Source of the DNA: Geosiphon pyriformis uo1 | Taxonomy: Eukaryota; Fungi; Glomeromycota | DNA: 64,000 nucleotides | Assembly: GCA_016748015.1 (NCBI GenBank) | Contig: JAAOMT010000222.1 | Coordinates: forward strand, 499,924 to 563,923 | Direction of reading: 5' to 3' | Part shown: positions 1-64,000 of the stretch, piece by piece | Numbering within the stretch: the stretch's first letter is position 1 | How the letters are laid out: every line of letters begins with the position of its first letter | The notes under the pieces: generated by a model | Databases searched by the model: none | Told to the model about the DNA's origin: nothing | The model's input: only the letters and a program-made list of their open reading frames with translations | Program-made: the position numbers and the translations under genes

Positions 1-264
1 TGGAGTGGAGACAACACTGGAACTAACCCAGGTGTGTCTTTTTGAGGGGATTTTGACTGGTAAAAAACCAGCCAAAGATGAGGAAGTTGTTTCAGTGGCT
101 ACCAAAAGCAGCTTATCACGATTACTGGGTAAGGAGAAGGCTTCTACAACGTTTTGCCTAGTTGCTTCTACAACAGAAAGAGCTCCTCTGGTTGAAATTT
201 TATTAGATATCTCAGAACAAATATTAGGTGCAGCTTTTTTACTCTTTGCTTTGGTTGTGGTCAT
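1..264 (-). CDS. 5' end of a non-LTR (LINE-like) retrotransposon ORF1, running off the window start
   Basis: ATG at 264 opens 88 stop-free codons (MTTTKAKSKKAAPNICSEISNKISTRGALSVVEATRQNVVEAFSLPSNRDKLLLVATE...KRHTWVSSSVVSTP). It is homologous to the decayed + strand copy starting at ~1313 (VFSLPNNHKKLSLVAIK...KKHIWISLNIVS), and both share the upstream motif TGTTTCTTTAATTTTAT. Confidence 0.7.
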   Translation of the reverse strand, partial: MTTTKAKSKKAAPNICSEISNKISTRGALSVVEATRQNVVEAFSLPSNRDKLLLVATETTSSSLAGFLPVKIPSKRHTWVSSSVVSTP

Positions 265-1312
265 AAAATTAAAGAAACAAAAAGTTTATATATATATTTT
301 TTTTAATATTAAGCTTGAATAAAATCTTTTAAATTTTTTTTAAATAAATTTAAGTATTTTTTTTATTATAGCTTTGAAAATTTTAGTTTTTAGTTTTTTA
401 AATTGTAAATTAGTTATTTTTTTTAATTGGTTTATTATTAATATTTTTATTATTAAATATAGTAATATTTTATTATATTTATAAAAAATTGTATATAGTC
501 AATATATTATTTTTAAATAAGCTATTAAGTTATTTTTTTCAATAAAATATTTTATTTGTTGTATTATTTTTTTGTCAAATATTTTTTTAAATTTGTTAAT
601 ATACAATATTTAAATATTTAGCTATTGTTTTAAGTAATAATAGTAATATACTTTTAAAAATTATTTTTTTTGACTTTTTTAATAATTTTTTATTAATTTT
701 TTAAATTGAATAATTGTTAATAAATTTTTGAAAGTTTTTTTACTTTTTAACAATTTTTTCTATATAATTATCTATTTGTATTCATAATTTATACATAAAT
801 TGTTTTTTTAAGTGTTTTTATAATAAATTTTTTGACTATTAAATGTTATTTTTATGTTAAAATTTTTGTTTTTTATTAATTAAAACAATTGTTAAGCAAT
901 TAAGTATATGTTATTTGTAATTTCTATTTTGTTGTTTGTTTTATAATATACTAATAATGTTTATTTATTTTTTTCAGTTTTGTAATATGTTAATTTTAAT
1001 AATAATGATTGGTTTTAAATCTTATAAAATCTTATCTAATTTAATTATTATTTTTTGTGTTTTTAATTATAATATACTGAATATTAATAAAGTTATATAA
1101 TATAAATTTAATTAATTATTATGTATTGTATTAATCAAAAATTTGTTTTTTAATCATAATTTGTATAATTTATTTCCAAATATTTTTTTAATATAAAATA
1201 TTTTGTTTTATTTTAAGTTAAATTTTCTATTCTATTGTTTTTTATTAATACAAATAAGTTGATTAGTATATTTGTTAATAACATAAAAAAAATTTATTGT
1301 TTCTTTAATTTT

Positions 1313-1838
1313 ATAATTATAACCAGAACAAATAGTAAAAAATCTATATTTGATAAAAGTTTTTTCTTTACCTAATAATCATAAAAAACTGTCTTTGGTA
1401 GCTATTAAAACATTTTTCTCATTTTTAACTGGTTTTCCATTAGTTAAAGTTTTTTCAAAAAAACACATTTGGATTAGTCTTAATATTGTCTCTATCTTTT
1501 CAAAAAGCCCAAAATTTTTTAATAACAGATTAGTTAACAATCTGGTTTTCTTTTTATAGTTTTTATATTAGATGCTGTTAACATTTCTTCTTCAAAAAAA
1601 ATGATTAAAAAGACCAAAAGTTCAAAAAAGTGAAAACAATTGTTTGCTTCTGCTGTTGTTATATTGAACTTTTTTGTAGTTTTTAATAAAATCTTAAATA
1701 AAATCTCTGTTGCATTATTTAGCATATCATCTAAGATGGGCCAAGTTAACTACTAATTGTATTATTAATTATGGTGTTTTTCAGCAGATTATTACTGGTT
1801 TTAGAAGCAAAGCAATCATTTTTTGTAAAGTTATCTGT
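1313..1838 (+). pseudogene. Decayed LINE-like ORF1, segment 1 (target of element A)
   Basis: Degenerate frame continues across element A: ...LEAKQSFFVKLSV | LKNWTD*IET, with CTGT duplicated at the junction. Confidence 0.65.
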
Positions 1839-2690
1839 TGTTACAGGATGGTTTTCTTGTTATATTTAATTGCTGATATCCTGCTTTAATTGCAATCAGT
1901 CTTTCGTGAGTTCCTCAATTCTATTTGTGTGATAATGTCACTGTTATACTGAAGGCTTTCTTTTTACTGTTGTGATGTAAGTTATTCTTTAATTTTTGAT
2001 TGTTGTGTGTGTTTATGTACTCCTTCTCAGAGGCTGAACTGAAATCTACCCACTGTCTGGGGTCTTCTCTGAGGCTATCCTTGCAATTGCCTGATGTGTT
2101 TCTCTAATCTAGAAACACAGAATGTTAATGGTCTTTAGCACTTTTCTTATCAATTAGTAACAACATGAATAATCTTGATTAAGGATTATTCTTCCAAGGG
2201 ATTCAGTTAATGAATGATAATTTTATTCAATAAATAATACAAGTAAGTTTCTTAATACTTTGGGTTGTGATAGTTCCGTTTTAAATATTCTTTTTCATTT
2301 CTTTTTGATTTTTAAAGGTTTTTTGGGATATTTAATTTGAAAGTATGATTTAAAGTGGAGTTTGTTGAATAAAATTGGATTTGTTGCTTGATAAGTTATG
2401 ATTTTTTTTTTATTACTTGATTGATTATTTTCCAATATTAAAACTACTGTATATATACATGTTTGTAGTTCTACGAGAAAATACTTTCTTTTTGATATTT
2501 CAACCTGGTGTTTGCTGCTATTACCAGTTGGTGTTGGCTGCTATTGTGAACTGGTGCTTGCCATTATCACGAGATGGTATTTGCTACTATGTTAATCATT
2601 ACCTTTCTAAGATTATTACTGTGCTATATTATGATTGAATAGTTTGTATTATTTTTATGATTCTTTTTGCTAAATTCTTAAACCATAACA
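1839..2690 (-). repeat. Element A 3' LTR (852 bp)
   Basis: Direct repeat of 10658-11363; TGTTA...TAACA termini. Confidence 0.96.
2506..2590. repeat. About four imperfect ~23-bp tandem repeats in element A U3
   Basis: TGGTGTTTGCTGCTAT / TGGTGTTGGCTGCTAT / TGGTGCTTGCCATTAT / TGGTATTTGCTACTAT; also present at ~11178-11262. Confidence 0.75.
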
Positions 2691-2705
2691 TTATCCTTTC
2701 CTTTC
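2691..2705 (-). other. Polypurine tract of element A
   Basis: GAAAGGAAAGGATAA on the - strand abutting the 3' LTR. Confidence 0.9.
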
Positions 2706-3372
2706 AAGATTGAGCTCCATCAAAATCGAAGTTAATTTCTTCATTAAATTCTAAGTTACTATAGTGGTTCAATACTGTGTTATTAATTTGTTATTGTAAT
2801 TCTTGAAATTGCGAGTTGGTAAGTCGTCCAATACTGTTGGTTGTTATTATGTTCATGATTGGCTCCAACAATAATTTGTGACAGTTTTCAAATGCTTTGA
2901 AAATTCTGTAAACTGTTTTTGAATAGAATGTAGTGTTGGTTTTTCCAATGAAAGGTTCTAATAGTTGGATAGTTGTTTTGTCAAACACTCTAGTTGAGTC
3001 TTTTGAATATAATGTTTGTATGTTTAAGTGCTTTCCTAGTTGATAATAACAGTAATTAATTGGAAATTTCGTTTTCAAGTTGCTAAATGTGTCTGGTGTT
3101 AATTCACTTATTTCTATTTCTTTCATTATTAATGTATTGCCCAATGCTATCTCTAATTTTTCAATAACTTTGCTAATAAATTTGTTGTTATATTTGGCAA
3201 TATTATATGGTTCAAAATTATGTTCTTTTCTTGTTTTTGGATTTTCTATTGTTCTTTTTATGTATGTTATTTTGGAGCTATTAACTGTGATTTCTAGATC
3301 AGATTTTAATTGTTGTAAGCTTTCAATTAATTGTTGAGTTATATTGTTGATGTTTTCTAGAATAAGTATCAT
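2704..3372 (-). pseudogene. Element A ORF3, ~222 aa protein of unknown function (one premature TAA at 2791-2793)
   Basis: ORF 2791-3372 continues in frame to ...NFDFDGAQS*; homologues sit at the same position in B, C, D and F. Confidence 0.85.
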
Positions 3373-3456
3373 TGTTTTAATTTTGACTGTTATTTTGGAA
3401 TCTTTTGCATGCGTTTTTATGGTTGTTAAATCATTTTTGCTGTGATCTAAGATTAA

Positions 3457-4837
3457 TTATCTTTTCGAATAATGTTCAATTAAAACTATTGGTTCTAAAT
3501 CTTGTGGAATTTGTTCTGGTAGAATTAAAGATAATTGTGTTCCAATTCTGGGTGTTTTTGTTGTTATTACTGGTTTACTGTAATAGAATTTCAGCCGGTT
3601 ACTATGTGCTGCTTTTCTTAATATTTTATCATCTAGTCTTAGCTTGTATGCTCTATTTCCAAGTATTTCGTGAATATAAAATAGTTCATCTCACTTGTGA
3701 TCAAATTTTCCACTCCACTGTTTTTCCATTTTTATACGATGCAACAATACTTTATCTCCAATTTTGTAGCTAATTATATTATCTGATAACTGGTTATTAT
3801 GTCTCACTTTTTGTTGTTCTTGTGATTGTTCAATATTTTGTGCTGCTTTTCTTCTTTTATTTTCTAAAGTTCCCATTAATTCATATGTTCTTCTAAGTAG
3901 TGTTTCCTGGAATGTTGCTTCCGTAATAGTGTCACTTGGATAAGTTGGGATAGTAAGTTCAACTGGTAATGTGGCTTTTTTTTTCATAAACTAGTTCAAA
4001 CGGTGTGAATTGTGTAGTATTTTGTTTTACTGTTCTATATGCTAGTAGTACTGCTAGTATGAACAAATCCTATTCTTTTTCATGTTCATTACTAATTTTC
4101 GCCAGTGATTCGCATAATGTGTGATTAAATTTTTCAACTAATCCATTTGTTTGAGGGTGGTATGGTGATGACAGTGGTCGCTTGATTCCAAATTTTTGGC
4201 TAAGTTCTTTTAAGGTGCTGTTTACGAAGTGTGTGCCTTGATCTGATAGCAATTCTTGTGAACATCCATGTTGGCAAATTAAGTCTTCATGTACGAATTG
4301 AGCTATGGAAATAGCATCAGCTGTTTTAATAGCTCTAGCTTCTAGTCATTTGGTGAGATAGTCCATGGCTACTGCAATATAATGGTTGTTTCTTGTTGTT
4401 ATTGGTAAGGGTCTAACTAAATCAATTCCGATTCTGTCAAATGGCTGTCCAACTTTTATTGGTCTTAATAATTCCATTGTTTTTGCTCCTTCTCTTCATT
4501 GGCATGGGTCACAATTTCTTATGTATTGGATTATGTCTGAACTCATTTTTGGCCAATAGTAACGGCTAGTTGCACATTGGATGATTGCTGTTTTTCCAAA
4601 GTGGTCTGAATGAACATCTGAGTGCATGTTAAATAAGATAGTTTCTTTTTCATCCATGGTTATAACTTTTAATGGATTATCTGGATTTTGTTGATTCCGG
4701 TAATAAAGTATGTGATTTTGAATGAAATAGTGTTTTGCTAATTTTTGGAGCTTAATTAACTCTTTTACTGGCATTTCTTCATCTATTTGTAGTGTTTCCA
4801 AGTATTGGCTGAGATTTTTGTAAAAGTGGTTGTTCAT
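3457..4837 (-). pseudogene. Element A integrase (stand-alone ORF2), with stops and one frameshift
   Basis: Own ATG (MNNHFYK); HHCC (HSDVHSDH...CDPC); DDE core (IGIDLV, LSDQG, NGLVE); C-terminal GPY/F-like module; frameshift in a T-run near 3980. Confidence 0.93.
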
Positions 4838-4866
4838 TGTTGTTATGGCGGGTGGGTTGGTGATTT

Positions 4867-6279
4867 TTATGTGTGTCTCATTCTTGACAAACAGTTGGCA
4901 TTAGCATTTTTGGTACCTTCTTTGTATTTAATAATATAATTGTATGGTGCTAACGTTTGTGACCATCTGGCATATTTTCCTTTTAGCACTTTCTTGTTAT
5001 TTAACCAGACCAGACCTCTATGATCTGTCGTAATCTCAAAAGGTTGGTACCATAAATATGTGTCAAAGTGAACACAACTCCAGACTACTGCTAAGCATTC
5101 AAGTTCATGTGCTGCATAGTTTTGTTCTGCCGTACTGAGACTTCTGCTGGCATAAGCGATTACACGTTCTCTTCCATTATCATCTTTTTGTGACAGAATA
5201 GCTCCAAGTCCAGTTTCAGAGGCATCTGTGGCCAAACTGAATTTCTTGTTGAAATTCAGATAGATTATTATTGGTAATTCAATGAGCTTTTGTCTAAGGT
5301 ACTCAAAAGCTTTTTGTTGTGCTTCAGTCCATTCAAACTTCACATTTTTAGATAGTAGGTAATTAAGGGGTTTGGTGATATTTGAAAAGTTTTCTACAAA
5401 GCGGCAGTAGTAAGATGTGAGTTCTAAAAAGCTTCTAACTTCTGAAACGTTTCAAGGTACTGGAAAATTTTTCACTTTGTCTATTTTTGATGAATCTGGT
5501 TTTATTCCATCTTTTCCAACTACGTGTCCTAAAAATGCTAGCTCATTTTTCCCAAAGAAACATTTTTCTAGATTTAGTTTAAGTCCAGCATGTCTCAATC
5601 TCTCAAAAACTTGTTGTAAATGTTGGAGATGATCTGTGAATTTTGACGAGAAAACATTTGTATCATCCAAGTAGACAACAACAGATTGCCACAGGATTCC
5701 GGAGTAAATTACGTCCATTAGTCTTTGGAATGTCACGGGAGTGTTTGTTAATCCAAATGACATTACATTGAACTCATAATTGCCATTTTGTATTGTGAAT
5801 GCTGTTTTATGCCTGTCTTTTGGGTCCATTTCCACTTGCCAGTACCCACTGGTCAAGTCCAGTGTAGAAAACCATTTTGCTCCTCCAAAAACGTCAAAGA
5901 TTTTGTCAATTAACAGTATTGGATATGAGTCTTTGGTTGTTTTGCTGTTTAGTTTGTGATAGTCGATGCAAAATCTAATTTTTCCATTCTTTTTCCTTAC
6001 TAAAACAACTGGTGAAGACCATGGGCTTATTGATGGTTGTATTATTCCTTTTTCCAACATGCTTTGGACTTCTTCTCTGATAAAATTATGCTCCATTGGT
6101 GGGACACGGTAAGTGTGTTGTTTTTCAGGTCTGGCGTCTCCAGTGGAGATTTGGTGTTGAACCAAGTTGGTTCTTCCAAATTCGCCATTTCTTGAAAATA
6201 TATCAGAGTATTTTAAAATTAATGCTTTTAATGGTCGCTGTTGGTCAGAATCCATTGTTCCAATGTTTAATTTGGCCAA
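4867..6279 (-). pseudogene. pol: Reverse transcriptase and RNase H of element A
   Basis: SPWSSPVVLVRKKNGKIRFCIDY, LDLTSGYWQ, VYLDD, LATDAS, TDH, NANANCLSRM*. Confidence 0.96.
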
Positions 6280-6702
6280 TTCTTCTGGCGTAAATTGATA
6301 GCATTCTAACGGTTGTTGTCAATTTATTGAAGTGAGTTCACAGTAGAGGGCGATTTCTGGGAAATTTAGAATTTTTTGTGGTGTTGACGCGTTTTCTAGC
6401 TCCATTCCAAGGTATCCAATAATAGTATCTTCTGGAATGTAGACGGGTTCTTCTGTGGTGTTTGTGATAGGAATTTTTATTCATTGAGCTTTATCAGCTG
6501 GAATAAAAAGGTTAGTAAGTCTTATGAGAAACTGTTGGCAAGTTTCTGAGTAGGGCTCAAATATTAGGTCTTTTTCTTTAATTGTCCTTTTTATTCTTAT
6601 TTCTGATTTTCCATATGGTAGAAGCGTGATGGACCGCTCATTTTTAATTACTTCACCTTTTTCCTCTATTGTTTCAGCGAAATTCGCTTCAATTCCTTTT
6701 TC

Positions 6703-7089
6703 TGTCAATCCGAAACCAAAAGTTCCTCTCATTGTTTGTAACAATTCCTCACGATTTTCCACTGGCACGAATTTCCCAATTTTTACCAATGGTAGGAAAA
6801 TTGCTTGTGCAATCTTTTCCTTAGATTCAATGGTATAAGGCTTTTTTGAATTGTTCTGTAGCAAAACCATCAAATTTCCAGTGTATCCGGAGTTAATTAC
6901 TCCTCCTTGAATGCTTATTCCTTTTTTCGCGAGGCTTGATCATGACGCCATTTGAACCATTATTCCTGGTGGAATTTCAACCGCTATTTTTAGGTCAATT
7001 TTGGTGATGCTCCTGGGTGGTAATGTTGTGGATTGGTCTTTCGGATAATGTAGATCGAATTCGGCGTCGGTTGGATGGACTCTTTCGGG
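6703..7089 (-). pseudogene. dut: dUTPase domain of element A
   Basis: All five trimeric dUTPase motifs are recognisable: A(E)FDL, (R>stop)SSLA, GVINSGYTG, IAQ, RGTFGFG. Confidence 0.92.
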
Positions 7090-7259
7090 TATTATTTCTA
7101 AGTGCCTGTTGTCAAAGTATCGGATGTCGGTCACCTGTTCTAGGTTGGTATAGGCTACAAATTTTTCTGACTCAGGACCATCAGGTAAGTCTTGTTGATT
7201 TATTGATTGATTTTAAGACTGCTAATTCTCAATTTCCATTTTTCTTTCTAAGTCCCTTT

Positions 7260-7860
7260 CATCTTGACACTCTTCACAGCACTGATTTTGGCACGGGATG
7301 AGACAGTTTTTGCAGAGGTAAGTGTTGATTTGGGCGAGGTATTGTTCTTGCTCTTGTCGAGTGGAGCATAGTTGTTGGTAGTAGTCCTGGAATTCGTCCA
7401 CTGGGTCGAACATGTTGTAGCTGGCGACTTCGTCAGCTACTTCGGCTGACTCTTTTCAACGTCATATTTCTTTGGCGGTTCCTCCTCTTACTTTGGCTTG
7501 TGCGGTGTTGTACAACTCGTCCTTGTCATGTGGGTAGTGCTGTAGTCTTTTTAATGCTCTGTTGAATGCTGCTTTGAACGGTGTTCCTCCTCTTACCCAG
7601 TCACAGATGAGGATCGTGTATTGGCAAGTTGCGTCACACATTCTTTCTCTGCCTGGTAAGTCGTTCCAGTCGCACCCTCTTGGTAATGGTTCTCCACAAG
7701 CGAGGCACAGTTCCTTGTCCCATTTTCCATGTCTTTCTGGATAACCATATTTTTCTTTGTTACAACGGTTATAATAGTAGTGGGTGGGGTTTCTTAGGTC
7801 TTCGTCTGGTGCGCTGCACGCAGTTATAGATGAGAGTTTTTTCTTGCAAACCAAGCATTT
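7260..7860 (-). other. Cys-rich putative Zn-binding insert between PR and dUTPase (element A)
   Basis: Several CxxC pairs: CLVCKKKL, CLACGE, CDATC, CKNCLIPCQNQCCEEC; the pattern is conserved in B, C, D, E and F. Confidence 0.7.
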
Positions 7861-10638
7861 TAGCTTTGGTCTGTGTTACTGGTGGTTTCTTCGTAAACTT
7901 ACCTGGTTCCATTCGGATCTTTCTTCGCTGGTCCACGTTGGTACGGCTGGTAGTCCTGTTCTTTGGTCATCAGCCCAAGAAAGCTGATAGGTTTCAATGG
8001 CTGGTAGTGCTGGATTTTCCTCAAATTCGAAGATAGGTCTTTGGTTGGCGCTGGGTTTTTGGAAGTGGCCACAGGTGGCTGGAATTTTGGCCTGGTGGCC
8101 ATTATAATTGATCAGAAGCTCTTGGGTGGTCTAGTCTAGGGTGGTGTTGGCTTTTGTTAGCCAGTCATTCCCTACTAACGCTTGATATTGTGTAGCGTCC
8201 ATTACTAATACTTTTGTAGGTATTACTATGTCATTAATTTCGAAAGGGAATGAGTCGATTTCGCCATGAGACAGCTTTGTACTTCCATCGGCTGTTATGA
8301 TTTGGGACGTCGTGGCACAATCAACTTTGAAACCCAGTTGGTTTACTAGTTGAAGCGTTATGATGCTTCCAACAGATCTGCTGTCTAAGATAAGTTTGAT
8401 TGGGGTATTGTTTACAGTGGCTTCCGTATACATAGCAGTGATTGGGCGTTTTTCGTCCAATGCTGCTCCACTGAACATAGCCTCATTTTCCTCTAATTCA
8501 AAAGGAAAAATAGCTGCAAGGCTGCTATCTTCGGTAGCAACTGTTGGTGGTATTGTCTGGCTTAATTTGGAGGAATTCTTGGTTCTGTTTATGTTTCTAC
8601 CGTCATTGTTTCCGATGATCAGGTTTTCCAGTATATTAAGGTAAGTTTGTTGATAATTTTGGTAGTTTGGATTGGTTTGCTGATTGGTTCCGGCGCGGTT
8701 TAGATTTCTCTGGACCAACGCGTTCTGGTTCCACATGGGCTGATTTCGGGCCTCGGGATGCCAATTCGGGTTGGCTATCATGGGCTGTTGCTGGTAAGCT
8801 CCTTGATTTTGATACGTGGTGAGATATTGGCATGGTATTGGCATGTACTGGTTTCTGGGCATTTGGGGTGGCACATAGTAATTATTATCGCGTGCTTCCT
8901 GTATCATTCGCGTTCGACATTGACTAATCAAATGTCCTACGCATTTGCAAAAATGACAGGCACGTGTTTCTGTTCTGAATTCCTGGGGTGACGAGCGATT
9001 ATTTCGACTGTTGCTGACTTCCTGGCTGCGTCTTTGGAGTGGTTGGTATGTATTTTTTCTTGGATCCGGGATAAGGTAACTTTTTATTTTCTTAGAGAGT
9101 TCCTCCCCTAATTGCGTTACTCTTTTCTCTAATGTTTCTGTCTTATTTTCTTCCATTACCATGTTAACCATTTGACTATGGTTAGCTTCTTTCTTAGCTG
9201 ATTCAAGGGCTCTGGTGAGTGTAACAGCTTCTGGTAAGGAATTAGGGTGGGCAGGGCGTACTCTTCCTAAAATGCTGCTTTTTAATCCTCTAATAAACTG
9301 ATTTAAAACCTGAGGATCAGTGTAGTATCCTTGTTCAATTGCTTCAATCTGACGGCGAATTCGATTGAATCGAGCAAGGTATTGGGTGACAGTTTCACCA
9401 GTATTTTGTTTAATAGTATTGAATTTGTTCTGTAGTTGGATTACGGCGTTTGGGTCACTAAAATACTCCAGGAGTGCATTTTTAAATTCGGCAAAGCTTG
9501 TGGGTTTTGTTTCCAGGCTTTGATACCACAAGTTGGCTGTGCCTTTCAGGAAGAAAGGTAATGTTTGAATTGCTCTTTGGTCATTCCAGTTATTTGCTTG
9601 GATGGCTTTTTGTGCTTCTCTGAGCCATGTGTGCACGTCCGTTTCTTCTTCCTCTCCTGAGAAATCTGTTAGTCTTGCAATGTATGGTGTGGTCATTTTG
9701 TTGCCGTTTTCTGCTGGTGGGTTTATTGCTCTAAGAGGAGGTGGGATGATATTTCCTTGAGCGTTCCTAAAGATGGCTTCCCTTATATCCGGTTCTTCTT
9801 CTTGATCACGAGTTTCTTGGTTTCTGGACTGGCTGCTTGTTCCAGTGACTGGTCTTGTGATTGTTTTTTCGCTGGTCTCTTTTTCGGATTCCGATTCAGA
9901 CTCCTCTTCACGGTTTTCAAACCCTGTTCTAAATTTTGGCTAAAAAAGAGGGTTTTGGAATAGTGATGAATATCCTCCTGTAATTGGTATGTCTCCCCAG
10001 TTACATTGTTTAATTTTATTAGTATAACTAGGAGTTCTTGGCGTTTGTGAAGTTGATGTTGATGATGATGCAGCTCCTAATGAAATTTGTATTTTATTTT
10101 CTGGTGAAAAATGGTATGATTTATCTTCTGGTGAATAAATACGTTGTTTCTTTATTGATTGAGTGACAGTTTTCTTTGGTGTTTGAGCTGGTGTTCCTAG
10201 TTTTTGCTGGTTACTTTCCTGATTAGTTTCTAAATTTTCTTTGGTTTTGTTGGCACGTTCCCTAGTGTTTTCTGTGGATATTGGAAAATTTTTGTTGGCG
10301 TATTGCTCAATTTCTCGATGGATTTTGACAATAGTTGCAGCTATTACTGCTACTTTTTTTGTAGTGTATTGTGATAATTCTCTATACAATCCAAGTTTTG
10401 TGTCATGTGATTCTTCTTCCTTTCCTATATGATAATTTATTCTGGCGTTAATATAATAAGTGAGAACAGATTCTGCTGGACAACATCCTTCTGGTAATCC
10501 AAGATCACTTTGATTTTGTGTGTAAATAGCACGGCAGAATTCAAGAACAGTAAGATTAGGGGTTTTTGTCGCCACTTTTGTCTTTTCCTTTTTAGCAATG
10601 AATTATTGCTAATTATTATTTTCTTTTTGATTTTCTTT

Positions 10639-10655
10639 CCTCGTAGGGTTCACCA
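10639..10655 (-). other. Primer-binding site of element A (tRNA-Trp-like)
   Basis: TGGTGAACCCTACGAGG lies 2 nt after the 5' LTR; its complement ...GGGTTCACCA resembles eukaryotic tRNA-Trp 3' ends (from memory, unverified). Confidence 0.8.
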
Positions 10656-10657
10656 AA

Positions 10658-11363
10658 TGTTACGGGATGGTTTTCTTGTTATATTTAATTGCTGATATCC
10701 CGCTTTAATTGCAATCAGTCTTTTGTGAGTTCCTCAATTCTATTTGTGTGATAATGTTACTGTTATACTGAAGGCTTTTTTTTTACTGTTGTGATGTAAG
10801 TTATTCTTTAATTCTTGATTGTTGTGTGTGTTTATGTACTCCTTCTCAAAGGCTGAACTGAAATCTACCCACTGTCTGGGGTCTTCTTTGAGGCTATCCT
10901 TGCAATTGCCTGATGTGTTTCTCTAATCTAGAAACACAGAATGTTAATGGTCTTTAGTGCTTTTCTAATTCTCACAATAAAGCTTTTATCAATTAGTAAC
11001 AANNNNNNNNNNNNNNNNNNNNNNNNNNNNNNNNNNNNNNNNNNNNNNNNNNNNNNNNNNNNNNNNNNNNNNNNNNNNNNNNNNNNNNNNNNNNNNNNTA
11101 TTTCCCAATATTAAAACTACTGTATATATACATGTTTGTAGTTCTACGAGAAAATACTTTCTTTTTGATATTTCAACCTGGTGTTTGCTGCTATTACCAG
11201 TTGGTGTTGGCTGCTATTGTGAACTGGTGCTTGCCACTATCACGAGATGGTGTTTGCTACTATGTTAATCATTACCTTTCTAAGATTATTACTGTGCTAT
11301 ATTATGATTGAATAGTTTGTATTATTTTTATGATTCTTTTTGCTAAATTCTTAAACCATAACA
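10658..11363 (-). repeat. Element A 5' LTR (contains N gap 11003-11098)
   Basis: Matches 1839-2690 on both sides of the gap. Confidence 0.95.
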
Positions 11364-11367
11364 CTGT

Positions 11368-12321
11368 TCTTAAAAACTGGACTGACTAAATAGAAACTAA
11401 TTTATCTTCTTTGCTGGTTTCTGGTGTTATTATTAGTGGTGCTTGAAAAACTATTGTTAATCATCAAAAATTTGCTAAGTGGATGACCTTTACTTTAGTG
11501 TCTAATGCTACTTTTAAGATTAAATTGGCTTATATTAAAACTGTTTTTCAGTCTATATATGGTTTTTTAGATGTAAAATCAGTGTTAAAAGACAATATAA
11601 AGCTTTTTTGTATAGAGTTTGCTTTTTAAGAGTCTTTGAAAACTGCTTTTTTGGTTGGGCTTATGAGCTCTATTTGTTTAGTTACTCTTAAAATTGCCAA
11701 GTTTTTGGTAATTTCTGAGTTTGATTTCTTTTTTGCTGCTGTTGTACTGCATAATATGTCTTTGGCTATATTTGTTGTTAATATTAAAACAGTTTTTGGT
11801 GTGTTTGGTAAAGTTGTTTGTATTGTGCTAAAGTCTGTTAGTATTTGGTAATATATGGTTGTTTATTTTAAGAAACTAAACTCTGCTGTTTCTATTTTGA
11901 ATTATTGGTTAGTCTTAATAGATAATAATAGTATTAAAATTTTCCTCTTGGTTAATCAAAATAAAACTATTTTGTTTTATAATAAATTTAAGACCAAGTT
12001 GATCAGTCTTTTTTTTGACTGTATTATCTTTGAAATCAGTAATATAATTTCTTAAATTAGTGATTGGATGTGTTTTATTTTTTGTTTTCTTAATTTTGGT
12101 TATTATTTTTAGTTTGTTCTGATTACATTTGGATTTCAAGTAGATTTGAATACTGTAAGCAAAACTAGTACTCTGAAAAAGTGCCACATTTAATAAAAAA
12201 CCCTTAGAAATAAGTACTGCTTTTAGTGTTAGAATTCAGATTATCTGGCTTTGAATTGTAAGATGTCTTTATCTCTCTTTTTTAAGATTCTCAAAACTTT
12301 TATCTTTTATGTTGTTGGTGT
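11368..12321 (+). pseudogene. Decayed LINE-like ORF1, segment 2 (RRM-like region and CCHC knuckle)
   Basis: Degenerate FKIKLAYIKTVFQ...FCIEFA, VVYFKKLNSAVS, FKTKLISL; CCHC-like CF*C*NSD(Y)LALNC at ~12217-12258. Confidence 0.6.
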
Positions 12322-13309
12322 TATTATCTAAATAGAAAAACCAATCCAAAGTTATAAAGAAAACATGACCAAAAATGTGATAATATAAAATAATACAGAA
12401 TAATACAAAATAATATATAATAACTTAAAATAACATAATACAAAACTTAATAATGTGTTAATACATAAAATAACTAGTTGAAACAGAGAATAACTAGTAA
12501 TAACATAAAAAAACAAAGCAATAATAGAAATAGTAAAACAATAGCTAACAAAAACAAAACAATTATAAAACAATCCTATAAAACCAAAAAGAATATATAA
12601 AAATAAGTAGTTATAGAAGTTAAAAAAACAGCCAGACAAGAATCAATTTTTTTCTTTCTTATAATTATTATATTATACAAAAAAAAAGACTTATTTGAAA
12701 AAACACAAAATTATCAATACATGGTTATCAATCATTTTATGTTTAAATTGAACTAATTTTTGTTTCATTTTTTCATTCTAGAACAGATATTCTTAGCATA
12801 AATGCCTCAAATCTTAATAACCTAAACCAATCACTTTTAATTACAGTGATTGACAATACTAATTTATCTTTTTTTATTTTTTTTTATTTTTTATTTTTAT
12901 TTTTTTTTATTTTATTTTATTTTGTAAAATAACAACATAAGAAAATCAATTGTCTGGGAATAAACTTCATAAAAGCCTGGTAAAAAAGGGAAGCTTTTTC
13001 TAAGTTTGGATATTAACATTATCTTGGTAGCTTACCAGAAAGGTGAAAAGACACTACCAGACTTTAATAATTGTGCTTATTAGCTCGAAAAAGATAGCTC
13101 ACATTTATATACAAAAAGTTGTAATACTACAAAACATCTTTCTGTGTCTTATAACCAAAAAACTCCATGGGTAAATACACATCTAAAGAAAAAATTTTAG
13201 AGACTGATAATTAAAATCAGTTATACTGCAAAGACCAATTAAAAGTTTACAAAACTCGAATTAAAGCACTAAATATTACCATTATACTTTACCAAGTTTA
13301 TCCATAACA
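12322..13309 (+). repeat. Element C 5' LTR
   Basis: Aligns to 41381-42364; ends CATAACA followed by TT and the PBS TGGTGCTCT. Confidence 0.9.
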
Positions 13310-13372
13310 TTTGGTGCTCTTTATAAAGTTATAAAAATCTACAAAGACAAAGCACCCCAGAAATTCACAAAA

Positions 13373-16300
13373 ATGGTGACTTTCAAGACAATAGAAAAAG
13401 ATTATTCATTATACAGAAAAGTATTATTTCAATACTTTAGACAAAATTTGGGAATATTACTTGAAGTATTACTACTAAAAGAGATTTTTGTTAATATCTA
13501 CATGAAAAAATTGACTGTCTGTTAAGCTAAACAATAAACACAAGAAGAATCAGAGAACAGATACACCAAAAACTATTAACATACTTAACAAAAACCACTA
13601 CCTAAGCCATAGCTAAAACTCTTCAAATAATTGATAAAAAAATTGAGAAATACACAACACAATAGTATTTTCAAGTAAAAAAAAGACAAATAACAAAGCC
13701 TAATTTCATAGAATCCGAGTTCAAATCTGATAATACAACAGCTACACAAGAACAAACTTGATCTACAATTAGCAAAAAATCAAAGTTCTTTTTACCAACC
13801 ACTTTGTTATATTATTAGACACCAGAAAATAGAATCCTATTCAACCAATTCTCAGAAACACAAACAAAAATTCCAAGAACTTCCAGAACTATATACTCTT
13901 GAGACCATAATAATAATCTTTAAACAAAATCCTTGGAAGAATACAAATTGTTATTTAGGAATTTTATCTTAACAACCAGTCAATTTAGCAGAAACATGTT
14001 CTCTTGGGCATTACCATTAGCACAGCTCTTAACAGAGCTAGCAACTATTTCTACAGAAGAAACAGCCATCTTACTACCTATTGATCCTAATAAAAGAAAA
14101 CAACCAGCATTAGTATTCAGAAAACAATATAGTACCTCACCATTAATTATCTCAGTCTTAACCAATAAACTATTTCCAATCAATTAGAACATAACTTACT
14201 GAAATATTATGAAGCTTAAAAAATTTTCTGAAGAGGAAGATAATACATATTCTTGGATTGTAGAAGCCAAAAAAACAATTATCACTAACAATTGGAATAA
14301 TAACAAAACAATTCAAGCATTGTTTTTCTTTCTAATAGGAATGGCAGATTTGTGATACCAAAGTCTTGAAGAAAAACCAACTGACTTTGCTAATTTCAAA
14401 CTTGCTTTTTTGCAATATTTTTGTGATTTTAATATGTTTATCAGATTACAAAACCAGTTTAGTATAGTAAAACAAAAAGATCATAAAGCCATAACCACTT
14501 ATTTTAAACGATTTAATCAAATTTTCTGACAAATTTAAGTGATTAAAAGGGACTATTACACATCTGGACAAATCTTTAATCAATTTATCAAAGGATTAAG
14601 AAATAATATCTTATAATCAGTAAGACTTCAGTGCTCAACAAACTTACAAAAAGCAGTCTTTCTTGCTCATGACTTTGAATTAGCAGAACAAGAAGCCAAC
14701 TATACTTAAGCCATTAATTTGGCCATCAATAGAACCTCCAATATTGACAAAAACCTTATCCAATTAAGTGAGAAATTAACTCAGAAAATTGAGAGATTTT
14801 TAGCCAGTACTATAAGAATCTACCAGCCACTTCAACAAAGAGACAACAACAACAGATATCAACTGCAACAGAATTGTCAACAACAACAACAACAACTCTG
14901 AAGCTCAAATTCTCATAACTGTTACTATTGTCAAAAACCCAGACATATTGCCTGAAATTGCTAAAAAAAAGTAACAAACCAAAACTAAGAAAATCAATAT
15001 TATCAACAACCAAGATATTCTTAAGCCTTAGGACTATAACACTTAGCACTTCAATATCAACTGCCACAGTACTCACAACAAATGCTTTAGAATTACTATT
15101 AGTCACTACCAACAATGACTCAATTAGCTGTATATAGTCAACCAAAACTGTAAGCAATTAACTACAATTAAAGATGGCAAAACATCAATGAAAATCAACC
15201 ACAACTTATTAATGAGCCATCCAGACCAATCAATTATAATAACACAACATTTTAACTCATACCAATTGGATATTCCAATCAAGCTTTGTATTTTGGTCTT
15301 ATTGAAACTCAGAATTTTGGTAATACTACATCTTTAAAAGAGAAAAATATAGGCAAACTTCTCAATTTTTTGACTCTAAAAACTATCTTGACTACCACTA
15401 CTATTCTACCTACTACTATTACAAAAGACACCATTCTGGTCACTATATTCTCCTTTAACCTTGATAATCTGAACAACACTACTGACTTTTTTAGCAGAGC
15501 TGCTATTAACTAGAACAAACTAATTATAGTGATGTATATTAACACTTGAGTAGAAAAAATAAATATTAAATTAATACTCAACAGTGGGTCTGTAGATAAC
15601 ATAATTACAAAACAACTTATAGATTAATTAGATCACTAAGTGAATTAGGCAGCTACTACTCAAATTATTATAGCAGATAAAAATACCAAGACTTTGATAG
15701 AAAAAATTGACAATTTTTCCTTTAAAATTAGCAAAATTCAAATATCTACTAAAATTTTTATCATAGAAACTACCTAATATCAAGCCCTTATAGGAAATGA
15801 TTGGCTAACAAAAACCCATACTACTTTAGACTAGAACATACAAAAGCTCTAAATCACTTTTAAAAGACAACACACTTAAGTATCTGCAATATGTAGACAC
15901 TTCTGAATAGCAATTTCAGAACAATCATTAATTGAATTCAATGAACTGATTTTCCAACCAATTTTAGAAACATATTAGGTTTTTTGAGTGAACAATTTTT
16001 AAACAGAGCTTTTACTAACCTCTACTTGGGAGGATAAAAGAAAAAAAAAAGCTGATAAAGAACATTAAGTTTTACTACCAATTTACTAAACACCATATTA
16101 AAAAAAGCAACTATACTGACTTCTAAAGCTAAGTTGTGTTGATTGTAGAAAAAAATTATTTTTAATGAGCACTTACATCAGAGACAACAAAATTTGGCTG
16201 ACTATTACAAAATATTATTGTCAACTATGTATGTTAGAAAAATTTGAATGACCAAAGCAGCAGAGCAAATAAAACAATATTTTTTGTTTTGCATATGGTG

Positions 16301-18017
16301 AAATTCTACACAATAAAGATTTATAGAATAATGTTTCTGGAAGAAAAGAAATCTGTAATAAGTCTTGTTAATACACAATCCTAATCAATGACTGAATGCA
16401 AAAAAGAACTCTGTTTACTGTAGTGTATCAACAGACAATAAACCAACTAGAAGACTATTCTTATAACAAAGAAAAAATTTGGGAAATGGCTTTAGCAAAA
16501 TATGAAAGAGCCACCATTAAAAAAATATATGCTATTAAAGATGCCTTTGTAATTATCAAAAAAATAGATGATTTATTCACAGATAACCCAGAAGTATTCT
16601 AAAACCAATACCAAGAATTGGCTTTTACTTAAAAGAAACAAAAATAAAGACTAGTTGATCTTAATACAAAGCTGTGTGATTATTGTCTGATTTCTTGTCA
16701 TTTTCAATACTGTAACAAGTATAATTTCTTATTCAATCTATTTTCAAGAATGTTATATCTTATTATAAAATTATTAGAATTCAAAGAAGACCATAAATTA
16801 GTCACCAAAGACATGTTATTTTAAGAGCCAAATGAGACTGCTAAAATAGAACAGTACCTTGCTTATCCTGATTTTTCTAAAAAATTGGAATTAAAATAGT
16901 ATAGTAACAACTATAAAAAAATATGTCTTGAGAAAATACACAAAACTGATACTAGTTTTGACTTAAAATACCCTGGACAATCACTCATAGTCATAGCTCC
17001 ACATTTTCTTATAACAATAGACCTAAAAATAGCCTTGAAAATTCCTATTAATATGATAGTACAAGTCACATCTCAATCTAGTCTGGCCAAGAAAAAAATT
17101 GATGTGAAAAAAAGAATTATCAATACTAGATATACAAAAAATATTATCATGATGTTACAAAACAATTCAGATCAACCCTACAAAATTGAGTCACAAGAAA
17201 AGATTGCTCAAGCTATCTTTTTGTCTTTCATAAAAATACCCCAATTAACTCTAGTTATTATGCACAAAGAATTAGATCTCATCACCAAAAAAATTAATGG
17301 ATTCAGATTAAATAGAAAAAGAAACATATCCATCAACTTTATAGAAAAAAACAGCAATTAGGTAGAACTTATATACATAAACACAGTTATTTCTATTTTT
17401 CCATGTTAATAATACATTTTTAAAATAAAGAGAAAGATCCAAGATCAAGTTATATTATTCAAAGCCAATCCAAAAATCTGTTCTTTAGCCAATATAGCCA
17501 ATTTATATATGTTAATCAAAGTTTATAAACATCTAAAAATCCCCATCTATAATTATACTGAGAATACCATCAAAATTTCAGAAAAAACTTTCATTAGTTC
17601 TATATTCCTAGACATTTAGAATTCAGAAAAACCACAACCCATTCCAGATTTTATGCAATTATTCTTATTTTGCAATATTACCTTGCAAGTATAGAATCTG
17701 CCAAAAAAAAGTTATTTGTTCATACTGGAAAAAATCAATAAATTAAATTTGAAAAACTTAACCATTCTATAGTAAATCCAACTCAAGATCTTTTTAAATT
17801 AATACATTAATGTCTTTACCAGCAAAAATGAGTTTAAACACACTGATATTGTTAAACATCAGATTGACATAAAAGATGCATGACTCATTAAGCAATGGGT
17901 CTATAGAATAAACTCAACAGGCAACAATCTAATTAAACAGGAGGTACAATGAATGCTCGACAATAGTTTAATCAAAAAATTGTTAAGTCTTTGGTCCTCT
18001 TCAGTTGTATTAATCAC
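13373..18017 (+). pseudogene. gag-pol: Element C ORF1, 5' part (Gag, PR, Cys-rich insert, dUTPase, start of RT), heavily mutated
   Basis: Degenerate KLKKFSEEED, CYYCQKPRHIA*NC, LILNSGS and dUTPase (~16926-17312: TSFDL, QSSLAKK, KIAQAIF). Confidence 0.88.
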
Positions 18018-18833
18018 TATTATTCATAGAAATATAGAAAATATATTAGCACAATTATTAGCCAATCAGAAGTAAGCATAGTAAATGTGGAATTCTAGGA
18101 TTTCTTTTAGGAATTGCAGGATTCCAAGAATTTCAGAATTCCTCTTAAAGGAATCGCAGAATTCCAAGAATTCCAAGATTCCTGTTATGAAGAATCAAGG
18201 AATTGAGGAATCTCAATTATGTATATATAGTGGTAGTGTTAGAAACAGAAAAAACAGAATCAATACCACAGAATTCTTAGCAAGAAACAAAATCATCAAA
18301 TAAATAATTATTCCATATCTCAATCCACTTTCCACTATTAACACTTCATGTTGATAGTAATTGATACTTGACCACACTGGAACAATAGTTCTTGATCATG
18401 ACTATTAACAGAATATTAATCTGCCAAACTGCCTGGGCTTATTTCTTTTCTTTCTTTATTTTTTTTTATTTTTCTTTGTTTTATTTTCTTTTGTTGTTTA
18501 CTAATTGAGTAAAAAGATTAAGCGCTGAGTTATTGATGTTAAAGATAGTTTGGTAAAAGACCCAGAAATAAGGGTAGAATTTTATATATTATTGGATAGC
18601 TTACCAGAAGGGCACGACTGCCAGACTAAATCTAACTACTATGCTGAGAAAAAAATTGGGAAAACTCTTGATACATCTGCTATTGACACTATTGAATCTC
18701 TGTCCATTATACAAAGAACTCCATCAAAATCTTCAGATACCACATCTTCAGAACATCATCAACGGAAATAACTTTTGAGTACCAAGTTACAGGTTGTTAT
18801 TTACTTCAACAGCAGAAATAATCACCTGTAACA
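18018..18833 (+). repeat. Element B 5' LTR
   Basis: Direct repeat of 27262-28026; AGCCAATCAG CCAAT box at ~18060, GGAATTCC-type repeats, TATATATA at ~18222. Confidence 0.95.
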
Positions 18834-18835
18834 TT

Positions 18836-18852
18836 TGGTGCTCCTTGTGAGG
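18836..18852 (+). other. Primer-binding site of element B (tRNA-Ile(UAU)/elongator-Met-like)
   Basis: TGGTGCTCCTTGTGAGG, complement CCTCACAAGGAGCACCA; the same PBS type occurs in C, E and F. Confidence 0.82.
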
Positions 18853-18895
18853 TATAATCCTACAGAGAACCAGCACCGACAACACCAAACCAAAA

Positions 18896-21800
18896 GTGAC
18901 AGAATCAGAAAATATAGGAGCAAACCATTTAGAATTTGCAAAATCTTTATTTCAACACTATTGTCAATACTTGGGATTAAACCACAATCATATATCTGCC
19001 GAATCAGCCTTCAATTTCTACATCAACAAAAAGATTTCCTCTTTATTAGGAACACCAGTGAATACTGAATCAGTAAGAAAAACTTTCTATAAGGAATTAA
19101 TTCAAAACACCAACCAACCAACAAATCATAATTTTGCATCCATCATTACTGAGATCAACAAAGAAATTGAATATCACACTCAACAAAGATATCCCATTAC
19201 ATATGCTAGTAAAGACAAGGGAAAATTACAAACACCAGCAGTAACACCCAGAAAAATACAGCCATCTGCTTAGAAGAAAAACAGAGTTGAATCCCCAAGC
19301 AATCTATTCTACTACTATACATCTGAAAGCACCATCAACATATCATTAACAGATGCATTCCCATCAACTGTAACATCAGCATTTGGATGATTCCTATTTC
19401 AAAGTAGACAAAGAAAAACAGAATTGTTAGGACCATATGGCGAATACTTTGAGGGATTTAATTTGCAATCATCAACCCCATCAGGACTTTGATCACCACT
19501 GCCTCCACCAGATTTTGGAATCTCTGATCCGTGGGAAGCAGCAGAATCAGAAAAGGAGGAAGAAGAATCAGAGGATTAAGAATTTACTTACCAGCGCCCA
19601 ATCACTAAAAACCTGGAAGTTGAAACCCTGGATTTTCAAACTCAGCAAAATCCAGATCTAGAAAATTCGGAAATCGAAACTCCGAATCATCAAAGGCAGA
19701 ATAATCCAAACCCTGAATTAATTAATCAGCAAAACTTACCTCCAGTAATTGTCATCGATCAACCGCCAATTAATCCCATAGCCGAACCCATACAGCAGCC
19801 ACTTCTACTACCACCCCAACAACCAGTACAACAACAACTGCTTCAACAGTCACCACAACCACCTAACTTGAATCCAATAGCCTATGCATCAATCATAAAA
19901 CTTAACAACTTTACTGGCAAAGAGGATGACGCTCAAGTATGGCTGAATGATGTAGAAAAGGCCATCACAGCCAACGGATAGAATAATGCTCAAGCAATGC
20001 AAGCCATTCCCTACTTTCTCAAGGATACTGCCAATTCATGGTATCAGAGCCTGATTAATAAACCACAAGATTTTAATGCCTTCAAAGTGGAATTCCTAAG
20101 ATACTTCAGCAACAATAACAGCATCAATCACCTAGTCAATACATTCACCACCATAAAACAAGGAGAAACTGAAGCAGTCACCACTTATCTGGAACACTTC
20201 CATTGAAACCTATGCCAAATTCAAGCAATTAACACCAACTATTTCACAGCACCACAGATACTCAATCAGTTTATCCATGGCCTGTACAGCAGCATTTTGC
20301 AACATATATGTCCATTGCATCCAGGTACCCTTCAAGACGCAGTTACATGCGCCAGAAATTTTGAATCCACTGAGTCAGAGGCTAACCACATCCAAGCTGT
20401 TAATCTAGTAATGAATGGATCATCTGAATTGGATTCCAAATTGGAAAAGTTCAGTGAATCAATTAATAAAAAATTGGAAGGATACTTAGCTGACAATCAC
20501 GCCATTTATCAGCCTCCACAATGATGCAATAATCAAAGAAACTCTATTTGTGCCCAAAATCAGCCACATTCATCTTCATCGACCAATTAATGGTGGCAAC
20601 AAGAAATGCATATCTGCCACTATTGTGGTAAACAAGAACATATCCAAATTGACTGTTACCAGCATTTAAATAACCAACGATCGGGAAATCAATATCAAAA
20701 CCCTGATCACCAGTTCCAAACTCCAAATCAATACCCAAATCAAAACCAACCCGCTTACCTACCAGTGACGCAGTCATCCATCTATCAGTCTTTGGTGTAC
20801 CAAGCTCCAATCTATTAACCACAGCCACAAGTGATTTATCAACAACCGCAGCCACAAATAATCTATCAATCCCAACAAATCCAAACACTGCCCCAAAGCT
20901 TACCACCCAATGGAACCCAAAGACCAAGAATGACTCAATAGAGCTGGAGATTGGCAATAGTAGTCCATCAACTGATCCCCAGTTCTTCACAGCAATCATC
21001 TGGATTACGCCAGCGGAATTTGGGTACTGGTCAAACCCAAAACCCAAATTCTCAGAACTATTTAAGTCTCTTGATCACCCCAGAAGACGCCTCAACCAAT
21101 AACTTGGCATTCACCCAAAAACAACCACTCACCAGTAATATCCCATCTGCTATCATTACCGAAGATGAGTCCTTGGCTGCTATCTTCTCATTCGAATTTG
21201 AAGAAACAGCTGCAACGCCATTATTTAGTGGAGCTGCTCTTAAAGCCAAACCAATTACCACAATGTACACTAACACCAAAGTCGAGGGACAATCCATCAA
21301 ATTGATTCTTGACAGTGGTTCAGCAGGCAGTATCATCACACAGCAACTCATGGAACAATTAGGTCACTGAGTTGATCGAGCTGCTAGTGCCAGAATCATC
21401 ACAGCTAATGAAGCGACCAAAACTCCAATTGGAGAAATTGATGATTTCCCTTTTGAATTCAATGGCATCATGACTCCCATTAAAGTTCTAGTGATGGAAG
21501 CCACTTAATACCAAGCTCTCATTGGTAATGACTGGCTATTCAAAGTCAATGCGACGTTAGACTGGAACACCCAGAAACTCCAGCTAACATATCAGGACCA
21601 ACACATGCATGTACCAGCCACGTGTGGCCACTTTAAGACTCCTCCAAGAGAGAAACTATTGATTGAACTGGAGGAGGAGAAAGAGAAACCTACCTGGGAA
21701 GCCTACCAAGTGTTGTGGGCTAATGAAGAGCATAACGAACTGCCACCAATACTTCCCTGGGACAACAACAACAATGGAAAAGGAAAACAAAAAGAAAAAC

Positions 21801-24800
21801 TTACCTGGGAAACCGATGACTTGACCTAGACCAACAATGACGAGAGCAAACCAACTTCAAGCTGGGAATGGAAAGAAAACAAAGAAGAAAAGGGAAAAAG
21901 GAAAAAGAGAGAGGAAGAAAACACTCAAGCCAACAACACTTATATTCCATACACCTACAGTCAACAACAACCATCGACCTATTGCCAACCCAAACTGATA
22001 TGCATTGATTGTGGCAAGAAATTGTCGTCAATGAGCGCATGCTGTGGCAACGACAAAGAATATCAGACGGCAACCAAGTTTTATTGCCATGCATGCCATA
22101 TCGAATGTTTTGGAAGACCAAAACGAATGGGAAAATAGGATAATACACCATGTATAGTCTGTGGAGAAACTCTTCTGGATAAAGGGATGTGGAATGACAT
22201 CCCAGGATGTGGAGGAATATGCGATGTATCATGTCAATACACGATTCTAATAAGTGACTGGGTAAAGAAAGAAACCCCAATAGAAACAGCCTGGAGAAGA
22301 GCCGTACAGCAACTAAACAGTTGTCCACATGATGATGACAAAATTTAGCAAATGACACTCACTAAAATCGAAGGGGTGTTACCTGAGGAAATAAAAACAA
22401 TCAAAGACAACCCCTCCAGAATCTTTAAAGCTTGACTGAGACGCAGAACCCATCATAAATCTCCTGGATTCAGAATAATTCCACAAACACTACCAAGAAT
22501 TAGCACCCACAAGGAAAGAACAAGAACAACAGTTAGAGCAGTTAAATGCTTGACTATGTCAACACTGCCTAATTTCCTGTAACTTCCAGTATTGTGATAA
22601 GTGTGACCTCATTTACAATCCACCACCATGCATGATCTATACAATTCCTGAAGAGAAAGAACCAATCAGCAGATGTGCATCAGAATCAGAATCAATTTTC
22701 TATCCTGATTCAAACTCCGACAACGACAACAATGAAAACACTGGTTCCAGCTCCATTTAATATGGCGACAACAACGATACCAATTCCAACTCAGATTCAA
22801 ACTCTGATTTAAACTATGAACAATATATTGCACTACCAAATCTTTCCAAAGAACAAGAGTTGAAATGGTATAATGACAATGAGGAAGGTATTATGCCAGA
22901 ACGTGTGCATGATATGATTGCAGGGTTTGATCTGAGATATTCAGGAAAAGATGCCATCAAATTGGAACTGTATTCATGCATCTGCATTGATCTGAAAATA
23001 GCACTAAAAATTCCGGTAACAACAATGGTTCAATTAGCATCTAGGAGTAGTTTAGCAAAAAGAGAGATCAATATAAGAGGAGGAATAATTGACGTGAGAT
23101 ATATAGGAAATATCATCGCCATGCTACAAAATGACTTGGAAAAGGCCTATATAATAGAGCCCAACAAAAAGATAGCACAGGCAATATTCCTGCCTCTGGT
23201 TAGAGTAGCTCAGTTAGTGTCAATGGGAAAGAGGAAGGAATTAGGAATAACAGTGAGAGGAATACAAGGATTTGGATCAATGGGTAGAATAGAAGTACCA
23301 GTTAATATGGCGAAGGAAAAAATTGTTGGCCAAGGAGAAATTATCTCAGCTGGTCAAGCTATTTCTATTTCACTATATAGCCAGTACATGCTAGCAATAG
23401 GAAGAAAAGAAAAGAAACAAGGACAAATTTTTGAAGCTGAAGCAAACCTTTGTAAATCAGGAGAGATTGGGTTGATCAATCTTCACCTACCAGCCAAAAA
23501 CTATAACAGCATAAAAATTCCCATCTACAACAACACTGGCAATGTCATCAACATACCAGAAGGAACCACTATTGGATATTTAACCACAGAAATAGAAGAC
23601 CAACCACCAAATTCTATTCCAGACTTTCCACAACTTTGTGGATATGTTGACATCACATCACAAACAATCTATGGACAAGACAAATGTTATTTGCTCCAAC
23701 CAGAACAATTGGAACAAATGAACATGGGAAACTTAGATCCACTTCAATGTATGCAGCTCAAGATGTTACTCAACAATTTCAATAACATCTTTGCCAGCAA
23801 AAATGAGTTTGGCTGAACTGATATCATCCAGCATTAGATCAAGACTGGAGATGCAATGTCAATCAAACAAAGAGCATACAGAGTGCCACCAGCCAGCCAC
23901 GAGATCATTCGTCAAGAGATAAACAGAATGCTTGACAATGGGCTAATTCAACTATCAATAAGCCCATGGTTGTTATCAGTGGTACTCGTCCGTAAAAAGA
24001 ATGGAAAAATCCAGTTTTGTGTAGACTACAGGAAACTCAATGGTGTAACTCATGGAGACAGTTATTCAACTCCATGAATACAGGAATTATTCAACGCTTT
24101 CAGTGGGAACAAATGGTTCTCAATATTAGATTTGGACAGTGGTTACTGGCAAGTAGCCATGAATTCAGCTGACAAAGAGAAGACGGCATTTACTACTAGA
24201 GAAGGGAATTTTGAATTTGAAGTGATGCCATTTGGCTTAACCAATGCCCCAGCAACTTTCCAATAGCTAATGGAAATCATTTATACTGGCTTATTGTGGA
24301 AATCAGTAGTTGTATATTTGGACAACACCAATGTATTCTCAAAAATGTTTGATGATTATCTTCATCATCTTCAACAAGTGTTCGAAAGACTAAGAAGAGC
24401 AGAACTAAAGTTAAATGCAACAAAGTGCTTCTTTGGCAAGACAAAACTAAAATTCTTGGAACACATAGTCAGCAAAGACGGCATCAAAACAGATCTGGAA
24501 AAAATAGAGATAGTAAAAAACTTTCCAGTGCTGACCAATATGACAGAACTGAAATCATTCTTGGAATTCACCAGCTACTATCAACATTTTATCAAGAATT
24601 TTTCCAAGATAGTGCAGCCACTTAACCAACTGCAAAACAAAAATACAAAATATGAATGAACTGAAAGTCAACAAAAAGCTTTTGATATTCTAAAAAGAAA
24701 GCTTATACAAACTCCAGTACTAATCTATCCAGATCACTGCAAACTGTTCATTATTACCACAGATGCATCCAGCCAGGCATTAGGAGCAGTACTATCTCAG

Positions 24801-25118
24801 AGAGGACCAAACGGCAGAGAGCATCCAGTGGCATATGCCAGCAGAGGTTTAATACTGGTCGAAAAGAACTATGGAACACCAGAAAAAGAACACTTAGCAA
24901 TATACTGGTCAGTCATGAAATAGAAAGAATATTTGAGCCAGAAGTTTGAAATGTACACAGATCACAAAGGATTAACATCACTTCAAAAACAAGAATTTGG
25001 AGATGAAAAACAGTCAAGATGGAAAATGGCACTCACACCATATAAGTATACTACACATTATAAAAAAGAAAAAGACAATGGAAATGTGGACGGTTTGTCG
25101 CGAATGAGACAAATCTAA
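18896..25118 (+). pseudogene. gag-pol: Element B ORF1 polyprotein (extension, Gag, PR, Cys-rich insert, dUTPase, RT, RNase H)
   Basis: GTG start; CHYCGKQEHIQIDC, LILDSGSAGS, dUTPase, YLD(N), TTDAS, TDH, ending GLSRMRQI*; many stops and one frameshift near 22412. Confidence 0.93.
22896..23282 (+). pseudogene. dut: dUTPase domain of element B (open in ORF 22860-23816)
   Basis: AGFDL, RSSLA, GIIDVRYIG, IAQ, RGIQGFGS. Confidence 0.92.
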
Positions 25119-25181
25119 GAACATTTCAACCCAAAAATATAACAAAACCAGAACAATACCAATGAAAAAATACAACAAAAG

Positions 25182-26564
25182 ATGAACATACAAAAATATC
25201 AACAATTACAACATTATATAAACACTCAACAGTTCAAGGAGAATTTATCTCAAACAGAACAAAAAAGTATCAAACAACAATCAAAATATTTTACCACTTA
25301 CCAAAATATACTTTATTAAAAAAATAGAAGAGATCCAGATCAACCAACCAGAGTAATTACGGAGCCAGAAAAAGAGACAATATTATTCAACATGCACTCA
25401 AATCCAACAGCAGGACATTTTTACAAAGAAGCAACCATAGAAAAAACCAAAAAAAGATACTATTGGCCATCAATATACCCAGACATCATTCAATATGTTC
25501 AAAATTGTGATGCTTGTCAGTGAAGAGGGAGAACAAGACCCAGTGAACCATTAAGACCAATCAAAGTAGGACAACCATTTGACTGTATTGGAATTGATTT
25601 AGTTGGACCATTAACAATCACCAGCAGAGAAAACAGATACATAGTGGTAGCTATGGACTATCTTACTAAATAGCCAGAGGCAAAAGCAATTCAAAGAGCG
25701 GATGCAGAATCTATTGCCGAATTCATTCATCAGGATTTGATTTGTCGACATGGATGTTCAAAAGAATTATTATCAGACCAAGAAACTCATTTTGTGAACA
25801 GAACATTAACAGAATTGAGCCAAAGATTCAGAATCAAGAGACCATTATTATTACCATACCATCCACAAACCAACAGATTAGTAGAAAAATTCAATAGAAC
25901 ATTGTGTGAAGCAATAGCTAAGCTCAGCCAAAAAAACCAGAATGATTGGGATTTGTTCATACCATCAGTACTATTTGCTTATTGGACAATAAAACAAGAT
26001 ACTACACAAGCAACACCATTTGAATTAGTATACAGGAGAACAGCAACATTACCAGTAAAGAGAGAAATTAATACATATCCAGCTAAACCAATAACAGAAG
26101 AAAATTTTCAAGAAACATTGCTGAAAAGAACATATAACTTAATAGAAACATTGGAAAACAAACGAAGAAAAGCAGCTGATAATATTCAAAAGTCACAAGA
26201 AAAACAGAAAGAAAGACACAATAGTCAACTACCAGACAAACTGGTGGAATTCAAGATTGGAGACAAAGTATTACTACATTGTACCAAAGTGGAAAAACAA
26301 TGGAATGGAAAATTTGACCCCAAATGGGACAGACCATTTTACGTAGAAGAAATTTTAGGAAATGGAGCTTACAAATTAAGATTGAATAACAAAATTTTAA
26401 CCAAAGCAGCACATGAAGATTGACTGAAGCCATATAGCAACATCACATTACCATCTACCAGTAATATTCCACAATTAGAAGTACAGAGAATACTAGTCTG
26501 ACCAGATAAGATTCCACAAGATCTGGAACCAATCATTATTATCAACAACAACACGTTAAATTGA
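25182..26564 (+). pseudogene. Element B integrase (stand-alone ORF2)
   Basis: ATG MNIQKYQQLQHY; HSNPTAGH...CDAC; IGIDLVGP; LSDQ; LVEKFN; KWDRPFY. Confidence 0.93.
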
Positions 26565-26588
26565 TTAATCAAAAGAATATATAAAGAC

Positions 26589-27248
26589 ATGGTAGATGCA
26601 ACAGGGAATATCAGAAAAATGGAAATTACAGACAACATTCACACACTAGCACAACAACTTTTTCAATTAATCCAACACCAGGAAATGGAGATTACAATCA
26701 ATCAACAAACCATTCGATATCAAGATACTAGAAAGACATTGCAACTCAGAACACCAAAGAAAACTGAAAACATGGTGGACAAAATCATGGCAAAAGTAAA
26801 ATTAGCAATAAAAAAATCGACAAAAGAGTCACTATATCAAGAGTTGACTAAAGAAACTTGGAATTGGTAGATACAACAATTTCCAAGAAACTATTGTTCT
26901 TTTTACTTGGGACAACACGTAAATATCTAGAATCTATATATGGATAAAACAAAGTGATTATTTAACAAAAGAATACTACAACAATTAGAACATTTTGTGA
27001 GAAAGAACAACTTATCCACACAAGCCCGAGTCATATACCGAATACACACAGCATTTCAGGATAAACCAGAAATATTGCTTAACAAAGCAATGGATATGGT
27101 TACCAGTAATCAATTGGGAAAAATCACCAATGCTCAATTTAAAGAATTACAGACCCAAATAACACAAGTAATTCTCAAAAACAAAATCCAGGAAATACTT
27201 CAAGAAGGGGAATTACATGAGTTGGATTTCGACAGAGCTCAATATTAA
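26589..27248 (+). pseudogene. Element B ORF3, unknown function
   Basis: Track ORFs 26589-26870 and 26997-27248 share a frame; homologous to ORF3 of A; ends DFDRAQY*. Confidence 0.85.
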
Positions 27249-27261
27249 AAGGAGGGAATAA
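27247..27261 (+). other. Polypurine tract of element B
   Basis: AAAAGGAGGGAATAA immediately before the 3' LTR. Confidence 0.9.
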
Positions 27262-28026
27262 TATTACTCATAGAAATATAAGAAATATATTAGCACAATT
27301 ATTAGCCAATCAGAAGTAAGCATAGTAAATATGGAATTTCAGGATTCCTTTTAAAGGAATCGCAGGATTCCAGGAATTCCAGGATTCCTGTTGTGAAAAA
27401 TCGAGAAATTGAGGAATCTCAATTATGTATATATAATGGTAGTGTTAGAAACAGAAAAGACAGAATTGATACCACAAAATTCTTAGCAAGAAACAAAATC
27501 ATCAAATAAATAATTATTTCATATCTCAATTCACTCTCCACTATCAACACTTTATATTAATAGTAATTGATACTTGACCACACTGGAACAATAGCTCTTG
27601 ATCATGGCTATTGATGGAATACTAATCTGCCAAACCATTTGGGCTTATTTCTTTTCTTTTATTTTTCTTTGTTTTATTTTCTTTTGTTGTTTACTAATTG
27701 AGTAAAAGGATTAAGCACTGAGTTATTGATGTCAAAAATAGCCTGGTAAAAGACCCAGAAATAAGAGTAGAATTTTATATATTATCAGATAGCTTACCAG
27801 AAGGACACGACTACCAGACTAAATCCAGCCACCACGCTGAGAAAAAAATTGAGAAAACTCTTGATACATCTGCTATCGACACTATTGAATCTCTGTTCAT
27901 TATACAAAGAATTTCATCAAAACCTTCAGATACCACACCTTCAGAACATTATCAATGGAAGTAGCTTTTGAGCACCAAGTTACAGGTTGTTATTTACTTT
28001 AACAACAGAAATAATCCTCTGTAACA
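27262..28026 (+). repeat. Element B 3' LTR
   Basis: Ends TGTAACA followed by the TSD; carries fewer U3 repeat units than the 5' LTR. Confidence 0.95.
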
Positions 28027-28030
28027 TCAC

Positions 28031-29140
28031 AAAGAAAAATGAAAAAATAAGATTCTGCATAGACTATTAGAAACTAAATAGCATTACTTGAAGAGATAGT
28101 TATTCCACTCCTCTTATTCAAGAAATTTTAAACAATCTGAAGAATAAGAAATGGTTCTTATCATTAAATCTTGCCAGTAGATATTGACAAATCGAGATGG
28201 ATCCAAAAGACAAAAAAAAATGTCATTTATTATGCAAAACAGAAACTTTGAGTTTAACATAATGCTCTTTGGGCTTTGTAATATTTCTGTTACCTTTCAA
28301 TGATTAATAGATATTGTATATAAAAAAATTCTATAAAAATCAGTTGTAGTATATCTGGATAATACCAATATATTCTCTAAAACCTTTAATAACCATTTAC
28401 TTTACCTTCAACAGGTTTTTGAGCACCTTTGAAATGCAGGGCTAAAACTCAATTCTGACAAATGCTTTTTTGGAAAGAAAGAACTAAAATTCTTAGGACA
28501 CCTAATTGACAAAGACAGAATCAAACCCAATTCAAACAAAGTACAAAAAGTCAAAGATTTTTTAGTTCCAACTAATTTATGAGAACTAAAAAAATTCTTA
28601 GAACTGGTTGAATACTATTATCAGTTTGTTAAAGAATTTTTAAATATTGTTAAACTTCTTCACTACTGTTGAAACATATGTTATATCTTTGGAGGAAAGA
28701 ACAGCAAAAAACATTCAATGACTTTAAACAACAATTAATTATAACACCAATCTTAATTTATCCCAACTTCAACAAAAGATTTATGATTACAATAAATGTT
28801 TCGAAAAATGCATTAAGAGTAATTTTGTTCCAAATCAGACCAAACAACAGAAAACATCCAATTGTATATGCTAATTATAGCAAAAAAAATATACAGTACA
28901 ATGAATTTGGAATGTTTTGCCATCTATCGGGCCATATACACTTGGAAACACTATTTTAACCAACTATTTGACATATATACCAATCATTAAAGACTTATTT
29001 AGTTACTTAACAAACTTTAACCAGAAAAAAAATATGCATAATAAAGTACTTATCTACAACAATTTTTATACAAAGCTTACTACAAAAAAAAATCCAAGAA
29101 TGCCAATGCTAACAGTTTGTTAAGAATAACACAAATCTAG
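28031..29140 (+). pseudogene. pol: Element C RT and RNase H, resumed after B
   Basis: KKNEKIRFCIDY, degenerate YL(D)N, ending NANSLLRITQI*. Confidence 0.88.
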
Positions 29141-29150
29141 TCTCAAATTC

Positions 29151-30407
29151 ATGAATATAACTACTTACTAGTAATTATATTAGTACTTATTGACACTTCA
29201 GTTCAAGGAGATATTACTTCAACAGAAACAGAATATTATATGAAAACAAGTCCAAAAATACTTTATTCGAAATAACCAACTATATTATTGAGAACATCAA
29301 AATTGCACCATTCTACAATAGATTATAAAAGATAATAAAAAAGAAACTATATTACATAGCATGTATTCTGATCCAACTACAGAGCATTTTAACAAAAACA
29401 CTGCTTTGAAAAAAACTATAAACCAATACTATTGGCCAACAATATATAAAAATATTTTTGAATATGTGCTTAATTGTAACTCCTGCCAAAAAAAAGGAAG
29501 AACAAAATCAATAAAACTACTTCAATTCATTCCAGTTGGAAATTCATTTGATAAAATTAAAATTAATTTGGTTAGTTTTCTCTTAATTACATCCAAAAAA
29601 AATTATTACATAGTTGTAACAGTAGACTATCTTACAAAATGGCCAGAAGCCAGAGCAATCTAAGTGGCCAATGCCAAAACAATAGCCAAATTTGTATATC
29701 AAGACTTAATTTGTTAACATGAATGCCTGAAAAAATTGTTATTAAACCAAGAAACCCACTTTGTCAATAGTATGTTAACTAAATTAAACCAACAATTTGG
29801 AATAAAATAACTTCTATTGTCATCATACTATCCACAAACAAATAGACTAGTAGAACAATTTAACTAAACATTGTGTAAAGCATTAGCAAAAATAAGCTAC
29901 AAAAATGCACAAAAATGGGACTTATTTATATCTTTTATATTATTTGCATACCAAACATTAAAACAAGATACAACTCAGTTTACACTATTTAAATTAGTTT
30001 ATGGAAGAAAAACCATCTTACTTATTGAACAAAAAATACTGTTTTATTTAACAAAAGTAATCACAAAAGAAAATTTTAAAGCTGTCTTGCACTAAAAAAC
30101 ATATCAGCTTATGGAAACATTAGAAAACAATTGCAGAACAGCAGCTGACAACATTAATAATGCTCAAAAGTGACAGAAAAAAAGACATGATAACTACTTA
30201 TCTAAACAACCAATGGAATTCAAGATTAGAGACCAAGTACTATTGTATCAGACAAAAGCTAAGAAACAGTAAAGTGGAAAGTTTGATTTGAAATGGGATG
30301 GTCTATTCCATATACACAAAGTTTTAGACAACAAAGCTTATAAATTATAATTGGAAAACAGAATTTTAAAGAAAGTAATACATGCAAATTGGTTAAAAAT
30401 TTATCAT
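29151..30407 (+). pseudogene. Element C integrase (own ATG); tail continues at 40406-~40516 after D
   Basis: MNITTY..., YSDPTTEH...CNSC, DYLTKWPEA, KWDGLF. Confidence 0.88.
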
Positions 30408-31196
30408 TGTTACTCATAAAATATAAGAAAGATATTAGTATATAGATTAGCCAATCAGAAGTAGCCGTAGTAAATGTGGAATTCCAAGATTCTTCTCAAG
30501 AAGAATTGCAGGATTCCAGGAATTTCAGGATTCTCGTACAAAGAATTGCAGGATTCCAGAATTGCAGGATTTTTTTCAAAAATAATTGCAAAATTCCAGG
30601 AATTCCAAGATTCCTGGTGTAAAGAATTAAGGAATCGAAGAATCTCAATTATGTATATATAGCAGTAGTATTAGAAATAGAAAAGACAAATCTTCCAGTT
30701 TAGATTTGTTCTAAACAACTTTTCACATCAATAAATAACTATTTGTTATTTTAATTCACTCTCCACTATCAACACTACATGTTGATAGCAATTAATACTT
30801 AACCATACTAGAACAATAGCTCTTGATCATGACTATTGATAAGATACTAACTTGCAATTGCTTTTAATTGTTTTCTTATTTTCTTTTATTTTCTTTTATT
30901 TTGTTATTTCTGTTGAGATTACTAATTGATTGAAAATTAAGCACTGAGTTATTAACATCAAAGATAGTTTGGTAAAAAATCTTAAAAGAAGGGTATAAGA
31001 ATTATATATTAACAGCTGGCTTACCAGAAGAGCATCTCTGCCAAATTACTGGCCACCACACTGAGAAAAAAATTTGATGGAATTGCAATTCTGGGAAGCT
31101 ACTGAAAAAACAACATTGAATCTCTGTTCATTATACAAAGAATTCAATTAAAACCTTCAGATAAAGACAACATAACAATATTACCACTATCATCCA
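30408..31196 (+). repeat. Element D 5' LTR lacking its U5 end and PBS
   Basis: Matches 39541-~40329, then jumps directly to AAAGTGGCA (ORF1 start). Confidence 0.9.
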
Positions 31197-31199
31197 AAA

Positions 31200-34100
31200 G
31201 TGGCAGAATCAGAAAACATAAGAGCAAACCATTTAGGATTTGCTAAATCCTTGTTTCAACAATACAGCCAACAATTAAGATTAAACAATAACCATTTCCC
31301 AGTGGAATCAGCTTTTAACTTCTATGTCAACAATAAAATCACAAACTGTTTAAGAAGAACAGTTAACATTGAATCTGCAAGAGAAAATTTCTATACAGAA
31401 TTATTTCAACATACCAGCTTACTAAGAAACTACAGTTTCGCACCAATTATCAGGGAAATCAATCAAACCATTGAAAAATACATACAACAACAATTTTCCA
31501 TTACCTACGCAGACAAAAACAAAGAAAGGTTGCAAACACCAGCAATAACATCAAAACAAATACAACTACCTACTTAGAAGAAAACCAGAGTTAAATCACC
31601 AACAAACTCATCATACCACTATACACTCAGAAGTGCCATTAACATCTTATCAACAGGCACATTTACATCATATGTGACATCAACATTTAGACAACTCCTA
31701 TTTCAAAGTAAACAAAAGAAAGCTGAATTACTAGGAATCTATGGCAATTATTTTGAAAGATTTAAATTACAATTGCCAATGCCATCAGAATTCTGATTAC
31801 TGCCACTTTAACCAGATTTCGGAAATGTGAGTTCCTAAAAGATAATAGAATCAGAAGGAGAAAAAGAAGAAGAAGAAGCCAAAAATTAAGAATTTACTTA
31901 TCTTAGAAAATCTGGAAGTTGAAACTCCGAACATTCAAATCCAGCAAACTCAAAACAATCCAAACCCCAAAACAATTAATCAGAAAAACTTACCTTCAGT
32001 AATTATCATCAATCAACCACCAATTGAATTAATTATTGAACTGATTCAACAACAGCCACTTCAACTGCCCCAACAATTACAACAGTCACTTCAACAGCTG
32101 CAACAACAATTACAAACACCACAACAACAACAACAACAACAACAACAACTAAACTTGAATCCAATGGTCTACACTCCAATAGCAAAACTGGAGAAGTTTA
32201 CCAGCAAAGAAAATGATGCCCAAATATGGTCTAACAACATTGAAAAAGCCATCACAGCAAATGGATAGAATAATGCGAAAGCCCTCCAAGCCATCTCTTA
32301 CTTTCTTCAGGATACCACTGATTCATGGTATCAAAGCTTAGCCAACAAATCCCAAGATTTCAATGCATTCAAGCTTGCATTCCTACAATATTTTAGTAAT
32401 AATAATAGCATCAATCAATTAGCAAACACTTTTACCACCATTAAACAAGGAGAAAATGAAGCAGTTACTACTTACTTAGGATGCTTTTACAGAAATCTGC
32501 ACTAAATCTAGGCCATACAGGCTGATTATTTCACAGTACCACAAATTCTAAATCAATTCATCAGAGGCCTGTGCAGTAGTATCCTCCAATGCATGCACCT
32601 AATACATCCAGCAGATCTTCAAGCCACAGTTACAAATGCCAGAGATTTTGAAGCCACTGAACTTGAAGCTAACCATGCCTAAGCCATTAATCTAGTAATG
32701 AATGGATCATTTGAATTGGATTCTAAATTGAAACAATTTAGTGATTTTATCAATCAGAAATTAGAGAGATATTTAGCTAACAATCATGCAATTTATTAAC
32801 CACCACAATAATGCAATAATTTCAGAAATACAAATTATTTCCAGAGTCAGTTGCATCTAATATCCTCGACCAATCAACAGTGGCAGCAGAAGACATGTGT
32901 TTGCCACTATTGTGGTAAACAAAGACATTACAGTTTGAATGCAGTAAATGGCTAAATGAACAAAAATCAGGCCATTAGTATTGAAACTTTGATTGCTGAC
33001 TACAAACTCAAAATTACATCAGTAATTAATTAACAGAACTGTATTAACCAAATTACTTACCTATAACACAACAGTCAATCTATCAACCACTAATTTATCA
33101 GTCAACAACACCCATCATCTATCAACCACAGCCCCAACCTATTTATCAGCTACAGCCTTAGGTAATTTATTAGCCTCAACAAATTCAAGCACCACTACAG
33201 AACTTACCTCAAAACAAAACCCAAAGACCAAAACTGACACAACAAAGCTGGAGATTATCAATAGTAGTCCATCAACCGATCCCCAGTTCCTTAAGCCAGC
33301 CATTAGAATCTCAACAATGGAATTTGGGCACCAAGAACTCCCAAAACCCGAATTCCCAACACTATTTAAGTCTTCTGGTCTCCTCAAAAAATGCCCAACC
33401 TGATAACCCAGAAACCAACCAACAACCAATACTTACCAGCAATATTCTACCAGCTACTATTACTGAGAATGAATCATTGAACACCATTTTCCTGTTTGAA
33501 CTCAAAGAAATGTTATCCACACCATTATTTAGTGGAGTCACTCTGAAAGAAAAACCTATTACTGCTATGTACACTAATGCCAAAGTTGATGGCCACTTCA
33601 TCAAACTGATCCTAGACAGTAGATCAGCTGACAGCATCATTACAAAACAACTCATAGACCAATTAAGTTGCCAAGTTGATCAAACTGCTAGTGCCAAGAT
33701 TATAACTGCTGATGAAGCAACCAAAATTCCTATTGGTGAGATTGATGACTTCCCTATTGAAGTCAATAGTATTATTGTCCCAATCAAAGTATTGGTCATG
33801 AAAGCCACCCAATACCAAGCACTTGTTGGTAATAATTGGCTATCCAAAACTAACATGTTGCTTGATTGGAATATGCAAGAGCTTCAAATTAGCCAGAACA
33901 GCTAATACACATGTATACCAGTTACATGTGGCCATTTCAAGACCACCAATTTGACAACACCATTCATTGAGTTTGAGAAAGAAGAGAAAAAACCTACCTG
34001 AGAAGCCTATCAAGTGTCATGGGCTGAAAAAGACCACAACGAGTTACCACCAATACTCTTCTGGGATGATAGCAGAAAAGAGAAGAAAAAGAAAGAACTT

Positions 34101-37100
34101 ATCTGGAACACTGACTAAGAATGGAAAACTAACAATAACTCAAATGAACTACTAATCTGGAAATAAGAAAAAACTGACAAAAGAAAAGAAAAAAAGAAGG
34201 AAGAAGATCTAACTGAAAGAACCACTGCCACAGAAGAGATAACTAGTGGCTGGGAAAAAGAATACTCATGGGAACCAATAAAAGAGCCACCATATATACC
34301 TCTCAAATGCAAAGACTGTGAGAAGAAACTTTCTTTCATAAGAACTTGAGTGGTACCAGACAAAGACTACTAGACACACACACATTATTACTGTAAGCCA
34401 TGCCATAAAAAATGGTACAGGTACCCAAAATGTCAAAGAAAGTAGGACAATAAACCATGTCTTACTTGTGGCGAACAGTTGCTTGATAAAAGAATATGGA
34501 ACAACATTCCTGGATGAAAAAAAACATACAATACTTTGTGCCAATACATGATTCTTATCAGTGACTGGGTAAGTTGTGAAACACCTATTACTGCAGTCTG
34601 ACACCAAGCAATTAATTGCTTGGATGGATATCTACATGATAAGAACAAGATCTGGCATATGACCAATGCCAAAATCAAAGAAGCCATGTTCAGCAAAATC
34701 TTAAAGATCAAGAACTACCTATCAGAACCAGTTGATATTGTCTTCATTCCAAACTCAAATGCTTTTCTTGACATAGAAACAGGCCCAGAGGAGTTTCATG
34801 AACACTACCAAAATTTGGCACCCACCAGAGAAGAGCAAGAACAACACTTAGAAAAAATAAACACCCAATTATGTGACCACTGTCTGATCTCATGTGACTT
34901 CCAGTATTGTAATAAGTGTGATCTTATCTACAATCTGCCACCACACATGATCTACACAATTCTAAAGAAAAATGAACCAATCAGCCACTGTGTATTGGAA
35001 TTGGAATCAACTTTCAACTCCAATTCAAACTTCGACAACGATGATAATAAAAACAATAGTTCCAGCTCTGCTCAATATAACAACAAAAATAACAACAATC
35101 CAGACCCCAATTCAAACCATGAAACATATATTGCACTCCCTAACTTTATCAAAAAGTAGGAATTAAAATGGTTCAGCAATAATAACAAAAGTATTAGGCC
35201 TGAACACATGCATAATACTGATGCAGAGTTTAATCTAAGATATCTAGAAAAAGACCCCATCAAATTGGAACCACATTTGCATACTTGCATTGATCTGAAA
35301 ATAGCACTGGAAATTCTAGCAACAACAATGGTTCAACTAGCATCCAGAAGTAGTTTAGCAAAAAAGGGGATCAACATCAGAGGAGGAATAATTGATGCAG
35401 GATATATAGGAAATATCATTGCTATGCTACAAAATAACTCAGAAAAAACATATATTATAGATCCAAATAAAAAGATAGCACAGGCAATCTTCCTACCTCT
35501 GATGAAAGTAGCTCAGCTAGTGTTAGTGAGAAACAGGGAAAAATTAGGAATTACAGTTAGAGGGATACAAGGATTCGAATTAATGGGTAGAATAGATGTA
35601 ACAGTTAATATGGCAGAGGAAGAAGTTATTGACAAAGGAGAAATTATTTTAATCCATCAATCAATTTCTATTCCACTATATAACTAGCATATGTTAGCCA
35701 TAAAAAGAGAAGTAAAGAATCAAGCTCAATTGTTTAAAGCAGAGGCCACTATTTGCAAATCAGAAGAAATTGGACTCACTAATCTCTACATATCAGCCAA
35801 AAGCCCCAAAAACATCACAATTCCCATCTACAACACAATAGAAAGTGTCATTAAAATACCAAAGGGAACTATCATTGGATATTTAACCACCAAAGTTGAG
35901 GATCAACTACCAAACCATATTCCAGATTTTCCACAGCTTTGCAAATATGTGGACATTACATCACAAACCATCTATGAATGAAGTAAATGTTATCTGCTCC
36001 AATCAGAACAATTAGAACAGATAAACATGGAGAATCTAGACCCACTCCAACAGATGCAACTAAAGATGTTACTCAGCAATTTCAATGACATCTTTGTTAG
36101 CAAAAATGAATTTGGCCACACCAACATTATCCAGCATCAGATCAAAACTGGAGATGCAATGCCAATTAAACAAAGAGCATACAGAGTACCACCAGCTAGC
36201 CATGAGATCATTCATCAAGAAATCAATCAGATGCTTAACAATGGGCTAATTCAGCCATCAATGAGTCCATGGTCATCACCAGTAGTACTAGTCTGGAAGA
36301 AAAATGGGAAAATCCGTTTTTGTGTGGATTATCAAAAACTTAATAGTATTACTCATAGAGATAGTTATCCAACTCCATGGATTCAAGAGTTATTTGATGC
36401 TTTCAGTGGAAATAAATGGTTCTTAACATTAGATCTAAATAGTGGTTACTGGCAAGTAGCCATGAATTCAGCTGACAAAAAAAAGACTGTATTCACAACA
36501 AGAGAAGAGAATTTTGAATTCAAAGTCATGCCATTTGGCTTAATAAACACTCCAGCAATGTTTCAACAGCTCATGGAAATTGTCTATACTGAATTACTAT
36601 GGAAATCAGTAATTGTATACTTGGATGACACCAATGTATTCTCAAAAACATTTGATGATCATTTGCATCATTTCCAACAAGTGTTTGAAAAACTAAAAAG
36701 AGCCAGATTGAAACTAAATACAACCAAATGTTTCTTTAGAAAAACTGAACTCAGGTTTTTGGAACATATGGTGAGCAAAGATGGAATCAAAACAGATTCA
36801 GACAAGATTGAAGTAGTTAAGAACTTTCCAGTACTAACCAACTTAACAGAATTAAGAGCATTCTTGGGGTTTGCAGGCTATTATTACTGTTTTATTAAAG
36901 ACTTTTCAAAACTGGCTTAGCCACTTCACCATCTACAAACCAAGAATATAAAGTATAAATAGACTGAAGCTCAATAAGAAGCATTCGACATATTAAGAAG
37001 AAAGCTTATTCAAGCTCTAGTATTGATGTATCCAGATCACAGAAAACCATTTATAATCACCACTGATGCATCAAGTCAAGCATTGGGAGTAGTACAATCA

Positions 37101-37421
37101 CAAAAAAAACTGGATGAAAGAGAGCATCCAGTAGCTTATGTCAGTAGAAGCTTAAGTTCAGCAGAAAAAAACTATAGAACTTCAGCACTGGAACACTTAG
37201 CTATCTACTGGGCTGTCATCAAATAGAAAAAATACTTGAGTCAGAAGTTTGATGTATACACTGATCACAAAGGATTGACTTCAATCCAGAAACAAAAATT
37301 TGGAGATGATCACCATGCCAGATGGAAAATAGAACTTGCACTATTTAATTATACAGTATATTATAAAAAAGGAAAAAAAAATAGAAATGCTAATGGATTG
37401 TTGTGAATGAGACAAATCTAA
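31200..37421 (+). pseudogene. gag-pol: Element D ORF1 polyprotein; RT core open at 36027-36920, dUTPase at ~35199-35585
   Basis: GTG start, LILDSRS, RSSLAKKGINIRGGIIDAGYIG, YLDD, TTDAS, ending MRQI*. Confidence 0.93.
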
Positions 37422-37451
37422 AAACATTTTAACCCAAAAATATAACAAAAA

Positions 37452-38828
37452 ATGAATATACAAAAATACCAACAACTCCAACATTATATAAATACTCAAT
37501 TGTTCAAAGAAAAATTATCTCAAAAGAAACAAAACAACATAAAACAACAATCAAAATATTTAATCAACTACCAAAATATACTTTACCAGAAAAACAGAAA
37601 GAACCCAGATCAACTAATTAGAGTAATTACAGAACCAAAAAAAGAGACAATATTGTTTAATATGTACTCAGATTCAACAGCAGGACATTTTCATAAAGAA
37701 ACAACCATGAAAAAAACCAGAAAGAAATACTATTGGCCATCAATATATCCAGACATCATTCAATATGTTCAAAATTGTGATGCTTGTTAGAAAAAAGGAG
37801 GAATAAGACCAAGTGAACCATTAAGACTAATCAAAGTGGGACAACTATTTGACTGTATTGGAATTGATTTAGTTGGACCATTAACAATCACCAGCAGAGA
37901 AAACAGATACATAGTGGTAGCTATGGACTATCTCACTAAATAGCCAGAGGCAAAAGCAATTCAAAGAGCAGATGCAGAATCTGTTGCTGAATTTGTTCAT
38001 CAAGATTTGATTTGTCGACATGGATGTCCAAAAGAACTATTATCGGATCAAGGAACTCACTTTGTGAATAGAATATTAGCAGAATTAAGTTGGAGATTTG
38101 GAATCAAAAGATCATTATCATTACCATACCATCCACAAACAAATGAGTTAGTTGAAAGGTTTAACAGAACATTGTGTGAAGCAATTGTCAAGATCAGTTA
38201 AAAAAACCAGGACAAATAAGATTTGTTTATACCATTAGTATTATTTGCTTATTGGACAATGAAACAAAACACTACACAAACAACACTATTTGAATTAGTA
38301 TATGATAGAACAACAACATTATCAGTTAAGATAAAAGTCAATACTTATCCAGTAGAACCAATAATTGAAGATAATTTTCAGGAAACATTGCTAAAAAAAA
38401 CATATGACTTGATGAAAACTCTAGAAAACAAGTAACGAAAAGCAGCTGATAATATTCAAAAGTCACAAAAAAAACAAAAAAAAAGACATGATAACCAACT
38501 ACCAAATAAACCAGTTGAATTCAAGATTGGAGACAAAGTACTTTTATATCATACCAAAGTGGAAAAACAATGGAGTGGAAAATTTGACCCCAAATGAAAT
38601 AGACCATTTCACATAGAAAAAATTCTTGGAAATGAAGCTTATAAACTAAGATGAGACAACAAAATCTTAGCCAAAATAGCACATAGTGATCAACTAAAAC
38701 CATATTACCATATAGTGTCACCATCTACCAGTGATATTCTACAATTAGAAGTACAGAGAATATTAGTTTAACCAGATGAAATTCCATGAGATCTGAAACC
38801 AATCATAATCATTGGACCAAACACGTAA
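37452..38828 (+). pseudogene. Element D integrase (stand-alone ORF2)
   Basis: MNIQKYQQ..., GH...CDAC, IGIDLVGP, LSDQG, LVERFN. Confidence 0.92.
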
Positions 38829-38858
38829 AATTAAATAATAGAAAGAGTATATAAAGAC

Positions 38859-39527
38859 ATGGTAGACACGACAGAAGACATCTAAAAAATAGAAATTACT
38901 AACAACATTCACTCACTAGTACAACAACTCTTTCAATTAATTCAACAACAAGAAATAGAGATCACAATCAATCAACAAACTATTAGATACACAAATACTA
39001 GAAAAAAACCATGGGATAAAGTACAGAGAAAAACAGAAAACACTGTTGACAAAATAATGGCAAAAGTGAAACTGGTGATAGAAACACAATCCAAAATCAC
39101 CCAATATCAAGAGTTAACTATAGAAACCTGGAATTAGTGGATATAACAATTTCCAAAAAACTTTTGTTACTTTTACTTATAACAATATGTGAATATCCAA
39201 AATTTATACATGGATAAAACAAAACAATTATTTGACACAAAAATACTACAACAACTAGAACAATTTATGGGGAAAAACAATTTAACCACACAAACAAGAG
39301 CCATTTATTGGCTATATATTGGATTTTAAGATTGACCAGAAATCTTGCTCAACACTAAAATGGATATTGTTACTGTCAACCAAATGGGAAAAATAACCAA
39401 TGCCCAATTTAAAGAATTACAGGACAAGATAACACAAATAATTCTCGAAAAAAAAATTCAAGAACTACTCAAAAATGGAGAATTAGAGCTAAGAGATTTA
39501 AGAGATTTCAACAAAGCTCAATATTAA
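38859..39527 (+). pseudogene. Element D ORF3
   Basis: Homologous to ORF3 of B; ends DLRDFNKAQY*. Confidence 0.82.
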
Positions 39528-39540
39528 AAGGAGGGAATAA

Positions 39541-40401
39541 TGTTATTCATAAAATATAAAAAAGATATTAGTATATAGATTAGCCAATCAGAAGTAGCTA
39601 TAGTAAATGTGGAATTTTAGAATTTCTCTTAAGAGGAATTGCAAGATTCCAGAAATTTCAGGATTCTTATACAAAGAATTGCAGGATTGCGAGATTCCAG
39701 GATTTTTCTCAAAAAAAATTGCAGGATTGCAGGAATTCCAGGATTCCTGGTGTAAAAAATCAAAAAATTGAGGAATCTCAATTATGTATATATAGTAGTA
39801 GTGTTAAAAGTAGAAAAAACAGACCTTCCAGTTTAGATTTGTTCTAAATAACCTTTTACATTAATAAATAACTATTTGTTATCTTAATCTACTCTCTACT
39901 ATTAACACTACATGTTAATAGCAATTAATACTTAACCACATTGGAACAATAACTCTTAATCATGGCTATTGACAGAATACTAATTTGCAATTGCTTTTAA
40001 TTGTTTTCTTATTTTCTTTTATTTTCTTTTATTTTGTTATTTTTGTTGAGGTTACTAATTGATTGAAGATTAAGCACTGAGTTACTAATGTCAAGGATAG
40101 TCTGGTAAAAGACCCCAAAGGAAAGGTATAAGAATTATATATTAACAGCTAGCTTACCAGAAGAGCATCTCTGCCAGATTACCGGCCACCATGCTGAAAA
40201 AAAAATTCGATGGAATTGTGATTCTGAGAAGCTACTGAAAAGACAACATTGAATCTCTGTCCATTATACAAAGAACTCAATTAAAACCTTCAGATAAAAA
40301 CAACATAACAATATTACCACCATTATCCATCAGATTAGTTACTGAGCACCAAGTTACGAATTTGTTATTTGAATTGAGACCCCAAATAATCAATTATAAC
40401 A
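39541..40401 (+). repeat. Element D 3' LTR (861 bp)
   Basis: TGTTA...TAACA termini, preceded by PPT AAAAGGAGGGAATAA. Confidence 0.95.
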
Positions 40402-40559
40402 TCATACAAAACAAGAGTCATCATTATTCATATCTCAACTAGGAACACAAATTCCATTAATCAGACCTAAAAATATATCACAAGATTTAGAACCAATCAT
40501 TATTATCAAAACATAATTAATATATGACTATTTAATTGAAAAATTTAAGTATATATAAC

Positions 40560-41366
40560 CATCAAAACAACAAAAATAAATTGATAAAACTTGCAACATA
40601 AACTTTTTAAATCAAATTTTACAACTCTCAAAACAACTATTTGATACAATTCAACACTTCATGGCTCAAATAAAAATCACAATTGATAAAAGAGAGATAT
40701 GATACAAAGACAGGAAAAAAAAAGATGAACAAGAGTTCAATTAGAACTAAATGATCTTATCCCTATGAACAACTTCATATCCCAGTGATCAGTGCTCTGC
40801 ACAAAAATTAAGGAAAAGGGAAAACAAAAAGAAAAAAAAAATACATTATGAGAAAAACCCAACACAAGTAAGGAGAGGAGAAAGATAACAGAAACAGATA
40901 CATCTTGGGTGAAGCTCAAAAAAATTAAAAAAGCTTTAAGCAGAATAACTGAAAAACCAGCAACAGGAAAATAGACACCAAAAAATGCCAAAATATGAAA
41001 AAAAAACTGTCACTAGTCTACTGGTTCTATAAGATTAGTAAACAACTAGAACTGAATACATCATACAAAAACCACAACTGTCAAACATTCAACAAAGTGG
41101 CTTTCAAACAAGTAGAAAAATTTATAGGAAGAAGCAACCTAATACTGAATTACAAAGCAACATACTGCTTATATTTAGTATTCAAACACTGTTCAGCTAT
41201 ACAACTAGACAGCTTGTTAACAACTATTATGATCAACAATATAAGACAAATAACAAATAATTAATTTAAAGATCTACAAAAAACAATATTCAATATTACA
41301 ATCAAATATTATATAAAGAACACAGATTTTATAGACACATACAATTTTGCAAAAGCTCAATTCTAA
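40560..41366 (+). pseudogene. Element C ORF3 (divergent, with a Lys-rich insertion); start approximate
   Basis: YWFYKISKQLEL...ATYCLYLVFKHC...NNIRQITNN*FKDL...NFAKAQF* aligns with ORF3 of A and B. Confidence 0.7.
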
Positions 41367-41380
41367 AAAAAAAGAGATAA

Positions 41381-42364
41381 TGTTATCTGAGTAAAAAACC
41401 AATCCAAAATTATAAAAAAAATGTGACCAAAAACATAATGACATGAAATAACACAGGATAATACAAAAAAATACAGAATAATATGTAATAACTCAAAATA
41501 ACATAATACAAAACTTGATAATATGTTATAGCACAAAATAATTAGTTAAAACAAAGGATAACTAGTAATAATGTAGAAAAATAAAGTGATAACAGAAATA
41601 GTGAAACAATAGCTAACAAGAATGAAACAATTATAAAACAATCCTGTAGAACCAAAAAATATATATAAAAATGAGTAATTATAGAAGTTAGAAAGACAGC
41701 CAGACAAAAATCAATTTTCCTCTCTCTTATAATTATTACATCATACAAAAATAAAAGACTTATTTAAAAAAACACAAAATCATTAATACATAGTTATTAA
41801 TCATTTTGTGTTTGAATTAAACTAATTTTTGTTTTATACTTTTGTTCCAAGACAAATGCTCTTAGCATAAATACCTCAAATCTTAATAACCTGAACCAAT
41901 TGCTCTTGATTATAGTAATTGACAATATTAATTTTTATTTTATTTTATTTTTTTTTATTTTTTTATTTTTTATTTTCTCTTGTGGAGTGGCAACATAGAA
42001 AAATTGACTGTTTGGGAATAGACTTCATGATAACCTGGTAAAAAAAAAGCTTTTCCTAAGTTTGAATATTAATATTATCTTGGTAGCTTACCAGAAAGAC
42101 AAAAAATATCACCAGACCCTAACAACTATGTTTGTTAGCTCAAAGAAAATAACTCATATTTACATACAAAAAGTTGCAATACTATAAAATATTTCTTTGT
42201 GCCTTATAACCAAAGAATTCTACAGATAAATATACATCTGAAGAAAGATCTTTAGAGACTAATAATTAAAACCAACCATACTACAAAAACCAATTAAAAG
42301 TCTATAAAACTCGAATTAAAACACTAAACATTACCACTATACTTCATTAAATTTATTCATAATA
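41381..42364 (+). repeat. Element C 3' LTR
   Basis: Starts TGTTATCTGAG after an eroded PPT; aligns to 12322-13309. Confidence 0.9.
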
Positions 42365-42368
42365 ATGT

Positions 42369-42643
42369 CAAATTTTATGTTAAGACTGTTGCTTCTGTGT
42401 CTTCTTTGGCTTTTTGTTTTTTTGTTGGTTTAGCTTCTTCTGTTAATATAATATTTATTAACTTTGTGGTTTTTTTTTAGTTAATTTCTCTAGAATTTGA
42501 GTTGGCCAAGCTTTTTGTTTTGGTTAATTCCATTGTTAAGCCAGTTGGTTCTATAATCAAAGTGTTTGAATAATTTGTTAATAAGAATTTGGATTCAAGT
42601 AGTGCTCTTGGCCTTAAAGTCAATAAAACTATAATATATATAG
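42369..42643 (+). pseudogene. Decayed LINE-like ORF1, segment 3
   Basis: Continues segment 2 (FYVVGV|KFYVKTVAS...ELAKLFVLVNSIVKPVGS). Confidence 0.55.
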
Positions 42644-43547
42644 TATTATAAATAATTATTTGGAGTGTTAAAACAAATAACTAGTAATATTAGTAATTTC
42701 TGAAGGTTTTGAAGTCTGAAAATTTTGGTTAAGTTTTTTGTATAATAGACAGAAATTTAATTAATGGTTTTTTCTGTAAATTTTTTTCTTTAGCATAATG
42801 GCCAGTTTATTCTAACAGTTATGTCTTTTTGATAAGCTATTTTTAAATTTCTATTCTTATTTTCAGATTTTTTACCAGACTATTTTTGACATCAAATACT
42901 CAATGCTTAATTTTTTTAATCAATTAGTAAACAACAAAAAAACAAAACAACAGAAAATAAAAAAAAATAAAAAAAAGAAAATAAAAAATTAGTATTCTAT
43001 TAATAGCCATAATTAAAAACTATTGGTTTAGTGTGATTAAGTATTAAATTTTATTAATATTAAGTATTAATAGTGTGGAATTAATTAATATTTCTTAATC
43101 AAGTAATGATAATATAAATTCAGATAATAATTAATATTTTATTAATATATAGTTTAATTCTATTTTAAGTTGTAAAAAACTATTTTTTGAAGAAAAAAGT
43201 ATTGGTAATTAATGGATTTTAACTAATTTGCTCATATTAATTCTGTCTTTTTTACTTTTAATACTTTTGCTATATATACATAATTTTTGTTATACAAGAT
43301 TTTGTATTTTTTTAAGCAATATGTTCTATTTTCTTTAACAATGTGCTTATTGCTAAGCAATATGCCATAATTTTTTAATAATATGTTTATTGCTAAGCAG
43401 TATGTCATAATTTACTAATAATATGCGCATTGCTAAATAATATAATTTTTTAACATTGTGTTTTCTTATTAAGTACTATTTTCTTATTAATTTATTTTTC
43501 TATCTGTTTTTTCTACTTTTTTTCTTGTACTTTTTTTATAAGTAATA
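42644..43547 (-). repeat. Element E 3' LTR
   Basis: Aligns to 47513-48416; eroded PPT at 43548-43560. Confidence 0.88.
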
Positions 43548-43559
43548 TTATTTTTTCTT

Positions 43560-46500
43560 TCAATATTGAGCTTTATCAAAATTTCTTAAATTTCTTAAAT
43601 CTATACTAGTACACAAGTAAGATTTCAATCTAATAACAGTTTTTCTCAGATATTTAAGATCAAATCTTGTATTAGTATTATGTATACATTCTGGTATAAT
43701 ATTCTTATTATTATTACTAAACCATTTAAGTTTTTGCTTTTGTAAAAGATTTAAAAGTGTAATATATTGTTCAAAGTTTTTATTGAAGTTTGAATTGTTG
43801 TTATTATTATTACTATTATAAGTAGAATTGAAACTGTTGTTGTCATTATAATTAAAATCTGAATCACAATTGAATTTTGATTTCAATTCTAATGTATATT
43901 TACTGATTGGCTTTTTTTTTCAGAGATTGAATAGATTATGTATAATAGTAAATTGTAGATAAAATCACAATTATCACAATATTTGAAGTCATTTAGAATT
44001 AAACAATATTTACAGAGTCTTATATTTAATTGTTTAAACACTGCTCTTGCTTTTCTTTAGTGAGTGCTAAATCTTGATATATTTGTGGAATTGTTTTGAA
44101 TCACTCAGAATGTCAATAAATGTGTCTAGATTGGAAATAAAAATAGTTTTAACTAATTCTGATGGATTATTTTTATTATAAGTATTTTTATTGAGTAAAG
44201 TGCTTTCAATTTTAACACTTGCTATTTACTAAATTTTATTTTTGTCATGTGAATAGCTATTTAAACATAAAAGTGCTCAGTTTTATGCATTGTTAAAAGG
44301 TGTTTCTTAGCTTATCCAATCACTTATAATAATTATATATTAACATAATGTGTTATTTATTTATTTTTAATTAAGAATGTTATTTCACATTTTTTTATCA
44401 AGTAGTATTTTTCTACAAGCAAAACATGATTTAGTGTTTCATTTTTTTTGTTATTTTAAATAACCAAAGCATTTTTTATAACATGGTTTGCAATAATAGT
44501 GGGTGTATGTCTAGTAATCTTTATCTAATAAGATCCAAGCTTTTATAGAAGAAAGTTTTTTCTTGTAGTCAATATACTTAAGTAAAATATATAATAGTTC
44601 TTTTCTTGTATCCATAAAGTATGATTTATTTCACCCACTGGTTATTTTTTCAGTGGCTGTAGTAGCTTCTAATTTGTCTTTTTTTTTTTGCTTTTATTAT
44701 CTTAAAAAAATATTAGCAGTAATTTATTGTGCTTGTTTTTAACTCATAAGACTTAATATGCTTTCCAAGTAGGTTTTTTTTTTCTTCTTTCAACTTAATT
44801 AATAATTGCTTTCTTAAAAGAACTTTAAAGTGTCTACAAGTAGTAAACATTTAAGTATGCTAATTATTAAATATTAACTAAAACTTTTGGATATTCCAGT
44901 TAAATATGGCATTGGTTTTGAACAGCCAGTCCTTACTAATAAAAGCTTGGTATTATATGGCTTTTATTATCAACACTTTGATTAGTGCTGTAATATTATT
45001 AACTTCAAATAAGAAGTTATTAATTTTACCAATGAGAGTTTTTATTACTTCATTGGCTGTAATAATTCTAGTGCTGACAACATAATTAACTCAATAACTT
45101 AATTGGTTCATGAATTGTTATGTAATAATGTTGTTTGCTGAACTATTATCAAGAATTAATTTGATAAATCAGCTATTGATTTTAGCATCAGTATATATAG
45201 TAGTAATTAGTTTGGCATTGAGAGTGGCTTTACTAAATAATAGTATTTCTAATTAGATTTCTAATTCAAAGAAAAAAATAGCAGCAAGTGATTTGTTTTC
45301 TACAATAGTTGCTGATAGAATATTGTGGATAAGTGGTGTTTTTGAATTAGTTTCTAAGTTGTTAAATGAATTGGCTTTTGGGATAACTAGAAGACTTAAA
45401 TAGTTCTGAAAATTTGAGTTTTAAATATACTTACTTTTTGAATTCTATTGGCATAATTCTGATAATTGGTTAAAGAAACTGAAAATTAGTTGATATATAA
45501 TCATTATTAATTCCCAATTTTACTAAGTATAAATAATTTTCAGCCTTAGATTTCCAGTTGGTATTAGTATAGTTATTTGAGATAACACTTGAATTTGTTG
45601 GAGTTAATAAATTATTTGCAACTGTGGTTAATATATTACTAGTACTAAAGTCTAATAAACAAAAAATATATATATTGGTTGTTGTATCATTGGTGCATAA
45701 TGGAGTTGGTATTGTTTTTAATTTTGAATATAATTCGAAGTTTAAAACCAGCTATTGGGGTTTCAATATTAATTTTCTAATTATTGATTATTTAATTTTA
45801 AGCAGCAGTTTAATTTTAAGTGTTTTTGTTTATCACAATAGTGGCAGATACATGTTTTTTGCTACCATAATTAATTGGCTGATGAAAATAATAGACATGA
45901 TTGATTTTGGAAATGATTAGAGTTTTTTTAATTGTTATAGTATTATAAAGACTAATAGATTGCTTGATTATTAACTAAATATCTCTCAATTTTTTGATTA
46001 ATGGTTTTATCAAATTGCTTCAATTTGGTATCTAATTTAAATAATCTGTTTATTACTAAATTTATGGCTTGGACATGGTTGGCTTTAAGTTTGGCTGATT
46101 TAAAATCTCAGACATGTATAACTGTGTTTTGGAAAATATTTAGATGTATTGGACATACTTATTGTAACAAATTACTGTGTAATTTACAAATAAACTGGTT
46201 CAAAATCTGTGTTTCTGTAAAATAATTAGCTTAAATTACCTGTATTTGGTGCAGATTTTTGTAAAAATGTCTCAAGTAAGTGATAATTACTTCAGTATTA
46301 TCTTGTTTAATTATAGTAAAACTAGTTAACAAGCAATTTAAACTGTTATTATTACTGAAATAGCATAAAAATGCAGTTTTAAATCTATTGAAATCTTGAA
46401 ATTTGTTTACAAGATTTTGATATTATGAATTGGCAGTATTTTGAAGAAAGTATGGAATGGCTTAAATTGCTTTAGTGTTACTATTTGTTAACTGTGATGG

Positions 46501-47448
46501 CTTTTTCTACATAATTTAGTCATGCTTAAGCATTGTTCTCTTTACTAGTAAATTTTTTTAATTTAGCAATGAGTGTATATGTTATTGGTACAAGTTGTTA
46601 TTATTGTAATTGTTGTTAAAATTGTTGTTATTGTGTGACAATTGGTGCAACTGGTAAATCAATTACAATTACTGGAAATAAGTTTGATTAAATAATAGGA
46701 GCAGAATTTGAATTGTTTAGGTTTTGCAGAATTTGAACAATTGAAGTTTATATTTCTGGATTATTTGTGATTGAATTTTAATTATTATTTTTCTGATTAC
46801 TGTTTTTTTTTTCTGAATTGGTATCTTTCTAATTACTGGTAAATTCGAAATTTGGTTGAGGTAGTAATAATCAAAATTCTGATAGTATTAATAATTGTGA
46901 TTTAAATTTTTCAAAAAAATTGTCATATGTTCTTAATAATTTGATTATTTTGAAACAATACTTTGAATAATAGTGTTTTTGCAGTTAATAGTAATACTGA
47001 TCTTAATAGTATGTGTATAGTACTTTCTGGTATATAATTATAACAAATGAATAGATAAAATAACTCTTGGTTTTTTTTAAGTAGGTGGTTGTATTTTTTT
47101 TATTGTTTCTGCTAATGTTTGTAATTTTTCTTTGTCTGCAAAAGTAATAAAAAATTTTTGCTGAGTGTATTTTCCAATTTTTTTGTTTATTTTTGTGATT
47201 AATAATGTAGATAAATAATTTAGTAAAAATGTGGTGTTTTGAAATAATTTACTATAGAAATTATTAAAAGTGGCTTCTGGATTTCTTTGGTCTCTTAAGT
47301 AAGATTTAATTTTTTCATTAATATAGAAATTGAAAGCTAATTCTGCTGGTCAATAGTTACTTGTTAGTTTTAAATGAATTTGGTAATATTGCAATAAAGA
47401 TTTTATAAATTTTAAATAATTTTCATATATGATTTTTTGGTCTGCCAT
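43560..47448 (-). pseudogene. gag: Element E Gag, PR, Cys-rich insert and 5' dUTPase fused to the ORF3 tail
   Basis: Degenerate homology to B/D ORF1; ORF 43560-43886 reads ...TRFDLKY...CTSIDL|RNLRNFDKAQY*. Confidence 0.82.
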
Positions 47449-47512
47449 TTTTTTGGATGATTGTTGTTGGTACTGGTTTTTTGTTAGATTATATCTTACA
47501 AAAAGCACCAAA

Positions 47513-48416
47513 TATTATAGGTGATTATTTAAGATGTTAGAACAAATAACAAATCTGTAATTTGGTATTTAATAGCTGGTAATATTGGTAATTTCTAAAG
47601 GTTTTGGTTGAGTTTTTTGTATAATAGAGATAAATTTAATTAATAATTTTTTCTGTGAATTTTGTTCTTTAGTATAATGGCCAGTTTATTTTGGCAGTTA
47701 TGCTCTTTTGGTAAGCTATCTTTAACTTTTTATCCTTATTTTCAGATTTTTTACCAGGCTATTCTTGAAGTCAAATACTCAGCACTTAATTTCTTTAATC
47801 AATTAGTAAACAACAAAAAAACAAAACAACAAAAAATAATAAAAAATAAAAAATTAGTATTCTATTAATAGTCATAATTAAAAGCTATTGGTTTAGTGTA
47901 ATTAAGTATTAAATTCTATTAACATTAAGTATTAATAGTGTGAAATTAATTAATATTTTTTAATCAAGTAATAGTAATATGAATTTAAGTAATAATTAAT
48001 ATTTTATTAATATATGATTTAATTCTATTTTAAGTTGTAAAAAACTACCTTTTAAAAGAAGAAATATTGGTAATTAATGAGTTTTAACTAATTTGTTCAT
48101 ATTAATTCTGTCTTTTTTACTTCTAATACTTTTGCTATATATATATAATTTTTGTTATACAAAATCTCATATTTTTTTGAGCAATGTGTTTTATTTTCTC
48201 TGACAATATGCTTATTGCTAAGCAATATGTCATGATTTTCTGACAATATACTCATTGCTGAACAGTGTGCCATAATTCATTGACAATATGCCTATTATTA
48301 AGCAATATGTCATAATTTTCTAATATTGTGCTTTTTTTACTATGTATTTTATCTATTAGTCTATTTTTCTATTTGTTTTTTCTACTTTCTTTTTTGTACT
48401 TTTTTTATAAATAACA
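47513..48416 (-). repeat. Element E 5' LTR with ~38-bp U3 tandem repeats (~48180-48325)
   Basis: Repeat core CAATATGCTTATTGCTAAGCAATATGTCAT; + strand ends TAACA. Confidence 0.88.
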
Positions 48417-48420
48417 ATGA

Positions 48421-48720
48421 ATATTTTTAACAAAACTGTTGATAGGCTGGAACAAAAAATAATTGCTTTGAAAATTAAGTATAATTATAAAAATATTATT
48501 ATGTTTAATTCTTATAAGATTTTGTTTTCTGTTAATAATAATGTTTTTTCTAATTTAATGTTTCTTTAGAAACATAAATTTGCTGCTGTTAAGACTAATG
48601 CCATAAAAACGGCTGAATGGTTGGTTAAATTAGTTAATAATAGTGCTATATTGTTTGAAATTGTTCAAAAAATGTCTTTTTTGAGTAAGTTTTTTTCTAA
48701 AGTATTAATATAACATAGTC
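48421..48720 (+). pseudogene. Decayed LINE-like ORF1, segment 4 (C-terminal coiled-coil-like part)
   Basis: Continues across E: LKVNKTIIY(MG)|IFNKTVDRLEQKIIALK. Confidence 0.55.
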
Positions 48721-49769
48721 TAAACTGGCTCAAATAGTTAGTTATATATAAAAAGTACATAGGCTATACTTAGTTTAAAGTTAATTTGTTCTAAAATACT
48801 AAATAGTAATTGAATTATACTTGTTAAACTTATTAAAAAAAAATAAGTTAAGAAATAAGATTTAAATATTAAAATATTTTAATCAATTTAAAATTTTTTA
48901 TTATAACAAATAGTTACTAATAGTTAATAAACCAAATAATAATTATATTATAAAGTTTTTTATTATTAATATTAATAAAAGTTATTACAAAAACTAAAGC
49001 AGTTTTCTAGTTAAATTGGCTAAAAAATAGCAATTTTACTTATTAAACTATTTTTTTAATTAATCTGTAATTTTTTTAAATATTTTGTTTTTTTATAATA
49101 TTTTTTTATTGTAACATATAATATTTAATAAAAGTCTCTGAATAATATTATAAAAGTTTAATAGTATTTATAGTTTTGCAAAAAAATAGTTTATATATAT
49201 ATTTTAAGACTATATATTTAGCTATTTTTTTTTGTTTACTCAAACCTATTAAAATTGTTTTATATCTTATTTTAAAAACTATATTTATTAAAAATATTAA
49301 TACTTAAACTATTTAAATTATTAAATTCTATTATTTTGGATTTTAAATCTTTAATAATATTAAATATTAAATTTATTTTAGTAAATTAAAAAGTAGAATT
49401 ATTATATATATATAGTTTTATATATCTTTTTAATTAATCATTAAACTCAAACAAGTTTATAAACTTTGAATTAGACCCAAACTAAATTCAAACTTGTCAA
49501 AAAAGTTTCAACTTTGAATTTAAATTAAATCTACTTTGAAAATTTGGTTTAGTTTAATTTGATTTATTATTCAAACTGAACTCAAATAGTCTTTAAAATT
49601 CAGTTCAGTTTAGCTTATCAGTTTTCTATTTAATACAATCTGGTAATTTGTTAATTATAGAAATAGTAATAATAATAAAGTTAACAGTTTAATAATAATA
49701 TCATTATAAGATTTTACAGAATATTTTATCACTGCAAAAAATTATTGTTTCATATATATTGTATGTTAT

Positions 49770-50083
49770 TTATTATTATTGTAACATGTTACAATCAAAT
49801 GTTAAACGCGCATATGCAATACTAACTGATTCAAAATAGTTATTACTTTTAATTTATTAAAAAAAAATTTTTTTTAATTAAATTTTTAAATTAAAAAATG
49901 AATATAATATGCAGAAAATAAATCAATAAAAATGTAACTTTGTTATTTTTTTATCACAACATATTGTTATTACTATCCGTTTTCATTTTTTATTCTTGGC
50001 CGGTGAACTATCCACAGCAGATTCATCAATAGCTTTGCGATACCCAAAAGTCTTAGGTCTGTGTTCCAGAAGTGACTTAATAT
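49770..50083. repeat. Left arm of a long inverted repeat
   Basis: Reverse complement of 52213-52427, e.g. TTCTTGGCCGGTGAACTATCCACAGCAG and AACGCGCATATGCAATACTAACT. Confidence 0.93.
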
Positions 50084-52093
50084 GATTCGTAAGGTTTATA
50101 ATACGATACTGTACATAGATATTAGTTAAAAAAGTAGTGATTTTTATATATGCTATAATAAGAAAGATAAATAATACCTTAAATGCTAGCATTGCTTTAA
50201 TGATGCTCGAAAGTTCATTTAATTGATTTGTGGTGTTAGGAATAGTAAAACCATTAACCTGGTCAACCAAATAAAGACCATTGACCCAATGAGCAGAATA
50301 TATGAAAAAGTCTCTCTCTAAATTAAAAGTATGTAATGAGAATCAAAAGTATAATTATAAGAGGAAAAAACTTTTAAAATATGTATTGAGATACATACTG
50401 TATACTTGTATACCAAACGTTTCTAATTGCTCAAGATCTTTCTTCGGAACTTTTCTTTCTAATAATAATTTTCGCAACTTGTAAAGAGATAGTTGCATCG
50501 CTAATTAAATTAAAACAAAGGATTTAACAACTTTCACTGGTAAAATCAAAAACCCCACTTTTTTTATTTACCTTTCAGCATCTTTTCTCGGTCCTCATTC
50601 AACTTATTATCGTCATNNNNNNNNNNNNNNNNNNNNNNNNNNNNNNNNNNNNNNNNNNNNNNNNNNNNNNNNNNNNNNNNNNNNNNNNNNNNNNNNNNNN
50701 NNNNNNNNNNNNNNNNNNNNNNNNNNNNNNNNNNNNNNNNNNNNNNNNNNNNNNNNNNNNNNNNNNNNNNNNNNNNNNNNNNNNNNNNNNNNNNNNNNNN
50801 NNNNNNNNNNNNNNNNNNNNNNNNNNNNNNNNNNNNNNNNNCTTTGAAATAGATATTCTGTTCTTCCTTTCTCAAATGGATTTTCATTTATTACTAACGA
50901 TATTTTATTAACGTTTGAACTAAATCCAATTGTGTGTTCTTTGATGGCTTCGTCATATTTAATTAAGAGATTCACTATGTCTGCTGGTATCGCTACTGAA
51001 AAAGAGCTAATTATTTTTTCTTCTGCCTAAAGAAAAATCATCGTAAATATTATTACTTTCTTGGTTGTATTGCTAATAAAAAAAAACACAAACCATTTGC
51101 CAGTCATGTTCAGACGTTGCCCATTCTTGACTTGTCAGAAGATTCTTTATTGGATTTTGTTTATTATCCTCGGGCAAAAAAATTATTTTATATCTCGCAA
51201 TACCTTCACCATAGTTCAGAAGCTTTTTAACAACTGGATTTGTAACTTCCTATGATGTCAGAAAATAAATTGGTAAACTCAAAACTATGCAAATTGTTAA
51301 TTTACTTTTTAATTCTGCTTTTCATTAAATACATGCCTTCATTACTTCTTTATTTGGTTCCTGTTTGGAATAATTGTGCTGATAAGATATTAAATGATTA
51401 ACAGATAAACACATAAAAAATGAAAAGACTCAACATTAAATTGGTTCCATGCTTGATCGTTGTACAAAATCTCTGTATCCTTAGTGGTAGATCTAATGTA
51501 TATTTTTGCCTGTTCAGTAACTTGAGTTGCAATCGTTAAATGTTGGTCCGCCTGATTGAAAATAAACCAGCACAAATGTTATCTGATATTTCAAGCACAT
51601 TAAAAAAATGATATTGCATTACCTTCAACGATTTCACTGTCTTCAACGTGATTATATATACGATTTGATAAATCATTTAACCAAAAATTGTCAATGCGAC
51701 CCATTTTTTTGGAATCCATCTCACAAATACAAATATATGTAAAGCAAATTATTTTTATCAAAGTGAGAAAGAACAGCAAGTTACAAGCTGGCTGTAGCAG
51801 AGGCATAGTCCATAACCATGTGGAGACGTAGTCCCATCGGTAGCTGCATGAATGTAACAAAGCTATCCAAAGAAAATTTTATACCTCGAATTGTTTCTGG
51901 AAACGTATTGCAGTCTGTTTCTCATTTCCTGAACCATGAATAGTTATATAATGTATTTGTTTTTCAATTGCTCTTGTTACAGAAGCTTTATCCATAGGGA
52001 GTTTGGCAGCTTTCCATGCCTTATGGTATTGAAGAATATCCCAATCTTCGCAAGGAGTATTTAGAAAGTAGGCCTTCCGGTGTCTGATAGCAT
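49983..52093 (-). pseudogene. Multi-exon gene or pseudogene; C-terminus resembles fungal PD-(D/E)XK (restriction-endonuclease-fold) families
   Basis: Exon-like blocks with GT..AG ends: MLSDTG/KAYFLNTPCEDWDILQYHKAW...QFE | MDSKKMGRIDNFW | ...EWATSEHDWQM | AEEKII...FEKGRTEYLFQ [N gap] DDNKLNEDREKMLK | AMQLSLYKLR...LETFGIQVY | IYSAHWVNGLYLVDQVNGFTIP...MLAFK | ...SPAKNKK*. There is an apparent frameshift in exon 1, and the catalytic core would fall in the gap. Confidence 0.6.
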
Positions 52094-52212
52094 TATTGTA
52101 ACAAATATGTCACTGTAACTTGAACTAAAATCTTAAGAACGTAACTTTTCATAAACAAATTATAAGAATTAGAAATATTGAAAGTCTTGTTAATTTCCTT
52201 AGAAAAGGAATA

Positions 52213-52427
52213 ATATTAAGTTACTTCTGGAACACTTTTGGGTATCGCAAAGCTATTGATGAATCCTGCTGTGGATAGTTCACCGGCCAAGAATAAAAAA
52301 CGAAAACGGATAATAATTAACAATATGTTGTGATAAAAAAATAACAAAGTTACATTTTTAAATAAATCATAGTTAGTATTGCATATGCGCGTTTAGCATT
52401 TGATTGTAACATGTTATAATAATAATA
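52213..52427. repeat. Right arm of the long inverted repeat (copy of the gene's last exon and 3' flank)
   Basis: Matches 49770-50083 apart from ~11-bp and ~90-bp indels. Confidence 0.93.
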
Positions 52428-52439
52428 ATTGAAATAATC

Positions 52440-52605
52440 TAAATGGAACACCCTGTTCCAGGAACTATCTTGGAAAATCATGTGACTTCTGACCCATATA
52501 TGTAATACTGTTGCTTTTTTTCGTGCAACTTGTGACTTTTTTCATGCGACGTTCGCGCTTTTTGAAGTTTTTGTGCAATAAAAGAGCCCAGAAAAGCCGA
52601 ACTTC
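52440..52605. promoter_or_regulatory. CpG-retaining promoter-like patch
   Basis: TCATGTGAC, TCGTGC and GCGACGTTCGCGC in otherwise CpG-eroded DNA; lies upstream of the - strand gene and of a short ATG-initiated + fragment at 52655. Confidence 0.35.
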
Positions 52606-53409
52606 ATATACAAAGTATGAATTATAAGTTTCAAGTGTTAAAAAGCAATAAATTATGGTAAAACTGACTATTCAAACAAAAACTATTCAAGACTGCAATT
52701 TTATTGATATTCCAGTTCAAGATATATTAATATCTTTCTTTCTTAATACCAATGCATAACTTTCTTAATATTAAAGTCTGAAATTGACAGTTATGGACCA
52801 AGAAGAAACATCTGAACAAGTGCCAATAAATAATGGTAAAAAAATCCACATTAAAATCTTAAAAAGATTTTTATTGATGAATATCTTTTTATTATGAAAA
52901 AAAGCCAATAATATTATAAAACAAGAAAGATTTAATATTGTTTAAAAAAATTGAAGCTATATTTTAAAATTTATATCAAACATTATAGTTGTAAATATAA
53001 ATTTAATAATTATTGTTAATTAAAAAAAAATCAATTTTTATAATCACTGTAATCATAAATCAAAACACCAAAATTACAAATAGCATACTAATATTAACTT
53101 TATAAAATGTTTTATTTATAATTTTTACAACTTTTATTAATATACATAATTATTTATTATATTCTAATATTTCTAAGTAAAATTTAACTTTTTATTAAAA
53201 ATAAAAATCTATTAATTAATACTTAAAAAAAGCTATTAAAAACAAAATTTTTAATTAAGTTTATTCTTAATCATAATTTTTTAAATATAATACAAAAATT
53301 TAAAGTTTATATTAATAAAAAATTAGATATATTATGAATCTAAAAAAAAATTTTTTTTTCTTTGTCCCAAATTCCCAAAAAAAAAGTTTTTACAATAAAT
53401 TTAAACCAT

Positions 53410-54122
53410 TTTTGCTTAATTACAAAACCACTATTGGCTATAGTATTATTGTTATAAAGAAGTCTGTTAAAAGCTTTGGTTTTAATGCTGGGAAGAAAAA
53501 AAAAGAAAACACTTTGAAAAATAGTACTATTAGTAAGATAATTTCTTTAGAAGAGGTAATTAGGACTTCTTAGACCTTTAATGCTAGTAATATGAAAAGA
53601 GAATTTTTAATAAAGAAAACCAGTATAAATTATAGTAAAAGAAATGTGTTTAATAAAAGTAATCCTAACCAAATACCAAAGAGACTGAGATTAATAATGA
53701 AAAAAGCTTTAGATATACTTCTGAATAAAATTGACTTTTTGGATATAGATGATAATAATATTTTTTAACTGTCTCTGTGTTTTTTTTTTTACTACTTAAA
53801 AATTTAGTTAATGTGTCTGTCAGAAAGTTATTTGTTTTGGATATTAGTTTGGACAAAATTGTTAAAAAATCTTCTTAAAAGAAGCTTATAGTAATTAGAA
53901 AGTTGTTTTTAAAAATTAATGGTTTTAGAAAAATCTCTATTTCCTCAAAATTTGCTGAAATTATCAAAGTAACATTCACTTCTAAATCAACTTGGCTTAG
54001 ACTGTTGATATGACTAAGAATGTAATGATTTTGGTAAATACCAATTTCAAAAAATCTGCTAAATGTTCAGATTAGACTGTAATTGTGAAAAAAATTCCAA
54101 TTAAAATATTAGCTAAGGCTAT
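53410..54122 (+). pseudogene. Second decayed LINE-like ORF1 fragment (left flank of F)
   Basis: Degenerate LKNLVNVSVRKLFVLDISLDKIV...RKLFLKINGF...SKFAEIIKVTF...VIVKKIPI, the same architecture type as 11368-12321. Confidence 0.55.
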
Positions 54123-54974
54123 TGTTACTCATAGAATATAGGAAATATATTAGCATATAAATTAGCCAATCAGAAATAGACATAGTAAATGTGGAATTCC
54201 AAAATTCTTCTTAAAAAAATTACAGGATTCCAGAAATTTCAGAATTCTCATATAAAAAATTGTAAAATTCTAGAATTCCAGAATTTTTCTTAAAGAAATT
54301 GCAAGATTCCAGAAATTCCAGAATTCCTGATATAAAAAATTGAGGAATAAAAAAATCTCAATTATGTATATATGGTGATAGTATTAAAAGTAGAAAAGAC
54401 AGATCTCTCAGTTTAGATTTTATCTAAGCAATTTTCTAATTCACAAATATTAATAAATAATTATTTGCTTTCTTAATCCACTTTTTATTATCAATACTTC
54501 ATATTAATAGTGGCCAATACTTAATCATGCTGGAACAATAGCTTTTAATCATGACTATTGACAGGATATTAACATTCTTTGCCTTGGCTTATTTTCTTTA
54601 TTTTCTTTTCTTTTTCTTTCTTTTGTTTTTTTTTGTATTATTGTATACTAATTAATTAAAAATTAAAGTACTAAGTTACAAATATTATAGGGTCTAGTAA
54701 AAGATCCATGAAACAAGAGTAGAAAACTTATAAATTTGAGAATAGCTTATCAGGAAAATTACCAGCCACCATGCTGAGAAAAAAATTTAACAGAATTGTG
54801 GTTTTAAGAGGCTACTAAAACAACAAATTAAATCTCTGTTCATTATACAAAAGACTCAACCAAAACCTTCAGACAATCAAAAACCTTCAAATCATAATCA
54901 TTATCACTAAGCAAAATAGCACCAAGTTATGGGTTTGTTATTTGATTTAAGATCTTAAATAAACACTTATGACA
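54123..54974 (+). repeat. Element F 5' LTR
   Basis: TGTTACTCAT...TGACA; B/D-family LTR. Confidence 0.9.
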
Positions 54975-55036
54975 TTTAGTGCTCTCTATGAGATATAATT
55001 CTACAGAGAATTAGCACTAACAACAATCATTCAAAA

Positions 55037-58000
55037 GTGGCAGAACCAGAAAAAATAAAGACAAACTATCTAGAATTCACCAAATCCTTATTTTAACATT
55101 ACTGTTAACATTTGGAATTAACTAACAATTACCTATTAGCAGAATTAGCCTTTAATTTCTATGTTAACAAAAAAATTTTATATTTGCTAGAAGTACTAGT
55201 AGAGACTGATTCAGCAAGAAAAAATTTCTACAACAAATTAATTCAAAATACCAGCCTATTAGCAAATTATAACTTTATGGCAATTTTTACTAAAATCAAT
55301 AAAGAAATTAAATATTACACTCAACAAAGATACCCAATTATTTATGCAAACAAAGACAAAGAAAAATTACAAACACCAGCAGTAACACCTCAAAAAATAC
55401 AACCATCTACTTGAAAGAAAACAAAACTTGAATCACCAACCAATCTATCATACTACTATATACCTGGAAGCACCATCAACATTTTATCAGCAGACATGTC
55501 CATATTAAATGCAAAAATATCATTGGCACAAATACTATTTCAAAGTAAACAATCAAAAGCCAACTTATTTGAAACCTACAATAAATATTTTAAGAGATTT
55601 AAATTGCAATCACTAATGCCATCAGAATTTTGATTACTGCTATTGTTACCAGATTTCAGAATTATAAGTCCTTGAAAAATAACAGAATCAGAAGAAGAGG
55701 AAAATAACAACCAAGATTTTAATTATCAAAATCTGATTGTAGAAAATCTGGAAATTGAAACTCTAAATATTCAAACTCAGCAAAATTAGAACAATCTCAA
55801 CTCAGATATTATTAATCAACACTTACTTTCAGTGATTATAATTAATCAACCACCTATTGAACTGATTGCTGAACCACTTCAGCAGCCAATATCCTCTCAG
55901 CAACAACCACAACAACTTCAACAACCACCACAACAACAGCAACAAGTTATAGCACCAATAGCATACACCCTTATTGCCAAATTAGAAAAATTTACTGGCA
56001 AAGAAAATAATGCCCAAGTTTGGCTCAACAATGTTGCCAAAACAATCATTGCTAATAATTGGGACAATGCCAGAGCTCTACAAGCTATCCCATACTTCTT
56101 ACAAGATACTGCCAATTTATGGTACCAAAGCTTAATCAATAAATCTATTACCTTTAATGTGTTTAAAATAGAGTTCTTGAGATATTTTAACAACAATAAT
56201 AGTATTAATTGCTTAGCCAATACTTTTACCAACATTAAGCAAGAAAAAACTGAAGCAGTTACTACTTATTTAGAACACTTCCATAGAAACTTGTGCCAAA
56301 TACAGGCAATTAATGCAAATTACTTTACAGTGCCACAGATTCTGAACCAGTTTATCTGTGAACTATGCAATAGTATCTTTCAATGTGTATGTTTAATACA
56401 CCCACAAACTTTTTAAGACATAGTTATTAATGTATAAGATTTTGAATTCACCAAACTCAAAGCTAATCATGTCCAAGCCATCAACTTAGTGATGAATGAA
56501 TTATCTGAATTGGATTCTAAGTTGAAACAATTCAGTAATTCTATTAATTAAAAATTAGAGAGATACTTAGCTAACAATCAAGCAATCTATTAATCTTCAC
56601 AGCAATGCAATAATTAAGAAAATATGAATTATTTCCAAAATTAGTCACATTTATTATTATTAACCAATTAGCAGTGGCAGCAAAAAACACATGTTTGCCA
56701 CTATTGTAGTAAACAAAGACATTTAAAAATCAACTGCAGATTAAAGATGGATAACTAATAATTGGAAAATCAATATTAAAACTTCAATTACCGGGTTTTA
56801 ACTCCGAATTATTACCCAAATTAAAATTACTATTCACTCTATTATGCCCAAATAACACACCAGCCAATTTATCAACTACTGGTATATCAAACTTTAGCAT
56901 CCATAATCTATTAACTACAGTCCCAAATTATTTATTAAACACCTCCAATTTAAACACTGTTCAAAACCCAGCTTTGATATTACATGGAAGACTCAGAGTA
57001 ACTCAACAAAACTAAAAATCAGTAATGATAGTCCATCAATTGATTTCCAGTTCTTTTAACTCAACACTAAGATCATATTCTCAGAATTTGGGAACTGGAT
57101 ATGCCCAAAATTTGAATTTCCAGCAATATTTAAGTCTCTTGATTACCCCAGAAGATGTCTCATTCAGCAACCAAAAACCCAATCAGAAGCAGCCATTTAT
57201 CAGCAATATTTTACCAGCAACTATTACTGAAGACAAATCACTTACCACTATCTTTTTTTTTGAACTCAAGGAACCAGTTATAATACTGCTATTTAGTAAA
57301 GCCACTCTAAAATCAAAATCCATTATGACAATGTATACAGATGCTAAAGTTGATGGTCAGTCCATTAAACTGATTTTAGACAGTGGATTAGCTAGCAGTA
57401 TCATTACTCAACAATTCATGGATCAATTAGGTCACCGAATTGATCATACCACCAGTGCATAAATAATCACTGTTGATAGGACAACAAAGACTTCAATAAA
57501 CAAAATTGACGACTTTTTCTTTGAAATCAGTGGCATTGTCACACCAATCAAAGTTTTTGTCATGGAAGCCACCCAGTACTAAGCACTAGTTGGTAATAAC
57601 TGGCTGTTCAAAAACAATGCTGTGCTCAACTGAAATACCTAGAAACTACAACTTAGTTAGAACAGCCAACACACTTGAATACCAGCAATTTGCAGTCACT
57701 TTAAGACCACTTACATCTCAGCACCACTAATTAAGCTCAAAGAAAAAAAGAAAAAGCCTATTAAGTCTTATGGACCAATAATAAACACAATGAAATACCA
57801 CTTATATTTTCATGGAATGACAAAGGAAAGAGAAAGTGAAAAGAGGAACTTACCTGAAATAATAATCAAATATTGTGAACTGACAATGATCAGGATAAGC
57901 TGACATTAATTTGGAAGTAAAAAAAAACTAAAAAAAGAAAAAGAGCCAGCATTAGCAACTATTACAACTTATACTCTATATATCTATACTTTATCACAAT

Positions 58001-60999
58001 TATCTAACTATTGCCAACCAAAAAGACAAAAAAAATGGAATAATGAGTCTTGTCTCACCTATGGAACCATCTTGCTCGACAAAAAACATTCCTGGACATG
58101 AAAGAATATACAACAAAACATGCCAATATACTATCTTAATAAATGACTGGATACAAAAAAGAACTCCAATCAACAATACATGAAAAAAAAGTGTTGTGAT
58201 GATTGAAAGGATATTCCCATAATGAACATGAGATCTGAAGAATGGCAAATGCAAAAATAGAAAGCACTACTTCCAGTGAACTACTGGAAATTAAAAACAA
58301 CCCATTATTTTTTTTTGAACCCAAATACATCCCAATTTTTGATGTCTTTGGCAACATTAAAAACAATTCAAAGAATTTTATAAGCACTATCAGTGCCTGG
58401 CACCAACAAAAGAAGAACAAGAATAATGCTTGGAAGAAATCAACACTCAATTATGTGACTACTGTTTAATTTCATATGACTTCTAATATTGTAATGAGTG
58501 TGATCTTATCTACAATCCACCACTATGCATGATCTACATAATTCCAGAAAAAAAAAACCAATCAGTAGCTGCATATTGAAATTGGAATCATCATGCAATT
58601 CTGATTCAAACTCTAATAATGATAACAACAAAAATAATAGTTCCAGCTTTGTTTAAAATAGCAATAAAAATAACAACAATTTAAACTCCAATTCAAACCC
58701 AAAACAATATATTACACTTTCTGATCTTACCAAGAAATAGAAACTTAAATAGTTCAGTAACAATAATGAAAGTATTATGCCAGAATGTGCACATGATATT
58801 GATACAAAGTTTGATTTGAAATATCTGGGAAAAGATGCCATCAAATTGGAACCATATTTATGCACCTGTATTAATCTTAAAGTAGTACTGGAAATTTTAG
58901 CAACAACAATAGTTCAATTAGCATTTAGGAGTAGTTTAGTAAAAAAAAAATCAACATCAGAGAAGAAATAATTGATATAGGATATGTAAGAAATATTATT
59001 GCAATGATACAAAATGACTCAAAAAAGGCCTATATCATAAAGTTAAACAAAAAGATAGTATAGGTAATATTCTTGTTTCTGGTTAAAATAGCTCAATTAG
59101 TATCAGTAGAAAACAGAAAAAAATTAGAGATTACAGTTAAAGAAATACAGAAATTCGGATCCATGAATAGAATAGATGTACCAATTAATATAATAGAGAA
59201 AAAAGTTATTGACAAGAGAAAAATTATCTTTACCTATCAATTAATTTTTATTTTACCATATAACCAGTATATGTTAGCCATAGAAAGGGGAGTAAAAGAT
59301 CAAGCTTAGATTTTTGAAGCAGAAACTACTATGTGTAAATCAGGAAAAATTGAACTTACAAATTTTTATATATCAGCCAAAAGTCTGAAACATATCAAAA
59401 TTTCCATTTACAACACAACAGAAGATGTTTTTAAGATACCAAAAAGAACTATCATCAGATATTTAAGCATTGAAGTTAAAAAACAATCACCAAATCTCAT
59501 TTCAGACTTTCCACAACTGTGTGAATATGTGGATATTACATCACAAACAATATATGAATGAGAAAAATGTTATTTGCTCTAATCTGAACAATTGAAACAG
59601 ATAAACTTGGAAAATTTAGACCCATTACAATGAATGCAGCTTAAAATATTACTCAACAACTTCAATAACATCTTTGTGAGTGAAAATGAATTTGGCAGAA
59701 CAAACATAATCCAACATTAGATCAAGACTGAAAATATCATGCCAATCAAACAGAGAGCATATTGAATACCACTAGCAAGCCATAAAATTATCTGACAAGA
59801 GATTAATTGGATGTTAGACAATAGGTTAATTCAATCATCAATAAGCCCATAGTCATCACCAGTGGTATTAGTCCATAAAAAAAATAGAAAAATCCACTTT
59901 TGTGTAGATTACTGAAAACTTAATAGAGTAACAAAAAGAGATAACTACCCAACTCCAAAGATCCAAGAACTTTTTGATGCTTTGGAGGAAAAAAATGATT
60001 CTTAATATTAGACTTAAACAGTAGTTACTGACAAGTAACTATAAAACCAGAAAATAAAGAAAAAATGGCTTTTACAATTTAAAAAAAAAATTTAAAATTT
60101 GAGGTTATGCCATTTGGCTTGATAAACACTTTTGTCACATTTCAATAACTTATGGAAATTGTCTATACCAAATTGCTATAGAAATCAGTAGTCATATATC
60201 TGGATAATACTAACATGTTTTTTAAGACATTTAATAATCATTTGCACTATCTTTAACAAGTATTTGAAAGACTAAGAAGAGCTGAATTAAAATTAAATGC
60301 AACTAAGTGTTTTTTTAGGAAAACTGAACTCAAGTTTTTGGAACATATTATGAGCAAAGACAGAATTAAAACAGATCCAAACAAAATTAAGATAATTAAA
60401 AACTTTTCAGTACTTATTAACTTGACCAAATTATGAGCATTCTTAGGATTTGTGGGATACTACTACCATTTTATCAAAGATTTTTCCAAAATAGCACAGC
60501 TATTATACTAGCTCTAAACAAAAAACACCAAATATAAATGAATAAAAAACCAGCAGAAAGCTTTTGATACACTAAGAAGAAAGCTTATTCAAGCTTCAGT
60601 ACTGATCTATCTAGATTATAACAAACCATTCATTATTACAATTGATGCATTAGGTCAAGCATTAGGAGCAGTACTATCTCAAAAAAGACCAGATGGAAGA
60701 GAACACCCAGTAGCATATGCTAGTTACAGCTTAAGTCCAGCTAAAAAAAACTATAAAACACCAGCATTGGAACATTTAGCAATCTATTGGGCAGTCATAA
60801 AGTAGAAAAAATACTTAAGCCAAAAATTTGACATATATACTGACCATAAAGGATTGACTTCAATTCAGAAGTAAGAATTCAAAGATAATTGCTATACTAG
60901 ATAAAAAATAGAACTTTCATCATTTAATTATACAGTACATTACAAAAAAGAAAAAAAAATGGAAATACCAACAGCTTGTCATGAATAAAACAAATCTAA
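55037..60999 (+). pseudogene. gag-pol: Element F ORF1 polyprotein, heavily mutated; dUTPase at ~58780-59165
   Basis: GTG start, LILDSG, FRSSLV, YLDN, ending IKQI*. Confidence 0.9.
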
Positions 61000-61029
61000 A
61001 AACATTTCAACTTAAAAATATAATAAAAA

Positions 61030-62412
61030 ATAAATATACAAAAATATCAACAACTCCAATACTATATTAATACTCAGCAGTTCAAGAAAAAATTATTTCC
61101 AAAAAAATGAAGCCATATTAAACAACAATCCAAATATTTTATTACTCATCAAGATATAATTTATCAGAAAAACAGAAAGAATTCAGGTCAATTAACCAGA
61201 GTAATCATAAAACCAGAGAAAGAAACAATATTATTTAACATGCACTCTAATCTAACAGCAGGACATTTTTACAAAAAAGCAACCATAGAAAGAATCAGAA
61301 AAAAATACTATTGGCCATTTATATATTCAGATATTATCAAATATGTTCAAAATTGTGATGCTTATTAGAAAAAAGAAGGAACAAGACCAAGTAAATTATT
61401 AAGACCAATTAAAGTGAGACAACCATTTGATTATATTGGAATTGACTTAGTCAAACTATTAATAATTACCAGCAAAGGTAACAGATATATTACAGTAATT
61501 ATGGATTATCTTACTAAATGGCCAGAAGCAAAAGCTATTTAAAGAGCAAATGCAGAATCCATTGCCAAATTTGTTCATTAAGATTTGATCTGTCAACACG
61601 AATGTTCAAAAAAACTATTATTAGATCAAAGAACTCATTTTGTGAATAGAACATTGGCAAAATTAAGTCAAAGATTTGGGATAAAAAGACTATTATTATT
61701 ACCATATTATTCACAAACAAATAGATTAGTTGAAAGATTCAACAGAACATTGTGTAAAGCAATAACCAAGATCAGCCAAGAAAACCAGAACAAATAAAAT
61801 TTGTTTATATCATTAATATTATTTGTTTATTGGACAATAAAGCAAGAGACTACACAAGCAATACTATTTGAATTAGTATATGATAAAACAGCAACATTAC
61901 CAGTTGAGATAGAAGTTAACATATATCCAACAGAACCAATAACTGAAAACAATTTTTAGGAAACATTGCTAAGAACAACATATGACTTAATGAAAATTCT
62001 AGAAAACAAATGACAAAAAACAGTTAATAATATTCAAAAGTCACAAGAAAAACAAAGAGAAAAACATGATAACCAACTACCAGATAAACCAGTTGAATTC
62101 AAGATTAGAGACAAAGTACTTTTACATCATATCAAAACAGAAAAACAATGGAGTAGAAAATTTGATTCCAAATAGAACGGACCATTTTACATAGAAGAAA
62201 TTCTAGGAAATAGAGCTTATAAATTAAGATTGAACAACAAAATCTTAACCAAAGTAGCATATGGTAATCAACTAAAATCATATTATCATATAAAATCATC
62301 ATTTACCAGTAATATTCCACAATTAAGAGTGCAGAAAATACTAGTTCAACCAGATGAAATTCCACAAAATCTAGAACTAATTATCATTATTAAAACAAAC
62401 ACATCAAATTAA
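61030..62412 (+). pseudogene. Element F integrase (start ATG mutated to ATA)
   Basis: (M)NIQKYQQLQ, IGIDLV, DYLTKWPEA, LVERFN. Confidence 0.88.
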
Positions 62413-62436
62413 TTGACTAAAGAAATATATAAAGAC

Positions 62437-63095
62437 ATGGTAAATATGACAAAAGATATTAGAAAATGGAAATTACTGATGATATTTATTTACTAGCACA
62501 ACAATTTTTTCAACTGATTCAACAATAAGAGATGGAAATTACAATTAATCAACAAACTATTAGATACAAAGACACCAAAAAAGGACCACAAGATAAAGTA
62601 CAAAAAAAAACAGAAAATACTATTAACAAAATAATCACAAAAGTAAAATTGACAATAAAAGCACAACCAAAAGTTACTCAATATCAAGAGTTAACAATAG
62701 AAACATGAAATTGGTAGACACAACAATTTCCAAAAAACTTTTGTTATTTTCATTTAAAACAACATTTAAATATTCAGAACTTATATATAGATAAAACAAA
62801 ACAACTATTCAACATAACAATATTACAACAACTTAAACAATTTGTGAAAAAAAACAATCTAATCACATAGACACAAGCTATCTATTGATTACAAGTTAGA
62901 TTTTAAGACCAACCAGAAATTTTACTTAATCCAGCAATAAACTCTATTATTGTTAACCAAATGGAAAAAATAACCAATGCCCAATTTGAAAAATTACAGA
63001 ACAAGATAACACAAGTAATTCTCAAGAAAAAAATTCAAGAAATACTCAAAAACAGAGCATTAGAGTTAGAAGATCTTGATAAAGCTCAATATTAA
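62437..63095 (+). pseudogene. Element F ORF3
   Basis: MEITDDIYLLAQQFFQLIQ...EDLDKAQY*. Confidence 0.8.
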
Positions 63096-63109
63096 AAAGG
63101 AGGAAATAA

Positions 63110-63970
63110 TGTTACTCATAGAATATAAGAAGAATATTAGTATATAAAATTAGCTAATCAGAGATAAATGTAGTAAATGTGGAATTCCAGGATTTCTCCC
63201 AAAAAAATTGCAGAATTTCAGGAATTTTAGGATTCTTATATAAGGAATTGTAGAATTTCAGGATTTCAGAATTTCTCTCAAAGAAATTGCAGGATTCCTG
63301 GTATGAAAAATTGAAGAATTGAGAAATCTCAATTATATATATATAGAGGTAGTATTAAAAGTAGAAAAGAGAGATCTCTTAATTTAAATTTAATCTAAAC
63401 AACCTTTTATATTACAAATATTAATAAATAATTATTTATTATCTCAAATTTACTCTTTACTATCAATTCTTTATGTTGATAGTAAATAATACTTAACCAC
63501 ACTAGAACAATAGCTCTTAATTATGGCTATTGATGGGATACTAACATTTATTGCCTTGGCTTATTTTTTTCTTTTCTTTTATTTTCTTTTCTGTGTTATT
63601 TTGTTATTCTTGTTGTTAACTAATTAATTAAAAAGTAAAGCACTAAGTTATTGATGTTAAGAATAGCCTGGTAAAAAACCCCAAAGGAAGGGTATAAAGT
63701 TTGATAATTTAAGAATAACTTATTAGAAGGGCATTTCTGCCAGATTACTAGCCACCACACTAAGAAAAAAATTCAATGGAATTGTGATTTCAGAAGGCTA
63801 CTGAGACATTATTGAATCTCTGTCCATTATACAAAAAATTCCAATTTAAATCTTCAGATTTTAGAGACCTTCAGATATAAACAATCTTCAAAATAACATT
63901 AGTATATTAATTAAACACCAAGTTATGGATTTGTTATTTGATTTAAGACTCTAAATAATTACTTGTAACA
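63110..63970 (+). repeat. Element F 3' LTR
   Basis: TGTTACTCAT...TGTAACA after PPT AAAAAGGAGGAAATAA. Confidence 0.92.
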
Positions 63971-64000
63971 TTGCCACTTTTGTAAATTTTTGGAGTGCTC

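Follow-up and report, generated by a model that had tools for sequence, protein, structure and literature searches.

A third gene, ORF3, is carried by dUTPase-bearing Ty3/gypsy LTR retrotransposons of the fungus Geosiphon pyriformis. It is a frame of 210–245 codons that lies between integrase and PPT in five nested elements of the window—i.e., the whole stretch of 64,000 nucleotides analyzed here—and we conclude that it is a real, selected, and undescribed accessory gene, where non-Env third genes are already known as a class. Among the papers listed by our literature searches, none describes ORF3 or a non-Env third gene in Glomeromycotina. ORF3 has evolved under purifying selection, and its family is, by sequence comparison, spread over seven clades. 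Its product might be a nuclear, likely DNA-binding regulator that acts on the element's own LTR, a reading that we put forward tentatively and at somewhat less than an even chance.

The retrotransposons of the window

Self-comparison resolves the window into Ty3/gypsy LTR retrotransposons that form a nest, several being inserted inside others. Their gene order is Gag–protease–dUTPase–RT–RNase H–integrase, with the dUTPase between protease and RT; their LTR pairs are 75 to 98% identical, and a PPT and a TGG-type primer site adjoin the LTRs of elements A, B, and C. Element A is read on the minus strand: its 5′ LTR (10658–11363, with an assembly gap at 11003–11098) is followed by Gag capsid and protease (8131–9939; Pfam Retrotrans_gag 9e-15, Asp_protease_2 9e-8), dUTPase, reverse transcriptase, and RNase H (4867–6939; Pfam dUTPase 2e-15, RVT_1 2e-34, RT_RNaseH 1.5e-38), a broken integrase (3457–4900) whose stop lies 84 bases before the start codon of ORF3, ORF3 itself, the PPT (2691–2703), and the 3′ LTR (1839–2690), which matches the 5′ LTR at 96 to 98%. 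Element C, with LTRs near 12324 and 41383, is split by the insertion of B (about 18018–28027) and D (30408–40329), and element F spans 54120–63972, all three delimited by self-comparison. Element G (42676–48414, minus strand) keeps both LTRs and has an internal deletion that runs from the dUTPase through to the last ORF3 codons.

Some features of these elements stand apart from ORF3. Both LTRs of D (30408–31200 and 39541–40329) are without the 3′ end that is present in the LTRs of B and F, and since the same end is missing from both, the template of which D is a copy had a shortened LTR. The target-site duplications of A (1834–1838 and 11364–11367) and B look four bases long, five bases being the length in many gypsy elements. 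Between protease and dUTPase, about 380 codons (7000–8100, minus strand, and also 21800–22750 in B) contain a Cys/His-rich stretch without a significant Pfam match (best E 0.095), possibly an uncharacterized zinc-binding Pol domain. A 220-codon frame at 9940–10602 (minus strand) is in line with Gag and gives a weak PAZ_2 hint below the cut-off; it is apparently a long N-terminal extension ahead of the Gag capsid domain.

ORF3 copies and family

An earlier note on this DNA had pointed to a conserved frame between integrase and PPT at five sites, and these frames are indeed homologous: a tblastn search of the window with the ORF3 of A recovers the copies of B (1e-33), D (2e-25), F (5e-21), and C (3e-15). 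In all five elements, the ORF3 stop codon directly abuts the PPT. The frames had been described as open, which none of the five is. The copy of A (2704–3372, minus strand) has 222 codons with one internal stop at codon 194, that of B (26589–27248, plus strand) has three stops and is 89% identical to the unbroken gene model P0009, that of D (38859–39527, plus strand) has six stops, and that of F (62437–63095, plus strand) has a frameshift near its start and six stops. The C copy (40598–41366, plus strand; located by tblastn with P0215) is frameshifted and has one stop or more; it is the longer form that had been claimed, about 244 residues, but begins near 40598 and not at about 40560. The proposed protein motifs fit well in A and B and only loosely in D, F, and C. 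A sixth, heavily mutated remnant is found at 334–927 on the minus strand (E 2e-27). This remnant is flanked by two 139-base inverted repeats (8–146 and 1354–1492; 70% alike), and its A+T content far exceeds that of the other copies.

Every copy in the window is broken, and unbroken copies are present among the gene models of G. pyriformis. The stop at codon 194 is private to the A copy of the window: other A-family copies (P0125 and those in the runs X1 and X2) continue through that codon, a different base being present there in nearly all depth of X1, a DNA run, and in the contig from X2. Integrase and RT are broken too in the same elements. The ORF3s of B, D, and F form one clade with proteins 65 to 71% identical, so the supposed conservation across divergent families, although upheld with regard to selection, reduces for the five copies to three independent clades, which are 30 to 36% identical to each other.

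The proteins closest to the A frame are G. pyriformis gene models with up to 95% identity. A profile search yields 138 gene-model matches, and all 120 among the matches listed belong to G. pyriformis. A B-heavy profile run against 1.84 billion representatives gives 103 matches, 17 of the 20 checked being from the same fungus; P0206, also among the 103, is a tandem repeat artefact and was discarded. The 56 matches of a third profile search comprise 55 G. pyriformis proteins and P0172. ORF3 may also resemble a large protein family that is repeated in other Glomeromycotina. For column counts, seven clades were distinguished: A, B/D/F, C, another two groups from Geosiphon, and two proteins from metagenomes.

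P0172 is encoded on the metagenome contig L001, which shows the same arrangement of RT–RNase H–integrase, a gap of about 315 bases, ORF3, PPT, and the start of an LTR. Here, ORF3 is open over 230 codons and 25% identical to that of A. Between clades, identities amount to 22 to 36% for ORF3 versus 46 to 69% for integrase, and the two are correlated (Spearman 0.75 over 15 pairs). In six-element trees, which are poorly resolved, the A integrase groups with L001, whereas the A ORF3 does not.

Selection, decay, and the motif before the PPT

Codon-model dN/dS, here given as point estimates, is 0.16 for ORF3 over five copies (218 codons) and 0.19 over B/D/F; the corresponding values for integrase are 0.15 and 0.29. 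The exclusion of C>T/G>A sites that the earlier note had proposed was carried out by counting transversions alone, which sets aside C-to-T decay. The resulting pN/pS ratios—uncorrected and from nonindependent pairs—range from 0.27 to 0.65 for ORF3 with upper bootstrap limits below 1 in all 10 pairs, and a ratio near 1 is thus absent. Integrase gives 0.11 to 0.26 by the same transversion-only measure and, hence, ORF3 is the less constrained of the two in this respect. When the sequences are re-read in six frames, the ORF3 frame has the lowest pN/pS in all five pairs tested. ORF3 has been preserved by selection, as had been supposed.

The LTR pairs differ by 532 transitions versus 72 transversions, and CpG amounts to 0.25 of expectation. 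Together with the likewise damaged integrase and RT, this transition excess makes the breaks in ORF3 fit decay after insertion. Besides CpG, C-to-T differences in LTR pairs affect cytosines before A, C, and T at similar rates (0.31–0.34), the mutation process hence not being limited to CpG. Transition excess and CpG deficit would fit methylation of the elements by the host; in another fungus of the Glomeromycotina, transposons are described as bearing mCG (10.1101/2021.03.30.436303).

The last codons of ORF3 follow a different logic. The 15 bases just before the PPT (2704–2718, minus strand), which overlap the last ORF3 codons of A, do not differ between A and L001, yet ORF3 reads them in different frames; in L001, the motif lies at about 3102–3116, and the third gene continues past it into the LTR. 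A related motif is found at 27235 (B), 39514 (D), 63082 (F), and 43573 (G), surviving in G where almost all of ORF3 is lost; all families thus conserve the motif next to the PPT. Because of the other frame in L001 and the retention in G, the terminal AQ[SY]*, which had been listed as a protein motif, is to be regarded as a DNA element and not as protein conservation. A role as cis signal, in either reverse transcription or integration, is likely.

Protein features and predicted structure

A scan of seven clade representatives by hydropathy and motif confirms the absence of a membrane segment (best 19-residue hydropathy 0.27–1.29) and of a furin site (RxK/RR) in all seven. Their first 35 residues are, by hydropathy only, without a strong hydrophobic stretch (best 10-residue mean 0.46–1.45). 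Each of the seven bears one to three cysteines, and pI ranges from 5.4 to 9.7 so that the overall charge is not consistently basic.

The expectation of a soluble, mostly helical protein is borne out by the AlphaFold2 model of P0172, which was predicted with confidence from a 27-row alignment (pLDDT 80, core 85–97, pTM 0.66). An earlier model of the B-family protein P0009 from a less diverse alignment was poor (pLDDT 49) and gave no usable structural match. In the P0172 model, an N-terminal alpha–beta–beta module (helix 7–21, strands 25–29 and 34–38) is followed by a disordered stretch (42–52), a helix (54–66), and a helical domain with helices at 82–93, 100–119, 126–141, and 146–160, after which come two short helices and a long one at the C-terminus. 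Helices 126–141 and 146–160 are joined by a G-K-T-N turn. Mapped onto A through alignment A6, this predicted helix–Gly turn–helix, a candidate unit for DNA binding, corresponds to about residues 130–161 (2890–2985, minus strand). Residues Y102, G108, G142, N145, F160, L167, and G181 are conserved across clades; the turn has Gly and Asn as majority residues in all seven, Lys or Arg occupies helix position 151 in five of seven, and Arg position 155 in five of seven.

The linker between module and helical domain carries a second feature. PY-NLS signals have the consensus [RKH]x2-5PY, are located in disordered sequence where a basic or hydrophobic patch precedes them, and are typical of RNA-binding shuttling proteins, according to the account in PMC8140498. 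Five of the seven clades have [RKH]x2-5PY in the linker (residues 39–56), where model confidence is below 50; in A, the motif is at residues 49–56 of the predicted disordered linker (3205–3228, minus strand). It is absent from the largest clade, B/D/F, and from P0186, in both of which the linker is Lys/Arg-rich. As the motif occurs anywhere in 10 to 26% of shuffles of the proteins having it, it is the shared linker position that carries the weight. On this sequence pattern, nuclear import is predicted, which would proceed through karyopherin beta2.

Searches for a known family or fold

No significant family match to ORF3 was found in Pfam, PHROGs, NCBIfam, or PDB sequences, and Foldseek returned no match at E 0.001 for the ORF3 model in PDB and viral libraries. 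VIA-align gave best Z scores of 4.5 among 48,161 chains and 4.0 among 990, none of them significant. These structure searches barely probed the N-terminal module, and absence of a match does not equal a new fold. The proposed modeling and fold search hence yielded a confident model of P0172 but no significant fold match. A confident match to Env or to a known Pol-derived domain, which the earlier note had named as a result that would speak against its view, was looked for by sequence and structure; none was found.

Among the best 50 of the 48,161 chains are three DNA-binding domains of the ParB family (Spo0J, ParB, KorB): 1vz0 (Z 3.7, rmsd 3.9, 82 aligned), 1r71 (Z 3.2, rmsd 5.1, 97 aligned), and 6s6h (Z 3.2, rmsd 3.1, 59 aligned). 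Two of these three alignments span most of the helical domain of ORF3. Their Z scores of 3.2 to 3.7 are tied with those of unrelated helical chains and well under the meaningful level of the tool. As modeled, ORF3 is like ParB, Spo0J, and KorB in the helix order over about residues 78–207 and in a Gly–Lys–Thr/Ser turn before a basic helix; it is unlike these proteins—and unlike HTH_ParB, DUF1016_N, and DUF3102—in that no sequence, profile, or structure score is significant, and it differs from ParB-type domains in its N-terminal module and in its carrier, a eukaryotic retrotransposon.

One ORF3 family member matches Pfam DUF1016_N with E 0.037. Profiles were built for DUF1016_N (71 sequences), DUF3102 (18 sequences), and HTH_ParB (26 of 30 loci). 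Block-shuffled profiles scored as high as ORF3 in 11, 28, and 17 of 40 cases, respectively, in a comparison where two of three known-versus-known controls failed too. The hhalign probability of ORF3 with each of the three was below 1% in a weak test that detected one of three known pairs. The helix–turn–helix reading of the model is therefore a lead that rests on anatomy, not on family membership.

Other candidates were set aside. An RGS domain appeared with E 0.04 to 0.25 over about 55 to 65 residues and faded with a deeper profile (E 0.25–0.34), and a single match in 201 prokaryote genomes (E 0.007) was dismissed because of three stops inside. Two ORF3 queries of the ESM Atlas gave no usable match, which says nothing on absence or novelty. 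No match was found by tblastn of plasmids and phages, and IMG/VR contained no ORF3 relative, only distant integrases.

LTR repeats and transcripts

The U3 of A contains three 23-base tandem repeats (2493–2561), which we regard as candidate binding sites, and the U3 tandem repeats differ by family. Such repeats are common LTR enhancers for which no element-encoded partner is needed.

X2 contigs show 12 GT..AG joints on the plus strand—opposite to element A—mostly with textbook donors, which span 6314–10647 and 1976–2318. Nine of them were compared with the DNA run X1, which has no depth at the joints. No long reading frame lies along the path of this putative antisense transcript in the window copy. 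A-family elements likely give a multi-spliced antisense RNA across gag-pol and LTR, as far as a single run (X2) of uncertain type with contigs placed at 85% likeness can tell. No sense-strand joint is among those listed, and the splices in public gene models are thus unsupported by X2. A 745-base X2 contig with 18 differences and no joint bridges 2459–3203 and so covers part of U3 along with three quarters of ORF3, its strand not being given by the contigs. X2 lacks coverage for most of RT, RNase H, and integrase, a gap that is not taken as support for a separate ORF3 message.

Possible function and alternative explanations

The function of ORF3 itself we infer, and a nuclear nucleic-acid-binding role is favored. 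As the frame is separate and comes after the integrase stop, ORF3 would be made from its own message. Its linker would carry the nuclear import signal and the N-terminal module might, on the basis of the model, serve for dimers. In the predicted helical domain, the helix–Gly turn–helix resembles the ParB/KorB arrangement, and the third helix might contact DNA. ORF3 would bind to DNA of the element that encodes it, the LTR repeats being the most plausible site and the family-specific U3 repeats the putative target, and this binding would drive transcription or keep the element from being silenced. In a bolder version, ORF3 is a sequence-specific transcription or anti-silencing factor whose ParB-like helix–turn–helix might stem from prokaryotes; the factor would co-evolve with the family-specific LTR repeats and would have aided the elements in overrunning a genome by which they are methylated and mutated. 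This we consider unlikely as a whole. Foamy virus Tas and plant VANC are likewise small, fast-diverging accessory proteins encoded by their elements, Tas lying 3′ of pol. They are not among the Pfam, PDB, or viral-structure matches of ORF3; the analogy is possibly one of function only, and homology is not claimed.

The same anatomy can be read in other ways. ORF3 could be an integration helper that enters the nucleus with the pre-integration complex and tethers it to chosen chromatin, similar to the chromodomain of chromoviruses. A nuclear import motif and a possible DNA-binding helix would suit this role, the C-terminal frame of the B integrase has an SH3-like domain and no chromodomain in Pfam, and several window elements are nested in each other. 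Targeting domains are, however, usually fused to integrase, whereas a stop and a gap of 84 bases (A) or about 315 bases (L001) separate the two here, and ORF3 diverges much faster than integrase, which leaves such a helper improbable. A little less probable still is an RNA-binding factor for counter-silencing or export, which would shield the element RNA against the antisense transcript of the element or a small-RNA pathway of the host. The likely spliced antisense RNA of the A-family could pair with genomic RNA, and PY-type signals go along with RNA-binding shuttling proteins (PMC8140498); yet the conserved residues lie on the helix–turn–helix-like unit, an RNA-binding sheet is not evident, and the antisense evidence comes from one run of uncertain type, a link to ORF3 being hypothetical. 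A DNA-binding repressor, a copy-number brake limiting the element's own activity, would share the entire anatomy of the regulator, and nothing here fixes the sign of regulation. With 138 gene-model matches, however, the carrier clades are very numerous, which would be less easy to reconcile with a brake, and we regard a repressor as a decidedly unlikely case.

Two further explanations were weighed. That the frame gives no useful protein and comes along with conserved DNA or the integrase tail as a by-product might be argued from the broken state of all window copies and from the DNA element at its last codons. These copies, though, have an equally broken integrase and RT, the codon-level selection is frame-specific, and a foldable domain has been kept at 22 to 36% identity; the by-product is accordingly very improbable. 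For a degenerate Env or another membrane or spreading protein speaks the position between integrase and PPT only, a location before the 3′ LTR that ORF3 shares with Env of errantiviruses and retroviruses. Env proteins of these have a signal, a membrane segment, and a furin site and are over twice as long. ORF3 is unlike them, with no strongly hydrophobic N-terminus by hydropathy, no hydrophobic segment above 1.3, one to three cysteines in seven of seven representatives, a soluble helical model, and under half the usual Env length; the missing membrane segment and furin site lead us to conclude that it is not Env, an origin to which we give next to no credence.

Relation to known third genes and significance

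Fungal Ty3/gypsy elements bear extra frames labeled "add. ORF" with unassigned function, and one fungal gypsy family has its dUTPase between protease and RT, as described in PMC2864245. The ORF3s of bdelloid rotifers, in the description of PMC5408684, are Env-like, GDSL esterases, DEDDy nucleases, or coiled-coil or membrane proteins. The Geosiphon gene is like both in being a separate frame after integrase, and a dUTPase in Pol occurs in some of these lineages. It is unlike the bdelloid types named in PMC5408684, none of which it matches in Pfam or PDB searches; with the fungal "add. ORF" of PMC2864245, it is compared by description.

Few non-Env third genes of LTR retrotransposons have an assigned function. 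A striking expansion of LTR elements is reported for Geosiphonaceae (PMC11952901). Should ORF3 bind the LTR and act against silencing, this expansion would have a direct and testable cause, and plant VANC and foamy virus Tas would have a counterpart in fungi. Otherwise, too, ORF3 would—judged by its predicted structure—represent a well-folded, unannotated protein family, and it explains more than 100 "hypothetical" gene models as transposon fragments.

What the first reader, a model, noticed from the sequence alone, without database searches (positions are those of the whole stretch)
4830..4875. Integrase is a separate gene: conserved stop after RNase H and a dedicated IN start in five elements
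Seen: ORF1 terminates at the same residue after the RNase H 'LSRM' motif in every complete element (A TAA 4867-4869, B TAA 25116-25118, C TAG 29138-29140, D TAA 37419-37421, F TAA 60997-60999). Integrase then starts with its own MN codons (A 4837, B 25182, C 29151, D 37452, F 61030 as ATA). Spacers are 29, 63, 10, 30 and 30 nt. IN is out of frame in A and C, and a second in-frame TAA lies in the B, D and F spacers. Established: in Ty3/Gypsy elements and retroviruses IN is normally cleaved from the Pol polyprotein, which is how it enters the particle. Inference: the stop is shared across three divergent LTR families, so it is ancestral rather than decay. IN would need termination-reinitiation, a subgenomic RNA or splicing, plus Pol-independent packaging. 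This is the best candidate for an undescribed system here.
Basis: partly seen in the sequence, partly recalled or inferred. Interest (0 to 1): 0.88.

Follow-up and report, generated by a model that had tools for sequence, protein, structure and literature searches.

The report
Retrotransposons with a separate integrase gene
These are dead copies of a large group of Ty3/Gypsy retrotransposons, likely of soil mycorrhizal fungi, whose integrase is a separate gene with its own start codon instead of being cut from the Pol protein; it is likely made by ribosomes restarting after the first gene, and it would need an unknown route into the particle.

Summary
All five stops and integrase (IN) starts are at the stated coordinates. 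The five copies are decayed and related, so they alone prove little; intact relatives settle it. Of the 120 best IN homologues, 119 are stand-alone proteins, and 107 carry Met at the first profile position. Conversely, 39 of 39 close Gag-Pol relatives lack IN. In 14 intact loci ORF1 stops and IN restarts -8 to 727 nt later, in all three frames; 24 of 28 distant Gypsy loci are fused. LTRs, PBS, PPT and 4-bp target duplications show normal integration. Mechanism is untested (no RNA data): reinitiation on genomic RNA about 0.5, a separate IN mRNA about 0.35. Ten paper searches found no description; Repbase/Dfam were not checkable. This scan noted the same layout on other DNA in four earlier notes.

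The parts
1839..11363 (-). Element A, complete LTR retrotransposon, youngest copy (LTR pieces 96.5% and 98.9% identical), 4-bp target duplication CTGT; 5' LTR holds an N run 11003-11098
4867..10602 (-). A ORF1: Gag-PR-dUTPase-RT-RH in one frame, 15 stops in 1,944 codons, no frameshift, ends TAA four codons after LSR
4838..4866 (-). A RH-IN spacer, 29 nt, no AUG and no AG
3457..4837 (-). A integrase ORF from its own ATG; one frameshift near 3975; ends TAA 3457-3459
2791..3456 (-). A ORF3 (stop-to-stop 221 codons, first Met 3372), no Pfam family, aligns with ORF3 of intact relatives
18018..28026 (+). Element B, nested in C; LTRs 85.6% identical; target duplication TCAC
25116..25184 (+). B RH stop, 63-nt spacer (second in-frame TAA, one upstream ATG), IN ATG
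25182..26564 (+). B integrase ORF, single frame, ends TGA 26562-26564
26565..27248 (+). B ORF3, decayed, ends just before the polypurine tract; weak profile match (E 2e-4)
12322..42364 (+). Element C, oldest shell (LTRs 81.6% identical), interrupted by B and D; IN continues after D
29138..29153 (+). C RH stop TAG, 10-nt spacer, IN ATG
30408..40401 (+). Element D, inserted in the 3' part of C's integrase; LTRs 88.6% identical; target duplication TCAT
37419..38834 (+). D RH stop, 30-nt spacer, integrase ORF 37452-38834
54123..63970 (+). Element F, most decayed (LTRs 74.6% identical; no matching target duplication)
60997..62412 (+). F RH stop, 30-nt spacer, integrase ORF starting at a decayed ATA (61030)

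Best explanation
The five copies belong to a Ty3/Gypsy group in which Gag-Pol ends after RNase H and a catalytically intact integrase is a separate ORF with its own conserved start codon, likely translated by ribosomes that finish ORF1 and restart on the same genomic RNA, and likely loaded into the particle through that RNA rather than by fusion to Gag. Shown: the split layout, the conserved Met, intact HHCC and DDE residues, normal LTR ends and target duplications, a third ORF behind IN. Inferred: that the Met is used in vivo (context, second residue, AUG-poor leader), that initiation is coupled to ORF1 termination, that IN binds its own RNA or Gag for packaging, and that the split serves to keep IN scarce where Gag and RT are made 1:1 from one frame (copy A, locus L007). 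The layout itself I put at 0.97; the confidence below is for the reinitiation mechanism.
For: Initiation: purine at -3 in 18 of 21 loci (internal Met 87 of 140); AUGs in the 60 nt upstream 6 against 12.6 (5 of 500 dinucleotide shuffles as low), in 100 nt 12 against 22.4 (0 of 500). Coupling: window spacers 10-63 nt; 8 of 14 intact spacers under 90 nt and 9 of 13 non-overlapping ones AUG-free; L030 has its IN ATG 8 nt inside ORF1's end and L006 has an AUGA overlap of IN stop and ORF3 start. All three frames occur (2, 5, 7 of 14), which excludes one fixed frameshift or readthrough. Precedents read: termination-reinitiation in caliciviruses and non-LTR retrotransposons (PMC5902531, passages); foamy virus Pol packaged through genomic RNA without Gag fusion (PMC3705302, passages).
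Against: Three intact loci have long spacers with several upstream AUGs (L037 278, L010 365, L016 727 nt), and L010 is sister to the overlapped L030 in both trees, so IN initiation does not always need the ORF1 stop nearby. No UGGGA (recalled as the core of the calicivirus TURBS) within 100 nt upstream in any of the 5 window copies, and in only 2 of 19 loci. Reinitiation after a long ORF is normally poor without a helper (PMC5902531, passages). In L010, L016 and L030 RT-RH itself lies behind a UGA-CUA stop, so coupled IN would be very scarce. Good AUG context and AUG-poor leaders fit a separate capped mRNA equally well.
Confidence: 0.5

Rival explanations
1. Same layout, but IN (and ORF3) come from their own mRNA, made from an internal promoter in RH or the spacer, or by splicing from the 5' LTR as for env or foamy virus pol.
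For: Spacer length is free from -8 to 727 nt, also between sister loci; long spacers hold AUGs far upstream but none in the last 70 nt; strong AUG context; a TATA-like run in the L016 spacer about 250 nt before the AUG (seen by eye).
Against: No conserved splice acceptor: copy A's spacer has no AG, and the LSR codons lack a TCxAG in 3 of 9 junctions (L013, L020, B). Start/stop overlaps (L030, L006) are what coupling would preserve. No promoter motif shared across the upstream regions (by eye).
Confidence: 0.35
2. IN is initiated internally on the genomic RNA by an RNA structure (IRES-like or ribosome-tethering element) independent of ORF1 translation.
For: Eight loci, plus a variant in a ninth, carry a conserved hairpin 5-17 nt before the IN AUG: 94% of cells paired, 9 of 13 pairs with compensatory change, 0 of 500 shuffles as high; no Rfam match.
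Against: The structure was derived from those same nine sequences; the model finds no further copy with E under 0.06 in the window or in 27 other loci, so it cannot be the general mechanism; about 40 nt is small for an IRES; it may be a packaging or protein-binding site instead.
Confidence: 0.1
3. An intron removes the stop and joins RH (or Gag) to IN in frame, so a normal Pol is made after all.
For: Five NCBI gene models of Rhizophagus and Cetraspora (P0036, P0123, P0124, P0125, P0130) join upstream domains to IN.
Against: Those models join at five different places, all drop the IN N-terminus and four lack the RH end motif, as expected of predictor-made introns; the Met and the D/E/N after it would not be conserved in an internal position; many other models of the same fungus annotate IN alone.
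Confidence: 0.04
4. The stops are decay (C-to-T change of a Gln codon) and the Met is chance.
For: The copies are full of such stops, and up to 3 of 5 share one at a Trp codon.
Against: Intact relatives with stop-free ORFs keep the split.
Confidence: 0.01

Closest known systems
Metaviridae (Ty3/Gypsy), type Saccharomyces cerevisiae Ty3
   Same: LTRs with TG..CA ends, PBS, PPT, Ty3-type capsid, PR, RT, RH, then IN; best solved relative of the IN profile is Ty3 IN, 7q5b, E 3e-52.
   Different: The ICTV profile (PMC7879559, whole text) puts IN inside pol and allows gag-pol, gag+pol or gag+pol+env; here IN is its own ORF, a dUTPase lies between PR and RT, and the third ORF has no Env family match.
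YPYY-type Gypsy integrases (Athila/Tat, Gypsy-1-I_RO, DGLT-A) and Ginger1 transposases (PMC2836005, passages and one supplement search)
   Same: About 40 aa Y/F-P-Y/F-Y/F segment before the zinc finger (profile columns 12, 19, 37, 45, my matching). Ginger1-like proteins (P0133, P0163) also start at this segment; plant fused elements fall in the same broad group of the trees.
   Different: Ginger1 are DNA transposons with inverted repeats and OTU/Ulp1/PHD tails; they form their own clade (98/93). Here IN is flanked by RT-RH and LTRs and its tree follows the RT tree in the supported subgroups.
DIRS retrotransposons
   Same: The integrating enzyme is in an ORF apart from RT (PMC5890265, passage).
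   Different: That enzyme is a tyrosine recombinase, and the ends are not Gypsy LTRs.
Foamy viruses (Spumaretrovirinae)
   Same: An enzyme made without Gag is packaged through genomic RNA signals (PMC3705302, passages).
   Different: There the whole PR-RT-IN precursor comes from a spliced mRNA and IN alone is not packaged; here PR-RT-RH stays with Gag and only IN is apart.
Stop-restart translation in caliciviruses, SART1-type non-LTR elements and CaMV TAV
   Same: Consecutive long ORFs on one RNA with close or overlapping stop and start (PMC5902531, passages). Human L1's 63-nt spacer with extra stops is a recalled parallel; the paper was not held.
   Different: No TURBS core found; spacers vary far more; no TAV homologue is shown.

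Membership tests
Metaviridae (Ty3/Gypsy) | Two LTRs with PBS and PPT | tested here: met
Metaviridae (Ty3/Gypsy) | gag with Ty3-type capsid; PR, RT, RH domains | tested here: met
   Pfam PF19259, PF03732, PF13975, PF00078, PF17917
Metaviridae (Ty3/Gypsy) | DDE integrase downstream of RT-RH, Gypsy type | tested here: met
   PF17921, PF00665; best PDB hit Ty3 IN
Metaviridae (Ty3/Gypsy) | Integrase encoded within the pol gene (canonical layout, PMC7879559) | tested here: not met
   so filed as a variant that works like a metavirus, not a canonical member
Metaviridae (Ty3/Gypsy) | Short target-site duplication on insertion | tested here: met
   4 bp in A, B, D; 3 of 4 bases in C; none in F
Metaviridae (Ty3/Gypsy) | Reverse transcription in a particle that contains IN | not testable with these tools
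   needs particle proteomics
Errantivirus-like (env as third ORF) | Third ORF is an envelope glycoprotein | tested here: inconclusive
   ORF3 is 140-230 aa, predicted all-helical, no Pfam or fold match; far shorter than Env, but no match is not exclusion
Ginger1 DNA transposons | Terminal inverted repeats, no RT, OTU/Ulp1/PHD tail | tested here: not met
   IN lies between RT-RH and a direct-repeat LTR; no such tail
TURBS-type termination-reinitiation | UGGGA core (recalled) shortly upstream of a stop/start overlap | tested here: not met
   0 of 5 window copies, 2 of 19 loci; overlap in 1 of 14 loci
Termination-reinitiation in general | Downstream ORF depends on translation of the upstream ORF to its stop | not testable with these tools
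   needs reporter assay or ribosome profiling

The most novel reading that the evidence does not exclude
A large, still active branch of LTR retrotransposons has replaced two protease cuts of Pol by stop-start signals, runs a three-cistron RNA in a eukaryote, and delivers a free integrase to its cDNA through an RNA hairpin at the IN start and a new-fold ORF3 adaptor or reinitiation helper; such a free-standing IN gene would also be the missing step between Gypsy integrases and Ginger1 DNA transposases.
Probability: 0.2. Interest if true: 0.88.

Novelty: new variant of a known kind. Interest (0 to 1): 0.68.

Why it matters
In Ty3/Gypsy elements and retroviruses IN reaches the particle and its set amount by being part of Gag-Pol. 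A widespread group that integrates normally with IN as its own gene shows that neither is required, and gives natural material to test how an integrase can be made and loaded apart from Pol, and how a eukaryotic ribosome reaches a second long ORF. It also matters for annotation: in mycorrhizal fungi these ORFs are filed as stand-alone 'DDE integrase/transposase' genes or joined by likely invented introns, and intact elements would be scored as broken.

Tried and rejected
No genome is held for the window, so no family-wide count of copies. Sequencing runs: no RNA holder listed; the DNA contigs laid on element A cover it deeply, but the rows shown did not include the junction, so whether other copies in that sample keep the stop stays open. 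Viral collection: no relative with the RH query, three weak unrelated hits with the IN profile. A first hand-drawn hairpin structure was one column out of register and scored as noise; the RNAalifold structure replaced it. Rfam: 0 matches at E up to 1 in 9 loci. The hairpin model finds nothing in the window (best E 3). ORF3: no Pfam family; model of L013 ORF3 confident (pLDDT 92, 9 sequences) but no Foldseek match at E 0.001 in PDB or BFVD and best Z 5.1; Atlas leads (closterovirus coat, RegA-type repressor; 0.92-0.94, under 170 shared features) are weak. Single origin of the split: neither shown nor rejected (AU p 0.47; careful tree needs 2-4 changes); split plus Ginger1-like as one clade also not rejected (p 0.13) but not found in any tree, so a Ginger donor is unsupported. 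Trees used subsets (105, 155, 57, 59 rows) picked by hand; 18 redundant or long rows were dropped. Lokiretroviruses as a precedent: rejected, their pol includes IN (PMC7947760, passages). Fixed frameshift or readthrough into IN: rejected, all three frames occur.

Full report
Observation. The window is AT-rich eukaryotic DNA filled with nested LTR retrotransposons. Element A (1839-11363, minus strand) is the youngest: LTR pieces 96.5% and 98.9% identical, and Gag-PR-dUTPase-RT-RH in one frame of 1,944 codons with 15 stops and no frameshift. C (12322-42364) is an older shell into which B and D inserted. A, B and D have exact 4-bp target duplications, so copies with this layout were integrated in the usual way. 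The window alone is not proof: decay stops are shared by up to 3 of 5 copies at a Trp codon, and the window INs are one clade.

Intact relatives, protein level. Element B's IN, read with X at stops, found 338 proteins at E up to 1e-30 among lengths 384-1,224; of the 120 listed, 119 are stand-alone integrases of 390-453 aa and one is a fused gene model. 107 of 120 have Met at the first profile position, always followed by D, E or N; HHCC is in 120 of 120 and the last catalytic Glu in 119 of 120. Named members are from Rhizophagus irregularis, R. clarus, Cetraspora pellucida and Entrophospora; the window's own host is inferred to be such a fungus, not shown. The reciprocal search with RT-RH of an intact locus gave 39 of 39 hits at 56% identity or more without IN, at lengths up to 1,849 aa, against 73 of 81 more distant hits with IN. 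A search for longer IN-bearing proteins gave, as close relatives, five NCBI gene models that join at five different places and all drop the IN N-terminus, and one continuous ORF call, P0126. A profile search of 1.84 billion representatives added more stand-alone Met-starting INs, some outside the core group.

Intact relatives, DNA level. One metagenome scan returned the best 80 of 568 confirmed loci from about a tenth of the collection. In 21 the IN starts with Met at profile position 1; 20 of these have an in-frame stop 1-58 codons upstream and one runs off its contig. Among the more distant loci with a visible RH end, 24 of 28 are fused and 4 are broken without such a Met. For 14 loci the ORF1 stop can be placed (11 with RH on the contig, 3 by match to ORF1 tails): spacers are -8, 30, 62, 63, 74, 77, 82, 89, 110, 163, 190, 278, 365 and 727 nt, in frames 0, +1 and +2 in 2, 5 and 7 loci. 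L007 has a stop-free 1,479-codon Gag-PR-RT-RH ORF followed by IN. This excludes decay, and a fixed frameshift or readthrough.

More anatomy. IN itself ends near residue 420-460 and is followed by a third ORF, also in the window, where A, B, D and F share the stop. An ORF3 profile hits its 8 training loci, 3 further in-group loci and none of the distant loci; it misses 6 in-group loci with over 500 nt of room, and matches B, C and D only weakly. Its model is confident and all-helical but has no fold match. P0126 carries RT, RH, IN and ORF3 in one frame, so the three ORFs can be one polyprotein; whether that is the old state or a re-fusion is not resolved. One sublineage has a 200-400 aa tail after RH and a hairpin 5-17 nt before the IN AUG in 8 loci plus a variant in a ninth, with 9 of 13 pairs covarying (0 of 500 shuffles; structure derived from the same rows); it has no Rfam match and is absent from the window. 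Three loci have a single in-frame UGA-CUA between PR and RT, a recalled readthrough context.

Phylogeny. Split INs cluster strongly against shuffles, but their deep branches are unresolved and mixed with some fused elements, including plant Athila/Tat-like ones; one origin is not rejected (AU p 0.47) and not shown. Supported subgroups match between RT and IN trees, so IN is inherited with its RT. Ginger1-like proteins share the N-terminal YPYY-type segment (PMC2836005, passages) but form their own clade; a Ginger donor is unsupported.

How it most likely works. The IN AUG looks used: purine at -3 in 18 of 21 loci, G at +4 in 18 of 21 (partly forced by the D/E residue), and AUGs depleted upstream. 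That fits a scanning ribosome, either restarting after ORF1 or coming from the cap of a separate mRNA. For restart: short A-rich spacers in the window, most intact spacers short and AUG-free, a start/stop overlap in L030, an AUGA overlap at IN/ORF3 in L006, and no conserved splice acceptor. Against it: three long spacers with upstream AUGs, one of them in the sister of L030, no TURBS core, and RT-RH behind a readthrough-like stop in those same loci. I put reinitiation at 0.5, a separate mRNA at 0.35, structure-driven internal initiation at 0.1; sublineages may differ. Loading of IN through genomic RNA is an inference from the foamy virus precedent (PMC3705302, passages). No RNA run was listed for the window, so expression is untested.

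What is known. The ICTV profile (PMC7879559, whole text) places IN in pol. Ten full-text searches gave no paper on a Ty3/Gypsy group with IN as its own ORF; passages read in PMC13524379, PMC7947760, PMC5911963, PMC5890265, PMC3248453, PMC2774666, PMC2836005 and bioRxiv 10.1101/2021.03.30.436303 (R. irregularis transposons) do not describe it. The library lacks most subscription papers, bioRxiv supplements were closed, and Repbase, Dfam and GyDB could not be checked, so an earlier database annotation is possible. Four earlier notes of this scan report the same layout on other DNA, with start/stop overlaps; I take them as leads only. This window and its relatives add the wide spacer range, the hairpin, the readthrough-like stop and the fully fused relative.

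Verdict. Real, inherited and apparently undescribed: a new variant of the Ty3/Gypsy plan. Interest 0.68; the copies here are dead and the mechanism is open, but it is directly testable in a cultured fungus with intact copies.

Noticed in passing
L005:585-626, L006, L007:4463-4503, L008, L009, L012, L014, L027 (variant in L004): Conserved, covarying hairpin of about 40 nt just before the integrase AUG; no Rfam family; not in the window.
   Followed up: partly
L010:870, L016:3358, L030:1585: Single in-frame UGA followed by CUA between protease and RT in otherwise open frames: likely programmed readthrough at an unusual place (after PR, not after Gag).
   Followed up: partly
window 2791-3456 (-), 26565-27248, about 38835-39520, about 40950-41290; L005, L006, L007, L008, L013, L016, L017, L020, L025, L031, L038: Conserved third ORF after integrase, predicted all-helical, no family or fold match.
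   Followed up: partly
P0126 (protein id, no locus held): One continuous RT-RH-IN-ORF3 frame in a close relative.
   Followed up: partly
L007:3550-4438, L016:4980-6702; window about 7500-7900 (-): A 200-600 aa acidic, Cys/His-rich tail follows RH in one sublineage, where IN would normally sit; the window elements have a Cys-rich segment between PR and dUTPase instead. Relation not tested.
   Followed up: no
window 6484-6939 (-), 16900-17361, 22761-23813, 35160-35687: dUTPase between protease and RT in A, C, B and D; Pfam found none in the ORF1s of L007, L010, L016, L021 or L030.
   Followed up: no
window 42676-48414 (-): Element E, same family as B/D/F, runs from the dUTPase region straight to the end of ORF3: an internal deletion without RT, RH and IN.
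   Followed up: no
window 2733-4513, run X2: A DNA contig of a relative of element A skips 1,779 nt of IN-ORF3 and several shorter pieces of ORF1: a likely non-autonomous deletion derivative.
   Followed up: no
window 10220-10602 (-) and 18834-19400: Long N-terminal extension (several hundred codons) before the Gag capsid domain in ORF1, no family match.
   Followed up: no
L037: A split element that falls outside the main group in RT and IN trees, possibly an independent split.
   Followed up: partly
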